NCBI GenBank assembly: GCA_020634015.1
Contig: JACKCN010000001.1
Location: 569,727-633,726 of the forward strand
Length of the DNA: 64,000 bases
DNA from: Candidatus Delongbacteria bacterium
GTDB taxonomy: Bacteria > CAIWAD01
Direction: 5' to 3'
The notes under the pieces: generated by a model
What the model saw: the letters and a program-made list of their open reading frames with translations, nothing else
Told to the model about the DNA's origin: nothing
Databases searched by the model: none
Program-made: the position numbers and the translations under genes
In this document: one piece after another, positions 1 to 64,000 of the stretch
How positions within the stretch are numbered: position 1 is the stretch's first letter
How the letters are laid out: every line of letters begins with the position of its first letter

Positions 1-264
1 ACGTTGCCCCGGTTGCTGGCCAGCTGCTCGGAGCTGCCATCAAGGCGATCCACGGTGAACTCGTACATCCCGCTTCCTTTCTCCTTCTCGATGACTGTGC
101 CGTCCTTGTGGCCCCTGTGGTCCATGTCCTGGTCCCGATCCACGGGTGCCGGTTTCAGGGCCAGAGCATTGCCGGCCATCAGCATGAGAGCCAGTGGTGC
201 GGCCAGCGCCAATGGGCGCAGCCAGTTGCTCCCGGTTCGCCATGATTGCGGATTCTTGTGCATA
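1..264 (-). CDS. Partial (5' end only) secreted or periplasmic hypothetical protein. It runs off the window edge and is not in the ORF track.
   Basis: Reverse-strand reading from ATG at 262-264 gives MHKNPQSWRTGSNWLRPLALAAPLALMLMAGNALA LKPAPVDRDQDMDHRGHKDGTVIEKEKGSGMYEFTVDRLDGS... This is a clean signal peptide followed by a His/Met-containing mature part. A GGAGAGG-like RBS lies upstream. Codon usage is typical for the genome. Confidence 0.4.
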
Positions 265-403
265 TTCCTCTCCGTTGTTGTCGTCGGCCCACAATTCCCT
301 GACAGAGCAGAATCGGTCCCCGGCGATCTTGTGACGATTCCATATCCATCCATCCAGACCGGGTCCGCCACTGGCGGTCATCCCTGAGCAAGCAGTAAGG
401 AAC

Positions 404-1306
404 ATGCCCATGGCCAGCGCCTCGACTTCCGCGGCTCCCGAAGGATCCTCCAGACCGGTACGCATTCTGTTGTGGGTGCTTGCCGTGCTCCTGATGGCGG
501 CCGCAGTGGTCTATCAACGCACCACCGGACCGACCTACCCCAAAAAAGGGGAATTCCAGGTGGCCGGACAATCTCTGAGTTACCGGCTGGTGCGCAGCGA
601 GAATTCCACCATCGACGCCGCGGTGATTCTGCCCCAGGCCGCTGGTCTGGGCGCGACCCTGTACTACAAGCGCTACAAGCTGGACGAACCTTATACGGCT
701 CTGCCACTGCAGCTTGAAGATCAGACGCTGGTGGCACGCCTGCCGCGTCAACCCGCGGCCGGCAAGCTCGAGTACTACCTGGAGCTGACCGGCAGTGAGA
801 CTGCCCGGATTCCCGCTGGCGAGGAGAACGTCGTGATCCGCTACAAGGATCCCGTGCCCGGCTGGATTCTGATTCCCCACATCTTCATGATGTTCTTCTC
901 GGTGCTCATCGGCATGCGCACGGGTCTGGCCGCCATCGCGGCTCCCGACACCATGCGGCGCACCGCCTGGATCACTCTGATCGGCCTGACCATCGGTGGC
1001 ATGATGCTGGGCCCGCTGGTGCAGAAGTATGCCTTCGGTGCCTTCTGGACAGGTTTTCCCTATGGCAAGGACCTGACGGACAACAAGATGCTGATCATGT
1101 GGCTGGCCTGGGTCTTCGCCTGCAGCGTGATCGGCTTCAAGCCCAAGGCACGTGAGGCCGTCAACCGGATCGTCGTGCTGGCGGCCATGATCGTGATGAC
1201 CGCGGTGTATCTGATTCCCCACAGCATGCGCGGCAGCGAACTGGACTACAGCAAGCTCGAGCAGGGCGTGGCGCCCCATGAAGCGATCGGCACCAGCACG
1301 AAATGA
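404..1306 (+). CDS. Integral membrane protein, function unknown.
   Basis: 300-aa ORF with several hydrophobic helices and native GC3-rich codon usage. Its stop overlaps the next start (ATGA). Confidence 0.6.
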   Translation: MPMASASTSAAPEGSSRPVRILLWVLAVLLMAAAVVYQRTTGPTYPKKGEFQVAGQSLSYRLVRSENSTIDAAVILPQAAGLGATLYYKRYKLDEPYTALPLQLEDQTLVARLPRQPAAGKLEYYLELTGSETARIPAGEENVVIRYKDPVPGWILIPHIFMMFFSVLIGMRTGLAAIAAPDTMRRTAWITLIGLTIGGMMLGPLVQKYAFGAFWTGFPYGKDLTDNKMLIMWLAWVFACSVIGFKPKAREAVNRIVVLAAMIVMTAVYLIPHSMRGSELDYSKLEQGVAPHEAIGTSTK

Positions 1307-1803
1307 TGAATGCGGCGAACCTGCATCTGGCCATCGTGCACCTGCCACTCAGTGCCTTGCTGGGCGCGGTGGTGCTGTTGCTCTGTGCTCGCGCCTGGGG
1401 CGAGGAACGGGCCTTTCGACTGGCCTTGCTGGCCATTGTGGCCGGAGCTCTGGCGGCGGCGATGGCGTATTACACGGGCCCGTCGGCGCACCAGATCCTG
1501 ATCGATGCCGGTTTCAACACGGGCGATACCCAGAATGTGGTCGAGACACACGCGCTCTGGGGCCGGGTCAGTTTCGTGGTGCTCGGGCTGTGCGGTGCGC
1601 TGGCTTTCCAGGCCTGGCTGCAGCACTATCAGGGCGAAAGGCCCGCCGCCTGGCAGCGCTGGACCCTGCTGATCGCTGGGGCCGCCATGCTGGGCGTGCT
1701 GGCCTGGACCTCCCACCTGGGTGGACAGGTGCGTCACACGGAAATCCGCGGCGCCCTGCAGGGCGCCATGCCCCCGGCAGCCTGCCCGCGACAGCACGTC
1801 TGA
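1303..1803 (+). CDS. Small membrane protein, DUF2231-like.
   Basis: 166 aa with 4-5 TM helices. Translationally coupled to the upstream membrane gene. Confidence 0.55.
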   Translation: MMNAANLHLAIVHLPLSALLGAVVLLLCARAWGEERAFRLALLAIVAGALAAAMAYYTGPSAHQILIDAGFNTGDTQNVVETHALWGRVSFVVLGLCGALAFQAWLQHYQGERPAAWQRWTLLIAGAAMLGVLAWTSHLGGQVRHTEIRGALQGAMPPAACPRQHV

Positions 1804-2089
1804 CAGGCATCGCAGGCAAAAACGCCAAGCGGCGGCCAGATGGCCGCCGCTTCTGCTCATGCCGACGCTGCCAAGGCGCCGGCCTTCCTACCACACAGGG
1901 CTATTCCGCACCCGGTTGAGGGTGTTCGTCGTCGCCCCTGTGAAATGCCAAGACCGTGCCAGAACCACAAAGGAGCGCAACTCTTCTGGTATCAGTGTGT
2001 TGCGGCTGGCACGAAGGTCGCTCGAGCGGACGGGGACAAGGGCAAATCACCCAAACGGCAAGCCGATCGGGTCAACTCACCCAACGTGG

Positions 2090-2428
2090 TCAGTGGGTCG
2101 CGATCCGGCCTTCTTCCTGAATCAGGGCTTCCCGGCCACTGTCGATCCAGCCGGTCTTCTCCGCATCATGAATCTTGAGCCAGAGGCGTGGCAGCGGCTC
2201 GCCGGGCACGGCCAGCGAATCCAGCACGGTCCACTGACTGCCGGGAAGAGCCGGGGCCAGCTCGAAACCCCGCTGGTCCGCTTCGCTGAACATCCGGGTG
2301 GTATCGGTGGCCGTCCAGCGCAGGGTGGCGAGGCGTGAGCCGCTGGAGGCCGGTTCCGGCTTGTCCGCGGACCCACAGGCCAGCAACAGACCAAGAATCA
2401 GAGGATAGAGTGTTGACACGCGTGACAT
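2090..2428 (-). CDS. Small lipoprotein, hypothetical.
   Basis: Internal start MSRVSTLYPLILGLLLACGS carries a lipobox (LLAC). Last gene of the minus-strand cluster. Confidence 0.45.
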   Translation of the reverse strand: MSRVSTLYPLILGLLLACGSADKPEPASSGSRLATLRWTATDTTRMFSEADQRGFELAPALPGSQWTVLDSLAVPGEPLPRLWLKIHDAEKTGWIDSGREALIQEEGRIATH

Positions 2429-2535
2429 GAAGAGCTCCGAGCAGTTGGGCCTGGACGCAGCATTGCACCCAGGCAAGCCAGATGGGAAGGCCGCCCAAGG
2501 TAGGAAGTTGGATGGGCACCGCCTCCCCGGCCCGC

Positions 2536-4005
2536 TCAGCGCAGCAGGACCATGGCACGACTGGTGTGGCCGAAGCGTGTTTCAAGCCTGCAGACATACA
2601 GTCCCGAGGAACAGCCATCCAGCTGCAGGTCCAGCGAATGGACTCCCGGCGCACGCGGTCCCTCCTCCAGCACGCGCAGCCGCCGGCCCAGAGCGTCGTG
2701 CAGAGTCAGACGCACGAAACTGGCGGCTTCCAGAGCATACTCGAGCCGTGTGGCAGGATTGAATGGATTGGGATGGGCCGGAGCCAGCGAGAACAGGGCT
2801 GGCGCTCCCCGACGCGTGGCGCGCGGGTTGGCCGCAGTCGTCGATTCCAGTCGCAGCAGATGCAGATCCGTCAGATTGTCCGCATCCATGTAGCCATTGC
2901 CCGTGACCACGAAGCCTCCATCCTGGGTCGCGCAGACACCTTGTGCGCCATCGTGGGCAAAACCTCCGAAATCGTCCTGCCAGAGAATCTCGCCTTCAGA
3001 ATCCAGCCAGAGCGTCCAGATCTGCTGCATCACAGGCTGGGAGAGCGTGGTCTGCCCCACGGCGAAGAATCCCTCCGCTCCCAGCGAGAGCAGCTGCAGT
3101 CCCAGATCACTGTCGGCGCCTCCGTGGGTGCGTGTCCAGAGGCTGTCACCCAGCTCGTTCAGCCGCAGCAGCCACAGGTCATTGCTTCCGGCCCCCCAGC
3201 TGGTCGTGCGCCCCGTGAACAGCCATCCTCCGGGAGTCGCGGCCGCGCAGGCGAACAGGCGATCTTCGCCACTGCCCCCGAAGGTGCGGGTCCAGAGCGT
3301 ATCCCCGATGCTGTTGGTGCGAATCACATAGCCATCCGCCTGGCCGGCTCCCCGGGAATTGGTGTACCCTGTCAGCAGCAGATCACCGCCCTCCAGTTCC
3401 AGCGCTCCGTATCCGCCGTCGGCCTGGCTGCCTCCGTAGCTGCGATTCCATTGCTGCTGTCCCAGAGAATCGGTGCGCACAAGCCACAGATCCGTCACAC
3501 CCAGCCCCTGGGAACGCGTATTTCCCACAAGAAGGAACCCGCCATCCGCGGCAGCACCCAAGGTCCAGCACTCATCCTCCAGCTCGCCCCCATAGGTGCG
3601 TTCCCAGAGGACGGTTCCGCCAGAATCCACCTTCAGCAACCAGAAGTCCGAGAATCCCGCGCCACTGGAACGGGTCGTGCCGCAGATCACGGCACCTCCA
3701 TCCGCCGATGCCAGCAGATCGCCCGGATGATCGTCACCCACCCCGCCAATGGTGCGCGTCCACAGGGTATCCCCCTCGGAGTCCACGCGCAGCAACCACA
3801 GATCCGACAGACCGGAACCGAATGACCGCGTGTCACCCGCCACCAGAAATCCCCCGTCCGCGGTCTGGATCACGGACCTGCCGTAATCGTTTTCACCCGC
3901 GCCAAAGGTGCGGTGCCACTGCAGCTGCAGAGACTGTGCGCCCGAGGTGCCGCCCACCAGCAGCAAGAAGAACGGCAGCCAGCGTGCCAGGCCGATTCGC
4001 TTCAT
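2536..4005 (-). CDS. Secreted beta-propeller-like tandem-repeat protein with a T9SS C-terminal sorting domain.
   Basis: Signal peptide MKRIGLARWLPFFLLLVGGTSGAQS with an RBS GGAGGA upstream. About nine tandem ~47-aa repeats (TxDGGFxxxGxTxSxGxGxxDxWLLKxDSxGxxLWxRTYGG). C-terminus NPFNPATRLEY...GLYVCRL is a T9SS CTD. Confidence 0.8.
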   Translation of the reverse strand: MKRIGLARWLPFFLLLVGGTSGAQSLQLQWHRTFGAGENDYGRSVIQTADGGFLVAGDTRSFGSGLSDLWLLRVDSEGDTLWTRTIGGVGDDHPGDLLASADGGAVICGTTRSSGAGFSDFWLLKVDSGGTVLWERTYGGELEDECWTLGAAADGGFLLVGNTRSQGLGVTDLWLVRTDSLGQQQWNRSYGGSQADGGYGALELEGGDLLLTGYTNSRGAGQADGYVIRTNSIGDTLWTRTFGGSGEDRLFACAAATPGGWLFTGRTTSWGAGSNDLWLLRLNELGDSLWTRTHGGADSDLGLQLLSLGAEGFFAVGQTTLSQPVMQQIWTLWLDSEGEILWQDDFGGFAHDGAQGVCATQDGGFVVTGNGYMDADNLTDLHLLRLESTTAANPRATRRGAPALFSLAPAHPNPFNPATRLEYALEAASFVRLTLHDALGRRLRVLEEGPRAPGVHSLDLQLDGCSSGLYVCRLETRFGHTSRAMVLLR

Positions 4006-4305
4006 GTTTCCTCCGGAAACCGGCATGGGCACCCTTCGGCCCAAGCCCGTGTGAGCCCCTGAACACCAATGCGCTCAGGCGGAGCATGCCGGATCGAGGA
4101 CCCACAGAGAGTGTCCACGATGCCACAATGTTCGTTCGCCAGAAGCCCATTGTGTTCACCATCGGAAACAATCAAGGGTTCCAGAACGAGAGATCACACC
4201 CGATTCTGAATCCCATGAAATTCGAGTGCTGTCTCACTCGAAAATGAACCGGGAGCCGCAATCGCGACTCCCGGCATCGGCAGAGGAACGTGAGAGGAAA
4301 TCGTT

Positions 4306-5661
4306 TCAGTCGGCCCAGCGGACCCAGCTTTCTGTGGTCCAGTTGCTGCCCGAGGGGGCCACGGCACCCATGTAGCCGGCCGCGTCGAACCAGCTGTCGG
4401 ACGGGACCTGACCGCCACTGGCCGCGGAGCTGCCTGCCGCGGGACGGTAGTCATGGCTGGCCGCACTGGGGAACACGGCGTTGTCAAGCACATGCACGTT
4501 GTGCGCTCCCGCGCAGAAGCGCGTACTGTCGGCCTGGCTCGAAAAGCCGCCAAAATCACCGCTGCCATCCAGATTGTTGGAGTACACACAGGCGCGGTTG
4601 ATGCTGAGAATCCCGGAATCGAAGTTGGCCGAGGTCACGTCGCCGTCGTTGCTCTCGAGCTTCCAGTTGAGTCCGGCGAAATTGCTGATCACGAAGTTGC
4701 TCAGCTCGCCTTCGAAGTCCTCGCGCAGACGCATGCCGTAGTTCTTGTCCTCGGCATCCTTGCCGGCGCCGAAACCGTACAGAGTCACGTTGGAAAGCGT
4801 GGGATGGCTGGCCAGTCCGCTGCCCAGGGTCTTGCGCCCGTCACTCTCGAAGCCGTTGTCGGAACCGGCGTGCTGCACGGCCAACCAGAACTGCCCCTTG
4901 CCGCGCCAGCCCTCGTCCATGTCGAAGCTATCGTCGTCATTGAAGGTGCTCAGCAGGTACCGCGCGTTTACCGTGCCACCGAACCACTCGTAACCGTCAT
5001 CCGTGCACTTGTAGACCTGGATGTGATCCAGGGTGGTGGCGGAACCCACCGAGTACAGCGAGAGACCGTTGAGCTCGGAATCGGCGGCGATGCCGTAGCC
5101 ACAGTACTCGATGCGGACATACTTGAGTACACCACTGTCATCGGCACTCTTGCTGCCGCCATAATGCACGGTCTCGGCCAGACCTTCCACATCGCCGGTG
5201 CCGCCGGGGATGTTGTTGGGGGCTTCGCCGATGAGCACGATCCCGCCCCAGTCACCGGGCGACTTGGTGGCGCGGGCCGAGGTGAACACGATCGGCTGGG
5301 CCGCGGTGCCGTTGGCCACCAGCCGACCACTGGCACGCTCGCTGCTGAAGTTGTCGGAGTCTCCGCGCAGGGTGATGATGGCACCCACGTCATCGGGATT
5401 GTCCTCGTGGTACGCGAAGGACACGGTGGTACCGGCGGCGATGGTCAGGGTCACACCGGGCAGCACGTAGTACTTGCCGGCAGCGTCCACATTGCCGCTC
5501 CAGGTGGTGTTCTGGCTGATCAGGGTACCGGGCAGATCCTGGTACATCTGGGGGATTTCATTGGTGGTGTTGTTGTTGTTGTCGTCGTCTTCGCAGGCGG
5601 TGAACGCCAGCAGGGCGCTCGCGGCGATCATCAGGACCAGGTGCTTCCGGCTGATCAACAT
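4306..5661 (-). CDS. Surface lipoprotein, possibly beta-helix fold, partner of the upstream TonB-dependent receptor.
   Basis: Lipobox LLAFTAC followed by an Asp/Asn-rich linker. 451 aa rich in G, D, S, T and N. Located immediately downstream of the TBDR on the same strand. Confidence 0.7.
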   Translation of the reverse strand: MLISRKHLVLMIAASALLAFTACEDDDNNNNTTNEIPQMYQDLPGTLISQNTTWSGNVDAAGKYYVLPGVTLTIAAGTTVSFAYHEDNPDDVGAIITLRGDSDNFSSERASGRLVANGTAAQPIVFTSARATKSPGDWGGIVLIGEAPNNIPGGTGDVEGLAETVHYGGSKSADDSGVLKYVRIEYCGYGIAADSELNGLSLYSVGSATTLDHIQVYKCTDDGYEWFGGTVNARYLLSTFNDDDSFDMDEGWRGKGQFWLAVQHAGSDNGFESDGRKTLGSGLASHPTLSNVTLYGFGAGKDAEDKNYGMRLREDFEGELSNFVISNFAGLNWKLESNDGDVTSANFDSGILSINRACVYSNNLDGSGDFGGFSSQADSTRFCAGAHNVHVLDNAVFPSAASHDYRPAAGSSAASGGQVPSDSWFDAAGYMGAVAPSGSNWTTESWVRWAD

Positions 5662-5741
5662 CTCGTGGACTCCTGTCTGTGTATTGGGTGTTTCGCACTC
5701 ATCCAGTCACTCCGCGCCGGTTCCGGTCACGGTTGTTCGAA

Positions 5742-8426
5742 TCACAGTTCCCAGCTCACGCCCAGGCTCAGTTCACGGCCCTGACGATAGCGGTTGGTCA
5801 CGGTGCCGGCCTGGCGGAACTCGACCGCCTCGTCCAGCAGGTTGCGCAGGCCCAGGCGCGTGCTCAGCTGGCCCCAGTTGCGGCTGAGGTTCAGGTCCAG
5901 GCGATCGAAGGGCATTTCGTATTCATCACCACCCTGATTCACGCTGCCCACGCTGCTCAGGCGCTTGCCAAAACGGTTCCAGGAGAGGTTGGCGGTGCTG
6001 GCCAGCTTCTCCAGCTGCCAGTTCCAGTTGAGGTTGAGGGAATAGGGTGACTGACCGAACATCGGCCGGTCGCTGCTGGCCTGACTGGCGCTGGTGCCAC
6101 CGTAGGACACGCTGGAATGGATCAGGGTCAGGTTGCCGTTGAGGCTCATCGAGGCTGGCAGTTCCTTGCGCAGCTCGACTTCCAGCCCGAAGAGGTCCGC
6201 CGATTCGGCGTTGTCGTAATACACCTCGGGGTTCTGCGAATTGCGATGGCGCAGTTCGATGGGCTTGTCGAAATGCTTGTAGAATCCGCCCAGCGCGGCC
6301 AGCTCGCCGATGCCGTAGAACCACTCGCCGCGCAGATCGGCGTTGTAGATCCGGGTCCGCTCGATCTCGCTGTTGCCGTAGGTCGTGCGTCCGCCAAGGA
6401 AATCGGCGAAGTAGAAGTCGGCCAGTTCGCGGAACTCGGGGCGGGCCAGAGTCATGGAAAGTGCTCCGCGCAGCGCGGTCTGCGACGTGGGACGCCAGGT
6501 GGCGTTCAGCGCCGGCAGCACGTCCGTGTGACGCCCCAACTCTTCGGAATTCAGCGCCTGGCGATCGGCTTCGACACGTCCGCCCAGAGTCACGTCCAGA
6601 ACATCCAGCGGGCTCCAGTCCAGACTCAGGTAGCCACTGATCCGGCGCTGGCTGGCATCGTAGGAATCGGAGTCGCGTGTGCCTTCGTAGAGGCGCAGCA
6701 CTCCCTGCTGAACCAGGTCGGCGTTCAGGGCCACTTCGGCATTCTGGCCGCGCAGCTCCACCGGGTAGACCATGTTGGGTTCCAGCTCGTAGACGAACTT
6801 GCGCGCCTGGAAATCACGGGTGCGGGTCAGGAACTGCAGGCCGGTGCGCACGGTGAACTGGGTCTGTGGCTTGAACTCCAGCCCCAGATCCAGATCCAGA
6901 TTGCGGTCCTGCTGTTCCGAGAAGAAGTGCGAATTGGAGCGCAGCCCGAAGACGATCTCGTACTGGTTGGTGACCGAGTTCCAGGCGTAGTGCGTGTTGC
7001 GCGTATCGGGCTCGCTGCGCGTGGTGCCCGCCAGACCCGCGCTGAACTTCAGCTTGCCCCCGGGCAGGGTGGCCAGGCGGTGATCCACTTCCAGCGTACC
7101 GCTCATCAGCGAACGGCGCACGAACTTGAGAATGCTCTGGCGATAGTCGCCGTCGGAGTTGTAGTAGTAGCCCGTGACCAGACTGGCCTGATCTTCGCTC
7201 TCGTTGACGTACAGAGTGCGCAGCCCGATGGTGGTGCGGGAATCCAGCCGCAGAAAGGTGTTGGCCATGGCGCTCAGGCCCGCGTCCTGGCTGCCGGCCT
7301 GGCGCTGGAAATCCGAGGACAGCGAGCCCGGCTGGTACAGGTTGCGGTACTCGCCGTCGCGGGAGTCGGTCTTCAGGTTCCAGCTGAAGGCGGTGGTCAC
7401 GCCCAGCTCGCGATCGTGCGCCAGGCCGAAACGATCGGCCCAGCTCAGCGAGCCGCCCTTCCCCAGGCCGGCCCGGGAGGAGGTGGGCGTCCAGACATTC
7501 TGGAACGCGCTGGCGAACTGGCGACCGCTGGACGCCACCAGACGATCGGTCGCAGCCACCTCAGAGGGCATGGCGCGCGTGCCATCATCAAAGCCCAGGA
7601 AGTCCGTGTCGCCACCCGAGTAGCTCAGATAGTTCTGGTTGGTGCTGCGCAGGTTGTAGGAAGAACTCAGCCCCACCTTGAGGGAGCGTCCCTCGGGAAA
7701 CTCGCGCGTGCGGATCTGCACCGAACCGCCCCCGAACTCGCCGGGCTGGTCGGGGGTCCAGGTCTTCTGCACGGTCACGTGATCCACCAGACTGGACGAC
7801 AGCAGGTCGGCGGGCACTTCCTTGCGGTCGGGATTGGTCGACGGCATCACCGAGCCATTGAGCTGCACATTGGCATAACGCTCGCCCAGACCGCGCACGA
7901 AAATGTCCTTGCCACCGCGCACGGTCACTCCCGTGATCCGCTTGAGCGCGGCGCTGACATTGCCATCGCCATTGCGCGTGATCTGCTCGGCACTGATCGC
8001 GTCGTTCACCGTGCTGGCTTTCTGGCGTGCCACCAGCAGGGCGTTCTCGCCGTTGGTGAGCAGGGTGCCCTGTACCACGATCTCGCCCGCATCGATCACG
8101 TTGGGTTCCAGTTCCATGTCCAGGGTCGTGGTCTGGCCGTCCACCAGCACGATCTTCTCCCAGCTCACGTCCACATAATTGACATGGCTCACCTTCACGC
8201 TCCAGATGCCGGCCTCAGCCAGAATCGTGTAGTGGCCATCCAGGTCCGTGGACGCTCCGGCATGACTGCCGGGCAGCACGATGTTGGCGCCCACCACCGG
8301 TTGATGATCGCGCGCGTCCAGCACCGTGCCCTTGAGCACGCCCCGGGTCGCCGCATGTGTGGCGGCGCCTGCTGCCAGCAACAGGACCAGCAGCAGCCCG
8401 GACAGGGCTCGTTGTGTGTGAATCAT
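5742..8426 (-). CDS. TonB-dependent outer-membrane receptor with an N-terminal carboxypeptidase-regulatory-like domain.
   Basis: Signal peptide, then a CarbopepD_reg-like segment (GTVLDARDHQPVVGANIV). Plug-domain motifs follow (ITRNGDGNVSAALKRITGVTV, IFVRGLGERYANVQLNG). Long beta-barrel with a C-terminal aromatic residue. Confidence 0.9.
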   Translation of the reverse strand: MIHTQRALSGLLLVLLLAAGAATHAATRGVLKGTVLDARDHQPVVGANIVLPGSHAGASTDLDGHYTILAEAGIWSVKVSHVNYVDVSWEKIVLVDGQTTTLDMELEPNVIDAGEIVVQGTLLTNGENALLVARQKASTVNDAISAEQITRNGDGNVSAALKRITGVTVRGGKDIFVRGLGERYANVQLNGSVMPSTNPDRKEVPADLLSSSLVDHVTVQKTWTPDQPGEFGGGSVQIRTREFPEGRSLKVGLSSSYNLRSTNQNYLSYSGGDTDFLGFDDGTRAMPSEVAATDRLVASSGRQFASAFQNVWTPTSSRAGLGKGGSLSWADRFGLAHDRELGVTTAFSWNLKTDSRDGEYRNLYQPGSLSSDFQRQAGSQDAGLSAMANTFLRLDSRTTIGLRTLYVNESEDQASLVTGYYYNSDGDYRQSILKFVRRSLMSGTLEVDHRLATLPGGKLKFSAGLAGTTRSEPDTRNTHYAWNSVTNQYEIVFGLRSNSHFFSEQQDRNLDLDLGLEFKPQTQFTVRTGLQFLTRTRDFQARKFVYELEPNMVYPVELRGQNAEVALNADLVQQGVLRLYEGTRDSDSYDASQRRISGYLSLDWSPLDVLDVTLGGRVEADRQALNSEELGRHTDVLPALNATWRPTSQTALRGALSMTLARPEFRELADFYFADFLGGRTTYGNSEIERTRIYNADLRGEWFYGIGELAALGGFYKHFDKPIELRHRNSQNPEVYYDNAESADLFGLEVELRKELPASMSLNGNLTLIHSSVSYGGTSASQASSDRPMFGQSPYSLNLNWNWQLEKLASTANLSWNRFGKRLSSVGSVNQGGDEYEMPFDRLDLNLSRNWGQLSTRLGLRNLLDEAVEFRQAGTVTNRYRQGRELSLGVSWEL

Positions 8427-8619
8427 GTGTTTCGCTCCCGTTCCTCTGGTTCCTCCGCCTCTCCCGCGGACACCCTGCCGGGGCGTCCGTCAGGCCGGGG
8501 AGATCCGTTCTTCCTCTCGGGATCTCCTCGTCGAACGGGACGCAAAGTGTCGGGATGGCGTCAAGCCACGGTGAGTCAGGCGTGAGTTTTCGGTTAAGGG
8601 CGGGAAGGAGGAAGCACTC

Positions 8620-10416
8620 TCAGGCGCTCGGGGCAGGCGCGCTCGGATCGGCGGGAAGGTGCAAAGTGAAGCGGGAGCCCGCGCCAGGACGGCTGTCCAC
8701 ACTGACGCGACCCTGGTGAGTACGGGCGATGTGCTTGACGATGGACAGCCCCAGGCCGGTGCCGCCCATGCTGCGGCTGCGTGCCCGGTCCACCACATAG
8801 AAGCGCTCGAACAGCCGGGGCAGGTGCTCGGCGGGAATGCCGGGGCCCTGGTCTTCAATGGTGAGGCGCAGCTCGCTCTCGCCGGGATCCACGCGCAGCG
8901 TGACCGTGCCCTCCTCGGGGCTGTACTTGATGGCGTTTTCGACCAGGTTGATCAGTGCGCGCTCCAGCATGGCCGCGTTCAGCACCCAGTGCGGGTCACC
9001 CGCGCACTCGACCGCCAGGTTCACCCGACGCTCGCGGGCCTTGAACTCGCAGATCCCCAACGCCTCCTCGATCACGGCCCTCAGGCCGGTCAGCTGGAAC
9101 TCGACGGTCTGGTCCTGTTCGTCGCGTTCGATGCGCGACAGCGCCAGCAGATCGTCGATGATCGCGCTCAGGCGCACGACCTGGCGCTCAATGATGCCCA
9201 GGAAACGACGGGCAGTGGGCGGATCTTCCAGCGCTCCTTCGTTGAGCGATTCGACGAAGCCCCGGATCGAGGTGATGGGTGTGCGCAGTTCGTGTGAGAC
9301 ATTGGCCACAAAATCCTCGCGCACCCGTTCCAGGCGACGCATGCGCGTGATTTCGCTGAACACGGCCAGGCTGCCGATTTCCTGGTCGTCCAGGTCGTGC
9401 AGGGTGGTCACGCCCAGCGCCAGGTAGCGCAGGTCGGTTTCGCCCCAGGGCACGCACAGTTCACGGCTGCCCCGGGTGACCAGCGCGGGCATCAGCGCCT
9501 GGCGCAATTCCTCCAGCGGCAGCATGTCCAGCAGCAGGTTGCCGTGCAGACGGTCGCCCGGGAGACCCAGCAGGCGCACGGCCGCCCGGTTCACGAAGAG
9601 AATCCGGCCCGCCTTGTCCAGCCCCACCACCCCTTCGTTCATGGAATCCAGCAGCGCCTCGCGCATGTTCCGCTCGCGGGCCAGGCTGGCGATCTTCTCC
9701 TCCAGGCTGCCCGCCATCCGATTCATCGCCAGGGCCAGGGCGCTCAGTTCGGAGATCGGTACCGCTTCCAGGCGGAAACTGAGCCGTCCACTGGCGTACA
9801 GTTCCGCCGCGTGACGCATGCCTTCGATGGGACGGCTGATCCGCCGCGTGATCCAGAGTGCCAGACCGGCGGCGATCAGAGCCAGCACCAAGCTGCACAG
9901 GAAGAGGAACTGGTAGATCCGGCTCACTGCTTCGCGGACATCGTGCAGGGGAATGCTGGTGCGCACCACGGCCCGCGGTGTTCCATCCCGGTCGAGTCGC
10001 AGGGCCACGTAGACCATTTCCTGCTGAAGGGTCTTGCTGAAGCGGATCGAGTGGCCCTCGCCGCTCTGGAGGGCGGCCAGCATTTCCGGACGGGTGCCAT
10101 GATTCTCCATGCTGGCGGGATCTTCGTCCGTCTCCGCCAGCACGATTCCGTTCAGGGCCATGATCGTGATCCGCGTGTGCGAGGAGGGTCCGATGCGAAG
10201 CAGCAGGCGATCAAGGGCGTCGCGCTGATTGGATTCGAGAAGATCGATCACGGAAGGCGCCAGCAGCTGGGCGCGTTCCAGCAGGTCCTGCTGCTGGCGC
10301 TCGAAGGTCTGCTGACGGAAGGAGCGCCCGGCGAACACCGCCAGCAGCGCCAGACTGACCAGCAGGGTGGCCAGCAGTGCCGGAAAAAGTTGCAGGAAGA
10401 GCCTGCGATTCTTCAT
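8620..10416 (-). CDS. phoR: Sensor histidine kinase, PhoR-like.
   Basis: TM helix, PAS region, HisKA H-box (HELRTPITSIRGFVESL) and a HATPase_c domain with N, G1 and G2 boxes. Start placed at MKNRRLFLQLF. Confidence 0.8.
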   Translation of the reverse strand: MKNRRLFLQLFPALLATLLVSLALLAVFAGRSFRQQTFERQQQDLLERAQLLAPSVIDLLESNQRDALDRLLLRIGPSSHTRITIMALNGIVLAETDEDPASMENHGTRPEMLAALQSGEGHSIRFSKTLQQEMVYVALRLDRDGTPRAVVRTSIPLHDVREAVSRIYQFLFLCSLVLALIAAGLALWITRRISRPIEGMRHAAELYASGRLSFRLEAVPISELSALALAMNRMAGSLEEKIASLARERNMREALLDSMNEGVVGLDKAGRILFVNRAAVRLLGLPGDRLHGNLLLDMLPLEELRQALMPALVTRGSRELCVPWGETDLRYLALGVTTLHDLDDQEIGSLAVFSEITRMRRLERVREDFVANVSHELRTPITSIRGFVESLNEGALEDPPTARRFLGIIERQVVRLSAIIDDLLALSRIERDEQDQTVEFQLTGLRAVIEEALGICEFKARERRVNLAVECAGDPHWVLNAAMLERALINLVENAIKYSPEEGTVTLRVDPGESELRLTIEDQGPGIPAEHLPRLFERFYVVDRARSRSMGGTGLGLSIVKHIARTHQGRVSVDSRPGAGSRFTLHLPADPSAPAPSA

Positions 10417-10426
10417 GGGGTGCCGC

Positions 10427-11134
10427 TCAGTTGTCGGACTCCTTGAATCGGTAGCCCACACCACGCACGGTTTCGATGTAGAGCGCGGCGTCACCCAGCT
10501 TGCGACGCAGGCCCACGACCTGCACGTCCACGGCGCGTTCGGTCACGGGATAGCCCTCCCCGCGCACCGCGTCCACGATCTGGTAGCGGGTGAAGACCCA
10601 GCCCGGACGTCCCGCCAGCAGATGCAGCAACTGGAATTCGGTGTAGGTCAGCTCCACCACCTCGCCATTGAGGCGCAGCTGGTGCTTGCCGGGATAGATC
10701 TCGATCGGCCCGCGCCGGATGACCCGCGGTGGCTCCTCGCCCACCGGCGGCTCCACCGCACCACGGCGACGCATCACGGCACGGATGCGTGCGCAGAGCA
10801 GGCGTGGGCTGAAGGGTTTGGTGATGTAATCGTCGGCACCGTGTTCCAGGCCGCGGATCATGTCGCCTTCCTGGCCTCGCGCGGTCAGCATGATCACGGG
10901 AATCCGCGCCAGGTCGGGGTTGGAGCGAAGTTCGCGACAGATGGTGTTGCCATCGCTTCCGGGCAGCATCAGGTCCAGCAGCACCAGGTCGGGGCGCAGG
11001 TCTTCGATGGCCTTGAGGGCACGGGCACCATCGGCCACGTGATCGCAGGCGAAGCCGTCCCGGTTCAGGGTGAACTGGATCAGCTCGGCGATGTCCTCTT
11101 CGTCTTCCACCACCAGAATGCGCGTGCGGGCCAT
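10427..11134 (-). CDS. phoB: OmpR-family response regulator, PhoB-like.
   Basis: Receiver domain (ILVVEDEEDIAELI...LDLMLPGSDG...ITKPF) plus a winged-helix output (TYTEFQLLHLL...GVGYRF). Lies 10 bp upstream of the kinase. Confidence 0.85.
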   Translation of the reverse strand: MARTRILVVEDEEDIAELIQFTLNRDGFACDHVADGARALKAIEDLRPDLVLLDLMLPGSDGNTICRELRSNPDLARIPVIMLTARGQEGDMIRGLEHGADDYITKPFSPRLLCARIRAVMRRRGAVEPPVGEEPPRVIRRGPIEIYPGKHQLRLNGEVVELTYTEFQLLHLLAGRPGWVFTRYQIVDAVRGEGYPVTERAVDVQVVGLRRKLGDAALYIETVRGVGYRFKESDN

Positions 11135-11420
11135 TGACTGTTCTCCCCGGGCGGCAATGCCGGGATTGTGTTCCTGGGGTGCGAGTCGCCGATTCATGGG
11201 TCCTCCCTGGGCGCTGGAAACGGAGCGGGCAGGACGGACACGGCGGACAAACAACGGGGCCACAATATGGAAGCCCGGCGATGGATGCAAACCTGCGGGC
11301 CTCACTCTGGGCGGCCCCGTCCGTCCCGTTCACGGTTGACGGCGAGAGCTTCACAAGCCGGTGTTAGACCCGGGTTAGCTCAGGGAAGGAATCGGGCAGG
11401 AATGACGCGGGATCAGGCGA

Positions 11421-11936
11421 TCAGCCGGCGATCTGGCTGGCCAGCACGGTCCAGTTGGGGTTGGTGGGCAGCTCCAGGCCCTCGGCCCGGTCCAGCAGGG
11501 CGCGGAACTCGCCCAGGGTCATTTCGCGGGCCAGTTCCAGCAGGGCATGGGCCGCCTCGGGGGTCTGCCAGGGTTCGCAGAGCGCCACCAGGCGGGTGAT
11601 GTCCACTTCCTGCATCGAGAATGGCAGCCGATGGGTGGCCAGCCAGAAACAGATCTCGCGGTCCAGGTCCATGTTGCTCATCAGGACCCAGGCGCCGCGC
11701 AGGCCGAAGTGCTGGGCCAGTCGTTCCAGTACACGAATGCTCGGGCTGTGGTCCTGGTCGCGCAGCAGGGCCTGGATGCTGCCGGTACCCAGCCCCGTGG
11801 CCCGCGCCAGCGAGAGCACGCTGCTGCTCTGGCCCCCATTGCTTTCGGCCATCAACTGGCGCAGGTTGCGCGACAGCACCTGGTGCATGCGTCGCACGTC
11901 TTCATCCACGCGCTTGCGGGGTCTGGGACTGCTCAT
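11421..11936 (-). CDS. XRE-family HTH transcriptional regulator.
   Basis: N-terminal helix-turn-helix (LSRNLRQLMAESNGGQSSSVLSLARATGLGTGSIQALL). Confidence 0.55.
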   Translation of the reverse strand: MSSPRPRKRVDEDVRRMHQVLSRNLRQLMAESNGGQSSSVLSLARATGLGTGSIQALLRDQDHSPSIRVLERLAQHFGLRGAWVLMSNMDLDREICFWLATHRLPFSMQEVDITRLVALCEPWQTPEAAHALLELAREMTLGEFRALLDRAEGLELPTNPNWTVLASQIAG

Positions 11937-12047
11937 GGGGACTCCGGAAAGAGTTTCCGACCGCGCCAGCCTTGCAGGTCAGGCGTTTCCCGTAAACCGC
12001 CGACCGCCGAAGGGGTTCCCGCGGTGGTCCGCCGCGGGCCGGGCGAC

Positions 12048-12950
12048 TCAGATCGAGGACAGGGGCCCCAGCCCCAGCCACCCCAGCATGGTGAAGACCA
12101 GCAGCAGCTGGGCACTCAGGCGATTCCAGCCGTGAGCGGCTTCCGACTCGGGCAGGCGCCACAGCCTGAAGGCCGCGCGCTGAAGCAGCAGCAGGCCCAG
12201 CAGGGTCACCAGACTCCAGAAACCCAGTGGGCTGAAGCGATCGGCCAGCAGACCCAGCGCCGTGCAGCCGGAAGCCAGCCCCAGCAGGGCCGCTGCGCTG
12301 GTGCCGAAGCGGGCGGCCAGAGTTTCCTTGCCTGCCAGGCGATCGGCGGGGGCGTCGGTCAGAGTGCTGCCCAGCGCTCCGGGCATGGCCAGCAGAAACA
12401 GCCCAAGCCATTCGTCGGGAGCCAGCAGGCCCCAGGTCCCGCCCGCAAGCAGCAGCCCCAGACCGGGAAGCACGAAAGCCACTCCCGATGCCTGCAGCAG
12501 CTCGCCGCCGCCCTCGTAGTTCAGGCGCAGGGGACGAAAACTGTAGGCGTGCAGCAAGGCGATCCCGGCCAGGGCCAGGGCGGGCGCACGCCAGTCGCCC
12601 AGCAACAGCCCGGCCAGCAGGCACAGCCCCAGGAATCCGGAGGCCGCCAACAGGCCCGCACGCCGCAGCGTCGCTGCCGGAATCAGGGCATCCACCAGCA
12701 CACGCGATCCACCGGAAAAGAGGGTGGGGCGTGGATTCAGTCGGTCGGCGGCCTGGTCGGCCACTTCATTGAGGAACACGATGGCCAGTTGGTCCAGCCA
12801 GCAGGCAACCAGCAGCAGCAGCAACCAGCCGCTTCCACCCGCGGCACCGGCGTCCGTGGCCAGAAACCAGCCCGCGAGCGCGGGAGGCCAGATGTTGCCC
12901 AGAGAAAGTGGACGCGCGGCTTTGATCCAGTGATGCACTCGGGCGTTCAT
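12048..12950 (-). CDS. UbiA-superfamily prenyltransferase, MenA-like.
   Basis: Eight to nine TM helices, Asp-rich motif NEVADQAADRLNP and the conserved LNYEGGGE motif. Paralog of 25304-26287. Confidence 0.7.
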   Translation of the reverse strand: MNARVHHWIKAARPLSLGNIWPPALAGWFLATDAGAAGGSGWLLLLLVACWLDQLAIVFLNEVADQAADRLNPRPTLFSGGSRVLVDALIPAATLRRAGLLAASGFLGLCLLAGLLLGDWRAPALALAGIALLHAYSFRPLRLNYEGGGELLQASGVAFVLPGLGLLLAGGTWGLLAPDEWLGLFLLAMPGALGSTLTDAPADRLAGKETLAARFGTSAAALLGLASGCTALGLLADRFSPLGFWSLVTLLGLLLLQRAAFRLWRLPESEAAHGWNRLSAQLLLVFTMLGWLGLGPLSSI

Positions 12951-13178
12951 GGGCGGGACCGATCGCCCGGGGCGGGAGCTGCAGGACAGGCATGTGTGAC
13001 ACACGGGCTTGCGCCGGGGACCATCGCGAGCACCTCAACTGGAACATGACTTGCGAACGCACTCAATATACGGCGGGAATGCGGCGGGAGGCCGAGCCCC
13101 ACGAAAAAGCCGCCCCCGGGCAAACGGAGGCGGCATGCATCGAACAGGGAGTCGCCGGGCATGGCGGCCCGGAATGCG

Positions 13179-14465
13179 TCAGATATGCAGTCCCCAGAAT
13201 TCGCGGGCCTGCTTTTCCAGTTCCTCGCGGAAATCGGGATGGGAAATCCGGATCAGTTCCCGGGCGCGCTCGCGCAGACTGCGGCCCTTGAGATTGGCCA
13301 CGCCGTACTCGGTGACCACGTACTGCACATGGGCACGCGTGGTGACCACGCCGGAGCCCGGGGCAAGCATCGGGGCAATGCGCGAGACCTTGCCGCCGGC
13401 CGCCGTCGAGGGCAGCGCGATGATGGCACGGCCTCCGGGCGAGAGGGTGGCCCCGCGGATGAAGTCCATCTGGCCACCCACGCCGGAATAGATGCGGGTA
13501 CCAATGGAATCGGCGCAGACCTGGCCCGACAGATCCACCTGGAGCGCGCTGTTGATCGCGGTCACATTGGGATTGCGCCGGATGTTGGCCGAGTCGTTCA
13601 CGTACTCAACATCCAGGAAGACCACTTCAGGATTGTCGTCCACGAAGTCGTAGAGGCGCCGCGTGCCCATGGCGAAACTGGTGACGATCTTGCCGGGGTG
13701 GATCTTCTTGCGCTTGCCCGTGACGACTCCGCGCTCGACCAGATCCAGCAGCCCCTCGGCGAACATCTCGGTGTGAATGCCGATGTCCTTGTGATCGCCC
13801 AGGCATTTCAGCGCCGCATCGGGAATGGCGCCAATGCCCATCTGCAGGCAGTCGCCATCACGGATCAGGCTGGCCACGCGCTCGCCGATGGCAAGGGTGG
13901 TCTCGGACTGCCTGGCCGCGGGAAACTCGGGCAGGGGAATGTTCTCCTCATACACGGCGTGGAAGCGATTGTAGGGGATGAATGCATCACCGTGCGTGCG
14001 CGGCATGCTGGGATTGATATGGGCGATGATCTTGCGTGCCACGTCGCAGGCGGCCTTGGCGGCTTCCACCGAAATGCCCATGGTGCACATCCCGTGGGCA
14101 TCGGGCGGGCTCACCTGCAGCAGCACCGTGTCCACCCGCTGTTCCCCGGCACGGAAGTACTTGGGAATTTCCGAGAGGAACATCGGAATGTAGTCGGCGC
14201 GTCCTTCGTTGACGATCTTGCGCGTGGGCGCGCCCACGAAGAAACAGCGCAGCTGGATGTGTCCTTCCAGCTCGGGTCCGGTCACCACTTCGGCGCCTTC
14301 GGTATGCAGCATCATCAGCGTGATGTTCTGCTTGTCGCGAGCGTGGTTGGCGATGCCTTCCAGCAGACGTACCGGAGTCGCGCCCATTGAATGCACCCAG
14401 ACGTACTCATTGCTTTCGATCGAGGCGACCACCTCTTCCGGTGAATTCGCTTTATACGGTGCCAT
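13179..14465 (-). CDS. Acetyl-CoA hydrolase/transferase family protein, 4-hydroxybutyrate CoA-transferase-like.
   Basis: 428 aa. Family motifs are present (GMCTMGISVEAAKAA, QMGIGAIPDA, LSGQVCADSIGTRIYSGVGGQMDF). Confidence 0.8.
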   Translation of the reverse strand: MAPYKANSPEEVVASIESNEYVWVHSMGATPVRLLEGIANHARDKQNITLMMLHTEGAEVVTGPELEGHIQLRCFFVGAPTRKIVNEGRADYIPMFLSEIPKYFRAGEQRVDTVLLQVSPPDAHGMCTMGISVEAAKAACDVARKIIAHINPSMPRTHGDAFIPYNRFHAVYEENIPLPEFPAARQSETTLAIGERVASLIRDGDCLQMGIGAIPDAALKCLGDHKDIGIHTEMFAEGLLDLVERGVVTGKRKKIHPGKIVTSFAMGTRRLYDFVDDNPEVVFLDVEYVNDSANIRRNPNVTAINSALQVDLSGQVCADSIGTRIYSGVGGQMDFIRGATLSPGGRAIIALPSTAAGGKVSRIAPMLAPGSGVVTTRAHVQYVVTEYGVANLKGRSLRERARELIRISHPDFREELEKQAREFWGLHI

Positions 14466-14699
14466 TCCTGCCTCCTGAAACTGTTGCTGTCCCGGTCACC
14501 CCGGCCTTTTCCTGAAAACCCTATTCCGGAAGCCGCCGCGCTTGACTCCGCCGCACAGTGCCGGAAGCTAGAGCGCAGCCAACCGGCAATGGTTGACCCA
14601 CATCAATCGGCCACTCTTCGAAACGACTGGAGCGCAGGAATCGGGTGGCTTTCGGCGACTGGGTGTTCCAAGTTGGCAGCCCACAAGCGGGAGGATGTC

Positions 14700-15590
14700 A
14701 TGGAACTGCGTGAGCAGGATCTGGGCCGGATGATCCGGGCCCTGCGCCACATCGAGACACGCCGGGCCGAAGGCGCAGGCGAGAGCGGACTGGAAGAGCT
14801 GGCCCGCGTGATGGAGCTCAGTCCCGGACATGCCCAGCGCCTGTTCAAACGCTGGGCGGGGGTCTCGCCCAAGCGCTTCCAGCAGTATCTGAGTCTGCGC
14901 GACCTGCGCGCGCGCCTGGTTGCCGGCGACACGGTGGAAGCGGCTGCCTGGGCGGGCGGACTCTCGGGTCCGGGACGCCTGCACGACCTGATGGTGAGGC
15001 ACGATGCCGTCAGGCCGGGAAGCTGGCGCAGCCGTGGCGCTGGCCTGGAGCTTGTCTGGGACCTGCAGCCCGGCCCCTTCGGTCCCATGCTGCTGGCCTG
15101 CAGCCCGCTGGGTCTGTGTTTCCTGGCCTTCACCGCCGAACTGGGTCCCGAGGCGGCGCTCGCGGACCTGCGGGCACGCTGGCCCCGGGCCCGACTGGAA
15201 CAGCGCGCGGGAAGCCTTGCCGAGCTGGCTGCCACCCTGTTTCCCGGGGACGACACCGGGCGGCCCCAACTGCGACTTCACCTGATCGGCACCGAGTTTC
15301 AATTGACGGTCTGGGAAGCCCTGATGCGCATTCCGGTCGGCCAATTGCTCTGCTACGAACGCCTGGCCGGTCTCTGCAGCAGTCCCGGCGCGGTACGGGC
15401 CGTGGCCAGCGGCGTGGGCGCCAATCCGGTGTCCTGGTTGATTCCCTGCCACCGTGTGATCCGCAAGCTGGGTCTGGTGGGCCAGTACCGCTGGGGCAGC
15501 CTGGTCAAGGGCTCGCTGATCGCCTGGGAACACGGGTTTCTGCCCGGAACGGAAGAACCGGGTCTCTTCGACAACGAAGAAATGGATTGA
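14700..15590 (+). CDS. AraC-type HTH regulator fused to methylated-DNA-protein-cysteine methyltransferase (Ada-like).
   Basis: ATG at 14700 with a GGAGG RBS. N-terminal AraC HTH and C-terminal MGMT domain with the active-site PCHRVI. Confidence 0.8.
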   Translation: MELREQDLGRMIRALRHIETRRAEGAGESGLEELARVMELSPGHAQRLFKRWAGVSPKRFQQYLSLRDLRARLVAGDTVEAAAWAGGLSGPGRLHDLMVRHDAVRPGSWRSRGAGLELVWDLQPGPFGPMLLACSPLGLCFLAFTAELGPEAALADLRARWPRARLEQRAGSLAELAATLFPGDDTGRPQLRLHLIGTEFQLTVWEALMRIPVGQLLCYERLAGLCSSPGAVRAVASGVGANPVSWLIPCHRVIRKLGLVGQYRWGSLVKGSLIAWEHGFLPGTEEPGLFDNEEMD

Positions 15591-15933
15591 GCCGCACCCC
15601 TTATTCCTTTGACTCTGCGCCGCTGCGGGACTACTTTGGCGGTCCGCCCGAGCCCGGCCCAGCCGGGGCGCATCCCTGAACATTCCCGGGATCCCGGGTG
15701 GCCCCGGGGCATCCGGGACTGCTGAATCGATGACCGGCTTTCACCGCGCCGTTTCGACAATTGCCCTTGTGTCCGGATCCGCTCCATTGGAAATGCTCTC
15801 AGGTTGCCCGGCACTTCGGAGCGAACCTGGTTGGCGGCCAAATGGAAATGGTTGGGTTGGTGGAAAAGGACACTTGGGCTTTTTTCTTTCTCTTTCGGGC
15901 CGCAGGCTGGCATGACCGGCATAAAGGCACGCC

Positions 15934-17442
15934 ATGATCCCCATCGACGATCCCGACCAGCTGGCCGCGCAGGAACTGCGTGCTCTTGAATCGCATGCGG
16001 GCCACCCAGTGTGTGTGCTCTCTCCCGAACTGGACCTGCTGCGGTTTTCACCGGCCTTCGCCGGATTGTCCTCCCCGGGAACCCAGCTTCAAGCGGGAAT
16101 GTCACTGGCCGACTGGAGTCCCGAATGGGCCATCTGGTTCGCCGAGCCTGTCGCACAGGCCGCCCGCAACGGCCAGGCCCGCCAGTATCCCACACCGACC
16201 TTTCTGCAGCGCAGTGGGCTTCCGCCCTGCCTGCACCTGCTGCCCTTCCCGCTCGGCAACGGTCACGGAATGGCCGTGCGCTTTGAATTCTCGGGACCCG
16301 TGACTCAGTCCCATCGCGAACCCGCCTCCTGGAGCACGGCCAGGCGTCTGGGGCGCCTGCAATGTCTGGGGTCGCTGGCAGGCGGAGTGGCTCACCAGTA
16401 CAACAACCTCCTGCTGGGCATTCTGGGTCACAGCGAACTGCTGGTGCGCCAGTGCAAGGATCCTCAGGCCGTCGAGCAGCTTGAGCCGATCCGCCTGGCC
16501 GCCCTGCGCGCCCGTGATCTCTCGCGCGAGATCCTGGGCCTGCTGGATTGCGACGAGCCCCGCCTGGTGGCCCTGGAGCTGGACACCTTTCTTGAAAACA
16601 TCGCGCATCTGGTCAAGTTCAGCGTGCCCGCCGGCATCCGGATGGAGGCCGAAAACCCCTCGAAATCGGTGCGCGCACTGGCCGACCCGGATCACGTGCG
16701 CCTGATCCTGCTGTCCTGCCTGCTGCACGTGTCGCGCCATTCGGACAGCGAAACGGGTCAGATCAGAGTGCGCTGTGGACAGGAATCCGCGGCGAAGGCA
16801 TCCCCGCATCCCTGCTGGATCGAAGTCGAATGCCTGCAGACGGCGACACTGGCCGCGGATTCCGGCGAGGAAGCGTGTGCCATGGAACAGGAGCTCCGGG
16901 ACGCCCGCCAGAGTGCCCGGGCCCTCAATGGAACACTCGAGCACCGTGTCACCCAGACGGGCGGACTGCTCTACCGGCTGGAACTGCCGGCCGCAACCAG
17001 CCCCGAACCGCTCAGTCGCCGCTCGCAGCTGAATGGCCAGCCCGATGAAGGCCGCGGACAGCACGTGCTGGTGGTGGACGATGAGACCAGCGTGCGCGAA
17101 GTCCTGGAAAAGCTGCTGGAGTCCAGAGGATACACGGTGGAATCCGTGGAATCGGGTCAGCAGGCGCTGGCACGTGCGGCCGCAGCCGGAGCGCGTTTCC
17201 AGGTGGTACTGCTCGATCTCTCGATGCCCGGGCTGAGCGGTCAGGATACCTGCCGGGGCCTGATGGAACTGGACCCGGAGCTGCGCGTGATCCTGATGAG
17301 CGGCAACGGCACCCACAATGCCTCGCTGCCCGCGGAAACGGGGGCCAGGGCCTTTCTGCCCAAGCCCTTCACCATTCAGACCCTGTTCGGTGTGATGCGT
17401 TCGGTGCACAGCGAGCAGGATCCTCCGGGAGCCCCGCTGTGA
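15934..17442 (+). CDS. Hybrid sensor histidine kinase / response regulator.
   Basis: HisKA (AHQYNNLLLGILGHSELL), HATPase and a C-terminal receiver (HVLVVDDETSVREVLE...LLDLSMPGLSG). Confidence 0.8.
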   Translation: MIPIDDPDQLAAQELRALESHAGHPVCVLSPELDLLRFSPAFAGLSSPGTQLQAGMSLADWSPEWAIWFAEPVAQAARNGQARQYPTPTFLQRSGLPPCLHLLPFPLGNGHGMAVRFEFSGPVTQSHREPASWSTARRLGRLQCLGSLAGGVAHQYNNLLLGILGHSELLVRQCKDPQAVEQLEPIRLAALRARDLSREILGLLDCDEPRLVALELDTFLENIAHLVKFSVPAGIRMEAENPSKSVRALADPDHVRLILLSCLLHVSRHSDSETGQIRVRCGQESAAKASPHPCWIEVECLQTATLAADSGEEACAMEQELRDARQSARALNGTLEHRVTQTGGLLYRLELPAATSPEPLSRRSQLNGQPDEGRGQHVLVVDDETSVREVLEKLLESRGYTVESVESGQQALARAAAAGARFQVVLLDLSMPGLSGQDTCRGLMELDPELRVILMSGNGTHNASLPAETGARAFLPKPFTIQTLFGVMRSVHSEQDPPGAPL

Positions 17443-18134
17443 TCACTGCAACCTGGCACGGCCACTCATGCTTCGAGATCGAGCACCCGCAGGGACGCCT
17501 GCTGATTGACCCCTTCTTCACGGGCAACCCGCTGGCGCGCGTGAGTCCGGCGGACTTCGACAGGCTGGACGCGATCCTCGTGACTCACGGCCACGGCGAT
17601 CACATCGGTGACACGGTGGAACTGGCGCGCCGCAGCGGGGCGCTGGTGGTCTGCAACTTCGAAATCAGCCAGTGGATGGAAACCCGGGGCGTGCGCAGCC
17701 ATGGCATGCATATCGGCGGAGGCTGGCAGTTTCCCTTCGGCCACGTCAAGCTGACCATTGCCCATCATGGCTCCACGGGGCCTTCGGGCGAAGCCCTGGG
17801 CAATCCCTGCGGCATCGTGCTCAGCGCGGGCGGCCGCAGGATCTATCACAGCGGTGACACAGGCCTGTTTCTGGACATGCAGCTCATCGGCTCCTTTCCC
17901 GCCCCCCTCGACCTGGCCCTGCTGCCCATCGGCGACAACTTCACCATGGGCGTGGACGATGCGGTCAAGGCCTGCCAGTTCCTCAAGGCCGGACTGGCGA
18001 TTCCCATGCACTACAACACATTTCCTCCCATCGAAGCCGACCCTCACGATTTTGTCCGCAAGGTGCTGGCCCAGGGTCAGCAGGCCCGCGTGCTGGCGAT
18101 TGGCGAAAGTCTCACCCTTGAGGAGTGTGATTGA
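17439..18134 (+). CDS. Metal-dependent hydrolase, metallo-beta-lactamase fold (UPF0173 family).
   Basis: The THGHGDHIGD motif is present. GTG start overlaps the kinase stop (GTGA). Confidence 0.75.
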   Translation: MITATWHGHSCFEIEHPQGRLLIDPFFTGNPLARVSPADFDRLDAILVTHGHGDHIGDTVELARRSGALVVCNFEISQWMETRGVRSHGMHIGGGWQFPFGHVKLTIAHHGSTGPSGEALGNPCGIVLSAGGRRIYHSGDTGLFLDMQLIGSFPAPLDLALLPIGDNFTMGVDDAVKACQFLKAGLAIPMHYNTFPPIEADPHDFVRKVLAQGQQARVLAIGESLTLEECD

Positions 18135-19219
18135 TGGCGGGCAATTCCTTCGGCAGCCTGTTCCGTATGACCACCGCGGGCGAAAGCCATGGCCCGGCCC
18201 AGGTGCTCATCCTCGATGGAGTGCCCGCTGGCCTGGAACTGTCCGTGGAGGACCTGCTGCCCGATCTGCGCCGCCGGCGCCCGGGCCAGTCCGCATTGAC
18301 GACACAGCGCCAGGAAGAAGACCTGCCCGAAATTCTGTCGGGAGTGCACGAAGGGCGCTGCACGGGAGCGCCTCTGACGGTGCTGGTACGCAACACGGAT
18401 GCGCGCTCGAAGGATTATGCCGAGCTGGCGAATGTGCTGCGGCCGGGACACGCCGACCAGGCCTGGCTGGCTCGTTATGGGTTGCGTGATCCGCGTGGCG
18501 GAGGCCGGGCCAGCGCGCGCGAGACGGTCGGCCGGGTGATCGCGGGCGCCGTGGCACGCAAGCTGCTGCACACCGCGGACATTCGCGTGCTGGGCTGGGT
18601 GCGGCAGGTCGGTGACTGCGTCTGCGAGCTGGCTCATCCCGATGGCGTCAGCCTGGAACAGGTGGAAGCCAGCCCCGTGCGCTGCCCGGACCCGGCAAGC
18701 TCGGCCCGGATGGTCACGCTGGTCGAGCAATGCCGTGATGCGGGGGACAGCATCGGTGGGGTGGCCGAGATCCGCGCCTGGGGAGTGCCAGCCGGGCTGG
18801 GTGAGCCGGTCTTCGACAAACTGCGCGCCGATCTGGGCAAGGCCCTTTTCAGCCTGCCCGCCGTGGTGGGTGTGGAATTCGGCGACGGCTTCGCCAGCGC
18901 GCGCCTGCGCGGCAGCCAGCACAACGACTCCTTCGTGACCCGCGCCGACGGCAGCACGGGCACCGCCAGCAATCATCACGGTGGCATCCTTGGCGGTCTC
19001 TCCAGCGGCATGCCCATCGTGATCCGCTGCGCCGTCAAGCCCACCAGTTCCATCGCCGCCAGCCAGCGCACCGTGGATACCGAGGGCCGCCCCGTGGAGC
19101 TTGCGATCACCGGACGCCACGACCCTTGCCTGCTGCCCCGCTTCATCCCCATGGCCGAGGCGATGGTGCTGGTGACCCTGGCGGATCACTGGTTGCGCCA
19201 GCGCTGCGCCCGGGTCTGA
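18134..19219 (+). CDS. aroC: Chorismate synthase.
   Basis: N-terminus MAGNSFGSLFRMTTAGESHG matches the AroC consensus. Its ATG overlaps the upstream stop (ATGA). Confidence 0.9.
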   Translation: MAGNSFGSLFRMTTAGESHGPAQVLILDGVPAGLELSVEDLLPDLRRRRPGQSALTTQRQEEDLPEILSGVHEGRCTGAPLTVLVRNTDARSKDYAELANVLRPGHADQAWLARYGLRDPRGGGRASARETVGRVIAGAVARKLLHTADIRVLGWVRQVGDCVCELAHPDGVSLEQVEASPVRCPDPASSARMVTLVEQCRDAGDSIGGVAEIRAWGVPAGLGEPVFDKLRADLGKALFSLPAVVGVEFGDGFASARLRGSQHNDSFVTRADGSTGTASNHHGGILGGLSSGMPIVIRCAVKPTSSIAASQRTVDTEGRPVELAITGRHDPCLLPRFIPMAEAMVLVTLADHWLRQRCARV

Positions 19220-19329
19220 CACCCTCGCGCCACCCCAGCATCAATCCATAGCTTCCTCGATCTCGACCTCGTGCTCGTGCTTGTGTTCGTGGCTCGTGCA
19301 CCTTGTGGTGACTCGGGTCAGCCAGGCCC

Positions 19330-20345
19330 GCCCCATGTCCTGTCATCCCCGTGAAGCGGGTCGCCCAGAATGGGGGCCCCGAGTGGTTACACCGCACACT
19401 CCCCTGCGCGGGGGGCGCTCTCTACCTTTTCTTCGCGAAGAAAAGGTAGGCCAAAAGAAGGCTCAGCAGGCCTTGCGCCGCGCAAACTTGGCCCGCGATG
19501 CGGTCCTTCGGGCCAAGCGCGGCGGCCCACATGAATGCCCGACCGCTCCGTCTCGATGGTTCCGCCACCGGCGTCACCGCTGTGGAAGAGTTTGATCTGA
19601 GGCGAGCCCCAGGTCCTACCCCCCCAAGCATGTCATTCTTGCGCAAGCAGGAACCCCGAGTGGTTGCACCGCAAGCTTTTTGCATTCGGAATCGCTGTGC
19701 GACAGACAGTCTGCGTGTCACGGATGTTGTCGCCGGTCGCCGGCAATGCGCTCCCCTGCGCGGGGGGCACTCTCTACCTTTTCTTCGCGAAGAAAAGGTA
19801 GACCAAAAGAAGGCTCAGCAGGCCCCGCGCCGCGCAAACTTGGCCCGCGATGCGGTCCGGCGAGCAAGCGCGGCGGCCCACGCTCCCTGCCCGACCGTTC
19901 CGCCTCGATGGTTCCGCCACCGGCGTCACCACTGTGGAAGAAGATTGATCTGAGGCGAGCCCCAGGTCCTGTCATCCCCCCCCAAGCATGTCATTCCCGC
20001 GCAAGCGGGAACCCCGAGTGGTTACACCGCAAGCTTTTTCGCATTCGGAATCGCTGTGCGACAGACAGTGTGCGTGTCACGGATGTTGTCGCCGGTCGCC
20101 GGCAATGCGCTCCCCTTGCGCGGGGGGCGCTCTCTACCTTTTCTTCGCGAAGAAAAGGTAGACCAAAAGAAGGCTCAGCAGACCCCGCGCCGCGCAAACT
20201 TGGCCCGCTTCGCGGTCCGGCGAGCAAGCGCGGCGGCCCACGTGAATGCCTGACCGTTCCGTCTCGATGGTTCCGCCACCGGCGTCACCACTGCGGAAGA
20301 AAATTGATCTGAGGGATTTTGTCATTCCCGCGCAAGCGGGCGTGG
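19330..20345. repeat. Tandem array of three and a half ~355-bp units. Each unit has a perfect 28-bp palindrome and a CRISPR-repeat-like hairpin.
   Basis: Unit periods are 352 and 360 bp, anchored on CCCCTGCGCGGGGGG at 19401, 19753 and 20113. The palindrome CTACCTTTTCTTCGCGAAGAAAAGGTAG is perfect at 19422-19449, 19774-19801 and 20134-20161. The hairpin GTCATTCCCGCGCAAGCGGGAACCCCGAG occurs at about 19342, 19632, 19990 and 20321. Confidence 0.85.
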
Positions 20346-20453
20346 TGGCATCGGTCCCAATCCGTGCGACATCCATGTGTCAGGTCACCCAGAGTGGCGC
20401 CCCCGGCAATGCGCTCATTTCCCGCAAGTCAGCGCGCGAAAAGGTAGACCAAA

Positions 20454-21085
20454 ACCCCATGCCCCCATCCCATCCTACCTGTCGGCGGACCTTCCCGCTG
20501 CGCGAGGGAAGGGATCGCTCGCCTCGGCACACAAGCGCTGCCTGCCAAGCCCCGAATGGGGCATCACACATCCGTAGCCCGTGGGGAATCCAAGGGCGGA
20601 TGCGTGGGTGCGCCGCCACATTCGATGCATGAAGAGAATCGCTCCGGCGCAATCCACTTCGTGGGGACACCACGGGTGATTGATGATGTGTGGTGCAACC
20701 GCTCGGGGTTCCCGCCTGCGCGGGAATGACGCACACTGTGGCCCGTGGAGATTCCACGGGTGGGCGTCAATCTATGACGTAGACACCGTAGCCCGGATGA
20801 AGCCTCCGTATCCGTCACGACACGAGAGGTGCCCGGCGCAATCCGGGGAACATGGTGAAACCATGGGATGGCATGGGGGCAGTGTCGCGGACATCAGACT
20901 TCTGGACCGTTCCGCGCGGTGCCCCCATCCCATCCCGCCTGTCGGCGGGCCTTCCCCCGCTGCGCGGGGGAAGGGGAATGTGGCTTCGCCTCGCTACACA
21001 ATCGCTGCTTGCCAAGCCCCGAACGGGGCGTCGTACATACAAGCCCGTGGGGAATCCACGGGCGGACGTACGGCGGCCAGGGGCG
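20454..21085. repeat. Second non-coding repeat family: two ~160-bp copies about 461 bp apart, with an inverted copy of the hairpin element between them.
   Basis: Copy 1 starts around 20454-20461 (CCCCATCCCATCC...) and runs to about 20617. Copy 2 is about 20922-21085. They share CTTCCC-GCTGCGC-GGGAAG and CCCGTGGGGAATCCACGGG hairpins. At 20688-20730 lies the reverse complement of GTCATTCCCGCGCA(A/G)GCGGGAACCCCGAG(T/C)GGTT(A/G)CACC. Confidence 0.7.
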
Positions 21086-21141
21086 TGGTCATCCGTGGGT
21101 GTGATGGGAAATGCCCGCAGCAAGCGGGCCGACGTTGGGGA

Positions 21142-22311
21142 TCAGGCGGTCGCGCGAAGGGCGGCGGCGGCCTGTTGCCAGTTGGCCAGTTCGGCCATGA
21201 ACTCCAGGCGCAATTGACGGGCCTCGCGCTTCAGTTCCTGGAGACGCGGGCGACGCTCGACCCGGGGCTGGCTTCTGAGTGCGTGATGCTCGCTCCAGAG
21301 CTGGCGGGCGCGCGCGTGCAGCAACTCGAGGCGCTGTTCCAGCCCCAGCAGCATCTCGCTGGCCTGGCTGCGCAGATCTTCCAGCCGGGTGGTCAGGCTG
21401 TGTTCCAGGCGGCGGCGCTGCTCCCTGAGGCGGGCCATCTGCACGGTCTCCTCGGGCACACGCTTCAGGCTCCAGGCCAGGCGGGTCTTCTCGAGCAGCC
21501 AGATCACCCACTTGCCCGGATCGAAATGCCAGGCCCGGATGCCGTTGCGATAGTCGCCGGGGAAGGTGTGGTGGTAATTGTGATAGCCTTCGCCGTAGGT
21601 GAAGAAGGCCACCAGGCCGCTGTCCCGGGCCGTGGTGCCGCTGTCGTAGGGGCGGCGGCCCAGGAAGTGGCAGAGACTGTTGATGAAGAAGGTGCCGTGA
21701 TGCACGAAGACCACGCGCGCCACCCCTCCGAAGAGGAAACCCGCCAGCGCGGCCTGGAACAGCGGACGCCCGCTGAGCAGTCCCTGGATCACGCCCACCA
21801 GAGTCGGCAGCAGCAGGCCCATGGAAATCATCAGCGCATGGATGTGCCGGTCCTGCCAGCGCACGAAGGGATCCTTCTCCAGATCGGCCACATTGCTGCG
21901 GTCCATCTTCGGGCTCTGCTCGCGCAGCAGCCAGCCCATGTGAGCGTGAAAGAAGCCCTTGTTGATGTTGTAGGGATCGTAGGGGAAGCCGTCCCGGTCG
22001 ACGTACTTGTGATGGTAGCGGTGCTCGCTGGCCCAGGTGAGAATCGAATTCTCGAAGGTGGCGGCCGCGAACAGCCCCGTGATCACACGCACCGCCTTGC
22101 GGGCCTGGAAACTGCGGTGGGCGAAGAGTCGGTGATAGCCCACGGTGATCGCCAGACCGGTGGCGTAGGCCATGACCAGAAAATGGACGAGATCGAAGGC
22201 ATGGAAGCCGTATCTGGAAATGAACCATGGCACTCCGATCACGCTGATCAGGAAGGTGGCCAAGAGGAAGAGGGTGGTTTTCCAGTTGATGGGGGGTTTG
22301 TCCTGGGACAT
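21142..22311 (-). CDS. Acyl-CoA (delta-9) fatty acid desaturase.
   Basis: TM helices plus three His boxes (HRLFAHRSF, HRYHHKY, HNYHHTF). Start placed at MSQDKPPINWK. Confidence 0.85.
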   Translation of the reverse strand: MSQDKPPINWKTTLFLLATFLISVIGVPWFISRYGFHAFDLVHFLVMAYATGLAITVGYHRLFAHRSFQARKAVRVITGLFAAATFENSILTWASEHRYHHKYVDRDGFPYDPYNINKGFFHAHMGWLLREQSPKMDRSNVADLEKDPFVRWQDRHIHALMISMGLLLPTLVGVIQGLLSGRPLFQAALAGFLFGGVARVVFVHHGTFFINSLCHFLGRRPYDSGTTARDSGLVAFFTYGEGYHNYHHTFPGDYRNGIRAWHFDPGKWVIWLLEKTRLAWSLKRVPEETVQMARLREQRRRLEHSLTTRLEDLRSQASEMLLGLEQRLELLHARARQLWSEHHALRSQPRVERRPRLQELKREARQLRLEFMAELANWQQAAAALRATA

Positions 22312-22433
22312 GCTGTGCCTTTCAGGGGAAACGAGGGTCGGGGTGCAGGAAGGTCCCTGCGGGCCCGCCCCAGTGTAGCAAGTTCGGGGACCCTGCCCCG
22401 CGTGAATCGTCTCATGGGGAGATTGTTGTGGCT

Positions 22434-23102
22434 TCAGCAGCGGGGCAAGGCCCGGAAAAACGCCTGAAGCCGTTCGGGGTCCAGAGCGCCACCGCGGCGT
22501 ACTCCGCTGCACAGATCGAGGCCAAAGGGCCCCACCCGCTCCACGGCCGTGGCAACATTCTCCGGAGTGAGGCCCCCGGCCAGCAGGACGGGCACCGACA
22601 GCTCCTCACGAATCCGGCGGCTGAGGGCCCAGTCATGTACCCGGCCGGTGCCGCCCAGTTCGGGGACACGCGCTCCCGGATTGCCCGAATCCAGCAGGAT
22701 CAGGCGCGCGCCCGCCCTTTCAAGCTCCCGGGCCTCGTCCAGTGACTCGGGCCCCTGCACGTGCACGACCGGAACCAGCCCGATGCCGGGCAAAGCCTGC
22801 CTCAGCTCCTCCAGCAGGCCGGGAGGCACGGGACTGACCAATTGGATCACATCGCAGCCCGTGCTGCGTTGCTGGGCCACGATCGTCTCCAGATCGAGCG
22901 AGGCCGTCAGCAGGAAACAGCGCACCGGGGGCGGCACCTGCGCGGCGATGCGCGCGATGCACGATTCGGAAATCACTCCCGGACCCGAGGGCATGTTGGA
23001 CACCAGCCCCAGGGCGTGCGCGCCCGCCGCCACGGCCAGGCGGGCCTCCTGGGCGCTGGATATGCAGCAGATCTTGATTCGCGGGGTGTGACAGGCGTCC
23101 AA
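22434..23102 (-). CDS. trpF: N-(5'-phosphoribosyl)anthranilate isomerase.
   Basis: PRAI pattern: RIKICCISSAQEA at the N-terminus and a TIM-barrel length of 222 aa. Confidence 0.75.
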   Translation of the reverse strand: MDACHTPRIKICCISSAQEARLAVAAGAHALGLVSNMPSGPGVISESCIARIAAQVPPPVRCFLLTASLDLETIVAQQRSTGCDVIQLVSPVPPGLLEELRQALPGIGLVPVVHVQGPESLDEARELERAGARLILLDSGNPGARVPELGGTGRVHDWALSRRIREELSVPVLLAGGLTPENVATAVERVGPFGLDLCSGVRRGGALDPERLQAFFRALPRC

Positions 23103-23117
23103 CGCAAGCCTCCGGCC

Positions 23118-25220
23118 TCAGGCCAGTTTTCCTTCCAGCTCTTCCGGATCGCCGCAGGGCAGGGCGCAGGAGTGGTTCTGGCACACGAATACCATTGGAT
23201 GTGTGGGTGCCTGAACCGCCAGATCCTCCAGCCAGGGTGCGAGTCTGCACAGACGCTCACTCTGGCCGGAATGCAGACGATGCAGCACCTGCCCCGGCTG
23301 CCAGCGTCTACGGACAACCTCGAGCAGCGCGTGTGTCCGCTCGTGACTGGGGTCTCCCCAGAGCACGATTTCACGGCGCGGGCGGCGCAGCTCGTCCAGC
23401 CCGCAGAGCAGTCGATTGGCCGAGCCCATCGCCAGGGGATGGTTGGCGTGTGCCAGCGCAACCAGCGCTTCGGCCCGGTCCAGCAGCTCGTCATCTCCAC
23501 AAAGACGGCCCAGGCGCACCAGATTCTCAAGCGCCAGAGAATTGCCCGAGGGCAGGGCGCCATCGTGAAACTCCTTGCGCCGGATCGGGAGTGTGCTGTC
23601 CAGCTGGCTGCAGATCCAGTACCCGCCCTGTTCGGAGTCCAGGAAGTCGCGGTCCTGAATCTCCTGCAGGCCGCGGGCCTGTTCGAGCCACGTGGGATCT
23701 CCGTCGGCCGTATACAGATCCAGGAAACCCGAGCACAGAGCGGCAAGATCGAGTTGCTGGGCCGCGATGCCCGCCTGACCGTCGCGCCAGCGCCTCAGCC
23801 AGTGTCCCGCTGGATCACGCAGCGAGTCGAGCAGGAAGTGGGCCGTGTCCCGGGCGACGGCCAGATAACCGGGATCGTTCAGGCTCCAGGCGGCCTGGGC
23901 CATGGCGGACAGCATCATCCCGTTCCAGTCGGCCAGCACCTTGTCGTCCATGAAGGGCCGCGGGCGCCGTTCGCGAGCCTCGAGCAGCCGGGGGCGCAGC
24001 ACAGCGAACAGTTCGCGGGACTGCGCGGAGGGCAGGACCTCGTCCTCGAGGAGGGTTCCCGGCCCACCCGGCAGGCGCAACACCCAAAGGTCCGCTTCAT
24101 GTCCGCTCTCGCCCTGCCAGTTGCCACCGGCCGGCAGATCCAGCACGCTGGCCAATGCCCGGGTTCCTTCCGCGCCCAGCACGCTGTGGAGCTGCTGGTG
24201 CGTCCAGACATGGAACCGACCTTCTTCGCCTTCGCTGTCGGCATCTTCGGCGGAGCGGAACCCCCCATTGGGCTGCAGAAGATTCTGGATCACATAGTCA
24301 CAGGTCTCGCGCACCACCTGGCGGTAGAATGGGCGCTCGGTCTGACGCCAGGCCTCCAGGTACACGGGCACCAGCAGCGCCTGGTCATAGAGCATCTTCT
24401 CGAAGTGTGGCACACGCCACTCCTTGTCGGTGGAGTAGCGATGCCAGCCCAGGCCCAGCTGGTCAAAGATTCCGCCGCGCCGCATTTCCTGCAGAGTGCG
24501 CTCCACCGCCTCCAGCCGGAAACGGTCGGGACGGTGGCGGCAAAGCTGCAGCAGCAGCTGCAGGTTCTGTGCTGTGGGAAATCGCGGGGCGTCGCCGAAG
24601 CCGCCCCAGAGTGGATCGTGGCGCTTCAGCAGCAGCTCGGCGGCCATGGTCTGCAACTCATTGCCCGGTCGCAGTCCCGGCCGCTGCTTCGAGCTTTCCT
24701 CGATGGCCGCCTGGATCTGGCTCACGGATTCCAGCACGTGTGTGCGATCCTCGCGCCAGGCCTGGGCCAGACGTGGCACCAGGTCGTGCATGCCCATCCG
24801 TCCGTGACGGGTCCTGGGCGGAAAATAGGTACCCGCGTAGAACACCTCGCCCGTCGGCGTGAGCACGACCGTCAGCGGCCACCCTCCCGAACCGGTGAGC
24901 AGCTGGCAGTGATGCATGAAGTACTCGTCCAGATCGGGACGTTCTTCCCGGTCGATCTTCACGCAGACCAGCAGCCGGTTCATCAGCGCGGCAATATCCG
25001 GATCGGCGAAACTTTCGTGTTCCATCACATGGCACCAGTGGCAGGTGCTGTATCCAATGGAAACGAAGAGCGGGCGATCCAGCTCGCGCGCGCGGGCGAA
25101 AGCTTCTTCACCCCAGGGATACCAGTCCACGGGGTTGTGGCGATGCTGCAGCAGATAGGGGCTGCTCTCGAATTGCAGGCGATTGAGGGTGGAAATCATG
25201 AAACGCTTCCAGTCTGACAC
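23118..25220 (-). CDS. Thioredoxin-domain protein of the YyaL/DUF255 family (N-acylglucosamine 2-epimerase-like fold).
   Basis: N-terminus [43 protein letters not shown] is the characteristic DUF255 thioredoxin-like motif. 700 aa. Confidence 0.85.
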
Positions 25221-25303
25221 GAGTGCTCAACGCCGTGGTCTGCGTTGATCCGCTCAAACTAAGGCTTGCCTAACTGGGAATCGACCCATCCACCGGATTC
25301 ATC

Positions 25304-26287
25304 TCAGCCAAAAACACGCGCCAGCAGGATCAATGCCAGCCAGCAGAGCAGCAACACCTGCTTCTGGGCAAGTTTGAAAGCCTTGAGCACCGCGTCGGCA
25401 AGCGTGGAATGGGCGCGCGCGGGCATATCGGCGGACTGGACCAGCATGCGGACCGAAGGCAGGAGCGTGAACACCGGCAGTGCCAGTGCCATGGCCCATT
25501 GCAGCGCAGGCAGATCGCTGCGGGAATGAAGGAACAGCGACAGGCCCGTGATGACCGTTCCCAGCAGAAGCAAGGCCAACCTTGCCACTCGGCGTGGCCC
25601 CAGCAGCACCGCCAGGGTGCGTTTGCCCGTATGGCGGTCCATGGCCACATGCCCCAGCCCGCTGCCCAGGGCCGATGAAGCCGCCAGACCGAGCGCGGGC
25701 AGGCTCCAGAGCAGGGGATAGTCGCCCAGCGGAAGCCCGCAATACCCCCACCCCAGCCAGGGCAGCAGCAGGCCCACTCCGAAGGTCTCCAGCAGTTCTC
25801 CTCCGCCTCGGTAGTTCAATCGTGCCGGAGGAAAACTGTAGAGCAGGGGCAGCAGCATGGCGGCCACGGCCAGCAGACCCAGGCTGTGGGCCCCGCCGGT
25901 GGCTTCACGCAGCTGGGTGAAGAAGGCGAATGCCAGCAGGGCAGCGCTGCCGGCCAGGCCCACGGCCCTTGGGGAGAGCCAGCCCAGCGGGATCACCCGG
26001 GGGCCCAGACTGGACGGATGACGCAGCATGTGCTCGCGATCCGCGTCCGCATCGGCCAGATCGTTGAGCAGCACGATGGCCGCCTGCAGCAGCAGACCCG
26101 CGAGGCTCACCAGCAGGATCCCCGAAACCGGGTGCGGGGCATGTCCGGCCAGAGCCAGCGCCACTCCCACCCCGATCGGCAGCAGAATCTTGGGCAGCGA
26201 CGCCGGACGCAGGGCGGCACGCCAGCATTGCGCGAGCGGAGGTCGCCGGGGGAGTTCCTCCCTCGCTGTGCTTTGCATTAGATTCAT
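25304..26287 (-). CDS. UbiA-superfamily prenyltransferase, MenA-like, second paralog.
   Basis: Carries NDLADADADREHMLRHP (NDxxDxxxD) and LNYRGGGELLETFGVGLLLP. Multi-TM. Start placed at MNLMQSTA. Confidence 0.7.
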   Translation of the reverse strand: MNLMQSTAREELPRRPPLAQCWRAALRPASLPKILLPIGVGVALALAGHAPHPVSGILLVSLAGLLLQAAIVLLNDLADADADREHMLRHPSSLGPRVIPLGWLSPRAVGLAGSAALLAFAFFTQLREATGGAHSLGLLAVAAMLLPLLYSFPPARLNYRGGGELLETFGVGLLLPWLGWGYCGLPLGDYPLLWSLPALGLAASSALGSGLGHVAMDRHTGKRTLAVLLGPRRVARLALLLLGTVITGLSLFLHSRSDLPALQWAMALALPVFTLLPSVRMLVQSADMPARAHSTLADAVLKAFKLAQKQVLLLCWLALILLARVFG

Positions 26288-26332
26288 GGCGCGTCCTTCA
26301 ATGCAGGCTGACGCCCTTACCAACGCAAGAGT

Positions 26333-27103
26333 GTGCCCATGTGTCCCGCTGATTCCCGATTCGGTTCCGATACCCAGTCCTGGCTTGACCTGCTGGAAGA
26401 CAGTGACCGCTGGTTGAGGGAACGCTCCGGCTGGGCCAGTCTGCAACCGGAGCGAGAACGGGCCAGCGATCTGGTGAGCATGAGCCGGGTGGCTCTGACT
26501 CCCGACGATGCGCCCGAACTGTGTCACACCTTCGCCCGCGGTCTGGCACATCTGGTTCGCCAGCAGGCCGAGCACTTTCCTCACAACATCTTCTGCGATC
26601 TGGACTTCCTCTGCGCCTCACTGCTGCAGCAGGCGCGCGCCAGCGACGAGGCCTGCGCGGATCTGGAGCGGAGTTTCGGCCTGCTGGAAGAACTGAACGC
26701 AGCCTTCGGTCGCCACTCCACCATCCGCTTTCGCTATCTGCACGACTTCCTCTATGGGTGGGACTGGGCCCGCTGGGTCGCGCGTGATCCAGATTCCCGA
26801 CGGCTGCTGGGCCCGTTCTCCACGCCCTTCCTGGAAAATCTGCTCGAGCGCGGGCAGGAACTGCAGCAGCTGATCGCCCGTCAGGACGCGCGCTATCATC
26901 GCCTGGAAGCCGGTCATTTCCGCAATCCGTTCGGATTCGTGCGGGAGCCGAAGGAAGAGTGTCTGCTTCACGGCACATTGGCCCGGCGCGGCATGATCCC
27001 GCTGGAAGCATGGCGCGCGGAGACGCAGCCCGAATGGAACAGGCCCTACGGCGAGACCCGTGCCACTGTGGCCCGGGAACTGGGGCTGGAACGCACGCGC
27101 TGA
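26333..27103 (+). CDS. Hypothetical protein, 256 aa, no recognised domain. Divergent from the UbiA paralog.
   Basis: Native codon usage, no TM segment, charged and helical in character. Confidence 0.5.
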   Translation: MPMCPADSRFGSDTQSWLDLLEDSDRWLRERSGWASLQPERERASDLVSMSRVALTPDDAPELCHTFARGLAHLVRQQAEHFPHNIFCDLDFLCASLLQQARASDEACADLERSFGLLEELNAAFGRHSTIRFRYLHDFLYGWDWARWVARDPDSRRLLGPFSTPFLENLLERGQELQQLIARQDARYHRLEAGHFRNPFGFVREPKEECLLHGTLARRGMIPLEAWRAETQPEWNRPYGETRATVARELGLERTR

Positions 27104-27113
27104 ACAGCCCGGT

Positions 27114-28196
27114 TCAATCCGACAGTCCCGGGGTCTCCACCTGCTGGATCACGGCCGAGCCCAGGCACTCCTCTCCCCTGTAGAACACCACGAACTGCCC
27201 CGGTGCCAGTCCCGTGTCGGGGCGCTCCAGCTCCACCAGCCAACCTTCGTCGGCCAGAGGGCGCAGGCGGCAGGCGGGCAAGGAGGGGCCATGACGCACC
27301 TTGCAATGCAGGCTTTCCTCCCCGGGGACCGGACCCAGCCACTGGGCCTGACCGGCCCGGAAGCGGCTGGCCGCGTGATCCATCAGGTACTCCTGACGAC
27401 TGATGAAGACCACGTTCTCGACCGGGTCCTTGCCCACCACGTACCATGGGCCTCCGTGCAGGCGCAGCCCCTTGCGCTGGCCGATGGTGTGATACCAGAA
27501 ACCCTGATGCGTGCCCTTGCGCGTACCGGTCTCCCACTCCACGATCGGCCCTTCCTTCACCCCCAGGTGATGACGCACGAATTCGGAGTAGCGGATCTTG
27601 CCCAGAAAACAGATGCCCTGGCTGTCGGGGCGAGCCCGATTCGGCAGCTGGAATTCCTCGGCCAGGGCGCGCACCTCGTGCTTGTGCAGGTGCCCCACCG
27701 GAAACAGGCAACGGGCGAGCTGGGCCGGAGCCATCCGGGCCAGAAAGTAACTCTGGTCCTTGACCGGGTCGGGAGAACGCAACAATCGCAGGCGGTCGCC
27801 TTCGTGGTCCAGGCGGGCATAGTGACCGCTGGCGACCAGGGCCTCGGGTTGTCCCAGGCAGTCCAGGAAGGCACCGAACTTGATCCGCTCGTTGCAGAGC
27901 AGGTCGGGGCTGGGGGTGCCGCCGGCACGCAGTTCGTCCAGGACATAACTGACCACGCGTTCCCAGTATTCCTTCTGGAGTGGCAGCACTTCCAGCGGCA
28001 CGCCGGCCTGCTGACAGACGGCACGCGCGGCGTCCAGATCGTCCTCCCAGGGGCAGTCCCCCAGGAAAGCCAGCTCTTCCTGCAGCCAGATCTTCAGGTA
28101 CCAGGCGGTCAGCCGATGCCCGCCAGCCCTCTGCAACAGGCGCAGGGCCACCGAACTGTCCACTCCCCCCGACAACAGCACCGCCGTGTCCCGCAT
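27114..28196 (-). CDS. mnmA: tRNA-specific 2-thiouridylase.
   Basis: [20 protein letters not shown]-loop is present. MnmA-wide conservation, including the [12 protein letters not shown] block. Confidence 0.9.
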
Positions 28197-29376
28197 TGCA
28201 TCTCCCATTCCCGGACCGTCCGGGCCCGCTCAATATACGGCCTGTGCGGACCCGCGCGCGGGGCTTCCCTTTCAAAGGACCATCCGCTACTATTGTCCTC
28301 GCCCGAGGGATCCGCCCCGTCCGGGCAGGACTCCCCGAGACCCGGAGAACACACTGACCACTCCCGACACATCCAGCGTTCTGGACGCTCTGGCTCGCCC
28401 CCTGCAGGATCTGCGCATCTCGCTCACGGATCGCTGCAACTTCCGCTGCGTCTATTGCATGCCCAGCGAAGTATTCGGCAAGGACCATGCCTTCCTGCCC
28501 CGCAGCGAATTGCTCTCCTTCGAGGAAATCACGCGCCTGGTGCGACTTGTACGCCCGCTGGGAGTGCGCAAGGTGCGGTTGACCGGTGGCGAGCCCCTGC
28601 TGCGCCGGGACGTGCCCCTGCTGGTTGAAATGCTTGCCGCGCTGGACCTGGACGATCTGGCCATGACCAGCAACGGAGCCCTGCTGGCGCGCCACGCCAC
28701 GGCATTGGCCAGGGCAGGACTGAAGCGTGTCACGGTCAGCCTGGATTCAATGGACAACGCCGTTTTCCAGCGGATCAACGGCATCAGCTTCCCGGTGGAA
28801 CAGGTGCTCGAGGGCATTGATGCGGCCGCCGCCGCGGGCCTGGCGCCCATCAAGATCAACATGGTGGTGCAGCGCGGGCTGAACGAGGACCAGATCCTGC
28901 CCATGGCTCGCCACTTCCACGGCAGTGGACACAGCCTGCGCTTCATCGAATACATGGACGTGGGCGCCAGCAACGGCTGGAAGCTGGATCGTGTCCTGCC
29001 CGCGGCCAGGATCCTTGAGGTCCTGCGTCGCGAGTTCGAGCTGGAAGAGCTGGAACCGGGCTACCGGGGAGAAGTGGCCTCCCGTGTGCGCCATACCGAC
29101 GGCGGGGGCGAACTGGGCATCATTTCCAGCGTCAGCAAACCCTTCTGTCGGGACTGCACGCGCATGCGGCTCTCGGCCGAGGGCAAGGTGCACACCTGCC
29201 TCTTCGCCACCACAGGCACGGACCTGCGTCCGTTGCTGCGGGGGAGCGCGTCCGACGAGCAGCTGCAGCAAATGATCGCCGCGCTCTGGAACAAGCGGTC
29301 CGACCGCTATTCCGAATTGCGCGACGAAGACACCCCCAGGGACGGGCGGGTGGAAATGTCGTACATCGGAGGTTGA
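28186..29376 (+). CDS. moaA: GTP 3',8-cyclase (molybdenum cofactor biosynthesis, radical SAM). The true start is probably a downstream non-ATG codon.
   Basis: [18 protein letters not shown] radical-SAM CxxxCxxC motif and C-terminal MoaA Cys motifs ([18 protein letters not shown]). The ORF opens inside the divergent mnmA start region and has no in-frame ATG before the conserved core. Confidence 0.8.
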
Positions 29377-29488
29377 CCGCCGGTCCGGACCCAGCGCCTG
29401 CATTCCGCCACACACGAGCGCGTGTGCCTGCAGAACGCCCTGGGTCGACCGCCGCTGGAACCTTCTCAACACTTGCGGAGACTGTGTC

Positions 29489-30187
29489 ATGGACTTTCAG
29501 AACAAGCTGGCCGTGGTCACGGGTGGCGGAGGCTTCCTGGGCACTGCCGTGGTGCGTGACCTGCTGGAATCGGGTGCCCGGGTGGCGGTTCCCCTCTATC
29601 ACGAGGAAGAAGGCGACCGCCTGCGTGACGCTCTGGGGTCGCTTGAGCCCAACCTGCTCGCCACGGTCTGTGATCTGTCCAGCGAACAGGCCACCATGGC
29701 GTGGTTCGCCGGGCTGGGGCCGCGGTTGGACCTGCTGGCCTGCATTGCGGGTGGGTTTGCCTGGAGCCCCATCGAGGACAGCGATGCCAGCACCCTCGAG
29801 CGCATGTTGTCAATGAACCTGCATTCCGTGTACAACAGCGTGCGCGCCGCGCTGCCGCTCTTCGGCGCGGCCGGCGGGGGGCGCATCGTCACGGTGGGCG
29901 CACTGCCCGCCCTGAATGGTGGTGGCGCCAACATGAGCGCCTACGTCGCCAGCAAGGGCGCCCTGCTCAGCCTGACTCGCGCCCTGGCCGAGGAACTGCT
30001 GCCGCAGAGCATCACGGTAAACGCGATCGTGCCCACCATCATCGACACCCCGACCAACCGTGCCTCGATGCCCGATGCCGATACCGGCAAGTGGCTGGCT
30101 CCCGCGGACATCGCCCGGGTGATCCACTTTCTGGCGGGTCCCGATGCCCGGCTGGTCACGGGGTCCGCGCTCAGCCTGGCCCTGTGA
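29489..30187 (+). CDS. Short-chain dehydrogenase/reductase (SDR).
   Basis: TGGGGFLG Rossmann motif and a YxxxK-type catalytic region (YVASKGAL). Confidence 0.8.
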   Translation: MDFQNKLAVVTGGGGFLGTAVVRDLLESGARVAVPLYHEEEGDRLRDALGSLEPNLLATVCDLSSEQATMAWFAGLGPRLDLLACIAGGFAWSPIEDSDASTLERMLSMNLHSVYNSVRAALPLFGAAGGGRIVTVGALPALNGGGANMSAYVASKGALLSLTRALAEELLPQSITVNAIVPTIIDTPTNRASMPDADTGKWLAPADIARVIHFLAGPDARLVTGSALSLAL

Positions 30188-31086
30188 GCTCCGGCCTGCG
30201 CGGGTTTCTGCTGACCGCGGGAGCCTTCGTGATCTGGGGTCTGATGCCCCTCTACTGGCGCTTGCTGGCAGAGTTTCCGGCGAGCTACATTCTTTGCCAG
30301 CGTGTGATCTGGGCCGTGGTCAGCCTGGCTCTGCTGCTGATCCTGCGCTCCCCGCAGCGCCTGCCCGTGATTCTGGCGCACCTGCGCCATCCCGACCGGG
30401 GACTGCTGTTGCAGGCCCTGGCAGGCCTGTTGATCGGAACCAACTGGATGGTCTTCATCTGGGCCGTGACTCATGAACATGTGCTTCAGGCAAGCCTGGG
30501 CTATTTCGTGAATCCACTGGTCAATGTGGTGCTGGGCAGGCTGGTGCTGGGAGAACGTCTCAGCCGGGCCCAACAAGTGGCCGTGCTGCTCGCTTCGCTG
30601 GCCGTGGCCCTGATGGCCCTGCGGCTGGAACACCTGCCCTGGATCTCCCTGACCCTGGCGGGCACCTTCGGCAGTTACAGCCTGTTGAAGAAGCGCACAC
30701 CCTTCTCCTCGCTCGAAGGACTGCTGGTGGAAACCAGTCTGCTGCTGCCTCTGGCACTGGTCGGACTGTTGTTGTTGCCCGCGCCTTCGGCGGGCAGCCC
30801 GAGCCCCTGGATGCATGCGCTGCTGCTGACCACGGGGCTGGCGACCGTGACACCCCTGCTGCTGTTCGGCGCAGGCGTGAAACACCTGAAGCTGGGCACG
30901 GTGGGGCTGATCCAGTATCTGGCACCCAGTGGGCAGTTCCTGCTGGCGCTCTGGGTGTTTCATGAGCCCTTGCTGAAAACCCAGCTGATCGGGTTCATTC
31001 TGATCTGGACCGGCCTGGCGATCACGAGCGTCGACAGCGTGCGACAGATGGGCCGGAACCGGCGTTCCGCACTGGCCACCCCCTGA
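30184..31086 (+). CDS. rarD: EamA/RarD-family permease.
   Basis: GTG start overlaps the SDR stop (GTGA). Ten TM helices. N-terminus GFLLTAGAFVIWGLMPLYW is RarD-like. Confidence 0.7.
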   Translation: MSSGLRGFLLTAGAFVIWGLMPLYWRLLAEFPASYILCQRVIWAVVSLALLLILRSPQRLPVILAHLRHPDRGLLLQALAGLLIGTNWMVFIWAVTHEHVLQASLGYFVNPLVNVVLGRLVLGERLSRAQQVAVLLASLAVALMALRLEHLPWISLTLAGTFGSYSLLKKRTPFSSLEGLLVETSLLLPLALVGLLLLPAPSAGSPSPWMHALLLTTGLATVTPLLLFGAGVKHLKLGTVGLIQYLAPSGQFLLALWVFHEPLLKTQLIGFILIWTGLAITSVDSVRQMGRNRRSALATP

Positions 31087-31135
31087 GCGTGCCTGTGGGC
31101 ATGCTTGTTGAGCAACACAAACCGGAGACACGATC

Positions 31136-31444
31136 ATGGCCACGTATCACCAGGCAATGCGCAGTGCCGACTTGCTGGAGGGCAGCCCCCGGGCAGTCCA
31201 GCTTCTGGGAGTGGAGCTGTTGCTGGTACGCCTCGACGGCAAGGCCTACGCCCTGGAGAACAACTGCACCCACGATGACTTTCCCCTGCATGAGGGCGGC
31301 TGCGAGAACGGGGAGCTGGTCTGCCCTCTCCACGGCGCTCGCTTCGACATCCGGACCGGACAGGTGCTGAGCCCGCCGGCCTTCGACGACCTGCGCAGTT
31401 TTCCCGTCCGCGAACTGGATGGACAGGTGCAGGTGGAGCTCTGA
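31136..31444 (+). CDS. Rieske [2Fe-2S] domain ferredoxin (NirD-like small Rieske protein).
   Basis: CTHDD...CPLHGARF gives the CxH...CxxH Rieske ligands. 102 aa. Confidence 0.75.
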   Translation: MATYHQAMRSADLLEGSPRAVQLLGVELLLVRLDGKAYALENNCTHDDFPLHEGGCENGELVCPLHGARFDIRTGQVLSPPAFDDLRSFPVRELDGQVQVEL

Positions 31445-31565
31445 CCGGAACCGCGAGAAATCCTCCAGAATGGCTTGCTGCCGCGAAATCAAAGTGATAT
31501 CATTTTGATCGCGCTCGGGCAGAACGACATGGCTGCCCGCCCTGAGTCCATCACTGGAGGAATTC

Positions 31566-32435
31566 ATGGTCAAGGATATCGAGATCAAGGCACCAGCGGG
31601 CCTGACGCCGGCGCTGATACTGTGCGCACTGCTTTCGGCCGATCTGGTCCTGCTGCTCTGGGGTGCCAAATCCCACCTTCCCCCCGTGATCATCGGGGCG
31701 ATCCTGATGATTCTCGTGCTGAGTACTCTGCTGGGAGGCCTGTTCATGGTCAATCCCAACGAGTCCCGCGTGGTGCAGCTCTTCGGACGCTACATGGGCA
31801 CGGTCAACGAACCGGGCCTGCGCTGGGCCAATCCTTTCTACACCAAGACCAGCATCTCGCGCCGAGTGCGAAACTTCGAGACCTCGCGGGTCAAGGTGAA
31901 CGACCTGCGCGGCAACCCGGTGGACATCGCCTGCGTGGTCGTCTGGCAGGTGGTGGACTGTGCCGAAGCCACCTTCGAGGTCAATGATTACGTGGACTAC
32001 GTTCACGTGCAGAGCGAATCGGCCGTGCGCAACCTGGCCCGCGCCTATCCCTACGACAGCTATGGCGACGAGGGCATCTCGCTTTCCGGTGACACGGGAG
32101 AAGTGTCACACCGCCTGCAGGAGGAAATCCAGCAGCGTCTCGAGAAGGCGGGTGTCCGTGTGATCGAAGCCCGCCTGAGTCACCTGGCCTACGCCCAGGA
32201 AATCGCCGCTGCCATGCTCCAGCGCCAGCAGGCCAGTGCCGTGGTGGCCGCCCGCTCCCAGATCGTGGAAGGTGCGGTGGGCATGGTGGACATGGCCCTG
32301 GAAATGCTTTCGCGCAAGCAGATCGTCACGCTGGATGAGGAGCGCAAGGCTGCCATGGTCAGCAACCTGCTGGTCGTGCTCTGCAGCGATCGTCACACCC
32401 AGCCCGTGGTGAACACCGGCACGCTGTACAACTAG
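31566..32435 (+). CDS. SPFH/Band-7 domain membrane protein.
   Basis: N-terminal TM helices followed by a Band-7 core ([11 protein letters not shown]...[13 protein letters not shown]...[18 protein letters not shown]). Confidence 0.8.
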
Positions 32436-32448
32436 TGGGCACAAGGTC

Positions 32449-32649
32449 ATGGCCAGTCGCAAAGCCTTCCTGCTGCGTGTCAGCCCTTCCCTGCTGAAGG
32501 CCGTGCAGCGCTGGGCGGACGACGATCTTCGATCCTTGAACGGGCAGATCGAGTTCCTGCTGCGAGAACAACTGCGCCGCGCGGGACGCCCGATTCCCGC
32601 CGAGAACGATTCCGCTGATCCGGACCCCGATCAGGCCGACACGAATTGA
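32449..32649 (+). CDS. Small Arc/ribbon-helix-helix-like DNA-binding protein (putative).
   Basis: 66 aa, basic N-terminus (SRKAFLLRVSPSLLKAVQRWA). The ATG is 14 bp after the Band-7 stop. Confidence 0.4.
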   Translation: MASRKAFLLRVSPSLLKAVQRWADDDLRSLNGQIEFLLREQLRRAGRPIPAENDSADPDPDQADTN

Positions 32650-33152
32650 CACGAGGCCCCACGATGGACGTACGCATCCGCAACGCAGTCGAAGACGACG
32701 TCCCCGAACTGCTGGCGATGATCCGTGAACTGGCGGACTACGAGAAACTGTTGCCCGAGGTGGTGGCCAGCGAAGAACTGCTGCACCATGAGATCTTCGT
32801 CAAGCACCGTGCCGAAGCCCTGCTGGCTCTGGTGGACGACGAGGGTGGCACACGGGCCGTCGGCTTCGCTCTGTTCTTTCACAACTTTTCCACGTTCCTT
32901 GGCCGAGGCGGACTGTATCTCGAAGACCTGTATGTCAGGCCCGACTGGCGCGGCCGTGGTGTGGGACGCGCACTGCTGCGCCAGCTGGCGAGCACGGCAC
33001 TTTCCCGGGAGTGTGGGCGGATGGAATGGGCGGTACTCAACTGGAACACGCCGGCGATCGCGGTCTACCGGAAACTGGGTGCCCTTCCGCAGGACGAGTG
33101 GACGGTGTACCGGCTGGATCGGAAGGGTATCGAACAGCTGGCCGGGGCCTGA
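32646..33152 (+). CDS. GNAT-family N-acetyltransferase.
   Basis: The acetyl-CoA binding motif RGRGVGRALL is present. 168 aa. Confidence 0.8.
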   Translation: MTRGPTMDVRIRNAVEDDVPELLAMIRELADYEKLLPEVVASEELLHHEIFVKHRAEALLALVDDEGGTRAVGFALFFHNFSTFLGRGGLYLEDLYVRPDWRGRGVGRALLRQLASTALSRECGRMEWAVLNWNTPAIAVYRKLGALPQDEWTVYRLDRKGIEQLAGA

Positions 33153-33172
33153 GCACACAGGCACCAGAAACG

Positions 33173-33199
33173 AAAAAGCCCGCCAAAGCGGGCTTTTTT
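33173..33199. terminator. Bidirectional rho-independent terminator.
   Basis: AAAAAGCCCGC-CAAA-GCGGGCTTTTTT is a perfect GC stem flanked by A and T runs. It sits between the GNAT stop (+) and the 3' end of tRNA-Gln (-). Confidence 0.85.
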
Positions 33200-33200
33200 A

Positions 33201-33271
33201 CTGGGCTGCAGGGATTCGAACCCCGATAGCTGGAACCAGAATCCAGAGTCCTACCATTGGACGACAGCCCA
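33201..33271 (-). tRNA. tRNA-Gln, anticodon CUG.
   Basis: Reverse complement: TGGGCTG TC GTCC AATGGTA GGAC T CTGGA TTCTGGT TCCAG CTAT CGGGG TTCGAAT CCCTG CAGCCCA G. Seven-bp acceptor stem with U1-A72 as in bacterial tRNA-Gln. Anticodon loop TT-CTG-GT. TTCGAAT T-loop. Confidence 0.85.
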
Positions 33272-33353
33272 ATCGATCTCACAGCAAGCCGCCAAATATA
33301 GGGGCGAATGCTGAAATGTCAAGGGCCTCAAGGTCTCGGCGCGGTGAAGTCGC

Positions 33354-33665
33354 CTATTGTGCGTCCTTTTTCGCGTCGTCCACTTTCTTCGAAATCTCCT
33401 TGCCGGCATCCTCGAGCAATTCGCCACCGGTCTTGCCGGCCTGCTTGACCACCTTGCCCACGGTGCGGCTGACCTGCCCCAGTTCATCGGGCAGCTCGTG
33501 CCCCATCACCTTGAACCAGACCAGCACGGCTGCCAGCAACAGGAGCAGGAACAAGGCCACCTTGAACAGCTTCTTGAGCAGGGCGTACAGCACCAGCACA
33601 CAGAGGGCCAGTGCTCCCGCCGCAAGCAGCGGATTTCCGGAGAACGAGTCCAGAAGGTCTTGCAT
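33354..33665 (-). CDS. Small membrane protein, hypothetical.
   Basis: Internal start MQDLLDSFSGNPLLAAGALALCVLVLYALL. Two TM helices and a Lys-rich tail. Confidence 0.45.
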   Translation of the reverse strand: MQDLLDSFSGNPLLAAGALALCVLVLYALLKKLFKVALFLLLLLAAVLVWFKVMGHELPDELGQVSRTVGKVVKQAGKTGGELLEDAGKEISKKVDDAKKDAQ

Positions 33666-33831
33666 GACGATCCTTTCGCTAGATTGGCCCGCGCTCGTGG
33701 AGATCTGGGCTTGAAGATCCTTCGCCGGGCCGCTGTACGGCGTCGGGCAACTTAGGAATCCGTGACCGACGGTCCTTCCCGCCTTCCAACCGGCCTCCGG
33801 AGCACTGGAGCGCCAAGCCGCATTCCCGGAA

Positions 33832-35328
33832 TTGTTGTCCATGACTCACGACCGCTCCATCAGCCTGCGACCGTTGTTTCTGGTACTTCTGCTGGCCCTG
33901 GGCCTGCGGTTGGCCTTCTTCCAGGGATTTGCCTTTTCCGACGATGCCCACTACGCCTGGTTGGCCGCCCATCCCGGTGCCCAGTTCGGGGTGGACTACC
34001 CGGGCTATCCGGTCATGCCCCTGCGCGTGGGTCACCTGTTCCTTCTGGGACTGAGCCAGCACTGGTTCGGTCCCGGTGACTGGGGTCTGGCCTTCTTCCC
34101 GCTGATGTTCTCGCTGGCCATGATCGCCATTGCCTGGCGCCTGGGATGCCTGCTCGGCGGACACGGACACGTGGGCAATGCAGCGGCCCTGCTGCTGGCC
34201 CTGCTGCCGGTGGACATCGCCCTGAGCACGCTGGCCTTCGCCGATCTTTCCGCAGCCGCCATGCTGGGCCTGGGAGTCTGGTTGCTGCTGGAGGCTCGTC
34301 ACACGGCCCGGCACTGGCTGCGGGTACCGGGCGCACTGGTACTGGGACTCTCGCTGCTCTGGAAGGAAACCGTGCTCTGGCTGGTGCCGGTGATTCTGGC
34401 GATCCAGTTCGGCATCTGGTTGCGTGATTTCCGCCGCGGCACTCCCCTGCGACCGGATGCAACTCTGCTGGCCGCCGGACTGGGCATTCTGCTGGTGCTG
34501 GGCCTGGAGTCCCTGGTATACGCACTCCTTCACGGCGACCCGCTCTGGCGCTTTCACCAGATGGAACTGAACACGCGGCTCTGCCCCGACGACTTCTTCA
34601 AACTGGGCAGCGCCAAGGGGTACGCCACACCCGAGGAACGACCCGCCGCACTGGCACGCCTGCTGTTGTGGAGCAAGCCCAAGGCCCTGTTCCTGCGCCG
34701 CAATACGCTGTTCATTCTGGCTCTGGCTCTGGTGCAGCTACTGCGCAGACTTCGCCGACATGATCCGGGGCCGCAGGGACTGTGGTTCGGTGGATTGCTG
34801 CTGATGTTCCTCTTCGGCAGCACATCTCTGCAGCGCTACCAGCCACTGCCGCTGGACCTGCCATGGTACATCTACCCACTCTTCCTGCCGGCCGCCCTGC
34901 TGGCCGGTGAACTGCTGGCGGAACTGAGCTGGCGCCGGTTTCGCTGGCTGCTGGCACCCTTGCTGGCGCTCAGCCTCTGGATGTGTCTGGATTTCCGGAA
35001 CTACTTCGACCACTCCGGATTGCAGGAAGTGCGCGCTGCGCTGTCGGCGTCGCCCACAACTCCCGTGTACGGAGATCCCTTCAGCCTGCTCTCGCTGGAT
35101 CATCTGGATGGCCAGCCTTCCGTCAGCCGCGGCATTCCACTGGGCGACAGCGGTCCTGCCGGTCTGGATCTCCCCCCGCCAGGCGCTCTCCTCCTGCTGA
35201 ACCCCGGCAATCTGCACGAGCTGCGTGCCCAGGGGCATGACCCGGTTTCAGTGCCTGCTGGGTCCAATCCGGATTGGACTTTGCTCAGCTCTGGCGGGGG
35301 CTTCCTGCTGTTCCAGCGACTGCACTGA
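33832..35328 (+). CDS. GT39/GT83-like (PMT/ArnT family) membrane glycosyltransferase.
   Basis: 498 aa with about 11 TM helices. The N-terminal loop DDAHYAW resembles the DE/DD motif of PMT-type transferases. Confidence 0.7.
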   Translation: MLSMTHDRSISLRPLFLVLLLALGLRLAFFQGFAFSDDAHYAWLAAHPGAQFGVDYPGYPVMPLRVGHLFLLGLSQHWFGPGDWGLAFFPLMFSLAMIAIAWRLGCLLGGHGHVGNAAALLLALLPVDIALSTLAFADLSAAAMLGLGVWLLLEARHTARHWLRVPGALVLGLSLLWKETVLWLVPVILAIQFGIWLRDFRRGTPLRPDATLLAAGLGILLVLGLESLVYALLHGDPLWRFHQMELNTRLCPDDFFKLGSAKGYATPEERPAALARLLLWSKPKALFLRRNTLFILALALVQLLRRLRRHDPGPQGLWFGGLLLMFLFGSTSLQRYQPLPLDLPWYIYPLFLPAALLAGELLAELSWRRFRWLLAPLLALSLWMCLDFRNYFDHSGLQEVRAALSASPTTPVYGDPFSLLSLDHLDGQPSVSRGIPLGDSGPAGLDLPPPGALLLLNPGNLHELRAQGHDPVSVPAGSNPDWTLLSSGGGFLLFQRLH

Positions 35329-35339
35329 CTTCTTCATCC

Positions 35340-36245
35340 ATGGATGCTGGCCTTGCGGCAGGCATGACGCCAGCGGAGGGCTGGCAGGCATGACGCCAGC
35401 GGAGGGTGCTGGCCTTGCAGCAGGCGTGACGCCAGCCGTGGATGCTGGCCTTGCAGCAGGCGTGACGCCAGCCGTGGATGCTGGCCTTGCAGCAGGCGTG
35501 ACGCCAGCCGTGGATGCTGGCCTTGCAGCAGGCGTGACGCCAGCCGTGGATGCTGGCCTTGCAGCAGGCGTGACGCCAGCGGAGGATGCTGGCCTTGCAG
35601 CAGGCATGACGCCAGCGGAGGGTGCTGGCCTTGCAGCAGGCATGACGCCAGCGGAGGGTGCTGGCCTTGCAGCAGGCGTGACGCCAGCGGAGGATGCTGG
35701 CCTTGCAGCAGGCGTGACGCCAGCGGAGGGTGCTGGCCTTGCAGCAGGCATGACGCCAGCGGAAGGGGCTGGCATGGCAGCAGGTGTTATGCCAGCGGAG
35801 GGTGCTGGCCTGGCAGCAGGCTTGACGCCAGCCGTGGATGTTGGCCTTGCAGCAGGCATGAAACCAGCCGTGGATGTTGGCCTTGCAGCAGGCGTGGAGA
35901 CAGCGGTGGGTGCTGGCCTTGCAGCAGGCGTGACGCCAGTGGAGGGTGCGGGCGTGGCAGCAGGCATGACGCCAGCGGAGGGTGCTGGCCTTGCAGCTGG
36001 CATGACGCCAGCGGAGGGTGCTGGCCTGGCAGCAGGCGTGACGCCAGCCGTGGATGCTGGCCTTGCAGCAGGCATGACGCCAGCGGAGGATGCTGGCCTT
36101 GCAGCAGGCATGACGCCAGCGGAGGGTGCTGGCCTTGAAGCAGGCGTGACGCCAGCCGTGGATACTGGCCTTGCAGCAGGCATGAAGCCAGCGGAGGATG
36201 CTGGCCTGGCAGCAGGCGTGACGCCAGCGGCGAAGTTGGCCTGGT
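35340..36245. repeat. 36-bp tandem repeat array of about 25 copies. It is open in frame on both strands, giving AGVTPAVDAGLA on + and TPAARPASTAGV on -.
   Basis: Consensus unit is GCAGGCGTGACGCCAGCCGTGGATGCTGGCCTTGCA. Copies differ at a few positions (GTG/ATG, GCC/GCG, GTG/GAG, GAT/GGT). Track ORFs 35225-36253 (+) and 35248-36183 (-) are both products of this array. Neither has a signal peptide. Both show GC3 near 50%. Confidence 0.8.
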
Positions 36246-39200
36246 TTACTTGAGCAGGATCATCTTGGCCGTCTGACTGAAGCCATTGGACCCAGGAAGG
36301 TCCTGGTCAACCGTCATGCGATACAGATAGACACCGCTTGCAGCCGAAGCAGCATCCCAGGAAAAGCCATGGCTGCCCGCGCTCAGCACCTGGTCTGCCA
36401 GGCTGGCCACTTCCTGCCCACGCAGATTGTATACTTTGAGGGAGACCGCTGCGGACCGGGGAAGCTGAATATCAATGCGGGTCCGAGGATTGAAGGGATT
36501 GGGATAGTTCTGTCCCAACTCGAAGCGGGCTGGCAACTCGGATTCTTCCCGCACATCCGTGGAAGAAGACCTGACATCGATCCAGTTCAGGTTGAACTGC
36601 CCGACATGAAGTCCCACATGCATGATCTGCTCACCGGCAGCCAGAAAGACATCCGGGATCTGCAGTTCCTGCCAGAACTGCCAGCCACCCGTCACCGGAA
36701 CGGGCACCAGCCCCGTCAGGTCCACACCGTTGACCTCAATGTGCAGACTGCCTCCACCAGGGACGGAAGAAACGGATGGCACCAGGGCATACATGCCCGC
36801 TTCCGCCACCTCGATCGTGTACTCCAGCCACTCCCCATCCTCAATCCAGCCGATGTCGTAGCCCCCGCCTTGATCATTGGATGCCTCGATGTCAACACCT
36901 TCGGTGCTGCGGAAAGGCACTCCGAGGTTCATCGCATCCACGTCGTGATAGGCCACCCCCTCGCCGCCTTCATCGTAGAACTCTGCCTGGATCAGTCCGG
37001 GAATCTGGAATGGAGTTCCCAGGTAGGGCGTCCCATTCTCAAGCACAGTGATCGAGACACTGTCTGAAGACGAGATGTTGAGATTGTTGGTAACGGCAAG
37101 GGAAACGGTATACGTTCCTGTTTCGGTGAAGACATGCTCGACATCAGGCGCTTGTGATGTGTCTCCGTCCCCAAAATCCCACGCATGGCTGAGCGGGGAA
37201 TCATTGGGATCAAAACTGTTGCTTCCGGTGAACAAGACACTCAATGGAGCCTTCCCGGATGTTCTGCTCGGCAACAACAAGGCCACCGGGGAATCCGGAT
37301 CCACGGGTGAGGTGCTGAAAGCCGCCGTCTGGTGTGGGCCCACCAGCAGGGAGAAGCCGTCCGAGAACGTCACCATCCGCTCCTGGGATCCGGCATTGAA
37401 AGCGACGTAGGTCAGATGGCCCGCGGGATCCCTGAAAACGGAGTACGTCGGAATATCTGCAGCAATGGCGGTTTCCACCTGCCCCATCTTTTTCAGATTG
37501 TACAACCAGTGGTATGTATGCGCACGGGACTCGCCATCGAAGGGTTCATACTCGATGTCTGCGTGATACAGCGTCACTGCCAGATCCGGATCTGACAGTG
37601 CCAGGTACTCCCAGAGGATATCCTGCCAGACAGTCGGTTCCCCGTTCCGTTCGGAAACAACTTCGGCGTAGTTGTCCAAGACATAGGCTGGATTCCTTCC
37701 CAGATACAGGGAGCCGCTTGTGACAGGAAGCATGTTGATTCCGTGGATGAACTCGGGTTCAGCGCCGAACCAGGTGGAATGCACGCCCTTTCCGCCCCAG
37801 ACCATGCCGATCGCCGTGTGCGGATAATCCTGGGGAAACACCTCGTTGTCCACATCGAACCAGTAGTGGTCCACGGCGGATGCCTCGTTGGCATGCAGGA
37901 AGATGCCCAGGTCACGGATCTCCGGCTGATTGGTGATCTCCCCCCAGAGGACGACCGCAGAAGCGAAGTTCATCGATTCTGAACTGGATTCCTGATTGTT
38001 GCCCTCCGCAAAGTCGCCATGGCCGGCCGCCCAGGAATGCCCGGCATAGGCATCAAAGGTTCTCAGAAATGGGAACTCTGTATCACTGCGATCCCAGTTG
38101 TCACAATCCTTGATCAGCAGATTCACCATTCCTCCCCACTGACTCGGGGAGGCCCAGGCACTGTCGAACTGCGCAATGGTCGCGGCGCTCATGATGGCGT
38201 AACTGGCATGAAAGTGATGATCATTGATCTGGTCGTCCGCCCCGAATCCGGAGGGATACCCTGTGAGCACATCCCAATTCTCGTCATAGGAGTACTCCTG
38301 CGAGCCGCCCACCGTGAACAAATCCTCCAACCGGACTTTGACCTCATCCAGAAAGTGGTCACGCTCAGCCGTGGCACCAAGCTGGTCGGCGATCTGAGCC
38401 AGATGCGCGAAGCGCGCCATCGCCTTTCCGTTTTCGTAAGTCGGTTCGATGGACAGAGTTTCGCCCGCCACGTCCTGCACATGGTTCAGAAGCACCGTGC
38501 GGTTGTAGTTTCCTTGATCGGGCAGGGCGGGCAGTATTCCGGAAAACTGCAGTTCGGTCGTGAAGGAATTGCCCTCGAGCAATTTCATGGTCCCACGCGG
38601 AGAGTGATAGGTATGGTTCAGCAGCGGGCTGTCCGTATTGAGCCATTGATGCCGATACAGCGCGGTCAAGGTCTGATTCACATTGGTCGCGAAACTGTCT
38701 CTCAGTACGGTCTCATAGGTATAGGTATTCGTGAGCCGCGAGGACGACTCGTCGTACTGCCACTCGATGCGGCTGTCCGTCACGAAAGCGTAGGCGTGGC
38801 TGCGAAACAGCTCAAGCGTCGCCGGACTCGTGTCGGGAAGCAGCGCAACGGAGAGATAATCCTTGCCGTCCAGAGTCGACTGGAAGGTGCTGGTTCCGGA
38901 CCATGTCGAGCCTGTCGGCGCGAAAACACCGTAGTGCTTGCCGCTGATCGTGATCCCCAGTACTTCATTCTGATTGTACCAGATCACGGGAGTCTGTGCG
39001 CTTGCAACAACCGCATTGCCGCCGGTGATTCTGAAGAACGCCCAGGGAAGTCCGTGTCCCAGAGTGGCTTCCATGGATATCGGCCCATCTTCCCACAGAG
39101 CCGTGACTGTCCAATCCCCATAGTGATGGGTCAGTGTCTGGACAGCTGACAATCCGGCAACGCCAATGGTCAGCTGGGCAGCATATGGATACAGAAAATC

Positions 39201-39554
39201 ATCGGCTGCGTAGAGATGATCGGTTGTGTATCCGATTTCCAGACCACTTGAGACGGCCTTGAAATTCAAGGGGTGTGCGTACAGAATGTTGGAGTACGAA
39301 GAGCCGAAGAAGGGGTAAATCAGGCTGCTCCAGAAATCGTTGGTTTGAACAGGCTGGTCAAATGCTGCGGATACTTTCGGAGTCGCATCCGCGCCATTGA
39401 AATTCCGTGGCCCCACTCCACCGGGTGGCAAGGACGTGCTGTAACTTCCAAGGCCAACCGGAACGGATTGTCCGGCAGCGCTCGCAGAATACAGGCAGAT
39501 CAGGAACAAGGATCCAATACTCTGTTTGACTGATTTCAACGCATTCACATTCAT
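36246..39554 (-). CDS. Secreted GH81 endo-beta-1,3-glucanase with PKD and CBM6-like domains and a T9SS CTD.
   Basis: Signal peptide MNVNALKSVKQSIGSLFLICLYSASAAG. GH81 signatures (INDHHFHASY, NNQESSSESMNFASA). PKD domain (SHAWDFGDGDTSQAPDVEHVFTETGTYTVSLAVTN). CBM6-like beta-sandwich. C-terminal NYPNPFNPRTRIDIQL...GVYLYRM. Confidence 0.85.
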   Translation of the reverse strand: MNVNALKSVKQSIGSLFLICLYSASAAGQSVPVGLGSYSTSLPPGGVGPRNFNGADATPKVSAAFDQPVQTNDFWSSLIYPFFGSSYSNILYAHPLNFKAVSSGLEIGYTTDHLYAADDFLYPYAAQLTIGVAGLSAVQTLTHHYGDWTVTALWEDGPISMEATLGHGLPWAFFRITGGNAVVASAQTPVIWYNQNEVLGITISGKHYGVFAPTGSTWSGTSTFQSTLDGKDYLSVALLPDTSPATLELFRSHAYAFVTDSRIEWQYDESSSRLTNTYTYETVLRDSFATNVNQTLTALYRHQWLNTDSPLLNHTYHSPRGTMKLLEGNSFTTELQFSGILPALPDQGNYNRTVLLNHVQDVAGETLSIEPTYENGKAMARFAHLAQIADQLGATAERDHFLDEVKVRLEDLFTVGGSQEYSYDENWDVLTGYPSGFGADDQINDHHFHASYAIMSAATIAQFDSAWASPSQWGGMVNLLIKDCDNWDRSDTEFPFLRTFDAYAGHSWAAGHGDFAEGNNQESSSESMNFASAVVLWGEITNQPEIRDLGIFLHANEASAVDHYWFDVDNEVFPQDYPHTAIGMVWGGKGVHSTWFGAEPEFIHGINMLPVTSGSLYLGRNPAYVLDNYAEVVSERNGEPTVWQDILWEYLALSDPDLAVTLYHADIEYEPFDGESRAHTYHWLYNLKKMGQVETAIAADIPTYSVFRDPAGHLTYVAFNAGSQERMVTFSDGFSLLVGPHQTAAFSTSPVDPDSPVALLLPSRTSGKAPLSVLFTGSNSFDPNDSPLSHAWDFGDGDTSQAPDVEHVFTETGTYTVSLAVTNNLNISSSDSVSITVLENGTPYLGTPFQIPGLIQAEFYDEGGEGVAYHDVDAMNLGVPFRSTEGVDIEASNDQGGGYDIGWIEDGEWLEYTIEVAEAGMYALVPSVSSVPGGGSLHIEVNGVDLTGLVPVPVTGGWQFWQELQIPDVFLAAGEQIMHVGLHVGQFNLNWIDVRSSSTDVREESELPARFELGQNYPNPFNPRTRIDIQLPRSAAVSLKVYNLRGQEVASLADQVLSAGSHGFSWDAASAASGVYLYRMTVDQDLPGSNGFSQTAKMILLK

Positions 39555-39833
39555 CTGAGCAGTTCCATTGATGGTGCGGACATCATTGCTGGGCACGGGT
39601 CTGCGATTCTTGTTGCGATATGCCCACAACATCCTTGGTTGAGTCGCGACCGCCCAGTCTAGCAGTTTCGGTTGACCTGCCTCGAAACATTGAAGATACA
39701 GGCGGCGACGCGAGTGGATCACATCACTTAAATCAGACCACAGGCTGGTCCATCCGGCAAGCCTGCTTCATGGAATGGAAAGCCCCGCCTGCAGGATTGC
39801 AGACGGGGCTTTGCTCGAACTGAGACCAGCTTC

Positions 39834-42800
39834 CTACTTGATCAGCATCATCTTGCCGACCGAATCGAAGAGGCTGCGCCCGTCGGCGGACGCCACGTGG
39901 ATCCGGTAGAAGTAGACACCGCTCGAGAGGCTGCTGCCGTCAAAGATCACATCGTGGGTGCCGGCGGGGCGCATGCCGCTCACCAGACTCTGCATGTGCT
40001 GACCCAGCATGTTGTAGACATCCAGGCTCACCAGTCCCTGCTCGGGAAGGGCATAGCGGATCACGGTGCTGGGGTTGAAGGGGTTGGGATAGTTGCTTTC
40101 GAGGGCCCAGGCCGTCGGCAGACGCAGGGCGTCACGCTGGACATCCGTGGTCTGGCAGGGAGCCGTGTACTCTTCCACCGGGTGCGCGAGGCCATTGGTC
40201 CAGCCCACGAACAGGCGTCCATCATCACTCAGTGCCAGACCATGAGCTTCGCTGAGTCCGCTGGGGCAGAAATCGCCACGCGCATCCACGCTGCCGTCTC
40301 CCAGATCAAGGAAGCACTCCAGATACCCGGTGCCCACGTGCAGGGCCACCAGCTGATCGGAGCCTTCGTTGTAATCCAGACCGGCCGCGCCGCTGCCACC
40401 GGCTTCCGACCAGGGAACGGGAATCACGTCCAGTCCAATCGGGTTGGCCGCGTCGGACACGTCAAGGCGCACGAATTCATCAATCGCACCATTGCTGCAG
40501 ATGGCCCAGAGGACCTCGCCATCCTCGTCGAAGGCCAGGCCCGTGGGCATGCGACCGGTCGCCACATCGAGAAGGGCCGGGGTGTGGGCGCCGATCAGCG
40601 CACCGCTGGCGCTCACATGTGAGACGCCACCACTCCAGGAAACCCAGAAACTGCCATCGCGGGAATCATGGGCAATGCCCGAGTAGTCGTGTCCGATGGG
40701 CAGAACGAAAATGCTGCCGACCACGCCGGTATCGCTGTCTTCCATCACCATTCTGTTCACTCCGCTGGCCAGCCAGACCAGAGTGTTGGCATCGATCCAG
40801 TCACCGTCGCTGAGATGATCCATGCCGAACAGGCCGTTGCCATTCACGTTCTGGATCAGCTGGGCCGTGTGGCTGCAGCTTGCGGCGGTCAGGATCTCGA
40901 CCGTATCGAAGGCCGTGTCGTCTTCGGTGGACTCAACCGTCAGCAGCACCAGATCCGTGAAGCTGGCCGGCACTTCCGGCACATGCACGCGCACACCCAG
41001 GTCAAAGAGATCCTCGTACTGCATCACGGGCAGGGCGGTGATCTCGGCCCAGTCGGCATTGATGTCGTGGAAGGTCACATCCCAGGCATTGCCTTCGCTG
41101 ACAAGTGAGAAGGCGCTGGCATTGTCACCGCGGTTCTCGACTTCCAGTTCGTATTCGGCGTAGCCACCGGTCAGGCCAACGCCCTGAAGATTGTCGGGGC
41201 GCACGCGCACGGCGTAGGGGCCCGAGGGACCGATCACATTGAAACCGAACCAGATCGCGCTCTGGTCGTGCGGCAACCAGCCCTGACCGTCGAAACTGGC
41301 GCTGAAGCCCTGTCCACCGCTGGCGTCTTCCTGGCCAATCGTGCAACTGAGGATGTCCAGTGGCGCCAACAGGGTGTCGTAGTTGATCCGGACGGCTTCC
41401 TCGTTGCTGTCGAGAATCACCTGGGCCGTGATCTGTCCGGTGCCTCCGTACTCGAAGACCTGATCGAAAGTCACGATGAACATGCCGTCCTGGCTGCCGT
41501 AGGTCACTGTGCCGCCCGTGGCAGGGTTCAGGTCATCCCAGAAGAAGGACACGACACCATTGGGCGTGGCGGCATTGGGCAGTTGCTGGTTGGCCAGCGA
41601 GGTCAATCCGGTGGGATCGAAGGCGATCGAGCCATTGGAGGCGATGTAGACCTCGGTGTACTCCACACCATAGTGCGTCCAGGGGAAGCCGATCTCGAAG
41701 GGGCCGACGAAACTGTCGTCCGTCAGCGTGACGGGGTTTGGATTCTCGATCGTGACCCAGTCGTACTCCACCGCCCCATCGGCATCGCTGGTGGACCAGA
41801 AATAGCCCCCGGCATCGGGTCCGCCCTGGACCAGCACGATGGTCAGCAGCACCACGGTTTCGTCGCTGCGGTTGCCATCGCCCTGGCTGGTGGCCGTGAC
41901 GGTGATCGTGGCATTGGGCTGAGCCGGATTCTCGGGAATGGTCAGCTCAAGTTCGATTTCCTGGGAGTCGCCGACGGCGACGCTCGGGGTCACGTTGCTC
42001 AGCTCGCCATTGATCAGGATATCCACTTCCACGCCGTTGTCGGCCGTGGCCTGAATCACGAAGGAATCGGGCAGCAGCCCCTGGTTGAACACGTCCAGGA
42101 AGGCACTCACCTGGCTGTCGGCAGGTCCGGTGGCGGTCACGCCGTCCTCGAGGGCCACGAAGTAGTTCGGCGGTGGCGAAAGCTCGAAGCGCAGGGTCAA
42201 GTCGTCGGAGGGGAGCCAGGGCTCGCCATCCAGTACGACCTGGATCCCATCCTCGCCCGTGTAATCCTCGATACCGATGGTGCAGGAGGTCACGTCCAGT
42301 GGCGCCACCAGCGCATCGTAATTCAGGAAGATCTGGTCATTGTCGAAATCGAAGACCACCTGGGCCCGCACGGTGCCCGTGCCCCCGTACTCCACCACGG
42401 CATCGTAGGTGATCACGAAACGGCCATCACCATCGGTGCCGTAGTACACCGAACCACCCGAACCCGGGTTGAGGTCATCCCAGAACAGTGCGATGATCCC
42501 GTTGGGAACACCCGCCGTGGGAATGGCCGTGTTGCTGAGACTGGTCATGCCCGCAGCATCGAATCCGATCATGCCATTGCTGCCGACGTAGATCTGGGTC
42601 TGGGGCGTGCCATAGAAACCGATCGTGCCGTTCATGTCGAAGGGGCCGGCCACACTGTCGTCCGTGAGTGTCACGGGAGTGCGGTCCTGCGGATCCAGCT
42701 CCACGAAGAAGTATGGTGTTCCGTTGGGGTCGGCCGAGCTGTACCACGTGTTGCCGAAGCTGTCGGACCCATTGGTGGTCACCACCAACACGGTGGATTG

Positions 42801-44024
42801 CATGCTCTCCGAGATCTGGTCGTCGCCCTGGGAGGTGGCGGTCACCGTGATCGCCTCACTCTGGCCGCCCATGTTTCCGCCCACCGTGACAGCCAGGCGG
42901 AATGTGGTCAGCTCCAGGGAGTTCACCGGTCCCACGGAACTGATCGGATTGCCTTCCATGTCCTGCAGCTGATAGTCGAAGAGATCGTCACCCGAGAAGG
43001 ACAGGTCGTAACTGTCGGTGATCAGGCCGGCATTGCCCACCGTGAAGGTGGCGGTCACCGTGTTGTCCGAGGCGGCCTGGATCTGGGCCGGTCCGCTCAG
43101 GTCCAGCGCGAACTGGGGCGGCGGGGCCAGATCGAAGCGCACGCTGGTCTGGGCAGTCGGCAGGAAGGGCGCCGAGTTGTAGATCACCTGAAGCCCGTCG
43201 GTGCCCGTGGGATCCTCGATGCCGATGGTGCAGGAGCTCAGGTCGATGCCCCCATCGAATGAGTCGTAATTGCAGTAGATGGCCGAGTTGTCGAAGTCCA
43301 GCACCACCTGTGCCACGAGGGTACCATCGCCCGCCAGACGGCTGATGCCATCGTAGGTCAACACGAAGTCATTGCCGACCATGCCATAGTAGATCTGCCC
43401 GCCGTCCGGGGGATACAGATCGTCCCAGAACAGGGCCACCAGATTGTCGGGAGTGGTGGCTGCGGGCAAGGTCTGGTTGGTGTAGGTGTTCATTGCGGTG
43501 CCGGAGAAACCCAGGATGCCGTTGGCACCGATCCAGGCCTGGGTATAGGACACACCGTAGTAACTGATCACGCCACCCAGATCCACGGGACCGGCCACGC
43601 CATCGTCGGTCAGCGTCAGGTAGTTGCGGTCGGCTTCGTCAATGGTCAGCCAGGTGTAGTCGGGGCCGCCCTCATCCCCGGTCATGATCCAGCTGTTGCC
43701 GAATGCGTCGGGGCCCCCCTCGTCCGTCTGCTGGCCCGGCCCCTTGTGAATGATGGGGGTTTCCGCGTCCAACAGCCCTTTCTCGCCCAGTGTCAGCGAC
43801 TCGCCCATCCGGAATCGGTAGTGCAGAAGACTTTCGCCGGGCAGATGACCGGCCTGGCCCTGGCGCTTGGCCAGTTCTTCCGCGGAAAGCTGCACGCCGG
43901 AATCGGCGGCCGAAGCCTTGAGCTCCAGTTCCTTGTCCATGGATGTCCTGGTCGTGGCGGACCATGCCGGGGACAGCATCAAGGTCCCCAGGAGCGCGAC
44001 GGCGCTCGTTCTTCCAATTCGCAT
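39834..44024 (-). CDS. Giant secreted T9SS cargo protein (1396 aa). Four copies of an unrecognised ~290-aa module, then a propeller-like region and CTD.
   Basis: Signal peptide MRIGRTSAVALLGTLMLSPAWSA. Modules are marked by GGPDAFGN(S/T)W, LTDD(S/G)xAGP(F/V)D(M/L)G, YYG(V/T)xYT(Q/E)xYIG(S/A)NG, ALFWDDL(N/Y)P, SSCTIGIED and RF(D/E)L(A/S)PPP. C-terminal NYPNPFNPSTVIRY...GVYFYRIHV. Confidence 0.85.
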   Translation of the reverse strand: MRIGRTSAVALLGTLMLSPAWSATTRTSMDKELELKASAADSGVQLSAEELAKRQGQAGHLPGESLLHYRFRMGESLTLGEKGLLDAETPIIHKGPGQQTDEGGPDAFGNSWIMTGDEGGPDYTWLTIDEADRNYLTLTDDGVAGPVDLGGVISYYGVSYTQAWIGANGILGFSGTAMNTYTNQTLPAATTPDNLVALFWDDLYPPDGGQIYYGMVGNDFVLTYDGISRLAGDGTLVAQVVLDFDNSAIYCNYDSFDGGIDLSSCTIGIEDPTGTDGLQVIYNSAPFLPTAQTSVRFDLAPPPQFALDLSGPAQIQAASDNTVTATFTVGNAGLITDSYDLSFSGDDLFDYQLQDMEGNPISSVGPVNSLELTTFRLAVTVGGNMGGQSEAITVTATSQGDDQISESMQSTVLVVTTNGSDSFGNTWYSSADPNGTPYFFVELDPQDRTPVTLTDDSVAGPFDMNGTIGFYGTPQTQIYVGSNGMIGFDAAGMTSLSNTAIPTAGVPNGIIALFWDDLNPGSGGSVYYGTDGDGRFVITYDAVVEYGGTGTVRAQVVFDFDNDQIFLNYDALVAPLDVTSCTIGIEDYTGEDGIQVVLDGEPWLPSDDLTLRFELSPPPNYFVALEDGVTATGPADSQVSAFLDVFNQGLLPDSFVIQATADNGVEVDILINGELSNVTPSVAVGDSQEIELELTIPENPAQPNATITVTATSQGDGNRSDETVVLLTIVLVQGGPDAGGYFWSTSDADGAVEYDWVTIENPNPVTLTDDSFVGPFEIGFPWTHYGVEYTEVYIASNGSIAFDPTGLTSLANQQLPNAATPNGVVSFFWDDLNPATGGTVTYGSQDGMFIVTFDQVFEYGGTGQITAQVILDSNEEAVRINYDTLLAPLDILSCTIGQEDASGGQGFSASFDGQGWLPHDQSAIWFGFNVIGPSGPYAVRVRPDNLQGVGLTGGYAEYELEVENRGDNASAFSLVSEGNAWDVTFHDINADWAEITALPVMQYEDLFDLGVRVHVPEVPASFTDLVLLTVESTEDDTAFDTVEILTAASCSHTAQLIQNVNGNGLFGMDHLSDGDWIDANTLVWLASGVNRMVMEDSDTGVVGSIFVLPIGHDYSGIAHDSRDGSFWVSWSGGVSHVSASGALIGAHTPALLDVATGRMPTGLAFDEDGEVLWAICSNGAIDEFVRLDVSDAANPIGLDVIPVPWSEAGGSGAAGLDYNEGSDQLVALHVGTGYLECFLDLGDGSVDARGDFCPSGLSEAHGLALSDDGRLFVGWTNGLAHPVEEYTAPCQTTDVQRDALRLPTAWALESNYPNPFNPSTVIRYALPEQGLVSLDVYNMLGQHMQSLVSGMRPAGTHDVIFDGSSLSSGVYFYRIHVASADGRSLFDSVGKMMLIK

Positions 44025-44303
44025 GACGGTCTCCTTGGCAGACGATTTCCCAGCACCGGTTTCCGTGAAACCAGCCCATGGGACGGAATACTGATGAACG
44101 ACGTGAGTTCAGTCACGGCAGGTGGCGACTCGGCAGGAACACCGCTGATCGCGGGAGAACCGTTCCTGCTTCATTCCGGGCGCTCAATATAGCAGGTCAG
44201 CTCGGGCATTGGCGACCATTCAAGCTACCGGAAAACTGTCGCCCCCGAACAGAAACGGCCCCGGAAGATTCCGGGGCCGTCTGGTTCGGGACAGATGTCA
44301 GGA

Positions 44304-47300
44304 CTACTTCAGCAGGATCATCTTGCCCGTGTCACTGAACAGCGAACTGCCATTCAGATCGGTGACCTGGATCCGGTAGAAATAGACACCGCTGGCCAGC
44401 GAGGCGCCGTCGAAACGGACCTCGTGATAACCTGCGGGACGCAGGCCATCAACCAGTACCTGCTGGTGCTGGCCGACCAGGTTGTACACATCCAGGCGCA
44501 CCTTGCCCTGCTCGGGCAGTCCGTAGCGGATCATGGTGGCCGGATTGAAGGGATTGGGATAGTTGCTGCCCAGTTCGAAGTCGACCGGCAGGCGCAGCGC
44601 ATCGCGGTCGATGGCGGTCACGGCGCAGGGAACCATGTACTCTTCCACAGGGTGCGCCAGACCGCTGGTCCAACCCACGAAGAGCCGGCCGTCGTCCGTC
44701 AACGCAAGGCCGTGGGCATCGGTGAGTCCGCTCGGGCAGAAATCACCACGGGCATCCACGGTGCCATCGCCCAGATCCAGGAAACACTCCACCGTGCCGG
44801 ATCCCGTGTGCAGGGCGACCAGCTGGTCGGAGCCTTCATTGTAGTCCAGACCCGCGGAACCGCTTCCGCCCGGGGTACTCCAGGGCACGATCATGGCGTT
44901 CAGCCCGACAAGGTTGGTGGCGTCGGACACATCCATGCGCACGAACTCGTCCACGGCGCCATTGGCACAGATCGCCCAGAGGATTTCGCCCTCGGAGTCG
45001 AAGGCCAGACCCGACGGCACGCGTCCGGTACCCGCATCCAGCAGAGCCGGGGAGAAGGCATTGATCAGGGCGCCCCCGATGGTCACATGGGAGATGCCAC
45101 CCACATAGCTGACCCAGAAACTGTTGTCACGGGAATCGTGGGCAATGCCCATGTAGTCATGCCCGAAAGGCAGGGCCACGATGTCTCCCACTGCGCCGGA
45201 CTCCGTGTCCTCCATCACCATGCGGTTGACGTTGGTGCCCAGCCAGGCGATCGTCTCACCTTCGACCCAGTCACCATCCATCAGGTGTTCCATGCCGAAC
45301 AGACCGTTGCCGTTGATGTTCTGATGCAGCTGGGCCGTATGGCTGCAGCTGCTGGCGGTCAGGATCTGGGCGTCGTCGCTGGCCGTCTCATCTTCCGTGG
45401 AGACCACGGTCAGGTGAACCAGGTCCGTGAAGCTGGCCGGCTCCTCGGGCACGTGCACGCGCACACCCAGGTTGAAGACGGTATCGAAGGCCATCTCGGG
45501 CACTTCGGTGATCTCGGCCCAGTCGTCGTCAATGTCGTGGAAGGTCACATCCCAGACGTTGCCTTCGGTCTCGAGCGTGAAGGCACTGGGGTTCTCACCA
45601 CGGTTCTCCACTTCAAGCTCGTACTCAGCATACCCACCCGTGATGCCCACACCCTGCAGGTTGTCGGGGCGCACGCGCACGGCGTAGGGACCGCTGGGGC
45701 CGATCACGTTGAATCCGAACCAGATCGAGGCATTGTCGTGAGGCAGCCAGCCCTGGCCATTGTAACAGGCGCTGAAGCCCTGGTTGCCGCCAGCATCTTC
45801 CTGACCGATGGTGCAGCTCAGGATGTCCAGAGGTGCGGCCAGAGTCTGGTAATTGATGCGTACGGCTTCTTCGTTGCTGTCCAGGATCACCTGGGCCGTG
45901 ATGCGTCCCTGGCCGCCGAACTCGAAGACCTGATCGAAGGTCACGATGAACATGCCGTCCTGTGAGCCATAACTCACGGTGCCGCCCGCGGTCGCGGGAT
46001 TGAGGTCGTCCCAGAAGAAGGAGATGACACCGTTGGGCGTGGCGACATTGGGCAGCTGCTGATTGGCCAGCGAGTTCAGGCCGGTCGGGTCGAAACCGAT
46101 GGAGCCGTTGGACGCGATGTAGACCTGCGTGTACTCCATGCCGTAATGGGTCCAGGGGAAACCGATCTCGAAGGGACCCGCCGAGCTGTCATCGGTCAGA
46201 GTCGCGGTCGTGGGATTGTCGATGGTGACCCAGTCGTATTCGACCACGCCGTCCGCATCGGTGGTGGACCAGAAATATCCTCCGCCATCGGGGCCGCCCT
46301 GAACCAGCACGATGGTCAGCAGGGCCGTGGTCTGATCCGTGCGCGACGCGTCTCCCACGCTGACGGCGTTCACCGTGATGGTGGAATTGGCACCGCCGGG
46401 CACTTCGGGAATCGTCAGCACCAGATCAAAGGTGAAACTGGCTTCGGGCTGGATCACGGGAGTCTGGTTGCCCGGATTGCCGTTGATCAGGATGTCGACC
46501 TCGATGCCGTTGTCCGCGCTGGCGCTCAGGACATAGGCATCCTGCAGCAGGCCGATGTTGCTGATGTCCATGGGCACGGACACTTCACTGTCGGCGGCTC
46601 CCACGGCAGTCACACCATCCTCCAGGCTGGGCCAGAAGTCCGGGGGCGGGGGCAGTTCGAAGCGCAGGGTCATTTCCTCGAAGGGAGTCCAGGGGGCGTT
46701 GTTGTAGACGACCTGGGCCGCATCCGTGCCATCGTAGTTCTCGATGCCGATGGTGCAGGAGGTGAGATCGATGGGTGCGTTGAACTGGTCGTAGTTCAGG
46801 AAGATGAAGTCGTTCTCGAAATCGAATACCACCTGGGCCCGGAAGGTGCCCGTGCCGGAATACTCGAACACACCATCATAGGTGATCACGAAGTAACCTT
46901 CGGTGCTGGTTCCGTAGTACACCTGTCCGCCGGTTCCCGGATTCAGGTCATCCCAGAACAGTGCGATGACACCATTGGGAGCCGTCGTGGACGGCATGTT
47001 CTGGTTGGCCAGGGTGGTCATGCCAGCGGCGGCAAAGCCCACCATGCCGTTGCTGCCGATGTAGATCTGGTTCTGGGGCACGCCGTAGAAGTTGATCGAG
47101 GCACCCATGTCGAAGGGCCCGGCCGAACTGTCGTCCGTCAGGGTCACAGCGGTACGATCCTGCGGATCCAGTTCCACGAAGAAGAAGTCGGTTCCGTCGG
47201 GATCCAGGTTGCTGTACCACTCGTTGCCGAAGGAATCGCTGCCCGAGGTGGCGATCACATTGACCGTCGGGTTGAGGGTGATGAAGGTGTTGTCATCGGC

Positions 47301-50300
47301 CTGGGACGTGGCCGTGAGACTGACCGTTTCGGACTGCCCCCCCATGTCGGCCGGGACCGTCACCACCAGCTGGATTTCCTCGAGGGTCAGCGGCGCCAGC
47401 GGCCCCACACTGCTGATCTCGTTGCCTTCCATGTCCTGGATGGCGTAGGTGAACAGCGAACCGCCGCTCAGCGTCAGGTCGTAACTGTCGGAGGCCAGAC
47501 CCGAGTTGCTGAGGGTGAAGGTGCCGGCCACCACGTTGTTCGAAGACGCCTGGATCAGCGTGGGACCGGTGAATTCCATCTGGAAGTCGGGAGGTGGCGC
47601 CAGATCGAAGCGAATCGTCCAGTTGGCCAGCGGCTGGGCGGGCGTGCCGTTGTAGATCACGGTCAGGCCGTCGGTGCCGGTGGAGTTCTCGATGCCGATG
47701 GTGCAGCTGCTCAGGTCCAGCCCATCCAGACTGGCGTAGTTGCAGAACACCTGCTGGGTGGCGAAGTCGATCACGACCTGGGCCGTCAGCAGTCCCACAC
47801 CACCGGTCTCGGGCACGTCGGCATAGGTCACCACCATGCGGCCATCGACATCATTGCCGTAGGACACCGTGCCTCCGCCGCCGGGATTCATGTCATCCCA
47901 GAACAGCGCGATCAGGCCACTGGGGGTGGTGGCGCTGGGCAGGTTCTGATTCACGGTGGAGGTCATGCCCACATTGCTGAAGCCGATCATGCCGTTGGAA
48001 CCGATGTAGAACTGGGTCTGGGCTTCTCCGTAGTAACTGAGCACACCATTCAGCGGGAAGGGCCCGGCGACCGAGTTGCTGGCGAGCGTCACCAGAGTCG
48101 CATCCTCGACGTCCACCCAGAAGTACTGCTGATCACCACCGGCGCTGGAAACCCAGGCATTGCCATAGGCATCCGGCCCACCAGCGGCCGCATTGAAGAT
48201 CGAGGTGCTCACGGGCAGCAGGTAACTCACATCGGAATTGACCGACTCGATGCTGACCTGGGAAGCGTCGATGGTCGTGGGCGCCTCGGCATCCACAAAG
48301 CCCGCCAACTGGATCGTGATGCTTTCCAGCGGCTGCAGCACACCCGTGTTGCCCACCGGGCTGCCATTGAGCTGGATCGTCCAGTCCACGAGATCTTCAA
48401 AGGAAATGTTCAGGTCATAACTGTCGGGAAGCAGACCCGCGTTGGTGATGGTGAACTCTTCCAGCAGATTGCCCGCCGGACCACCTGTGGTATTGATGGT
48501 CAGCGGTGACACACCAACGGCGTAATCAGGGGGCGGAGCCAGGTCGAAACGAAGGGTCCACTGCTCCAGCGGAGAGGCCGGCGTGTTGTTGTAGATCACC
48601 TGCAGTCCGTCCGTGCCCGTGGCATTCTCGATGCCGATGGTGCAGCTGGTGATGTCCAGCGGGGCGGTCAGGGCTTCATAATTGTAGAAGATCTGCGATT
48701 CGGCGAAGTCGTACACCACCTGAGCGGTCAGGGTGCCCGTACCGGAATACTCGGAGACCGCATCGTAGGTCACGACGAAACGCCCATCCACGGTGCCGCA
48801 GTACACCTGGCCACCGGAGGACGGATTCATGTCGTCCCAGAACAGGGGCATGATGTTGTTGGGAGCGGCGGCATTGGGAATGGCCACATTGCCCAGGCTG
48901 TTCAGCGAGGTGGAGGTGAAGGCCAGGTTGCCGTTGCTGCCGATATACAGCTCGGTATACGGATCCCCGTAGTAACTGATCACCGACCCCATGTCGAAGG
49001 GACCGGCGAAGGAGTCGTCCGTGAGTGTCACATAGGTGCGGTCTTCTTCGGGGATGTCCACCCAGAAGTATTCCTGATCACCCCCGGCGCTGGATACCCA
49101 GGTATTGCCGAACGCATCGGGGCCACCGGCGGCACCGTTGAAGATCGCTGTGTTCAGCGCCACACTGGCGGTGGCGTCGGAGTTCACCGATTCGAAGGTC
49201 AGTGTGGCATTGTCCGTGCCCGTGGGTGCGTTCTCATCGATGGTGCCCACCACGTCCACGGTGGTGGAGGCACCCGGGTCCAGGGGACCGATGGTGGAGA
49301 CGGGGTTGCCGTTGACGAAGGTGCCCCAGGCGACCACACCGGGAGCACTGAGGCTCAGGTCATAGCTGTCCGCCAGATTGCCGCCATTGGTGATGGTGAC
49401 GCTGCCCGCGATCTCATCGCTGGGGCCCCCGTTGAAGCCCAGTGCGCTGGTGTCCAGAAAGATCAGGTAGTCGGGAGGCGGTGCCAGATCGAAACGCACG
49501 GTGGTCTGATTGGCAGGCACCTGTGCTGCGTTGTTGTAGGCCAGCTGCAGACCGTCCGTGCCCGTTTCGTTCTCGATGCCGATGGTGCAGCTTGTCTGAT
49601 CGATGCCGTTTGCCAAGGCTTCGTAATTGAAGTAGACGGCGGGGCCGTCAAAATCGATCACGATCTGCGCCGTCAGGGTTCCGGGGCCACTGGAGTACTC
49701 GTTGACCGCATCGTAGGTGATCACGAAGTCCCCGTCCACCGTGCCCGTATACACCTGGCCACCCGTGGCGGGATTCATGTCATCCCAGAACAGCGACAGC
49801 AGGGCATTGGGATTGGCCAGACTGGGAATGGCCACATTGCCCAGATTGTTCAGCGAAGTGCCCAGAAACCCCACGTTGCCATTGGAGCCCACATAGATTT
49901 CGCTGTAGTCCACGCCGTAGAAACTCAGGGTTCCGCCCATGTCCAGCGGACCCACGAAGGAATCGTCGGTAAGGGTCAGGTAATTGCGATCCACTTCGGG
50001 AATGTCGACCCACGCATACGCGGGCCCACCTTCGTCACCGGTCATGATCCAGGTGTTGCCCCAGGCGTCGGGTCCACCTTCGTCCGTGCCGTGTGACGGC
50101 CCCTTGTGGGAGATCTCGGCGGCCTGGTCTTCGAGCCACTGCTTCTCGACAGGGGTGAAATCTCCACCGTGTGCCAGTTTCCACTGGATGCGATCCTCCA
50201 GACTGAAGGCCTGATCCGCATCCAGTTTCTCCTGCTGCTCGCGCGTGCTCAGGGGAGTCGGCAGCTGTGATGCATCCAGACCGGGAGCGCTCACCAGCGT

Positions 50301-50528
50301 TGCAGTCGGGGTCGTTGCCGGTGTGGTCTCGACCGTCTTCGCCTTCAGCCGTGCGGCGGCCTGGTCGGCGACCTTCTCCGCCAGCTCGGCGGCGCTCAGC
50401 GTCTGTCCGGATGCGCGCAAAGCCGCATCCTTGTCCGCCTGTTCCGCGGGACTCAACCCGGACGCATGGGCAAGACTGCCCAGCATCAGGGCCAAGGCCA
50501 GCACTCCAATCGGTCGTGCCTGCTTCAT
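44304..50528 (-). CDS. Giant secreted T9SS cargo protein (about 2075 aa). Paralog of 39834-44024 with seven copies of the same module.
   Basis: Signal peptide MKQARPIGVLALALMLGSLAHA. An Ala/Glu/Lys-rich N-terminal region, then seven modules. The last module plus the C-terminal ~420 aa are about 80-90% identical to the paralog. C-terminal NYPNPFNPATMIRY...GVYFYRIQV. Confidence 0.85.
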   Translation of the reverse strand: MKQARPIGVLALALMLGSLAHASGLSPAEQADKDAALRASGQTLSAAELAEKVADQAAARLKAKTVETTPATTPTATLVSAPGLDASQLPTPLSTREQQEKLDADQAFSLEDRIQWKLAHGGDFTPVEKQWLEDQAAEISHKGPSHGTDEGGPDAWGNTWIMTGDEGGPAYAWVDIPEVDRNYLTLTDDSFVGPLDMGGTLSFYGVDYSEIYVGSNGNVGFLGTSLNNLGNVAIPSLANPNALLSLFWDDMNPATGGQVYTGTVDGDFVITYDAVNEYSSGPGTLTAQIVIDFDGPAVYFNYEALANGIDQTSCTIGIENETGTDGLQLAYNNAAQVPANQTTVRFDLAPPPDYLIFLDTSALGFNGGPSDEIAGSVTITNGGNLADSYDLSLSAPGVVAWGTFVNGNPVSTIGPLDPGASTTVDVVGTIDENAPTGTDNATLTFESVNSDATASVALNTAIFNGAAGGPDAFGNTWVSSAGGDQEYFWVDIPEEDRTYVTLTDDSFAGPFDMGSVISYYGDPYTELYIGSNGNLAFTSTSLNSLGNVAIPNAAAPNNIMPLFWDDMNPSSGGQVYCGTVDGRFVVTYDAVSEYSGTGTLTAQVVYDFAESQIFYNYEALTAPLDITSCTIGIENATGTDGLQVIYNNTPASPLEQWTLRFDLAPPPDYAVGVSPLTINTTGGPAGNLLEEFTITNAGLLPDSYDLNISFEDLVDWTIQLNGSPVGNTGVLQPLESITIQLAGFVDAEAPTTIDASQVSIESVNSDVSYLLPVSTSIFNAAAGGPDAYGNAWVSSAGGDQQYFWVDVEDATLVTLASNSVAGPFPLNGVLSYYGEAQTQFYIGSNGMIGFSNVGMTSTVNQNLPSATTPSGLIALFWDDMNPGGGGTVSYGNDVDGRMVVTYADVPETGGVGLLTAQVVIDFATQQVFCNYASLDGLDLSSCTIGIENSTGTDGLTVIYNGTPAQPLANWTIRFDLAPPPDFQMEFTGPTLIQASSNNVVAGTFTLSNSGLASDSYDLTLSGGSLFTYAIQDMEGNEISSVGPLAPLTLEEIQLVVTVPADMGGQSETVSLTATSQADDNTFITLNPTVNVIATSGSDSFGNEWYSNLDPDGTDFFFVELDPQDRTAVTLTDDSSAGPFDMGASINFYGVPQNQIYIGSNGMVGFAAAGMTTLANQNMPSTTAPNGVIALFWDDLNPGTGGQVYYGTSTEGYFVITYDGVFEYSGTGTFRAQVVFDFENDFIFLNYDQFNAPIDLTSCTIGIENYDGTDAAQVVYNNAPWTPFEEMTLRFELPPPPDFWPSLEDGVTAVGAADSEVSVPMDISNIGLLQDAYVLSASADNGIEVDILINGNPGNQTPVIQPEASFTFDLVLTIPEVPGGANSTITVNAVSVGDASRTDQTTALLTIVLVQGGPDGGGYFWSTTDADGVVEYDWVTIDNPTTATLTDDSSAGPFEIGFPWTHYGMEYTQVYIASNGSIGFDPTGLNSLANQQLPNVATPNGVISFFWDDLNPATAGGTVSYGSQDGMFIVTFDQVFEFGGQGRITAQVILDSNEEAVRINYQTLAAPLDILSCTIGQEDAGGNQGFSACYNGQGWLPHDNASIWFGFNVIGPSGPYAVRVRPDNLQGVGITGGYAEYELEVENRGENPSAFTLETEGNVWDVTFHDIDDDWAEITEVPEMAFDTVFNLGVRVHVPEEPASFTDLVHLTVVSTEDETASDDAQILTASSCSHTAQLHQNINGNGLFGMEHLMDGDWVEGETIAWLGTNVNRMVMEDTESGAVGDIVALPFGHDYMGIAHDSRDNSFWVSYVGGISHVTIGGALINAFSPALLDAGTGRVPSGLAFDSEGEILWAICANGAVDEFVRMDVSDATNLVGLNAMIVPWSTPGGSGSAGLDYNEGSDQLVALHTGSGTVECFLDLGDGTVDARGDFCPSGLTDAHGLALTDDGRLFVGWTSGLAHPVEEYMVPCAVTAIDRDALRLPVDFELGSNYPNPFNPATMIRYGLPEQGKVRLDVYNLVGQHQQVLVDGLRPAGYHEVRFDGASLASGVYFYRIQVTDLNGSSLFSDTGKMILLK

Positions 50529-50757
50529 GGTGCCTCCTGTCAAGAGTTCGCTCGTATGATACACTGTCTGATCGTTGCGGCCGACGGCCCCATTGCCCTT
50601 CTGGAAGGACTCCGGAAGGATGACTCGTACAAGGGGCCTTGCTGTGAAAACAAGGAAGTGCCGGGAAGATACTTTCCCCTGCCAACGGATGACAGCAAGA
50701 TTCCGCATTCGCTGAAGTTGAAGAAGAGGGTGCCGCTCTCTATCTTCAGGGCCTCTC

Positions 50758-50830
<73 letters not shown>

Positions 50831-50834
50831 TGAT

Positions 50835-50874
50835 GACAGAAAAGGGGCACCTCGCGGTGCCCCTTCTGTCTTTC
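50835..50874. terminator. Bidirectional rho-independent terminator.
   Basis: GACAGAAAAGGGGCACC-TCGC-GGTGCCCCTTCTGTC followed by TTTC. Long GC-rich stem between tRNA-Thr (+) and the convergent NYN-domain gene (-). Confidence 0.8.
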
Positions 50875-51869
50875 TAGCCAAGCAGTTCCTGCTCCTGGAT
50901 GACGATGTGCGTGGCAGCCCCGGCCTTGTGCTCGTCCGGTGGGCGCACGATGAAGAAACTCACCGGCAGCCCCATCAACTCATCCGAGAATTCCAGCCCC
51001 TCGTCCAGGTCGGTGTAATGGAAGAAGTAATCCTGGCCTGAATCGCTGGTGATGAACCCGAAGCCCTTGTCCAGCTTGATGGTCTTGATGGCGCCATGTA
51101 CTTCGGCGCCTTCTTCCAGTGCGCGCAGACGGTCCTGTTCGATCTCCTCGAACTGGCGCTGACGCTGGGTGTAACTGGGAGCGGGCGGACGGGAATCGCC
51201 GTAGGCCGCGGTGTCGGACTCGTACTCCTCGTGGCGACGCAGTTCGCGCTGGAGCTGGATCCGCGGCACCATGTCGTCCATCCAGAGGGTGTCGAAGTCG
51301 GCGACCAGACCCCTCTCCTGACTGGAGGTGAACTCGGGTGTGCAGCAATTGCGGATGCTGAGAATCGCGGTGCGCTTGCCGAAACGGCGTACGGCGCGGA
51401 TCGCGGGCTTGTAATCGCGGTCGCCAATCAGGAACACGCCGATGTCGAAGGCATGGTTGAAGGCGCACTGCAGGCTGGTGGCCGCCAGGGAAATCGCCGC
51501 CTGGCCTTCGCGCGGGTGAAAGGGATCGGTGGCCTCGCGGTCGCTGCGCCGGATGCGACGGCCCTTGAAGTTGACCGGATAGGTTTCCACGTGATAATAG
51601 AAGTCCTCGCGCATCCGGGTGTAAAAGTCCTTCTGGCGCTGCGAAAGCGCTTCGTCCAGCGGATCGACCTTCACCGGGAACGCGCCGAACATGTACCCAC
51701 GCACGAACTCGAGCGGCATTCCGGGATTCTGCTCGTTGAGGTCTTCCAGAATGGCGTCGGTCAGTTTCTGGAAGTCGACCTGATAATGACGGTCTTCGGT
51801 GTAATCGAGCAGGCGGGACATGTTCTGATAGAACCACGTGCCATCGACAAACAGCATCACCTTGGCCAT
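50874..51869 (-). CDS. NYN (LabA-like, PIN-like nuclease) domain protein fused to a C-terminal cold-shock domain.
   Basis: Start MAKVMLFVDGTWFY with a GGAGG RBS. NYN acidic residues are present. C-terminal GAIKTIKLDKGFGFITSDSGQDYFFHYTDL is a CSD/S1-like RNP motif. Confidence 0.7.
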   Translation of the reverse strand: MAKVMLFVDGTWFYQNMSRLLDYTEDRHYQVDFQKLTDAILEDLNEQNPGMPLEFVRGYMFGAFPVKVDPLDEALSQRQKDFYTRMREDFYYHVETYPVNFKGRRIRRSDREATDPFHPREGQAAISLAATSLQCAFNHAFDIGVFLIGDRDYKPAIRAVRRFGKRTAILSIRNCCTPEFTSSQERGLVADFDTLWMDDMVPRIQLQRELRRHEEYESDTAAYGDSRPPAPSYTQRQRQFEEIEQDRLRALEEGAEVHGAIKTIKLDKGFGFITSDSGQDYFFHYTDLDEGLEFSDELMGLPVSFFIVRPPDEHKAGAATHIVIQEQELLG

Positions 51870-52027
51870 GATGTTCCTCCGGGGACTGATAAGGGTAGAT
51901 ACTTGCACTGCCGGCTGGGCTGTCGGACCAATCATAATGACGTTATCAAATCAATCGGACCCCCACCGGGAAGGCGCAAGGTTGCAGTTCCGGAGCGACT
52001 TTTCAACGGCGGCAGGACGTCACACGC

Positions 52028-53809
52028 TCATTGCACAGGATGGTTAAGCAGATTTTCGGCCCAGATCGGGAAACTGGGGAAACGCTCGCGCATGCATTGC
52101 TGGCAGGTCCGGGCGATTTCCTCGGCACTGTCCAGCGCCATGATCCGCCGTGTGAGCTGACGTGCTTCCTTCTGGCTCATGGAGCGGATCAGCATCTTGA
52201 TTTCCGGCAGAATCACGGGGCTCACGCTCAGCTCATCCAGGCCCAGTCCCACCAGCAGCATGGTCGCACTGGGATCGCCGGCCAGCTCACCGCACATGCC
52301 CACCTGGATGCCAGCCTTCCGACCCGCCTGAACGGTCAGCGCGATGCTGCGCAACACGGCGGGATTCAGGCTGCTGAACAGGTGCCCCACCAGCTTGTTG
52401 TTGCGGTCCACGGCCAGCAGATACTGGGTCAGGTCGTTGGTGCCAATGGAAAAGAAGTCCACCATCCGGGCCAGCTCGGGCGCACACAGCACGGCGCTGG
52501 GCACTTCGACCATGATGCCCACCTTCATCGATTCGTCAAAGCTGATGCGGCTCTCGCGCAGTTCCTTCTTCACCGATTCGAGCACGTCCAGGGCCTCGCG
52601 CAATTCGTCGGTGCCGCTGATCATGGGAAACATCAGCCGCACGTTGCCCAGTTCGCTGGCCCGCAGGATGGCACGCAACTGGGTCCGGAACATGCGCGGC
52701 CGATCGAGGCTGACCCGGATCGCACGCCAGCCCAGAAAGGGATTGGCTTCGCTGGGAAAGTCCATCCCGGCGGGCTGCTTGTCGCCGCCCAGGTCGAAGG
52801 TGCGGATGGTGAGCGGATGCGGGTGCATCGCCCGGGCCGCCTCCACGTACTCGCGGTACTGGTATTTCTCGCTGGGCATGCTGCGCGCGGCCAGGTACAG
52901 GTACTCGCTGCGGAACAGGCCCACGCCCCGGCCTCCACTGCGGATCACCTTGTCCAGCTCGCTGGAGAGCTCGAGGTTGCAGGAGAGCTCGATCGTGTGA
53001 CCATCGCGTGTCACGGCCGGCGCGTCCTGGATCTCGCTGAGCGCCAGCTCGAATTCCTTGAAGACCTGACGCGCTTCCCGGAAGCGCTTGGTGGTGCGCA
53101 CGGACGGGTGCACGTAGATTTTTCCGGTGCTGCCGTCCAGAATCGCCAGGTCCCCATCCTTGACGTGAGTCAACACGCCTTCGGCACCCACGATGGCGGG
53201 CACCCCCACACTGCGGCAGAGAATGGTGGTGTGACTGGCCAGGCTGCCCTTTTCGGTGATCAGGGCCAATACCTGGTCCGTGTCCAGCTCGGCGGTTTCC
53301 GAGGGACTGAGGTCGTCGGCGACCAGAATGAACGGCACGTCGGAGCTGCGCAACTTGCGACGTCGGCGCCCCTGCAGTTGCTCGATCAGCCGGCGTCCCA
53401 CGTCTTCCAGGTCCGTGGCACGCTGGCGCAGGTACTCATCCTTGAGTCCGCGGAATTGTTTCACAAGAATCTGCAGGCATTGCTGGAGCGCATAATCGGC
53501 GTTGACCCGCTCGGTGCGGATCATGCCATCCACGGGTTCCAGCAGCATGGGATCCTGCAGGATCAGCAGGTGAGCCTCGAAAATGCCCGCACTCTCGGTG
53601 CCCATGCGATTGGCCACCTGGTCCAGGGTCTTGCGAATCTCCTTCGAGGTGCGATCGAGGGCCCCCTGGAAACGACGCAACTCGGCGTCGACTTCATTGT
53701 CGCGCAGGGAGCGGGGCTGGACATTCAGCGAATCGCTGGCGCGCACCTGTACCGGCCCGATGATGATGCCGGGGCTGACGCCAATGCCACTCAAACGGAT
53801 CTCGCCCAT
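52028..53809 (-). CDS. ptsI: Phosphoenolpyruvate-protein phosphotransferase (PTS enzyme I).
   Basis: 593 aa with EI N-terminal, PEP-utilising and TIM-barrel regions (GGRTSHAAI-like region, LGTNDLTQYLLA). Confidence 0.9.
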   Translation of the reverse strand: MGEIRLSGIGVSPGIIIGPVQVRASDSLNVQPRSLRDNEVDAELRRFQGALDRTSKEIRKTLDQVANRMGTESAGIFEAHLLILQDPMLLEPVDGMIRTERVNADYALQQCLQILVKQFRGLKDEYLRQRATDLEDVGRRLIEQLQGRRRRKLRSSDVPFILVADDLSPSETAELDTDQVLALITEKGSLASHTTILCRSVGVPAIVGAEGVLTHVKDGDLAILDGSTGKIYVHPSVRTTKRFREARQVFKEFELALSEIQDAPAVTRDGHTIELSCNLELSSELDKVIRSGGRGVGLFRSEYLYLAARSMPSEKYQYREYVEAARAMHPHPLTIRTFDLGGDKQPAGMDFPSEANPFLGWRAIRVSLDRPRMFRTQLRAILRASELGNVRLMFPMISGTDELREALDVLESVKKELRESRISFDESMKVGIMVEVPSAVLCAPELARMVDFFSIGTNDLTQYLLAVDRNNKLVGHLFSSLNPAVLRSIALTVQAGRKAGIQVGMCGELAGDPSATMLLVGLGLDELSVSPVILPEIKMLIRSMSQKEARQLTRRIMALDSAEEIARTCQQCMRERFPSFPIWAENLLNHPVQ

Positions 53810-53812
53810 CTC

Positions 53813-54079
53813 TCACTCCTCGTGGAAGCGATCCATGAACAACTGGCGCAGGTCGGCCAGCAGCTTGTCTTCGTCGGGACCGTCCACCTCCACGGTGACC
53901 GGTGCTCCACTCTCGGCCTCGAGCAGCAGCACGCCCATGATGGACTTGCCGTTGACCCGGTTGCCCTCCTTCTCCAGCCAGAGCTCGGCCTGGTAGCGGG
54001 CGGCCACCTTGACGATGTGTTGAGCCGGTCGGGCGTGAATGCCCAGTTGGTTGCTCACCAGCAGATCTTCGCGAATCAT
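53813..54079 (-). CDS. ptsH: Phosphocarrier protein HPr.
   Basis: MIREDLLVSNQLGIHARPA carries His15. NGKSIMGVL carries Ser46. 88 aa. Confidence 0.85.
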   Translation of the reverse strand: MIREDLLVSNQLGIHARPAQHIVKVAARYQAELWLEKEGNRVNGKSIMGVLLLEAESGAPVTVEVDGPDEDKLLADLRQLFMDRFHEE

Positions 54080-54124
54080 TCCGGCCCCGATGCTGTCATT
54101 GGCCCCCAAAGGCCCGTTGATGGT

Positions 54125-54862
54125 TCAGCCATGCGCCGTGACACCAAGGTTGGCGCTCAGGAGCGCCAGCAGGGCCAGCCCTCCAAGAAACAAGGGCAAC
54201 GCCCAGCCACGCTCGGGCAGCTGCCAGGAGATGATGGTCACGGCTCCCAGTCCCAGAATCTGTGCCCAGCTGTGCCCGCTGAGCTGCACCTCCATGAAGC
54301 TGGTGCCCAGGAAGATGCCCGAGAACAGGGCAAAGAACCGACCCATCCACAGATTCAGCGGATGGCGGGTCAACTGCTGGATGTCCAGATGGATCCGGCT
54401 GCCCAGTTCCAGCCCTCGCACCAGCCCACGCCAGCGGATCCAGAGGTGCAGGATGTTGTAACCCAGAATGCCCACCCCGATGCAGAGCAGCGCGGCGGTC
54501 ACGAATCCTTCCAGCCAGAGAATCAGCCCCAGGCAGGCCAGCACGCCGGACAGCGGTTTCAGGTAGTACCAGAACAGGCGATCACCCACCGCTCCCAGAG
54601 GCGCCACCGAGGCCCGTTTGAGGCGCTCGAGCAGTTCGCCCTGCTCATCCTCCTCCATCCGGACCGTGGCCCCGATGATATAGCCGGCCAGGTAGGGATG
54701 GGAATTGAAGAATCCGAACGCCCGCAGCATGCGTGCCCGCCGTCCCGTGTTACGCTTGCGCAGGGTGGGCAGCAGGGCCCAGAGAATGCCCAGATGGGTC
54801 ATGCCCCGGTAGTTGATCAGGGCCTGGTTGAAGAATGAGCGCAGGAACAGGCTGGCTCTCAT
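54125..54862 (-). CDS. PTS mannose/sorbose-family IID component (putative).
   Basis: Membrane protein with N-terminus MRASLFLRSFFNQALINYRGM resembling PTS_EIID. ATGA overlap with the upstream IIC gene. Confidence 0.6.
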   Translation of the reverse strand: MRASLFLRSFFNQALINYRGMTHLGILWALLPTLRKRNTGRRARMLRAFGFFNSHPYLAGYIIGATVRMEEDEQGELLERLKRASVAPLGAVGDRLFWYYLKPLSGVLACLGLILWLEGFVTAALLCIGVGILGYNILHLWIRWRGLVRGLELGSRIHLDIQQLTRHPLNLWMGRFFALFSGIFLGTSFMEVQLSGHSWAQILGLGAVTIISWQLPERGWALPLFLGGLALLALLSANLGVTAHG

Positions 54863-55566
54863 CCTGCCATCTCCAGAAATATCAAATAGATGCCCACGCT
54901 GCCGAGCCAGCCCAGCAGCAACCAGGGACCTGGGCGCCGCCCGGTTCCAAGTTTCATTCCGGTGCCCACCGCCGTGGCCAGCACCATCCACTTGAAGAGC
55001 GTGGGGGCGGCTGGCAAAAGGCGTTGTCCCTGCAGCAGGAGGCCCGCGACCGGTGTCGCCAGCAACAGCACCAGCAGGCCGAAGGTGGCCGCCATGACCG
55101 CCGTGCCCAGCATGGCCAGCCAGAACAGCCGGTCCACGGATTCAGGTTCGTCACGCTCCACGGCCTGCTCGAAGCGGTCGTACCAGAAACGCGTATTCAC
55201 CTGGCGCTGCCAGTGAGTGTGCCAGGCGGCCAGATAACTCAGACCCACCGCAAGCAGCAGGCCCGCGAAGATGCGTGCTTCGGTGGAATCGGCCGGGTCG
55301 CCGGCCAGATTGACCGCCACCAGCCCCAGAAATCCACCCAGGACCGGGTCGGGTGGCGAAGCGGCGCCGAGGGGCATTTCGCGCAGCAGCAGCAGTTCCA
55401 GACTGAGCCCCATCCAGAGGCCCGTCTCCAGCTGCCCCGTCAGCAGGCCAGTCAGAGGCAGCAGCACCGCAGGTCGGCCGATCAGGAACTGGCCCACCGC
55501 CCAGGTTTCAAGATAGATGGCCGCCGTGGCCAGAGCCGACAGGCACAGGGGCAACAGACCGTTCAC
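54859..55566 (-). CDS. PTS mannose/sorbose-family IIC component (putative).
   Basis: Multi-TM 235 aa. Placed by context directly upstream of IID, HPr and EI. Confidence 0.55.
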   Translation of the reverse strand: MNGLLPLCLSALATAAIYLETWAVGQFLIGRPAVLLPLTGLLTGQLETGLWMGLSLELLLLREMPLGAASPPDPVLGGFLGLVAVNLAGDPADSTEARIFAGLLLAVGLSYLAAWHTHWQRQVNTRFWYDRFEQAVERDEPESVDRLFWLAMLGTAVMAATFGLLVLLLATPVAGLLLQGQRLLPAAPTLFKWMVLATAVGTGMKLGTGRRPGPWLLLGWLGSVGIYLIFLEMAG

Positions 55567-55668
55567 GGGGTTTCCGCTGTTTTGGAATGCCGCGATCGTG
55601 TGGGGAAATCGATCACCATACCGCCGGGCTGCCCCGATCCGCGTCGGGAGCGGCAGCCCTGGCGCACA

Positions 55669-56703
55669 TCAATAGTCGCGTTTCAGCAGCCAGCTGGCGT
55701 AGTCCCGCAGCCGGCCGGTCTCAAGGCGGGATTCGGCAGCATCCAGAATCCTGAAAGCCTGTCCGAAGAGATCATCCACGACCTGCTGACCGGCATCCAG
55801 GACTCCGCCCTGCACCAGCAGGTCCTTCATTTCAAGCAGGCCTTCCTCGGAGGGTGCCCCCGATTGCAGCAATTGCTGGAAGCGGGCACGCTTGTGTCCT
55901 CCAAGAATCTCAAGGGCCTTGAGAGTGACGAAGGTCTTCTTCTGCATGGCCATGTCGGAACCGACCCGCTTGCCCAGGATTTCGGTGCTGGAGAGATAGT
56001 CCAGCAGATCGTCCTGGATCTGGAAGGCCTTGCCGATGCAGGCGCCATACCGTTCGAGGATTTCCACGTTCGCGGGAGTGGCGCCACCCGCCATGGCTCC
56101 GATGCGGGTGGACATGGAGATCAACCGCCCGGTCTTGCGGGCAATCATGTCTTCGTAGCCCGCCAGATCCACCTGGGAACTGGTTTCGAATTCCTTGTCC
56201 AGCGCCTGGCCCTCGCAGACTTCCACCACCGCTTCGGTGAAGGTGCGGATCTGCATGGGCAGCTGTTCCGAGGCGGAATTGCAGAGGCAACGGTAGGCGA
56301 TGCCGATCAGCGCGTCACCGGCGAGGATCGCGGTGCCTTCGTCCCAGCGGGCGTGAATGGTGGGCTGACCGCGCCGGACCAGATCCTGGTCCATGATGTC
56401 GTCGTGCACCAGGGTGAAATTGTGCAACAGCTCCACGGCCACGGCCACATCCAGCACGCTGGTCTGCTGTGCCCCGACGGCTTCGGCGGAAATGATCACC
56501 AGAATGGGCCGGATACGCTTGCCCCCGATGCCCATGATGTAGCGGATGGGATCGTAGAGCGAGGCGGGGCGGGGGTAGGTGGCCAGCACCTCATCGATGC
56601 GCTGCTCCACCGCCTGCCTGGTCTCGGCAAAGGGACCCGGCCGACTGTCGGCGGCCGTGTCGGGGTGCGTACCGCCAAGCGGGCTGGAGGATCCGCTGCT
56701 CAA
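55669..56703 (-). CDS. Polyprenyl diphosphate synthase (trans-isoprenyl diphosphate synthase).
   Basis: First Asp-rich motif LVHDDIMD and second Asp-rich motif FQIQDDLLD. Confidence 0.85.
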   Translation of the reverse strand: MSSGSSSPLGGTHPDTAADSRPGPFAETRQAVEQRIDEVLATYPRPASLYDPIRYIMGIGGKRIRPILVIISAEAVGAQQTSVLDVAVAVELLHNFTLVHDDIMDQDLVRRGQPTIHARWDEGTAILAGDALIGIAYRCLCNSASEQLPMQIRTFTEAVVEVCEGQALDKEFETSSQVDLAGYEDMIARKTGRLISMSTRIGAMAGGATPANVEILERYGACIGKAFQIQDDLLDYLSSTEILGKRVGSDMAMQKKTFVTLKALEILGGHKRARFQQLLQSGAPSEEGLLEMKDLLVQGGVLDAGQQVVDDLFGQAFRILDAAESRLETGRLRDYASWLLKRDY

Positions 56704-56704
56704 C

Positions 56705-57088
56705 TCACTCCCCGTCGACAGGATCGCTGAAGGCTTTCTCGATCAGCGCGGCCATGGCCTGCAACTTGACCGGCTTGACCAGATAGGTGTACCCGTCGTT
56801 CTCGATGGTCTTCAGAATGGTCTCGGACGATGGATATCCGGTGAGCACGATCACCCGAACGGCATTGTTCAACTTGCGGATCTTCTGCAGGAGAGTCAGC
56901 CCATCCATGTGCGGCATCTTGATGTCGGTGATCACCAGATCGAAGTTTCGCTCCTTGAACACCTGCAGGGCCATGTCTCCATCGGTGGAGCTGTAGGCCT
57001 GATAGCCCAGCTCGCCCACCAGCTGGGCCAGGATTTCGCACTGGGTGGGATCGTCATCCACGATCAGGATCTGCTTGCTGTCGTCCAT
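56705..57088 (-). CDS. Single-domain CheY-like response regulator.
   Basis: ILIVDDDPTQCEIL...DLVITDIKMPHMDG...LVKPV. Start placed at MDDSKQ. Confidence 0.8.
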   Translation of the reverse strand: MDDSKQILIVDDDPTQCEILAQLVGELGYQAYSSTDGDMALQVFKERNFDLVITDIKMPHMDGLTLLQKIRKLNNAVRVIVLTGYPSSETILKTIENDGYTYLVKPVKLQAMAALIEKAFSDPVDGE

Positions 57089-57379
57089 GTGGTGCTCCTT
57101 GTGGCGCGGGCAAACCGAGCCGGGTCTACCGGGAACGCTCGTCGGTACCCGGTCGCGTCGTTCCACGCCCGGTTCACTGCCGGTTCATGAGGTGGATCCC
57201 GGGGCGTTCCGGCGCTCGAAGTGCCGAATATAGGTTTTTGCCTCCTGCGGAATGATGGCGCCATCGCACCTCGCTCACAAGACCTGCCCCGGGGTCCGCA
57301 GCTGGGCCGGACAGGTGATTGACGTATCTTGGCGACCCGGATCGCGGGGCGGACCCCGGTCAAGCTCAAGGGAGAACAC

Positions 57380-58777
57380 GTGGCACGCTACTGGATCATC
57401 GGAATGGGTGGAGTCGCAATGGCCTCGCTGGCGGTCTGCCTGAAGGAACAGGGTCACGAGGTGGCGGGCTCCGACGAGGGTGTCTATCCGCCCATGAGCG
57501 ACTACCTGCGACACCACGGGATCCAGTGGGTCGAGGGCTATCAGGCGGACCGGCTTCCCGCGGGGGACTGGACGGTGGTGGTGGGCAATGCCGTTCCGCG
57601 GGGCAATCCGCAGCTGGAAGTGGCCCTCGACCGGGGATTGCCCCTGACCTCACTTCCCGAGCTGGTGCGCGCCAATTTCCTGCCGGGCAAGCATTCGGTG
57701 GTGATCAGCGGCACCCACGGCAAGACCACCACCAGCAATCTCTGCGCACTGCTCCTCCTGAAGGCAGGCCTGGACCCCGGCTGGCTGATTGGCGGCAAGC
57801 CCGACGGCCTTCCCGTCTCGATGCATTCCGGCAGCGGTCCCTTCGTGAGCGAAGGCGACGAGTACGACACGGTGTTCTACGACAAGCGCAGCAAGTTCCT
57901 GCACTACTGGCCACGCACCCTGGTGATCAACCATCTCGAGTTCGACCACGGCGACATTTTCGCCGATCTGGATGCGATCAAGGACAGTTTCCGCCTGCTG
58001 CTGCGCCTGGTGCCCGCCAGCGGCGCGGTGCTGGTCAATGGCGACAGTCCCCATGCTCTGGATGTGGTTCGCGGTGCCCTGGCCCCCGTGATCACCTTTG
58101 GCGAATCCGAATCCTGCGACTGCCGCCTGCTTGCTCATGACTGTGGCCCCAAGGGTACCAACTACCGCTTCCTTCGGCCCGACGGCTCCCGCATCGAACT
58201 GGAATCGCCCCTGCAGGGTGTCTACAATGGACGCAACATCGCGGTGGCCCTCTTGCTGGCTGCGCGCCTGGGCATTGCCGACTCCGTGTTGCGCGAGACC
58301 GTGGCGGGCTTTCATGGTCCGGCGCGCCGGATGGATGCATACCCACTGAGCGCCGGGCGTGTCCTGCTGGACGATTTTGCCCACCACCCCACGGCAATCC
58401 GGGAAGCTCTGACGGGAATCCGCGAACGCTGGGCCGGACGACGGATCACGGCGCTCTTCGAACCCCGTTCCAACACCGCGGTCACCCGTGTGATGCAGCC
58501 CGAGTTCCAGGAGGCGCTGGCTGTGGCCGATCGCGTCGTGCTGGGTCCCCTCCATCGCCCCTGGAAGTATGCTCCCGAGACTCTGTTTGACTTCCGCGCC
58601 GCGACGGAGTACTTCGCTGCCCGCGGAATTCCCTTCCTCCAGCAGGACGACGTGTCGCTCATTCCCGACTGGCTGGACGCCGACCTGCAGGAGAACGAGC
58701 TCTGGGTGATCTTCAGCAATGGCAGCTTCAATGGCCTGCGCGACCTGTTGCGCACACGTTTCGGAGGCCAGTCATGA
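57380..58777 (+). CDS. mpl: UDP-N-acetylmuramate:L-alanyl-gamma-D-glutamyl-meso-DAP ligase (Mur-ligase family).
   Basis: GTG start with a GGGAGA RBS. IGMGGVAMASLA Rossmann segment. GTHGKTTT P-loop. Mur-ligase C-terminal domain. Confidence 0.8.
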   Translation: MARYWIIGMGGVAMASLAVCLKEQGHEVAGSDEGVYPPMSDYLRHHGIQWVEGYQADRLPAGDWTVVVGNAVPRGNPQLEVALDRGLPLTSLPELVRANFLPGKHSVVISGTHGKTTTSNLCALLLLKAGLDPGWLIGGKPDGLPVSMHSGSGPFVSEGDEYDTVFYDKRSKFLHYWPRTLVINHLEFDHGDIFADLDAIKDSFRLLLRLVPASGAVLVNGDSPHALDVVRGALAPVITFGESESCDCRLLAHDCGPKGTNYRFLRPDGSRIELESPLQGVYNGRNIAVALLLAARLGIADSVLRETVAGFHGPARRMDAYPLSAGRVLLDDFAHHPTAIREALTGIRERWAGRRITALFEPRSNTAVTRVMQPEFQEALAVADRVVLGPLHRPWKYAPETLFDFRAATEYFAARGIPFLQQDDVSLIPDWLDADLQENELWVIFSNGSFNGLRDLLRTRFGGQS

Positions 58778-59658
58778 GTGCGGCCCGCGTACTCCAACTG
58801 CTGCGGGATGCGCTGCGCAGCCGACGGACCCGCTTCACGGCCGATTCCTTTCGCGTGGCCCGGGAGCTGGAAGGCAGACCACTGGCCGGTGTGCTGCGCA
58901 GGGCTGGCGCCATGGTGCTGGACCTGACCTTCTGCGTGCTGCTGGTCATTCCACTCTACATGGCCCTGCTGGACCGTTCGATGCACGAAGTGAATCCCGA
59001 CCTGCCATCGGTCTGGGCCTCCGGCGACAAGACCGAGACCGGAAGTCCGAATGCACGGGCCCTCAACCGGGCCATGCTGCAGCTGGCCACCGCGAACACG
59101 CCGGAAAATCTGCCACCGGCAATGAACTACGCCCTTTCGATTGGAGACAGTGCCGCCGTGGATTCCCTGGCGGCCTTGCACGGGATGGTGGTGATGCTGG
59201 CGGCCGGTGGAGAGGATGCCTGGCGCTGGCGCGAGGGGCGCCCGATTCAGCTGAATGCGCTCTCGCTGCTGGGGAAAAGGGCGCGCACCTTCAGCCTGTT
59301 CACGGTGATTCTGGTGTACTTCACCGGATTCACCTGGCTGTTGCGGGGTCGCACGCCGGGCAAGTGGCTGCTGGGCATCCGGGTGCTGCGCTTGAATGGA
59401 AAGCCGATGGGACTCTGGGATTCATTCGGCAGGGCGGGTGGCTACAGCGCCAGTGTGTCCACGGCGTTTCTGGGCTTTCTGGAAGCGATCCGCGATTCCA
59501 ACCGGATGGCCCTGCACGACAGAATCGCGGGCACGGTGGTGATTCGCAGTCCGTGGAAGAATCGGAATGGCGAGGTCGCGAAACCTACCAGGAGCCCGCG
59601 TAATACAGATCCTCGGGGCTCCGGCGCTGCAGCTCCAGAAGATGCCAGCGCAATCTGA
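58774..59658 (+). CDS. RDD-family membrane protein.
   Basis: TM helices and an RDD-like segment (LLRGRTPGKWLLGIRVLRLNG). ATGA overlap with mpl. Confidence 0.6.
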   Translation: MSAARVLQLLRDALRSRRTRFTADSFRVARELEGRPLAGVLRRAGAMVLDLTFCVLLVIPLYMALLDRSMHEVNPDLPSVWASGDKTETGSPNARALNRAMLQLATANTPENLPPAMNYALSIGDSAAVDSLAALHGMVVMLAAGGEDAWRWREGRPIQLNALSLLGKRARTFSLFTVILVYFTGFTWLLRGRTPGKWLLGIRVLRLNGKPMGLWDSFGRAGGYSASVSTAFLGFLEAIRDSNRMALHDRIAGTVVIRSPWKNRNGEVAKPTRSPRNTDPRGSGAAAPEDASAI

Positions 59659-60100
59659 GCAACTGGCGCAGGTGCAGCAGATCGTGAGCCAGCCAGCACA
59701 ACAGCAGCTGGCGGGCGCTGAGGTCACCCTGGGGATGAGCGTGCACCAGGTCCCAATCGGGCTGCTTCAGCAAACGCAACCAGTCCAGGTTGTGGCGGCG
59801 CGCCTCGAGGAATTCCGCCAGAATGCTGTCCGGCTGGGCCTCATTGTAGCGGCGTGACACGGCCCAGCCTTCGGGATCGATGGGCGGCCAGGGCTGGTTC
59901 GGATCCTCGAGCGTCATGCGTATTCGCAGCGGAAAATCCTCGTGCTCTTCGTCCCGCAGATGGTGCATGACTTCCAGCGGACTCCAGCCCCCGCTCGCCG
60001 GCCTGCGCGTCAGTTCCTCGGGCTGGAAACCCGCAAACGCCGCACGCAGCTGTTCCGCATTGTTGGCCAGATCGGCGATGGCTCGAGCCTGAAGTTCCAT
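59585..60100 (-). CDS. DinB/YfiT-like four-helix-bundle protein.
   Basis: His residues at the DinB_2-typical positions (HHLRDEEHEDF ... HDLLHLRQL). Confidence 0.65.
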   Translation of the reverse strand: MELQARAIADLANNAEQLRAAFAGFQPEELTRRPASGGWSPLEVMHHLRDEEHEDFPLRIRMTLEDPNQPWPPIDPEGWAVSRRYNEAQPDSILAEFLEARRHNLDWLRLLKQPDWDLVHAHPQGDLSARQLLLCWLAHDLLHLRQLLRLRWHLLELQRRSPEDLYYAGSW

Positions 60101-60113
60101 GCTCCGGGTGCCC

Positions 60114-61145
60114 TTACTGGGGAGTGTGCGCGGGGTCGGTCCAGGGACAGGCCACCCAATGGCCGGGTGTCCGCTCGATCAGCTTGGGGCGGTCCTCGGC
60201 GCATTCGGTGCGTGCGATCGGGCAACGTGTACGGAATGAGCAACCCGAGGGCTTCATGATCGGGTTGGGCACATCGCCTTCGAGCATCTTGCGATCCTTG
60301 GTCTTCACGCGGCTGGGATCGGGCAGGGGCACGGCGGCCAGCAGGGCACGGGAATAGGGGTGCAAGGGGCGGCGGTAGACATCCTGGCCTTCGCCCAGTT
60401 CCACCATGTCTCCCAGATACATCACGGCGATGCGGTCGCTCAGGTGTTCCACCACCGAGAGGTCATGGGCGATGAAGATGTAGGTCAGGTCAAATTCTTC
60501 CTGCAGGTCCTGGAACAGATTGATCACCTGGGCCTGAATCGACACGTCCAGCGCGGACACGGGCTCGTCGGCCACGATCAGCTTGGGATTCGTGGCCAGG
60601 CTGCGCGCGATGCCGATGCGCTGACGCTGGCCACCACTGAATTCGTGGGGATAGCGCAGGGCCTGTTCGCCCGAGAGCCCCACCTTCTCCAGCAGCCAGT
60701 TGACACGGTCCCGCACTTCCTTGCCGGAAATTCCCGGGTTGGTGATCTCCAGCGGTTCTCCAATGATGTCCTTCACCAGCATGCGCGGGTTGAGGCTGGA
60801 GAACGGATCCTGGAACACCATCTGGATGTCCTTGCGGTACTTGCGCATCTGACTGCGGCTGAGCTGGGCCAGATCGACCCACTCACTGCCCGTGTTGAAG
60901 AGCAGCTTGCCATAGATCTCCACGTCCGGTGTGCCACTGCGCAGCACATTGACGATGGCACGGCCGACGGTGGTCTTGCCGCAGCCCGACTCGCCCACCA
61001 ACCCCAGTGTCTCACCCCGGCGCAGCTCGAAGGAGATGCCGTCAACGGCACGTACTTCCGCCACCTTGCTCAACATCAGACCGCCGTGGATCGGAAAGTG
61101 CACGCTGAGGTTCTCGACCTTCAGCAGGATGTCCTTGTCGGCCAT
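60114..61145 (-). CDS. oppF: Oligopeptide/dipeptide ABC transporter ATP-binding protein.
   Basis: Walker [13 protein letters not shown] signature [14 protein letters not shown], Walker B LIVADEP and a C-terminal Cys-rich oligopeptide tail. Confidence 0.85.
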
Positions 61146-61147
61146 GC

Positions 61148-62170
<1,023 letters not shown>

Positions 62171-62173
62171 GCT

Positions 62174-63229
62174 TTACCTCAGGCGGGAATAGACCTTGGG
62201 ATCGAACGCCTCACGAATGGCTTCGCCGATGAAAACGACCAGCATCAGGGTGCAGAACAGTGCGGCCAGCGGGGCCAGCACCAGCCACCAGTCGGTGATG
62301 TTGGCCATGCCCACCTTCACCATGCTGCCCCAGGACGCATCCTCGGGCGGCAGGCCGAAGCCAAGGAAGTCGAGGGACACCAGCGAACCGATGTTGGCCA
62401 CGATCGCGAAGGGCATGAAGGAGATCACGGGCGTGAGACTGTTGGGCAGGATGTGCTTGAAGATGATCCGGCGATCCGACGCGCCCATAGAGACGGCCGC
62501 CTGGACATAGTCCTTGGACTTCTCGCGGTAGAATTCACCGCGCACATAATAGGTCATGCCCATCCACTGGAAGGCGATCAGCATGGCCGTCAGCATCCAG
62601 AAGTTCGGGTTGATCAGCGAGCTGATGATCATGATCATGAACAGGAAGGGAATCGAACTCCAGATCTCGATCCCGCGCTGCACCAGAATGTCGAAGGTGC
62701 CGCCGTAATACCCCAGCATGCCGCCCAGGCTGATGCCGATGGTATACGCACACAGCGTGACGATGAGCGCGAAGGAAATTGAGGTACGATAGCCGTAAAG
62801 CAGGCGGGACAACACGTCACGCGCGCGGTCGTCCGTGCCCAGCAGATGCTGGCTGTCGGGCCGGTGGGGAGGGGTGCCGGGCATGTCCAGCAGGGACTCC
62901 TTGGGGCCGTAGGGATAGAAGGGCATCAGAACCCAGTTGCCCGAGCCCTGCTCCTTGTACTGGGCCTGCAGGGCGCGGTAGTCTGCGCTGCCGATCCGGT
63001 CCTGGCCCAGCTCCGAGGCGGAGATGTAATTCTGGAACAGCGGGTACCAGGTCTTGCCTTCGTAATGCACGATCAGCGCGGTATTGCCCACGAAGAGCGG
63101 CAACAGAAAGGACAGGCCGTAGGTGGTGAACAGGATCAGCAGCGAGTAGTACCCGCGGCGGATGCTCATGAACTTGTGCCAGCGCTTCGCGAAAAGCGAC
63201 TTGGACGGCTGCTTGTTGGTCTTGGCCAT
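62174..63229 (-). CDS. oppC: Oligopeptide/dipeptide ABC transporter permease.
   Basis: Six-TM BPD_transp_1 fold. The EAA-like loop ASMGASDRRIIFKHILPN is present. Confidence 0.85.
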   Translation of the reverse strand: MAKTNKQPSKSLFAKRWHKFMSIRRGYYSLLILFTTYGLSFLLPLFVGNTALIVHYEGKTWYPLFQNYISASELGQDRIGSADYRALQAQYKEQGSGNWVLMPFYPYGPKESLLDMPGTPPHRPDSQHLLGTDDRARDVLSRLLYGYRTSISFALIVTLCAYTIGISLGGMLGYYGGTFDILVQRGIEIWSSIPFLFMIMIISSLINPNFWMLTAMLIAFQWMGMTYYVRGEFYREKSKDYVQAAVSMGASDRRIIFKHILPNSLTPVISFMPFAIVANIGSLVSLDFLGFGLPPEDASWGSMVKVGMANITDWWLVLAPLAALFCTLMLVVFIGEAIREAFDPKVYSRLR

Positions 63230-63238
63230 CCGGACCCC

Positions 63239-64000
63239 CTATCTGAAGCGAATGCGCGGGTCGATGGCCGCGTAGATGATGTCTGAAATGATGTTGCCCG
63301 TCAGGTGGATCACCGCACCGATGACCATGGAAGCCAGCACGACCGGGTAGTCGCGGTTGACCAGACTGTTGAAGCCCAGCAGACCGAAGCCGTCGATGTT
63401 GAAGACACGCTCGATGAGGTAACTGCCCGCGAAGATCACGCCGATGATGCTGCCCAGGCCCGTGGCCATGGGAATCAGGCTGTTGCGCAGAGCGTGCAGG
63501 AACACCACCCGGCGCTCGGACAGGCCCTTGGCGAAAGCGGTGCGCACGTAGTCGGCCGACAGATTCTCCATCAGGGAATTCTTCATCACCACCGTCAGTC
63601 CCGCGAAGGACGCGATGTTCCAGGAGATCAGCGGCAGAATCGTGTGGTGCAGCTGGTCACGGATCTGTTCCCAGAAACTGAGAAACTCGAAATCCTCGCT
63701 GCGGAACCCGCCCAGCGGGAAGACATCCCAGAAACTGCCTCCGCCCAGCAGCACCAGCAGCACCGCGCCCAGCGCCCAGCCCGGTGTGCTGTATCCAATG
63801 AAGATGATCACCGAACTGACCATGTCGAACTGACTGCCGTGCTTGACGGCCTTCCAGACGCCCAGCGGGATGCAGATGCCGTAGGACAGCAGCAGGCCGA
63901 TCAGGCCGAAGTAGATCGAGATCGGGAACTTGGACTTCATCACATCCCAGACCGGACGCGAATAGCGATGGCTCTTGCCCAGATCGAGCTGGACGATGCG
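63239..64000 (-). CDS. oppB: Oligopeptide/dipeptide ABC transporter permease, 3' part. The gene continues beyond the window end.
   Basis: Permease with AFAKGLSERRVVFLHALRNSL as the EAA motif. The reading frame stays open upstream to position 64000. Confidence 0.8.
   Translation of the reverse strand, partial: RIVQLDLGKSHRYSRPVWDVMKSKFPISIYFGLIGLLLSYGICIPLGVWKAVKHGSQFDMVSSVIIFIGYSTPGWALGAVLLVLLGGGSFWDVFPLGGFRSEDFEFLSFWEQIRDQLHHTILPLISWNIASFAGLTVVMKNSLMENLSADYVRTAFAKGLSERRVVFLHALRNSLIPMATGLGSIIGVIFAGSYLIERVFNIDGFGLLGFNSLVNRDYPVVLASMVIGAVIHLTGNIISDIIYAAIDPRIRFR

Follow-up and report, generated by a model that had tools for sequence, protein, structure and literature searches.

A NIME-like, strain-variable mosaic repeat array with NTS/dRS3-type hairpins between aroC and a desaturase gene of an uncultured bacterium

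In the NIME arrays of Neisseria, dRS3 hairpins (20-bp inverted repeats, ATTCCC-N8-GGGAAT, at the unit borders) separate RS repeat units of about 50-150 bp (range 19-214) that belong to >100 families, and syntenic arrays vary in number and length between strains (PMC1797815). NIME arrays were described in 2007 as not observed outside Neisseria. Hairpins of the SRM (Ssn-related motif) type are bound and cut, solely as single-stranded DNA and on one strand only, by the Ssn proteins, which are small GIY-YIG nucleases (cd10448) whose genes are typically bordered by SRM hairpins (PMC11893778). The same study gives the SRM search pattern as HGTCWYN(0-2)YYVSBRHN(0-5)WNVSBRGN(0-2)RNCYNB and the 28-nt Neisseria Transformation Sequence (NTS) as CGTCATTCCCGCGMAVGCGGGAATCYRG, and reports that the GTC upstream of the palindrome and the C directly after it are critical for cleavage and binding (PMC11893778).

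The locus described here is the 1.9-kb spacer (1.92 kb in this allele) between the convergent aroC and fatty-acid desaturase genes of an uncultured FCB-like bacterium with 64% G+C, and lies in a 64-kb stretch of DNA, the whole of which was analysed and is referred to as the window. It is a NIME-like, strain-variable mosaic array of a known kind in an uncultured lineage, and is probably best explained as a non-coding mosaic of NIME/BIME-like type that started from Ssn-type hairpins and was reshaped by recombination at the locus. Like NIME arrays, it is long and non-coding, carries dRS3-type hairpins between repeated units, and varies among strains in length and module order with a breakpoint at a hairpin. 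It differs in that the stretches between hairpins are 235-350 nt long and are copies of one tandem unit, and so mutually related, whereas RS units are 19-214 nt, which counts against this explanation; it also has about 5 hairpins rather than tens, its host is not Neisseria, and no link to surface-antigen genes is apparent. REP/BIME elements and REPINs (RAYT-associated, of Enterobacteria and Pseudomonas) share with it the clustering of GC-rich extragenic palindromes downstream of convergent genes and possible side effects on mRNA 3'-ends or termination. However, the spacer hairpins start with GTCA and lack the 5' GTAG tetranucleotide, and their sequence fits NTS/SRM instead.

Table 1. Features of the spacer and of its flanking genes, with positions in the window.
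Feature	Position	Strand	Basis or comment
Chorismate_synt (aroC)	18131-19219	+	Pfam
Convergent spacer	19220-21141	.	
Unique 3' flank of aroC	19220-19323	.	Present in same-species contigs L001-L004
CTCGTG hexamer run, short	19268-19299	.	Inside aroC 3' flank
Degenerate fifth hairpin and tail	19324-19398	+	~75% identity to 19953-20031; stem insertion
Tandem unit 1, 352 nt	19399-19750	+	TRF, alignment
Perfect palindrome TCTACCTTTTCTTCG/CGAAGAAAAGGTAG(A), 28-30 bp	19421-19450	.	Repeat search, DNA fold
NTS-like hairpin and 20-nt tail, mutated stem TGTCATTCTTGCGCAAGCAGGAACCCCGAGTGGTTGCACCGCA	19631-19673	+	Without SRM match
Tandem unit 2, 359 nt	19751-20109	+	TRF, alignment
Palindrome, identical copy	19773-19802	.	
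NTS/SRM-type hairpin TGTCATTCCCGCGCAAGCGGGAACCCCG and tail AGTGGTTACACCGCA	19989-20031	+	SRM match, DNA fold
Tandem unit 3 and partial fourth start	20110-20456	+	Alignment
Palindrome, identical copy	20133-20162	.	
Truncated NTS-like hairpin TGTCATTCCCGCGCAAGCGGG	20320-20340	+	Element stops just past stem
Half palindrome of partial fourth unit	20438-20454	.	
Module E, copy 1	20460-20600	+	Repeat search, fold; three hairpins
Inverted NTS/SRM-type hairpin and tail, CGTCATTCCCGCGCAGGCGGGAACCCCGAGCGGTTGCACCACA on minus strand	20689-20731	-	SRM match
Long hairpin, 17-nt arms GGGATGGCATGGGGGCA / TGCCCCCATCCCATCCC, 38 nt apart	20865-20936	.	Fold
Module E, copy 2	20920-21066	+	83% identity to copy 1
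Short GC hairpin GCCCGCTTGCTGCGGGC	21113-21129	-	Fold z=-2.1; 13 nt past desaturase stop codon
FA_desaturase	21142-22512	-	Pfam

The spacer consists almost entirely of repeats and holds no credible gene, and the repeat anatomy and the Pfam and ORF checks agree on this point with the earlier note, which had described a convergent region of nested repeats devoid of a credible ORF. The four longest spacer ORFs gave no Pfam match, and blastn of the spacer against 72,556 plasmids gave no match. Exact look-ups of the aroC and desaturase sequences gave no record, but protein records MCB9472651.1 and MCB9472652.1 from a 'Candidatus Delongbacteria' MAG match the two products at 100% identity. These accession numbers are consecutive, from which it appears that the depositors placed no CDS between the two genes. 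A six-frame pseudo-protein made from the spacer (3037 aa), intended to pick up spurious ORFs annotated where the repeats have further copies, had no homologue, which is a weak negative because the known spurious ORF of contig L003 is itself missing from the searched collection. The left part of the spacer is present in 4 independent short-read contigs at 98.6-99.4% identity and the right part is reproduced in 3 short-read contigs; hence, the array is not an assembly artefact.

The left half is a tandem array. Tandem Repeats Finder (TRF) detects a period of 352 nt with 2.6 copies and 92% matches over 19399-20314, and alignment shows that the third copy continues in diverged form as far as about 20416, after which a partial fourth start runs to 20456. 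There are at least 3 copies of a 352-360 nt unit, in keeping with the ~355-bp array first noticed in the sequence. In unit 3 the initial 205 nt are well conserved and the remainder is diverged. Each unit carries one palindrome, and the perfect 28-bp palindrome reported earlier is present in 3 identical copies. It folds as a DNA hairpin (-11.1 kcal/mol, z=-6.3) and is unchanged in 6 of 6 aligned units, while the units themselves differ by ~8%. The right half contains the repeat pair that had been put at 160 bp; the pair exists, but its copies (module E) are only 141-147 nt long. The three hairpins of copy 1 are CCTTCCC..GGGAAGG, GCCCCGAATGGGGC and CCCGTGGGGAATCCAAGGG. The right arm of the long hairpin at 20865-20936 (-26.3 kcal/mol, z=-4.6) coincides with the beginning of module E copy 2. 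A further hairpin, CCCGTGGGGAATCCACGGG, occurs four times in the spacer. Each spacer motif is expected 0-0.02 times in shuffled sequence.

The element that recurs at the boundaries of this array is a 42-nt hairpin and tail, present in three plus-strand copies (the last truncated), one minus-strand copy and one degenerate copy. Successive direct copies lie 331-358 nt from one another, and the stretches that separate them share 92% identity. The copies have a conserved 20-nt tail, CCCCGAGTGGTTACACCGCA, and the inverted copy is 90% complementary to 19990-20031. Full copies fold with a 7-bp stem as single-stranded DNA (plus copy z=-2.7; minus copy with flanks z=-1.0), whereas the stem of the hairpin at 19631-19673 no longer forms in the DNA fold and the degenerate copy folds no better than shuffles (z=-0.02).

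By sequence, this hairpin belongs to the NTS/dRS3-type family, an Ssn-related motif. The segments 19989-20016 (+) and 20704-20731 (-) match the SRM pattern and differ from NTS at 3 and 2 positions respectively, so that 25-26 of the 28 NTS positions agree, asymmetric flanks included. Shared features are the 5' GTCA flank, the stem ATTCCCGCG..CGCGGGAA, a GCAA/GCAG-type loop and the C after the palindrome, and both matching copies retain the GTC before the palindrome and the C right after it. The last stem base in the window strain is C rather than T, and this GGGAAC is the one mismatch to dRS3; a perfect dRS3, ATTCCCGCGCAAGCGGGAAT, is found in the same-species strain L003. The SRM pattern is expected 0.69 times per whole shuffled window, and is enriched in the real one, where all hairpin copies are at the spacer. 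SRM hairpins are intergenic, clustered and oriented like the spacer copies, and form a family spread over many phyla (PMC11893778). The survey made here agrees, with the 27-nt hairpin core in 170 contig stretches from many phyla: 83 are metagenome stretches, and 87 belong to named genomes of Chloroflexota, Alpha-, Beta-, Gamma- and Deltaproteobacteria, Planctomycetota, Bacteroidota, a CPR lineage and Neisseria. Small GIY-YIG (Ssn-like) genes directly adjoin the core in a few of the surveyed stretches (L054/L067/L082, L037 and L162), in the order hairpin(+)-gene-hairpin(-). The bare NTS core is also common in viral contigs, which is uninformative on the spacer.

Several observations count against this assignment or against a role of Ssn. 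Only 2 of the 5 copies fit the SRM pattern, those at 19340, 19632 and 20321 giving no match. Elsewhere SRM hairpins are mostly tight +/- doublets ~70 nt apart, which are not seen in the spacer; the copies there have an extra 20-nt tail and number 5, all at one locus of the 64-kb window. No GIY-YIG or ssn gene was detected in the window by tblastn with two Ssn-like proteins, nor is there one in the 348-nt interior between the facing hairpins at 20321 (+) and 20730 (-). As the hairpin is short, GC-rich and palindromic, its likeness to NTS/dRS3 might still be due to convergence. With this locus, NTS/dRS3-type hairpins and a NIME-like array are placed in a lineage that is labelled Delongbacteria, is uncultured and stands far from Neisseria. 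An Ssn-type enzyme from this bacterium would be expected to act on the spacer hairpins, and if the genome encodes an Ssn nuclease, the locus would naturally lend itself to testing the roles of Ssn and its hairpins in environmental bacteria.

Strains of this one species differ in array length and module order. Contigs L003 (left) and L298 (right), which come from different samples, share one junction at which a hairpin tail is fused directly to a single hybrid module E, giving an allele of ~1.0 kb compared with 1.92 kb in the window. The segment 20689-20731 is missing from this short allele of strain L298, and the breakpoint sits immediately past a hairpin. Alignment shows the second unit of L003 to be recombinant, derived from units 3 and 1 of the window. 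The short GC hairpin behind the desaturase is kept in L298, and L299 and L300 have one substitution in its stem (GCGGGC to GCGCGC). Every short-read assembly of this species breaks at the spacer array, and for this reason such arrays are systematically missing from MAGs.

These arrangements could have arisen as follows. At least one NTS-type hairpin with the lineage-specific 20-nt tail would have landed in the convergent spacer, where insertions are presumably harmless, and the neighbouring sequence would then have been amplified and reshuffled locally. The ~355-nt unit would have arisen by tandem duplication, and module E would have been duplicated, with the inverted hairpin copy between its two copies. 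Gene conversion and unequal crossing-over between units would follow, and such local amplification and reshuffling is proposed to have led to arrays of different length and module order among strains. The NTS/dRS3-type hairpin would be the recurring boundary element throughout. Of the readings offered by the earlier note (structured ncRNA genes, a nest of MITE-like elements, a recombination or binding-site scaffold), which are partly supported, the scaffold comes closest, in view of a hairpin from the family of Ssn binding and cleavage sites and the strain-variable structure.

The array appears to have been built by recombination rather than by transposition, and a pile-up of insertions of MITE-like non-autonomous elements is unlikely. 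The hairpin and tail do occur in both orientations, some modules have inverted arms, and module E copy 2 is preceded by 17 nt that repeat its start in inverted form. The hairpins at 20321 (+) and 20730 (-) face each other with the same outward-GTCA geometry as the ssn-flanking hairpins of L054 and L037, and the hairpin-gene-hairpin arrangement has been likened to an insertion sequence (PMC11893778). However, no hairpin or module of the spacer has a further copy elsewhere within the 64-kb window, the palindrome and the CCCGTGG hairpin have 0 matches in viral contigs, and a scan for the hairpin and tail in 185,579 species genomes, a set outside which the window's own genome falls, gave 0 matches. 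The module borders show no target-site duplications, and the head-to-tail period of 352-360 nt and the recombinant unit of L003 are what tandem duplication and unequal exchange leave behind, as opposed to independent insertions.

The spacer array is not conserved in relatives and, apart from the hairpin, its modules are confined to this species. The nearest relative lacks the array, and in the relative L005 a 392-aa NHL/Por_Secre_tail gene lies exactly between aroC and the desaturase gene. GCA_030429345.1, a MAG of a more distant relative, has the same 7-gene synteny as the window and carries in its aroC/desaturase spacer a 308-nt tandem hairpin array with 48-nt inverted arms, which is a further point for insertion of MITE-like elements. 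This array is unrelated to that of the window, the local alignment score being equal to the shuffle mean. Elsewhere in the same MAG, locus L113 has tandem 133-nt units, each with an NTS hairpin and a 20-bp palindrome, GGGTCGATCGCGATCGACCC. It resembles the spacer array in pairing one NTS hairpin with one perfect palindrome per tandem unit and in its position right behind the stop codon of a gene, and differs in unit length (133 nt versus 355 nt), in having no sequence similarity outside the hairpin and in bordering a small two-gene cassette.

The private modules and the lack of conservation, with no copies elsewhere and no ssn gene in the 64-kb window, would also fit a local junk expansion, in which slippage or unequal crossing-over enlarged a random spacer and the likeness to NTS/dRS3 is coincidental. 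This is quite unlikely given the extent of the NTS match, asymmetric flanks included, the low shuffled expectation of the SRM pattern, the presence of both orientations with a conserved tail, and the canonical NTS arrays in the MAG of the syntenic relative.

It is very unlikely that the units are structured ncRNA genes, or together a long structured 3' UTR, with a functional RNA from each, and the corresponding reading of the earlier note found no support. Local hairpins do fold far better than shuffles, the palindrome and an 81-nt hairpin (z=-4.6) among them, and the stem variant at 19632, as read from the sequence, stays paired on the plus strand owing to one G-U pair and one compensatory change. 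The fold of the whole tandem unit is nevertheless unremarkable (z=-1.05 on the plus strand and z=-2.64 on the minus strand, the latter value counting for structured RNA). Rfam gave no match in the spacer at gathering score, and at E<=1 the single match was COG2908 (17 bits, E=0.39, gathering score 58.7); no sigma-70-like promoter was found in the spacer. Moreover, the closest relative lacks the array, another has unrelated sequence in its place, and strains have lost whole modules. Terminator-like sites are enriched (10 against 1.8 expected), which speaks for this reading, but the figure is too high in that one repeat enters it several times over. On the minus strand, TTGTATGT follows the final hairpin of module E copy 2 (21043-21063, z=-4.2), and the two together resemble a terminator of the desaturase gene; the GC-rich hairpins may incidentally serve as 3'-end or terminator structures for this gene and aroC.

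A decayed gene or a degenerate CRISPR array is scarcely credible: the remnant of an L005-type gene, suggested by the gene at the same site, is effectively refuted by tblastn of the L005 protein, which finds four paralogues elsewhere in the window and in the spacer only a non-syntenic match with E=9.1, and by the lack of Pfam signal in any spacer ORF; and a CRISPR array, for which a superficial likeness of the hairpin to type I-E repeats would speak, is rejected on the spacing of the copies, on the intervening sequences being repeats of each other and on the inverted copy, so that of the earlier "CRISPR-repeat-like hairpin" the direct and inverted copies stand and the label is replaced by NTS/dRS3-like.

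Beyond the mosaic array reshaped by local recombination, the spacer might conceivably be a maintained exchange or insulator site of this lineage, at which an Ssn-type nuclease cutting hairpin arrays as single-stranded DNA would control recombination and cargo would be swapped in and out, although this is a slim chance. The T9SS-secreted NHL protein of L005 would be an example of such cargo. Three observations fit such a role. Long tandem hairpin arrays, unrelated in sequence, have been kept at this site by two distant relatives independently of each other; a third relative has the secreted-protein gene there; and a second array in the window, at 35.4-36.2 kb, abuts a T9SS cargo gene.

The 1,922 nt between the convergent aroC and desaturase genes (see table below) form the longest non-coding gap of the window in a rough gene call. 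None of the ORFs in this spacer has a Pfam match, and a homologue search with its concatenated six-frame translation was empty (a weak negative), in keeping with the earlier note, which saw no credible ORF here. A 'Candidatus Delongbacteria bacterium' MAG encodes both flanking proteins with 100% identity, on a 1.05-Mb contig, as MCB9472651.1 and MCB9472652.1; from these consecutive numbers, the depositors' annotation apparently has no CDS in the spacer. The phylum to which the window belongs is uncertain, since NCBI MAGs with near-identical versions of the two proteins, all from a single species, carry the labels Candidatus Delongbacteria, Cloacimonadota and Calditrichota. The G+C content of the window is high (~64%).

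Features of the spacer, its flanking genes and related arrays (window coordinates unless stated)
Feature	Position	Strand	Details
Chorismate synthase (aroC)	18131-19219	+	Pfam, translation
Fatty-acid desaturase	21142-22512	-	Pfam, translation; start probably 22311
Tandem unit, 352-360 nt	unit 3 to ~20416		units 1 and 2 complete; unit 3 has 205 nt conserved, diverged thereafter
Fourth tandem-unit start	reaches 20456
Perfect palindrome, 28-30 bp			one per tandem unit; DNA hairpin z=-6.3
42-nt element	19632, 19990, 20321	+	GC hairpin + tail CCCCGAGTGGTTACACCGCA; last truncated
42-nt element, inverted copy	20689-20730	-	hairpin + tail
42-nt element, decayed copy	19324-19396
Module E, 141-147 nt	20460-20600, 20920-21066		3 hairpins; 83% identity between copies
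Hairpin CCCGTGGGGAATCCACGGG			4 copies
72-nt hairpin	20865-20936		17-nt arms
Second tandem array	35384-36230		36-nt unit x23.5, 89% matches
NTS array in fetched contig stretch L113	290-600, 1215-1370 (of L113)		tandem 133-nt units, each NTS hairpin + perfect 20-bp palindrome GGGTCGATCGCGATCGACCC

The several nested kinds of repeat reported earlier (tandem unit, palindrome, hairpin in two orientations and repeat pair) were all located. The tandem array of ~355 bp stands, but the pair given as 160 bp corresponds to the shorter module E copies. Essentially no matches to the array motifs are expected in shuffled sequence. The palindrome is unchanged in 6 of 6 aligned unit copies, though the units differ by ~8%. 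The array sequence recurs with 98.5-99.4% identity in independent short-read contigs of other samples, all of which terminate within it, indicating that the array is both real and a barrier to assembly.

The hairpin previously likened to a CRISPR repeat is instead, by its sequence, a member of the family of the Neisseria Transformation Sequence (NTS) and Ssn-related motifs (SRM). The NTS is 28 nt long, CGTCATTCCCGCGMAVGCGGGAATCYRG, and includes the dRS3 palindrome; SsnA, a 94-aa GIY-YIG nuclease, binds and cuts only its single-stranded form, and only one of the two strands, the GTC upstream of the palindrome and the C after it are critical, and ssn genes of many phyla are flanked by related SRM hairpins (PMC11893778). 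Two hairpins, 19989-20016(+) and 20704-20731(-), fit the SRM pattern as published, differ from the NTS at 3 and 2 positions, respectively, and both retain the GTC and the C. One strain of the same species carries a perfect dRS3. A metagenome scan with the 27-nt hairpin core TCATTCCCGCGCARGCGGGAAYCCCGA found it in 83 stretches with unrelated flanks, some of which are contigs of Neisseria and have DNA uptake sequences close by; it also occurs in 87 stretches from named genomes (Chloroflexota, several proteobacterial classes, Planctomycetota, Bacteroidota, a CPR lineage and Neisseria). At fetched loci L054/L067/L082, L037 and L162 the 27-mer hairpin directly adjoins small GIY-YIG genes in the layout hairpin(+)-gene-hairpin(-), with GTCA ends outward. 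This adjacency, the SRM match and the near-NTS sequence together support the family assignment, with which both sequence and structure of the window hairpin agree. There is no GIY-YIG gene in the 64-kb window, and beyond the hairpin the fetched loci do not match the region; we infer a possible link to an Ssn-type enzyme.

In CBDBCU01, a Dehalococcoidia long-read MAG (loci L089-L164), SRM hairpins are dispersed over all sampled contigs, mostly as convergent +/- doublets ~70 nt apart start-to-start, a REPIN-like arrangement that the window lacks. At 19681-19695 and 20040-20054, ~10 nt past the tails of the hairpins at 19632 and 19990, (T/C)GCATTCGGAATCGC resembles an NTS minus its central stem-loop (CGtCATTC...GGAATC); the resemblance may be accidental or may mark where a palindrome was excised.

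The array varies between strains. Contigs L003, entering from the aroC side, and L298, entering from the desaturase side, come from different samples and share the junction ...GGTTACACCGG|CCACCCCATGCCCCC, where the hairpin tail is fused straight to module E. The single module E of L298 is a hybrid, copy-1-like on the left and copy-2-like on the right, as would be expected from recombination between two E copies, and in an alignment the second unit of L003 proves recombinant between window units 3 and 1. The allele with the shared junction measures ~1.0 kb versus 1.92 kb in the window, a difference taken as real because E copies at 83% identity are too unlike for a k-mer assembler to collapse.

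We consider it likely that the region is a mosaic array resembling the Neisseria intergenic mosaic element (NIME) and its enterobacterial counterpart (BIME). On this reading, SRM-type hairpins would first have entered a convergent spacer that tolerates insertions, after which tandem duplication, unequal crossing-over and gene conversion would have expanded and rearranged the array; an Ssn-type ssDNA nuclease could act on the hairpins. Like NIME (PMC1797815), the array has hairpins between repeat units and varies from strain to strain; however, its units differ from RS units in size and diversity, so that it works like NIME without being a strict member. Such an array was previously undescribed in this lineage, although the kind itself is known.

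No repeat type of the array recurs elsewhere in the 64-kb window. Of the earlier proposals, an array of structured ncRNA genes is unlikely, as the region has no Rfam family and no sigma-70-like promoter, and folding of the whole tandem unit is unremarkable. Terminator-like sites are over-represented, chiefly since repeats are counted several times; on the minus strand, the hairpins 21113-21129 and 21043-21063 could plausibly serve the desaturase gene as 3'-end structures.

The next relatives' aroC are only 77% and 67% identical, making this a poorly sampled lineage. In the nearest, L005 (77%), the same spacer holds a 392-aa NHL/Por_Secre_tail gene and no repeats; a decayed gene of this type was rejected as the origin of the window spacer, as no remnant is left. 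The more distant L296 [GCA_030429345.1] retains the seven-gene synteny (aroC 67%, desaturase 63% identical), and its 734-nt spacer (9171-9904) is filled by 2.3 copies of a 308-nt tandem repeat, 98% identical, which carries CTGCAGGCGAAGCCTGCAG hairpins and inverted arms of 48 nt. The two arrays have no detectable similarity and are unrelated. Logan contig L297, from the species of L296, breaks at the first hairpin of the spacer. Canonical NTS arrays occur elsewhere in the GCA_030429345.1 genome, among them that of L113, whose units begin directly behind the stop codon of a gene and lie on either side of a small two-gene cassette, the products of which resemble by eye a putative DUF4160/DUF2442 pair.

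The second long tandem array of the window is likewise flanked by convergent ORFs, 33832-35328(+) and that of a T9SS-tail protein, 36246-39722(-). On the minus strand its unit, CGTCAYGCCTGCTGCAAGGCCAGCAYCC..., gives 16 matches to the published SRM pattern, where 0.69 would be expected in the entire shuffled window. Although both strands read open through the array, its variable positions have no clear period-3 pattern, which suggests that it is probably non-coding. G+C falls to 55-57% over 37-40 kb, within large T9SS-tail protein genes, and the cumulative GC skew reaches its minimum at ~34-35 kb, beside a tRNA gene (33201-33271) and the 36-nt array.

Follow-up and report, generated by a model that had tools for sequence, protein, structure and literature searches.

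A perfect palindrome in triplicate as the probable hairpin module of a NIME-like intergenic repeat array in an uncultured high-GC bacterium

What is the role of a perfect 28-nt palindrome that occurs in three identical copies, about 355 bp apart, between two convergent bacterial genes? The palindrome, CTACCTTTTCTTCGCGAAGAAAAGGTAG, lies in a 64-kb stretch of DNA, the whole of which was analysed here and is referred to as the window. An initial annotation had proposed that it is a site under selection rather than a neutral repeat, and had named a dimeric-regulator operator, a nucleoid-protein site, a replication or partition sequence, and a hairpin as candidate functions. Here we argue that the palindrome is most probably (at a rough probability of 0.7) the hairpin module, termed module C, of a lineage-specific modular intergenic repeat family, that is, a structured element rather than a regulator site.

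Exact searches recover the 28-mer at all three positions previously given for it, with spacings of 352 and 360 bp. No further copy was found in the rest of the window with up to 3 mismatches allowed, and shuffled sequence gave 0 matches to the 28-mer. The copies are:

19422-19449, no strand assigned: palindrome copy 1, a 12-bp stem with a CGCG loop when single-stranded
19774-19801, no strand assigned: palindrome copy 2 (exact search)
20134-20161, no strand assigned: palindrome copy 3 (exact search)

The 28-mer is a perfect 14+14 palindrome, which extends to 30 nt in copies 2 and 3. The degraded half-site noted earlier at about 20431 is likewise real (GAAAAGGTAGACCAAAA at 20438-20454). The flanks ascribed to every copy are less uniform than had been described: copy 1 is followed by GCCAAAAGAAGG and not by ACC, and the CCCCTTGCGCGGGGGG in front of copy 3 contains an additional T. 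The palindrome had also been called AT-rich in a 66% GC genome, for which the values obtained here are 63.6% GC in the window and 43% GC in the 28-mer.

Three identical palindromes occur about 355 bp apart because they are carried in a composite unit of about that length, with the module order A-B-C-D-E, that has been tandemly amplified. A tandem repeat with a period of 352 (352/360 bp), 2.6 copies, and 92% matches is detected by TRF at 19399-20314, within a 1.9-kb gap between the convergent aroC and desaturase genes. The repeats that fill this gap are absent from the remaining ~62 kb of the 64-kb window. The gap is organized as follows:

19220-21141, no strand assigned: repeat-filled 1.9-kb gap from the stop of aroC (plus strand) to the stop of the fatty-acid desaturase gene (minus strand) (ORFs, Pfam, repeat families)
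19324-19398, plus strand: degenerate module A (NTS-like hairpin and CCCCGAGTGGTTACACCGCA) before unit 1 (repeat families D10 and D11, module map)
19399-20314, plus strand: tandem array of the composite unit (TRF, unit alignment)
19401-19467, plus strand: module C copy 1, consisting of the GC hairpin CCCCTGCGCGGGGGG, the palindrome, and then the purine tract (sequence, module map)
19451-19461, plus strand: purine tract CCAAAAGAAGG copy 1, the AAAAGAAG of which mirrors the purine arm GAAGAAAA (sequence comparison)
19468-19602, plus strand: modules D and E copy 1, GC-rich hairpins (module map)
19630-19676, plus strand: module A, a degenerate NTS/dRS3-like hairpin, GTCATTCTTGCGCAAGCAGGAA... (module map)
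19677-19751, plus strand: module B copy 1 (module map)
19753-19819, plus strand: module C copy 2 (module map)
19803-19813, plus strand: purine tract CCAAAAGAAGG copy 2 (sequence)
19820-19955, plus strand: modules D and E copy 2 (module map)
19988-20034, plus strand: module A, TGTCATTCCCGCGCAAGCGGGAACCCCG, a match to the Ssn-related motif with 25 of 28 Neisseria NTS consensus positions (pattern comparison, PMC11893778)
20035-20110, plus strand: module B copy 2 (module map)
20111-20179, plus strand: module C copy 3 (module map)
20163-20173, plus strand: purine tract CCAAAAGAAGG copy 3 (sequence)
20180-20314, plus strand: modules D and E copy 3 (module map)
20320-20340, plus strand: truncated module A (module map)
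20438-20454, plus strand: remnant of a fourth module C, right arm and ACCAAAA only, fused to module F (module map)
20455-20625, plus strand: module F copy 1, present at other loci too (repeat families, module map)
20689-20730, minus strand: inverted module A, in which CGTCATTCCCGCGCAGGCGGGAACCCCG has 26 of 28 NTS consensus positions (repeat families, consensus comparison)
20920-21066, plus strand: module F copy 2, 83% identical (repeat families, module map)

All modules but one are co-oriented, and all copies of module C are direct, not inverted. The first reading of this locus had overlooked the register, treating as isolated sites what are parts of a 352-bp-period tandem repeat. As a lesson for annotation, when perfect palindromes recur at even intervals, a long-period tandem repeat beneath them should be looked for first.

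Among the three unit copies, 29 of 207 aligned columns are variable, and on that background a given 28-column stretch is invariant with a probability of about 0.015-0.03. The invariant run around the palindrome spans 32 columns, and the next longest spans 27. Given the high background invariance of the tandem units, the perfection of three copies, from which selection had originally been argued, is weak evidence when taken alone.

The same modules recur on other contigs of the population, and the module map covered the window plus seven of these, which are short metagenome contigs that are placed in the population only by their GC content, the sample series they come from, and the repeats they share. 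Modules A, B, C, D, E, F, and G build mosaic arrays at four or more other loci, and wherever modules D and E occur, their copies show 86-95% identity, which gives the family a young appearance. Downstream of aroC, contig L035 carries 2 units followed by A joined directly to F, and the window carries 3 units plus the remnant; array copy number differs between strains. Unit 2 of L037 is a different variant of the unit. L050 contains 2 tandem G-Cv-D-E units, and L053 holds both module C alleles (see below) in one array. Array modules lie beside an MFS gene in L049 (with a module upstream of a divergent gene), after HSP20 in L051, and against an IS4 end in L052, and in 3 of 4 informative arrays the modules lie downstream of a gene that runs in their own direction. 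A scan of GTDB representative genomes (the source genome not being among them) with CCTTTTCTTCNNGAAGAAAAGG gave matches only in unrelated MAGs, while no match was obtained in a JGI metagenome scan with the right arm and tract or among viral contigs, plasmids, and phages, and a literature search by sequence string returned nothing relevant. It had been suggested that a generic REP-like element would speak against a selected site, and in kind, by way of a modular repeat family dispersed over other loci, such an element is what we find.

That the stem is nevertheless non-accidental is indicated by a second allele of module C, CCACCTTTCTTTGGAC...GTCCAAAGAAAGGTGG, which differs from the original by four compensatory double substitutions: pairs 2/27, 9/20, 10/19, and 13/16 are altered on both sides with pairing kept. 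One pair is broken in some copies and intact in L051, L052, and L053. The centre of the variant is 6-7 nt longer, and the two alleles are carried on nearly identical D-E backbones. Further, in unit 2 of L037 the 22-nt core and downstream tract are intact between flanks that are roughly 80% identical, and the outer pairs have decayed on one side only. The four compensatory double changes therefore argue for a maintained hairpin and not an operator. Folded as DNA, the hairpin reaches -11.1 and -17.7 kcal/mol (z of -4.5 and -5.2 against shuffles), and whole-unit RNA folding of both strands is marginally better than shuffles (z of about -2.0 and -2.3). RNAalifold found no compensatory pairs in modules D and E across 11 copies. 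Because D and E lack covariation and whole-unit folding is marginal, structure is demonstrated only for module C.

What is maintained would differ from a duplex site for a dimeric protein: it is probably a stem-loop in single-stranded nucleic acid, carried by extruded or single-stranded DNA, or by RNA read through from the upstream gene. The arrays may expand and shrink via homologous or unequal recombination between modules. Co-orientation of the modules, together with the position of 3 of 4 arrays after the 3' end of a co-directional gene, suggests a strand-specific role, which could be that of a structured 3'-UTR spacer or of a single-stranded DNA structure where NTS-type hairpins and Ssn-type nucleases act.

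A further feature is common to both alleles. The purine tract CCAAAAGAAGG just downstream of the stem mirrors the purine arm in a triplex-compatible geometry, the original stem and tract reading CTACC...GGTAG-ACCAAAAGAAGG, and may fold back onto the stem. The register of the mirror relation is the same for either allele, two of the triads being swapped (permutation P of about 6.5e-4), and the triads fall in one register in 8 of 8 cases for the original allele and 7 of 7 for the variant.

The alternative that survives best is that of a functionless recent duplication, in which the palindrome is neutral and its symmetry is kept mutationally by hairpin-templated repair or intrastrand template switching. 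The three-way invariance within the window is only mildly unusual, the high identity of D and E everywhere fits a young duplication, and the RS elements of Neisseria have been considered possibly inert spacers (PMC1797815). We nonetheless judge this reading unlikely, as it has to accommodate four compensated pairs between alleles on nearly identical D-E backbones, a core and tract that stay intact in a copy with about 80% identity in its upstream flank, and covariation of the third element, which hairpin-templated repair leaves unexplained.

More doubtful is the proposal that hairpin and mirror tract form a tertiary-structure module (an intramolecular purine-motif triplex or two-state switch) which a DPANN tRNA-linked mini-element might have in common with the bacterial arrays by convergence or transfer. 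T-A.A and C-G.G triads can be drawn in fixed register in both alleles, with the swaps at pairs 9 and 10, and the identical 22-nt hairpin core with CAAAAGAAGG also occurs in archaeal tRNA introns and trailers of DPANN, in at least 20 cases; a JGI metagenome scan with core and tract returned archaeal tRNA loci only. However, the bacterial alleles number only two, the tract of the variant also repeats the purine arm perfectly in direct orientation, such that other models fit, and clostridial repeats with the same stem are mostly without the mirror tract. The bacterial-archaeal similarity, moreover, ends at the motif, and 596 Gbp of sequence would be expected to contain a 10-bp arm match by chance. 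Nor are RNA purine-motif triplexes known to be stable. The archaeal loci retrieved are near-identical copies, with no variant-arm members among them. They have the identical CCTTTTCTTC-NN-GAAGAAAAGG stem followed 9-17 nt downstream by CAAAAGAAGG, but are situated inside or just after tRNA genes, in genomes of 36-54% GC, with another linker length and no further common sequence, whereas the bacterial copies are without tRNA-like features (Rfam). The cross-domain identity of hairpin and tract with the DPANN tRNA intron core is an odd coincidence. At a similarly low probability, the AT-rich hairpin and mirror tract could constitute a discrete module, either triple helix or two-state fold, that recurs across domains, on the bacterial side in NIME-like arrays with an FCB-group host and on the archaeal side as the conserved core of mobile-looking non-canonical DPANN tRNA introns and trailers, whether as a horizontally moving mini-element or as a convergent structure recognised by shared machinery. 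With H-DNA mirror repeats the motif has in common an arm of pyrimidines, an arm of purines, and a mirror purine tract further downstream, antiparallel, with predicted A.A-T and G.G-C triads; it differs in that its duplex part is a palindrome's hairpin instead of a simple mirror repeat, and it has no known biological role in bacteria.

A tRNA-like minihelix (a 12-bp stem and then ACCA) was also considered and rejected, given the decayed outer pairs of L037 and the GCCA of copy 1. At gathering score, Rfam identifies two tRNAs only in the window, and nothing credible was found between 19150 and 21250 at E up to 10.

The 28-mer admits a division into 11 + 6 + 11 bp (CTACCTTTTCT TCGCGA AGAAAAGGTAG), the layout of a dif/Xer-like core site for a tyrosine recombinase, in which 11-bp arms enclose a centre of 6-8 bp; repeated integration of small circles could then have produced the units, a scheme with which strain-variable copy number would agree. 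We consider this very improbable: the palindrome is not where the units meet (C follows A directly ahead of unit 1 but follows B in units 2 and 3), the units are 8% diverged, and the variant allele has altered arms and a centre enlarged by 6-7 nt. There is also no evident likeness to the dif XerD arm, the window contains no recombinase gene, and the sites are multi-copy and multi-locus (three in tandem plus other loci) as against a single copy at the terminus.

Equally slight is the probability of a bidirectional intrinsic terminator separating the convergent genes. A stable stem does lie between them, but neither strand has a U-tract after the stem (the plus strand is A-rich after it, and the minus strand U-rich before it), the stem is AU-rich and not GC-rich, and in L049 the module is also upstream of a divergent gene. 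Terminator scanning gave weak matches only, with the U-rich arm serving as tail, and no sigma-70 promoter-like sites were detected in the same scan.

The chances are poorer still for an operator or binding array at which a dimeric protein (a transcription factor, nucleoid protein, or ParB/SopB-like protein) would recognise the duplex palindrome, despite its perfect two-fold symmetry, its three in-register copies, and its AT-richness relative to the genome. The operator, nucleoid-protein, and replication or partition options of the initial annotation lack support in that the copies lie where two convergent genes end, a region with 0 promoter-like sites, are by-products of the duplication of a whole 355-bp unit, and belong to a dispersed family, leaving the hairpin as the sole option that fits. 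In other arrays, different half-sites occupy the same position, with 4 positions per arm changed, complementarity preserved, and the centre 6-7 nt longer; a single protein would therefore not tolerate both alleles. The one-sided decay of the outer pairs in L037 also speaks against an operator, and there is no adjacent DNA-binding gene, the only candidate being an RHH-like ORF (identified by eye) 12 kb off at 32449-32649. Finally, a small hydrophobic peptide of type I toxin-like character, repeated in tandem and encoded on the minus strand with the C-terminus ...LLLVYLFFAKKR*, has hardly any claim: minus-strand ORFs do terminate inside the palindrome in 3 of 3 units, but there is no conserved start, the upstream residues vary between units, the units contain non-3n indels and stops, GC3 amounts to 0.57-0.74 where real genes have about 0.8, YLFFAKKR* is encoded identically on both strands because the sequence is palindromic, and the peptide is lost in the variant allele.

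Returning to the palindrome as the hairpin module of a repeat family, the closest parallel is provided by module A. It matches 25-27 of 28 Neisseria NTS consensus positions, including the oriented CGTCA head; exact dRS3 (ATTCCCN8GGGAAT) occurs in L035, L037, L052, and L053, and the window has dRS3-like copies with 19 of 20 positions (GGGAAC) at 19993 and 20708. As module A is a near-copy of the NTS/dRS3 hairpin, the arrays have a NIME-like mosaic architecture, and by its sequence the region is best described as NIME-like, its host being a 64% GC bacterium outside Neisseria that carries type IX secretion signals. NIME consist of dRS3 repeats flanking RS elements (PMC1797815). Like them, the present arrays are intergenic and intersperse several unrelated repeat families with a 20-bp ATTCCCN8GGGAAT-type hairpin, the mosaic of families between the hairpins recurs at several loci, repeat number is strain-variable at a syntenic locus (here 2 versus 3 plus a remnant after aroC), an IS element is inserted in one array, and low-GC troughs lie within units between the hairpins (PMC1797815). 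Unlike in NIME, about 310 nt (B-C-D-E) separate the A modules, as compared to RS elements of 50-150 bp (range 19-214), all modules but one are co-oriented, module C exhibits compensatory stem evolution, which is undescribed for RS elements, and the host is an uncultured, 64% GC, T9SS-bearing bacterium and not Neisseria.

The aroC protein is at most 77% identical to anything beyond the same population, and its named relatives, from other phyla, are at most 67% identical. Proteins of the window carry T9SS sorting domains, which we take to point to the FCB group as the source. NIME arrays have previously been described as Neisseria-specific, and NTS-like hairpins have been linked to Ssn single-strand nucleases, and found in other bacteria, only in 2025. 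The window would present a full NIME-style mosaic in an uncultured high-GC bacterium unrelated to Neisseria, with an NTS hairpin all but identical to the neisserial one, and the compensatory evidence in one spacer module offers a handle on whether RS-type spacers are inert or structural.

Similarities extend to REP/BIME, REPIN-RAYT, and BOX systems, which also comprise short hairpin-forming extragenic repeats in mosaics, frequently lie where genes end (3'), and serve as targets for IS elements; the pneumococcal BOX is in addition built of modules, of which the middle one varies in tandem. REPs tend to be rich in GC, in contrast to the AT-rich module C. There are, unlike in REP and REPIN-RAYT systems, which reach tens to hundreds of copies per genome and have a cognate RAYT gene, no inverted doublets and no RAYT gene at hand, and a REP-like 5' GT[AG]G head was rejected on position, as GTAG or GTGG forms the 3' end of the stem.

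The NTS and Ssn-related motif (SRM) system offers a last comparison. Module A fits both the NTS consensus and the SRM pattern, HGTCWYN(0-2)YYVSBRHN(0-5)WNVSBRGN(0-2)RNCYNB (PMC11893778), which it matches at 19989 (plus strand), at 20731 (minus strand), and in L035, L037, L049, and L051-L053. In that system the ssnA gene is often flanked by SRMs. The present case differs in that no ssnA homologue was seen in the 64 kb (no GIY...YIG ORF for the GIY-YIG nuclease Ssn, cd10448, by motif regex only), and that the 28-nt palindrome is itself non-SRM, with no SRM match overlapping any of its three copies. A 36-nt tandem repeat at 35.4-36.2 kb also matches the SRM pattern, probably spuriously.

Here we show that the 28-nt palindrome CTACCTTTTCTTCGCGAAGAAAAGGTAG is real and that it recurs because a composite unit has been tandemly duplicated within a mosaic array resembling the Neisseria intergenic mosaic elements (NIME). 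As the initial annotation reported, three exact copies are present, and no further copy was found at up to three mismatches in the window or in shuffled sequence. The palindrome is perfect, reaching 30 nt for copies 2 and 3, and the degraded half-site is likewise genuine. The flanks, described as alike in every copy, differ in that GCC rather than ACC follows copy 1 and an extra T lies in the GC hairpin upstream of copy 3. For the 28-mer described as AT-rich in a 66% GC genome, measured values are 43% GC for the 28-mer and 63.6% for the window.

Features of the array region (window coordinates)
18134-19219, plus strand: chorismate synthase gene (aroC)
19399-20314: the one array found by Tandem Repeats Finder (period 352, 2.6 copies, 92% matches)
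19422, 19774 and 20134: exact palindrome copies (module C)
19988-20034, plus strand: NTS/dRS3-like hairpin (module A)
20438-20454: degraded palindrome half-site
20455-20625 and 20920-21066: module F, a 170-nt repeat adjoining module A
20689-20730, minus strand: NTS/dRS3-like hairpin (module A)
21142-22512, minus strand: fatty-acid desaturase gene

Because the palindromes simply lie in register within the tandem array, the array explains the three copies. Among the unit copies 29 of 207 aligned columns differ, so that a given 28-column stretch would be invariant with P ~0.015; 5 of 180 windows of this length in the three-copy alignment are invariant, and the invariant run at the palindrome spans 32 columns, versus 27 for a run elsewhere in the unit. 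Since this is only mildly unusual against background variation, perfect retention, previously read as a sign of selection, by itself points only weakly to constraint within the window.

The array occupies a 1.9-kb gap between the stops of two convergent genes in a neighbourhood of ordinary housekeeping genes, and other repeats fill the remainder; the gap repeats, palindrome and half-site have no copy in the remaining 62 kb of the window. Scans yielded no Rfam family at the array, no sigma-70-like promoter in its region and, at the palindrome, no T-run after a stem.

The source organism was not among the matches of a scan of 185,579 representative genomes, and its aroC has one relative at 98% and all others at ≤77%. 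Contigs of the same population were obtained from ENA metagenomes via exact-protein look-ups; every one reaching the region downstream of aroC stops in or shortly past the array, as expected of an assembly-breaking repeat. Copy number is polymorphic, since contig L035 carries two units and then module A joined directly to F, and the window three units and a decayed fourth. In the second unit of contig L037 the upstream part is only ~80% identical and the outer left arm has changed, uncompensated, from CTACC to CACCC; the 22-nt core, 4-nt linker and CCAAAAGAAGG are all intact.

Five more contigs (L049-L053) were recovered by searching protein collections with one spurious ORF from the repeat, a usable query because gene callers place false ORFs on such sequences. 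The arrays adjoin an MFS gene (L049), follow a gene end as two tandem 405-bp units (L050), or lie 3' of HSP20 (L051); of four informative arrays, three come after a co-directional gene. L053 holds both hairpin alleles of module C (C and its variant, Cv) in a single array, and all modules are co-oriented except one A.

Module order of the arrays
Window: A'-C-D-E-A-B-C-D-E-A-B-C-D-E-A'-x-C(half)-F-A(inverted)-F
L050: G-Cv-D-E-G-Cv-D-E-G
L051: F'-G'-Cv-D-E-A...F'
L053: E-A-B-C-D-E-A-F-G-Cv

The initial annotation had named membership of a generic REP-like element, at hundreds of copies genome-wide, as counting against a site under selection, and in kind this is what we find: the array modules recur at other loci and are a dispersed, modular repeat family. 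Module F, also present in L035, L051, L052 and L053, contains CCCCATGCCCCCATCCCATCC and two hairpins, CCTTCCC...GGGAAGG and CCCGTGGGGAATCCACGGG. At the end of contig L050, just past the G-Cv-D-E array, is a 9-nt tandem repeat (CCACGTATC; L050:1228-1271).

Module A, (C/T)GTCATTCCCGCG(C/A)A(A/G)GCGGGAA(T/C)CCCG, agrees at 25-27 of 28 positions with the Neisseria Transformation Sequence (NTS) consensus CGTCATTCCCGCGMAVGCGGGAATCYRG and fits the published degenerate Ssn-related motif (SRM) pattern. In four contigs the dRS3 that it encloses is exact (ATTCCCN8GGGAAT); outside the window the hairpin lies at L035:12533, L037:2699, L052:506, and L053:53 and 446. NIME arrays consist of dRS3 hairpins between many RS element families; the number of repeats differs among strains, an IS is occasionally inserted, and RS elements contain low-GC troughs (PMC1797815). 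All of these features, mixed families included, are present here. L052 starts with the C-terminal end of an IS4-family transposase (L052:1-260), and the IS end abuts a variant hairpin cut near its apex, of which only GGAC-GGG-GTCCAAAGAAAGGTGG is left; the IS had thus inserted into the hairpin, a likeness to both REP and NIME arrays. The array differs from NIME in its composite spacing of ~310 nt and in its non-Neisseria, 64% GC host. T9SS type A sorting domains score above the curated cut-off in two large proteins, which we take to indicate an FCB-group host. A motif check of the 64-kb window revealed no GIY-YIG ssnA-like gene.

In G-type arrays the palindrome's position, directly upstream of a near-identical module D, is taken by another hairpin, CCACCTTTCTTTGGAC-(loop)-GTCCAAAG(A/C)AAGGTGG. 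In a structure-based comparison of the alleles, pairs 2/27, 9/20, 10/19 and 13/16 are altered on both sides and still paired; at pair 8/21, three copies have T.C and another three T-A, and the variant apex is 6-7 nt longer. Both alleles fold much more stably than shuffled sequence, as DNA at -11.1 (z -4.5) and -17.7 (z -5.2) kcal/mol and as RNA at -16 to -24 kcal/mol. Modules D and E (86-95% identity) exhibit no covariation. Double changes that stay paired imply that it is the stem that is maintained and not two half-sites for a protein, and we consider it probable (roughly 0.7) that the palindrome is a structurally maintained hairpin module of the repeat family. Among the roles offered initially, the compensated pairs favour the hairpin; operator and partition readings are excluded by the maintained stem together with the location between gene ends. 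A Xer-like site (11-6-11 parse) is very unlikely given the enlarged variant centre and unit junctions away from the palindrome. A coding reading fails on GC3 (0.57-0.74 vs ~0.8 in genes), stops, and indels of lengths not divisible by three, the small ORFs ending in the palindrome arising because a palindromic sequence reads YLFFAKKR-stop on both strands.

The hairpin module would act as a structure in single strands, either of DNA or of read-through RNA, and its purine strand may fold back on the stem. A purine tract follows the stem in every module C copy. In the original allele the tract AAAAGAAG mirrors the purine arm GAAGAAAA exactly; the variant has an internal G shifted in arm and tract alike, keeping the mirror in register (pair 9, T-A.A to C-G.G; pair 10, C-G.G to T-A.A). 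This geometry is that of an antiparallel purine-motif triplex, with 8/8 original and 7/7 variant triads; tract permutations match both with P ~6.5e-4 before allowing for model choice. Since the tract of the variant also repeats its purine arm perfectly in direct orientation, and pairing with the pyrimidine arm is an alternative for it, triplex formation by stem and tract is kept as a hypothesis only.

The 20-nt core has 31 genome matches among the 185,579 representatives, of which 12 are DPANN archaeal and also carry CAAAAGAAGG 9-17 nt downstream. The DPANN stem, CCTTTTCTTC-NN-GAAGAAAAGG, is that of module C; it lies 5-6 nt 3' of a tRNA or forms the core of a ~70-nt non-canonical intron (T-loop or elsewhere).

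Loci in other genomes and metagenomes sharing the stem
DPANN, stem and tract: L003 (5703-5752), L008, L010 (tract CAAAAAGAAGG, one extra A relative to CAAAAGAAGG), L012, L015-L018, L021, L024, L028, L029, L040-L048 (L046 on the minus strand)
Two repeat families in Oscillospiraceae and Gallacutalibacter MAGs: L004, L006, L013, L026, L027, L031; L011, L019, L020, L022, L030

All nine matches of a second metagenome scan share the core and tract form, by design of the query. At L017 the motif stands in reverse orientation beside a flanking 17-nt duplication of the tRNA 3' end, and looks like a mobile mini-element. Bacterial and archaeal copies share no similarity beyond the motif. In a database of the size searched, chance would be expected to produce a common 10-bp arm but not the common extra 10-mer, unless the stem structurally dictates the tract or the motif moved between lineages. 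A cross-domain reading of hairpin plus tract has low probability. Two unrelated multi-copy, multi-hairpin families with the same 10-bp AT-rich stem occur in Oscillospiraceae and Gallacutalibacter MAGs, and in the former the stem precedes a second, small hairpin, AAGC-(A-rich loop)-GCTT (loop AAAAGAA in L031).

Elsewhere in the window, a 66-residue ORF (32449-32649, plus strand; MASRKAFLLRVSPSLLKAVQRWADDDLRSLNGQIEFLLREQL...) has an Arc/RHH-type DNA-binding look by eye and no NCBIfam match; it lies 12 kb from the array, to which nothing seen links it. A 36-nt tandem repeat (GCAGGCGTGACGCCAGCGGAGGATGCTGGCCTTGCA; 35384-36230, 23.5 copies, 89% matches) overlaps a putative coding ORF (35225-36253, plus strand) with 12-residue repeats AGLAAGVTPA(V/E)(D/G); its 16 SRM regex matches on the minus strand are probably spurious. 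Three very large secreted-protein ORFs (36246-39722, 39834-44024 and 44304-50762, all minus strand) lie where GC is lower (0.55-0.57 at 37-40 kb). A T9SS type A sorting domain terminates two of the three, and in the 2152-residue secreted protein a NIDO-like stretch is the only Pfam match. A weak cumulative GC skew minimum falls near 35 kb, beside a tRNA gene (33201-33271) and the 36-nt repeat (~33-36 kb).

Follow-up and report, generated by a model that had tools for sequence, protein, structure and literature searches.

Introduction

MIRUs are minisatellites that lie mostly in intergenic regions and are thought to be co-transcribed with their neighbouring genes (PMC3635867). Other classes of repeated DNA that invite comparison with the locus described here include the coding contingency loci represented by the surface-protein VNTRs of pathogens, CRISPR arrays, REP/BIME elements and the variable repeats of diversity-generating retroelements. 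MIRUs also reportedly carry short open reading frames (ORFs) abutting the flanking genes, as Supply and co-workers are said to have described in 1997 and 2000.

We describe an array of 36-bp tandem repeats in an uncultured bacterium, found in a stretch of 64,000 nucleotides of contig JACKCN010000001.1 (assembly GCA_020634015.1), which will be referred to as "the window". The array is probably a non-coding, hypervariable minisatellite (VNTR) belonging to a small repeat family of a single species, with at least two intergenic loci. Several properties of the array point in other directions, and the readings that they would support are weighed below together with the evidence on which they depend.

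Genomic setting and architecture of the array

The array takes up all of the space separating two convergent genes, a glycosyltransferase (GT39) on the left and a glucanase (GH81) on the right. The elements of the locus are the following:

33841-35328, + strand: membrane glycosyltransferase, 495 aa, of GT39/PMT_2-like type (Pfam PMT_2 match at E=1e-4, under the gathering score)
35338-35357, + strand: left boundary with a partial first unit (about columns 17-36 of the unit), read from the sequence, in register from 35340 and with similarity back to ~35338
35358-35383, + strand: truncated 26-nt unit, with a net 10-bp deletion (in-register print)
35384-36211, + strand: 23 full 36-bp units, consensus GCAGGCGTGACGCCAGCGGAGGATGCTGGCCTTGCA (in-register print)
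36212-36245, + strand: degenerate terminal unit, with similarity to about 36244 (in-register print)
36246-39722, − strand: GH81 glucanase with PKD, CBM6 and a T9SS C-terminal sorting domain (Pfam Glyco_hydro81C, 1e-57; CBM_6; PKD; Por_Secre_tail)

The stop codon of GT39 lies 11 nt ahead of the first array base, and at the other end the degenerate unit abuts the stop codon of GH81 with no spacer. GT39 is identical to NCBI entry MCB9472666.1 ("glycosyltransferase family 39 protein"), and GH81 matches MCB9472668.1, encoded on the same MAG contig; the true start of GH81 is likely M57, at 39554. No promoter-like or terminator-like sites were found in 34800-36800. A tRNA-Gln(CTG) gene is situated at 33200-33272 on the − strand, ~570 bp upstream of GT39, and no sign of an integrated element was seen there.

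A tandem array of about 25 copies with a 36-bp period had been reported from the letters of the window (hereafter, the sequence-only reading), and it was confirmed by Tandem Repeats Finder (23.5 copies with 89% matches at 35384-36230) and by printing the units in register; in total there are ~25 units at ~35338-36244, a copy number that comes from the window's assembly alone. The unit as originally quoted has 11 matches at ≤3 mismatches, vs 0 in 100 shuffles, and none elsewhere in the window. Units 2-5 are identical, the greatest divergence is found in units 11-16, and within each 36-bp unit there is a pair of inverted hexamers, GCCAGC...GCTGGC. The partial first unit contains an ATG at 35340, for which no SD-like motif was seen (about 7/12 of the neighbouring genes have one), and a 12-nt palindrome, CATCCATGGATG (35337-35348), and the indel that had been placed at about 35380 corresponds to the 26-nt unit with its net 10-bp deletion. 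Regarding composition, the + frame of the array does have a GC3 of about 50% (0.52) and a high GC1 (0.86), as first described, whereas the GC3 of around 85% attributed to the flanking genes was an overestimate, the values being 0.77 for GT39, 0.67 for GH81 and 0.76-0.84 for the others.

Two candidate origins of the unit were discarded, namely the 3' end of GH81 (a vague resemblance, by eye only) and the triplication of a 12-mer (3-7/12 matches by eye). An unrelated tandem repeat is present elsewhere in the window, at 19399-20314, with a period of 352 bp, 2.6 copies and 92% matches; each of its copies carries the perfect palindrome CTACCTTTTCTTCGCGAAGAAAAGGTAG.

Variation of the array among strains

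Assemblies of other samples contain contigs of this species with flanks 99.2-99.8% identical to the window (99.3% for contig L079 and 99.8% for L080); L081, L085 and L086, described below, end inside the repeat. Taking four such assemblies together, with flanks about 99% identical, the array junctions are the same and the end units are different. The left junction is common to the window, L081 and L084; L081 (ENA ERZ27309329) spans it and continues 4 units into the array, the junction being identical to that of the window, the order of the units unlike it, and a full unit standing where the window has the 26-nt one, which thus leaves the boundary ATG in frame. The right junction is spanned by L085 (also from ERZ27309329) and L086 (GCA_020431785.1), with one A/G difference there. 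Compared with the window position by position, the array part is 84% identical in L085 and 91% in L086, and the adjacent 1500 nt of GH81 are 98.6% and 99.0% identical, respectively; the array therefore turns over far faster than its surroundings. In this sense, the variability foreseen in the sequence-only reading holds for the ends of the array, hypervariable in sequence and order between strains whose flanks are 98.6-99.6% identical.

The same contigs bear on the reading of the array, or of its length and 26-nt unit, as an assembly artefact. Copy number and the 10-bp deletion are known from one assembly, and short-read assemblies break at the repeat or mis-join through it (L079, L081, L084), both of which speak for an artefact. 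Nonetheless, short-read contigs from other samples enter the array from both sides (L081, L085, L086), so it is not the artefact of one assembly; the assemblies of other samples share its junctions and show 4-6 units at both ends and at a second locus, and the units display a structured mosaic of variants instead of noise. We therefore regard an artefact as extremely improbable.

The array had also been described as possibly very young, and this agrees with its absence downstream of GT39 in relatives at 63-68% amino-acid identity: in L082 (68%) and L083 (63%) the sequence downstream of GT39 is unrelated and contains no array, which points to an evolutionarily young one. Among the GH81 orthologues at 78 loci of a species-level genome collection, the best (73-75% identity, in Calditrichia MAGs) are not syntenic and no related array accompanies them. 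One Calditrichia MAG, OZ245730.1, has, just upstream of its GH81 orthologue, an unrelated tandem repeat, AT-rich and made up of 6.6 copies of 42 bp (L001 9169-9447).

Other differences among strains were observed around GH81. In contig k141_48970 of ERZ27309329 (L085 186-1478; window ~38712), what appears to be an IS insertion splits GH81 at residue 435; the inserted gene, of 430 aa, has a DUF4277 transposase domain. Next to GH81 in the window, homology between the gene of a 1396-aa T9SS protein (39834-44024, − strand) and GCA_020431785.1 ends at window position ~41542; the latter assembly (L086 1-8010) encodes Peptidase_S8 proteins instead, making this a strain-variable T9SS cargo region. Genomes that are ~99% identical carry the NCBI labels Candidatus Delongbacteria, Calditrichota and Candidatus Cloacimonadota, so the labelling is inconsistent.

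A second locus of the same repeat family

The array had been treated as a single locus, and this did not stand: a second array of the same 36-bp unit family (locus B) lies upstream of an NTP_transferase gene, with flanks unrelated to those of the GT39-GH81 locus (locus A). In the window's own MAG, the NTP_transferase gene (MCB9475014.1) is on a separate, 63.8-kb contig. Four other contigs carry this gene, each beginning a short way upstream of it, and in three of them (L088-L090) the upstream stretch contains an array of the family, the fourth (L091) having only 54 nt upstream. L088 covers locus B completely, with 6 units and both flanks, while L089 and L090 begin inside the array. Read along L088, the end of an unrelated gene is followed by a terminator-like hairpin (z = -2.1) with a U-run, the 6 units, a degenerate unit, a promoter-like site and the NTP_transferase gene; locus B hence sits between co-directional genes. 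Its array also differs among strains, with 6 units in L088 vs at least 6.8 in L089 and a different unit order. The presence of a second array at an unrelated locus fits a repeat family at the DNA level better than it fits a gene.

A further contig, L084 (GCA_020439845.1, JAGQRX010000046.1; L084/L087 7444-7520), contains GT39, then 1.7 units and then the NTP-transferase gene. An "empty" ancestral site was considered for it and ruled out, since the flank on its right side belongs to locus B. Judged from its sequence, L084 is the left flank of locus A joined to the right flank of locus B via the shared repeat, the join being due either to chimeric assembly or to genuine ectopic recombination.

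Searching the window and all 91 loci with a two-unit profile (nhmmer) revealed neither solitary nor diverged units beyond the two arrays, and the 36-bp unit had 0 matches in JGI metagenome contigs (two exact patterns) and in IMG/VR. The repeat family comprises at least two loci, two being those that could be reached.

Reading frames and coding potential

Both frames quoted in the sequence-only reading, +AGVTPAVDAGLA and −TPAARPASTAGV, were found open. The corresponding ORFs, delimited mechanically and judged incidental, are:

35225-36253, + strand: ORF of 342 aa from a GTG, with the repeat AG[VM]xPA[EVA][GD]AGLA
35248-36183, − strand: ORF of 311 aa with an ATG start, with the repeat TPAARPA[SP][ST]AGx

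A third frame (−, WRHACCKASIHG) is also free of stops in the array and two more have one stop each; with hardly any stops in five of the six frames, an open frame says little in this sequence. Gene callers do place a CDS in the array. Prodigal called a CDS on the + strand of contig L085, and from the accession gap between MCB9472666 and MCB9472668, PGAP appears to have called one CDS (MCB9472667.1) inside it; the two array ORFs were looked up with 11 alternative starts to recover this presumed CDS, and none of these versions was in the collection. The array as a read-through extension of GT39 or GH81 was also rejected, as stops follow soon and the T9SS domain has to stay at the C-terminus.

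The + ORF could in principle be a real gene for a disordered, acidic, Ala/Gly/Pro-rich protein consisting of nothing but repeats with a hypervariable fourth residue, in which gain or loss of units and non-3n indels such as the 10-bp deletion would alter the length or switch the start, in the style of a contingency locus. Consistent with this, the + frame is open in every fragment of both loci, the left-boundary ATG, 11 nt past the GT39 stop, shares its frame with the entire array in L081 and L084, and the called CDS on L085 is on this strand. In the window, the 26-nt unit puts ATG 35340 out of the array frame, leaving a 17-codon ORF that ends in TGA, and at the same time places a GGAGG 10 nt upstream of another ATG, at 35390 (GGAGG-N10-ATG). 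G starts 9/12 + codons of the unit, a GNN periodicity typical of sequences coding for Ala, Gly, Val, Asp and Glu, and the variable + "codon", NNG, retains its third base. Based on the codon usage of the window, the codon log-likelihood of the + frame is slightly positive (+0.08) and intermediate, genes having a mean of +0.25 and wrong frames of -0.32.

Other observations speak against a + strand gene. The Ala, Leu and Pro codons on which the frame relies are rare ones (RSCU 0.44-0.66), and its GC3 of 0.52 compares with 0.67-0.84 in the neighbouring genes. A signal peptide is missing, as is any Pfam match above threshold for an array frame, and the ORFs begin and end differently at the two loci, so that neither terminus is conserved. 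At locus B a TAG precedes the opening of the + frame, whose first ATG comes no earlier than the fourth unit, and the frame lies in the space between the terminator-like hairpin and the promoter-like site of the next gene. Variant alleles are also spread evenly over the codon positions: among 48 pooled units (33 distinct; both loci, all strains), distinct alleles at + codon positions 1, 2 and 3 number 9:12:10. By hand count there are ~10 synonymous vs ~21 non-synonymous distinct changes, near the neutral expectation of ~1/3, a count of low power, and selection tests are in any case weak on a young array homogenised by conversion. A word-indexed search of 5.8 billion clusters returned no homologues of the + frame, and when 1.84 billion representatives were searched exhaustively with phmmer, the sole matches were unrelated low-complexity proteins with 12-residue repeats of Ala/Gly/Pro type, several of them evidently eukaryotic. 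Taken together, these data make a + strand gene rather unlikely.

The − ORF, read as a real gene, would encode a basic Pro/Ala-rich repeat protein, (TPAARPA[SP][ST]AGx)n. In its favour are its 311 aa with an ATG start and the coincidence of its third positions with those of the + frame; since they coincide, the codon-position result holds for both frames alike and the pattern of variation cannot tell one from the other. However, its codon log-likelihood (-0.47) resembles that of wrong frames, and the codons AGG, CCT, GCA and GCT on which it draws all have RSCU values of 0.38-0.55. The searches gave two weak low-complexity matches and no true homologue; furthermore, the ORF would overlap the 3' end of GT39 antisense by 80 nt, and at locus B the frame begins and ends in unrelated flank sequence. 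We find a gene on this strand very improbable.

The sequence-only reading had offered two alternatives, a coding repeat or a non-coding minisatellite. The second is the one favoured by the results, positive evidence of coding having been found on neither strand, and coding is unlikely even with both strands counted together. A wider version, in which the arrays would be expressed + strand genes for disordered, repeat-only Ala/Gly/Pro-rich proteins whose fourth residue is kept hypervariable (columns 10-11 of the unit, beside a fixed third base) and whose expression or length is toggled by unit indels, as a mucin-like contingency system, seems quite improbable to us. Such a system may be linked to glycan metabolism, as both loci lie beside sugar-handling genes (the PMT-like GT39 and GH81 in one case, a sugar-nucleotide NTP-transferase in the other).

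Hypervariable columns and possible functions in cis

Variation is unevenly distributed along the unit. Columns 10-11 (e.g., window 35393-35394, and every 36 bp after) show 10/16 dinucleotides among the 33 distinct units; column 12 beside them is nearly invariant, and columns 8 and 14-16 vary hardly or not at all. The variability of columns 10-11 could reflect a mutational hotspot, a spacer under relaxed constraint or diversifying selection acting on a single residue.

The most variable columns (7, 10, 11, 18, 20, 23 and 33) are all outside the inverted hexamers, which, together with the presence of such hexamers in every unit, would suit a functional cis element, either a series of sites for a DNA-binding protein or a structured 3' region serving to terminate or insulate the convergent transcripts. 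The array itself is moreover the sole candidate terminator region between the two convergent genes. Against this, the probability that five hot columns miss the 12 stem columns by chance is about 0.11 by our own calculation, which is not significant, and the stem variants are uncompensated, with 3 mismatches and 2 wobbles among 5. Four units fold no better than shuffled sequences on either strand (z = +0.64 and -0.43), and the whole array is likewise without excess stability; no inverted repeat of ≥10 nt was found, and Rfam, searched at gathering and permissive thresholds, gave nothing relevant. The context is also different at locus B, where the genes are co-directional. A cis function of this kind is thus decidedly unlikely in our judgement.

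Discussion

The explanation that we favour is that of a non-coding minisatellite. Four identical units in a row and the mosaic of recombinant unit types are interpreted as traces of replication slippage, unequal recombination and gene conversion between units, through which the array would grow, shrink and shuffle its variants. The likeness of the two loci would be kept by recent duplication or by ectopic conversion, and the long ORFs on both strands would be by-products of a unit length of 3n and a stop-poor sequence. Given that there is no other terminator-like site between GT39 and GH81, the array is probably transcribed as a 3' tail of the mRNAs of one or both genes. Some features fit less well. 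The extreme variability of columns 10-11 beside a near-invariant column 12 is not predicted by a purely neutral model, and the 3n unit, the GNN periodicity, the boundary ATG in two strains, the GGAGG-N10-ATG of the window and the CDS found by a gene caller all count against a non-coding array.

From the practical point of view, the array is a ready strain-typing marker for an uncultured lineage whose NCBI labels are inconsistent. It also explains why short-read MAGs of the species break at this point and why JAGQRX010000046.1 joins two unrelated loci, and it marks the call of a hypothetical protein inside it as probably spurious. The hypervariable dinucleotide, in a unit otherwise homogenised, is a small unexplained feature. 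We consider the biological interest of the locus modest; it would grow if the + frame proved to be expressed and the coding reading true: should peptides such as AGLAAGVTPAEDAGLA, expected from the + frame, be real products, the array would be coding.

Comparison with known systems

With 36 bp, the unit has the typical length of a CRISPR repeat, but a CRISPR array was rejected, as the units are contiguous, without spacers, and no cas domains were found in the neighbouring genes examined. REP/BIME elements share with the array an intergenic position, multiple copies and short inverted hexamers; both these elements and a structured RNA were set aside in view of the absence of a stem-loop more stable than in shuffled sequences, the long head-to-tail arrays and the lack of solitary units. 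A diversity-generating retroelement was discarded as well: the variable columns include C11, C31 and T33, A15 and A36 never vary, and no RT domain was found among the scanned neighbours of the array.

Coding contingency loci, such as the surface-protein VNTRs of pathogens, resemble the array in the 3n unit, the open frames, the mosaic of variants and the strain-specific non-3n indel at the 5' end. In contrast to them, the array has no signal peptide, anchor or non-repeat domain and no purifying or codon-periodic signal, and its repeat recurs at another locus, where head and tail are different.

The closest likeness is that to MIRU-VNTRs, which are direct tandem repeats of tens of base pairs at dispersed, mostly intergenic loci, polymorphic among strains; the ATG 11 nt past the GT39 stop recalls the ORFs with which MIRUs are said to abut their flanking genes. 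The likeness proposed is one of kind, with no claim of a sequence relationship or of family descent. The unit is also shorter here (36 bp vs about 46-101 bp), the loci are two so far vs about 41, one of the arrays is long (~25 units), and it stands between convergent genes of an uncultured FCB-group bacterium instead of inside an operon. By analogy, given its direct repeats, its more than one dispersed locus and its intergenic position, the array is to be classed as a multi-locus minisatellite (VNTR) of MIRU-like type, and such minisatellites would thereby be extended to a poorly known bacterial group.

Follow-up and report, generated by a model that had tools for sequence, protein, structure and literature searches.

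Two adjacent genes in the window, the 64-kb stretch of DNA that was analysed as a whole, encode very large repetitive proteins, here called A and B, which raise the question of what their repeated module is and what such proteins might do. The original prediction described them as giant paralogous T9SS cargo built from four and seven copies of an unrecognised module of ~290 aa. Both open reading frames were found side by side on the same strand as predicted, each starting at an ATG (44024 in gene A and 50528 in gene B) with an AGGAG-type ribosome-binding site upstream (AAGGAG and AGGAGG, respectively).

39834..44024, minus strand: gene A, 1396 aa; signal peptide, linker, three units of NIDO-like domain plus spacer, β-propeller and T9SS CTD (ORF and HMM domain map)
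44304..50528, minus strand: gene B, 2074 aa; signal peptide, linker, five units of NIDO-like domain plus spacer, β-propeller and T9SS CTD (ORF and HMM domain map)

The mechanical ORF of gene B extends further to 50762, overlapping tRNA-Thr. Protein A is identical to P0026, a protein of the NCBI MAG Candidatus Delongbacteria. A scan for promoters and terminators between A, B and the neighbouring GH81 gene gave nothing above shuffled expectation.

The two ends of the proteins bear on their destination. Both N-termini possess a positively charged n-region, a hydrophobic core and an AxA-like site, and read as putative signal peptides, and both C-termini match the type A sorting domain model TIGR04183 above its cut-off, in agreement with the predicted targeting.

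43959..44024, minus strand: A signal peptide (aa 1-22, MRIGRTSAVALLGTLMLSPAWS), inferred by reading the sequence
50463..50528, minus strand: B signal peptide (aa 1-22, MKQARPIGVLALALMLGSLAHA), inferred likewise
39837..40094, minus strand: A T9SS type A C-terminal sorting domain (aa 1311-1396), TIGR04183 32.5 bits, cut-off 23
44307..44564, minus strand: B T9SS type A C-terminal sorting domain (aa 1989-2074), TIGR04183 25.8 bits, cut-off 23

The two CTDs are 69% identical; Pfam Por_Secre_tail scored 24.4 bits in A and 22.0 bits in B, both below its cut-off of 27. The presence of three CTD-bearing genes in a row within the window suggests a working T9SS. Cargo with a type A CTD, such as RemA, has been found both anchored at the surface and released (PMC12618676).

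Motif positions and HMM domain calls agree on three modules in A and five in B, fewer than the four and seven predicted, and the repeat period was measured as 313-323 aa instead of ~290 aa. Each unit consists of two parts: a NIDO-like domain of 205 aa, to which all the motifs are confined, and a spacer domain of ~110 aa.

43116..43733, minus strand: A module 1 NIDO-like domain (aa 98-303); motifs, HMM, alignment
42168..42788, minus strand: A module 2 NIDO-like domain (aa 413-619); motifs, HMM; Pfam NIDO 23.0 bits alone; unit 64% identical to B module 4
41220..41840, minus strand: A module 3 NIDO-like domain, divergent variant (aa 729-935); motifs, HMM; unit 82% identical to B module 5
49473..50093, minus strand: B module 1 NIDO-like domain (aa 146-352); motifs, HMM
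48528..49142, minus strand: B module 2 NIDO-like domain (aa 463-667); motifs, HMM
47589..48197, minus strand: B module 3 NIDO-like domain (aa 778-980); motifs, HMM
46641..47258, minus strand: B module 4 NIDO-like domain, the copy modelled (aa 1091-1296); Pfam NIDO 32.0 bits alone; AlphaFold pLDDT 95.0, pTM 0.92
45690..46313, minus strand: B module 5 NIDO-like domain, divergent variant (aa 1406-1613); motifs, HMM; Pfam NIDO 19.5 bits

The modules are pairwise 30-82% identical over ~315 aa, far beyond chance, and those of A are 52-82% identical to B modules 3-5 over whole units. A and B are paralogues, and the description of giant paralogous T9SS cargo with tandem modules is supported. The ordered motif set ascribed to every module is present throughout, but with variants: the last module of each protein has GGPDxGGYFW in place of GGPDxxGNxW and WFGFNVIGPSG in place of RF(D/E)LxPPP, and modules A2 and B4 have GSDSFGNxW at the former position. 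The Cys of SCTIGIE, proposed as invariant, is indeed conserved across all eight aligned copies. A thioester or catalytic role of this Cys was considered and rejected, as distant relatives carry Ala, Gly or Asn at its position.

NIDO (PF06119, SMART SM00539) is a domain of animal proteins including nidogen-1/2, alpha-tectorin, mucin-4, SNED1, Drosophila Mesh and C. elegans DEX-1. Pfam search revealed a NIDO match in protein B with 53.6 bits (E 3.7e-14), against a gathering cut-off of 25, and none in whole protein A at E<=1. Searched singly, module B4 exceeded the cut-off by itself, A2 and B5 scored below it, and five of the eight modules gave no Pfam match. Owing to the identity between the A modules and B modules 3-5, A belongs to NIDO by transitivity. 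The match in A/B modules covers profile positions 1-58 of 186 only, compared to positions 2-174 in the relative P0043; the relatives score 58-104 bits, and the orthologues carry precomputed PF06119 annotations. When the module profile was compared by hhalign with a bona fide nidogen-1 NIDO, 103 columns aligned, reaching up to about two thirds of the domain, from DD..FYG..SNG via FWDD up to FQAVL (E 3e-5, probability 73%), and the match to a nidogen-only alignment was weak (probability 57%, E 1e-4). Bflower_3 (PF21786) also appeared within the NIDO-like domain, but at 15-24 bits it fell short of its cut-off (34), which we took as noise from β-hairpin periodicity.

Judged by these profile matches, A and B are members of a known but uncharacterised and very widespread domain family, counting ~38,900 representative clusters at 50% identity; the label of an unrecognised module hence does not hold. 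The literature searched had nothing relevant on NIDO in bacteria or on nidogen combined with T9SS. The novelty had been made dependent on there being no confident match between the module in its entirety and any characterised domain: a NIDO match exists, but it covers only the first 58 profile positions, and no function has been assigned to NIDO itself, whatever the organism (bioRxiv 10.1101/2020.07.27.223107). We consider it very unlikely that the module represents a truly new family, unrelated to anything catalogued. The five modules without a Pfam match, the lack of an NCBIfam model for the module, the lack of a similar solved structure and an N-terminal GGPDxxG(N/Y)xW segment of ~40 aa outside the Pfam boundaries would fit such a family. 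Nevertheless, the above-cut-off scores of B and many relatives, the alignment of DD..F.FYG..Y..IY..SNG..F ... P ... FWDD ... FQAVL with nidogen, and the many PF06119 tags among the clusters argue for NIDO, and the Pfam NIDO matches have largely refuted the idea already.

The AlphaFold model of B module 4 is a compact all-β structure predicted with confidence (pLDDT 95). Structure comparison against the PDB found no solved structure similar to the module, apart from a weak resemblance to the galactose-mutarotase-like supersandwich. The PDB copies searched contained no NIDO structure, and there was no crystal structure available at the time of the SNED1 preprint (10.1101/2020.07.27.223107). As that supersandwich is catalytic in aldose epimerases, and the Asn of SNG, the Asp-Asp of FWDD and the Glu of GIE are nearly invariant in distant relatives, the NIDO-like domain might be catalytic and A/B multi-site surface enzymes. 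We regard this as highly improbable, given that no enzyme family in Pfam or NCBIfam matches, that its usual fusion partners are themselves catalytic domains, and that the animal NIDO proteins are matrix proteins.

Between consecutive NIDO-like domains, and after the last one, lies the spacer.

42789..43115, minus strand: A module 1 spacer (aa 304-412); HMM; sub-threshold Ig-type Pfam matches only
41841..42167, minus strand: A module 2 spacer (aa 620-728); HMM; Ig_VWA7 17.2 bits, below cut-off
40875..41219, minus strand: A module 3 spacer (aa 936-1050); HMM
49143..49472, minus strand: B module 1 spacer (aa 353-462); HMM
48198..48527, minus strand: B module 2 spacer (aa 668-777); HMM
47259..47588, minus strand: B module 3 spacer (aa 981-1090); HMM
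46314..46640, minus strand: B module 4 spacer (aa 1297-1405); HMM
45345..45689, minus strand: B module 5 spacer (aa 1614-1728); HMM

Matches of the spacer to Pfam Ig-like families were all sub-threshold (Ig_VWA7 with a best E of 1.5e-4, DUF11, FixG_C, Big_3 and fn3_5); PDB sequences gave no match and NCBIfam no model, and an hhalign comparison with the HYDIN-type Ig segments found in relatives was likewise negative. The spacer would probably adopt an Ig-like β-sandwich fold.

Following the last spacer, both proteins share a propeller-like region, as predicted, but its length is ~260 aa and not ~420 aa.

40095..40874, minus strand: A β-propeller (aa 1051-1310); AlphaFold pLDDT 80, pTM 0.82; Foldseek
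44565..45344, minus strand: B β-propeller (aa 1729-1988); 72% identical to the A propeller, same HMM

The model of the A propeller has about 20 strands, and Foldseek matched it with probability 1.0 to six-bladed Pizza6, the Brat/Thin NHL domains and YjiK (TM 0.55-0.60, E down to 1.4e-9). A six-bladed-type β-propeller fold is thus supported at the level of the model, whereas membership in the NHL sequence family is not, as the Pfam NHL repeat scored 19.5 bits, just short of its cut-off of 20, and 17.1 bits.

The neighbourhood bears on whether A and B are linked to polysaccharide degradation. Directly downstream of A on the same strand lies a gene encoding GH81, PKD and CBM6 domains plus a T9SS CTD, so that A/B could be a polysaccharide-binding scaffold holding laminarin-type glucan at the surface for the GH81 β-1,3-glucanase. 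Related loci, found using the eight-module alignment, tell otherwise. Tandem pairs or triplets of the paralogues are kept in related genomes. One locus (L002) is syntenic, with the same PTS-EI and NYN/CSD genes and two tandem paralogues followed by PMT_2, MoaA and EamA, and has a MIP channel gene at the position of GH81; another (L001) has three paralogues and no glycoside hydrolase. Moreover, the GH81 gene has a GC of 0.565 and a GC3 of 0.67, whereas A, B and their flanking genes have a GC3 of 0.80-0.82, and this deviation points to a later insertion. Within single polypeptides, too, the domain co-occurs with peptidases and not with glycoside hydrolases. GH81 is not a conserved partner of A/B, the suggested functional link fell away, and a scaffold serving GH81 is improbable.

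The best explanation, to which we give somewhat more than an even chance, is that A and B are paralogous T9SS cargo acting as surface-displayed multivalent adhesins or matrix binders. In this scheme, Sec would export both proteins via the signal peptide, and the T9SS translocon would pass them by means of the type A C-terminal domain. The β-propeller would then sit next to the putative surface anchor, and the units, three in A and five in B, each composed of a NIDO-like β-sandwich and a spacer, would project outwards as an extended chain. The repeated NIDO-like domains would be the ligand-binding modules, with either a glycan or a protein matrix as ligand.

Such a binding role is proposed by analogy. 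The domain recurs at the N-terminus of a Flavobacterium johnsoniae T9SS substrate chain (8gl6_D). In relatives it is appended to secreted C25, S8 and M36 peptidases or to proteins with choice-of-anchor-D/HYDIN-type Ig domains, which fits the usual behaviour of binding modules. Among the best 148 representatives, 85 have at least three copies and 76 end in a CTD-like domain, and this prevalence was counted in favour as well, as were the anchored and released states of RemA-type cargo together with the conserved tandem paralogues. Animal NIDO proteins, all of which belong to the extracellular or apical matrix (10.1101/2020.07.27.223107), also argue for binding.

The same architecture could instead build a structural surface coat of S-layer-like or spacer fibrils, in which the repeats give length and rigidity and have no specific ligand. 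It is highly repetitive, protein A is strongly acidic (190 D+E versus 39 K+R), the invariant residues in the eight-copy alignment are mostly Gly, Pro or aromatic and thus structural in kind, and the copy number varies among orthologues (3, 4 or 5). However, the domain occurs singly on many different enzymes, an arrangement that is easier to reconcile with a binding module than with a lattice former, and the polar residues of SNG, WDD and GIE are conserved across the wide family, making a mere coat unlikely.

Extending the adhesin or matrix-binder reading, the bacterial NIDO-like domain might be a distinct binding fold, a β-sandwich remotely like the galactose-mutarotase supersandwich and without a solved representative, whose tandem arrays provide multivalent attachment of FCB-group bacteria to glycan or proteinaceous matrix, and which is the prokaryotic counterpart, possibly the source, of metazoan NIDO. 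Taken together this is doubtful, and we put it forward tentatively. If true, A/B would offer a tractable entry point for assigning a function to NIDO. The bacterial branch is very large and folds with high predicted confidence, and T9SS typically displays it, either as tandem arrays or attached to secreted peptidases. A soluble copy, for instance B module 4, would therefore lend itself to ligand screens and to a first experimental structure. The gain for this genome alone is modest: two proteins so far hypothetical or minimally named are now annotated by domain, and the GH81 link is dropped.

Among known systems, A and B resemble the uncharacterised giant T9SS cargo and peptidase fusions of FCB-group bacteria (for example P0105, P0106, P0128 and P0114), which contain the same domain, often in 3-15 copies, at a spacing of 300-450 aa that implies spacer domains in between. 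They frequently end in a T9SS CTD, and P0114 and P0124 share the propeller of A/B. Many of them use Ig spacers of the HYDIN/VesB type (PF22544), and the A/B spacer has no detectable similarity to these; many bear catalytic S8, C25 or M36 domains, which A/B lack.

The F. johnsoniae chain 8gl6_D is deposited as RemA, a mobile surface adhesin of this bacterium. The lectin region of RemA, described by Shrivastava et al. 2012, is reportedly a domain other than the NIDO-like one. A PDB sequence search with the eight-module profile gave no match, and residues 48-192 of 8gl6_D were matched by the broadened profile only (E 7.3e-18). The 8gl6 structure resolves the CTD alone (PMC10994853), leaving the domain itself without an experimental view. 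Like A/B, RemA/RemZ is large, secreted and surface-associated with a type A CTD (PMC10994853, PMC12618676). The likeness is limited to the N-terminal NIDO-like domain and this CTD: one significant module-profile match was found compared to three to five tandem copies in A/B, and no propeller was seen.

Animal NIDO shares with the A/B modules the motif order DD, F.FYG, SNG..F, P, (P/L)FW.D.(D/N), VYY and FQAVL, and an all-β domain placed within extracellular multidomain proteins. By contrast, the Pfam profile aligns over no more than its first third in A/B, and the bacterial copies add the ~40-aa N-terminal segment within the same predicted domain. Moreover, compared to the one or two copies of animal proteins, A and B carry three to five in tandem, separated by spacers and targeted by T9SS.

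Genes A and B, two adjacent minus-strand paralogues in the window, encode proteins built from tandem units, and a GH81 gene lies downstream of A on the same strand:

36246-39722, minus strand, GH81-PKD-CBM6-T9SS CTD gene (GC 0.565, GC3 0.67)
39834-44024, minus strand, gene A, open reading frame of 1396 aa, ATG at 44024 preceded by AAGGAG
43941-44024, minus strand, N-terminal stretch of A missing from its public record P0026, opening with the upstream ATG at 44024 and its AAGGAG
44304-50528, minus strand, gene B, 2074 aa, ATG at 50528 preceded by AGGAGG

Motif positions and repeat-built HMMs concordantly give three units in A (A1-A3) and five in B (B1-B5, numbered from the N-terminus), instead of the four and seven of the original prediction, whose repeats are real but wrongly counted. 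They recur every 313-323 aa rather than every ~290 aa, and each unit consists of two parts: a ~205-aa part and a poorly conserved spacer of ~110 aa. The ordered motif set of the original prediction was recovered by alignment, all of it within the ~205-aa part, in the order GGPDxxGNxW, TLTDD, SNG..GF, FWDDLNP, NY, SCTIGIE and RFDLAPPP. Both proteins close with a divergent form of the unit. Compared over whole units, A1 pairs with B3 (52% identity), A2 with B4 (64%) and A3 with B5 (82%), and the two proteins share 72% identity in the C-terminal domain and 69% in the CTD, which indicates that A is the counterpart of the C-terminal three units of B. Over the 3′ 2 kb, the DNA of A and B is 76% identical with no long identical tract, pointing to an old duplication instead of recent conversion.

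Judged by profile similarity, the module, originally held to be unrecognised, is a divergent bacterial NIDO-like domain and not a new family. Pfam NIDO (PF06119; gathering cut-off of 25 bits) matched B with 53.6 bits (E 3.7e-14). Scanned singly, as the original prediction had suggested, B4 alone reached 32.0 bits, followed by A2 (23.0 bits) and B5 (19.5 bits), and the other five modules gave no NIDO score against Pfam. Database relatives scored 104 (P0106), 60 (P0128) and 58 bits (P0114), and the orthologues P0028-P0036 carry precomputed PF06119 tags. The alignment in A and B modules is always limited to profile positions 1-58 of 186, whereas that of the related S8 peptidase P0043 covers positions 2-174. 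For an animal comparison, we used an N-terminal region of human nidogen-1 that shares 77-98% identity with the nidogen-1 entries of the database and scores 207 bits across the whole NIDO model. Using hhalign, the module profile aligned with this sequence over 103 columns (E 3e-5, probability 73%), spanning the DD motif, FYG, SNG and FWDD up to FQAVL; against a 10-sequence nidogen alignment the match was weaker (probability 57%, E 1e-4). The bacterial module differs from the Pfam model in an N-terminal extension of ~40 aa, the GGPD..W segment, which lies outside the model.

For module B4, AlphaFold2 with 26 aligned sequences predicted a compact all-β domain (pLDDT 95.0, pTM 0.92) that includes the N-terminal extension. 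Foldseek of this model against solved structures returned nothing below E 0.47. At the sequence level, the module's sole PDB match falls on residues 48-192 of 8gl6 chain D (E 7.3e-18), which bears the name RemA and of which the structure resolves the CTD alone (PMC10994853).

When 1.84 billion representatives were searched exhaustively with a profile, 38,857 proteins matched at E≤1e-3 and 8,087 at E≤1e-30; many are giants of 2-5 kaa in which the domain occurs up to 15 times. Of the 148 top-ranking representatives, 85 have at least three copies and 76 a CTD-like C-terminus by an ad hoc HMM, the most frequent copy spacings being 400-450 and 300-350 aa. Genome matches come from Ignavibacteria, Calditrichia, Marinimicrobia, Cloacimonadota, Fibrobacteraceae, Krumholzibacteriia, Delongbacteria, WOR-3, Gemmatimonadetes, Saprospiraceae and others. 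On the same polypeptide, the domain is accompanied by C25, S8 and M36 peptidases and choice-of-anchor-D/HYDIN-type Ig domains. A and B join a large, uncharacterised class of T9SS cargo proteins as new members.

As originally predicted, each protein has a T9SS CTD at its end, matched by the type A sorting domain model TIGR04183 (32.5 bits in A and 25.8 in B, cut-off of 23 bits). The 260-aa region ahead of it, originally called propeller-like, is modelled by AlphaFold as a β-propeller (pLDDT 80), with a Foldseek probability of 1.0 to six-bladed Pizza, NHL and YjiK-type propellers; against the Pfam NHL repeat it scored slightly under the cut-off. The spacer is perhaps Ig-like: its Ig-type Pfam matches are all sub-threshold, and it matched no PDB sequence and did not resemble the HYDIN-type Ig spacers that relatives carry. 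The 75-123 residues following the signal peptide had no match in the domain scan.

The mechanical reading frame of B (44304-50762) overlaps at its 5′ end a tRNA-Thr gene at 50758-50830. We place the start at 50528, since AGGAGG precedes this ATG and a typical signal peptide results, in agreement with the originally predicted coordinates. The NCBI record of A (P0026, from a Candidatus Delongbacteria MAG) is identical in sequence over its 1368 aa, begins at Met29 and has no signal peptide; this start is probably wrong, as the upstream ATG brings the signal peptide back. P0026 is named “T9SS type A sorting domain-containing protein” and P0027, a partial copy of B with 99% identity, “hypothetical protein”; NCBIfam has no model matching the module, which explains these bare names. 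The two near-identical MAGs bear conflicting taxonomic labels, P0027 being assigned to Calditrichaeota. Both proteins are extremely acidic with very few lysines (D+E 190 versus K+R 39 in A, 263 versus 47 in B), a possible sign of Ca2+ binding or of a saline habitat. The tRNA-Thr(CGT) gene, on the plus strand, lies 230 bp upstream of gene B, near a hairpin with a T-rich tail (50842-50865); a second tRNA in the window is Gln(CTG) (33200-33272, minus strand).

The GH81 gene, originally suggested as a possible functional partner, looks like a laterally acquired insertion. A related locus in another MAG, L002, is syntenic with the window, comprising PTS enzyme I, an NYN/CSD protein, two tandem paralogues (1720 and 2065 aa), a MIP channel, PMT_2, MoaA and EamA. 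The flanking genes are common to both, and the position of MIP is occupied in the window by GH81 and a 36-bp minisatellite. A further locus, L001 (JGI 3300056626 contig Ga0558126_00994, 1-15211), has three tandem paralogues (1738, 1740 and 1736 aa) that contain four NIDO-like units apiece, and no glycoside hydrolase. Together with the deviant GC3 of GH81 (0.67 versus 0.80-0.82 for A, B and flanks), these loci argue against a conserved partnership. Gene and module copy numbers both vary among relatives. The 36-bp repeat (35384-36230; 23.5 copies, 89% matches) lies between the ends of a PMT_2-like gene (35328) and the GH81 gene (36246), and produces long reading frames on both strands (35225-36253, plus; 35248-36183, minus). 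The NYN and cold-shock-domain protein (50874-51935, minus strand) adjoins PTS enzyme I, a pairing kept in L002. Downstream in L001 is a CapB/CapC-like (poly-gamma-glutamate type) gene pair.

We propose that A and B would be exported by Sec and then translocated by T9SS via the type A CTD, which would be cleaved off, leaving the protein tethered at the surface, possibly with the partial release reported for RemA (PMC12618676). The propeller would form the base, from which the chain of NIDO-like domains and spacers would project outward. A ligand is known for no NIDO domain (10.1101/2020.07.27.223107); the value of these findings is modest for this locus and somewhat greater for the general question of NIDO function. 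The NIDO-like domains may serve as binding or adhesin modules, as suggested by their accessory, tandem behaviour and the lack of a match to catalytic families, and by two known systems: RemZ/RemA (8gl6 chain D), which resembles A and B in carrying the same NIDO-like domain, and the animal NIDO proteins, all of which belong to the extracellular or apical matrix (10.1101/2020.07.27.223107).
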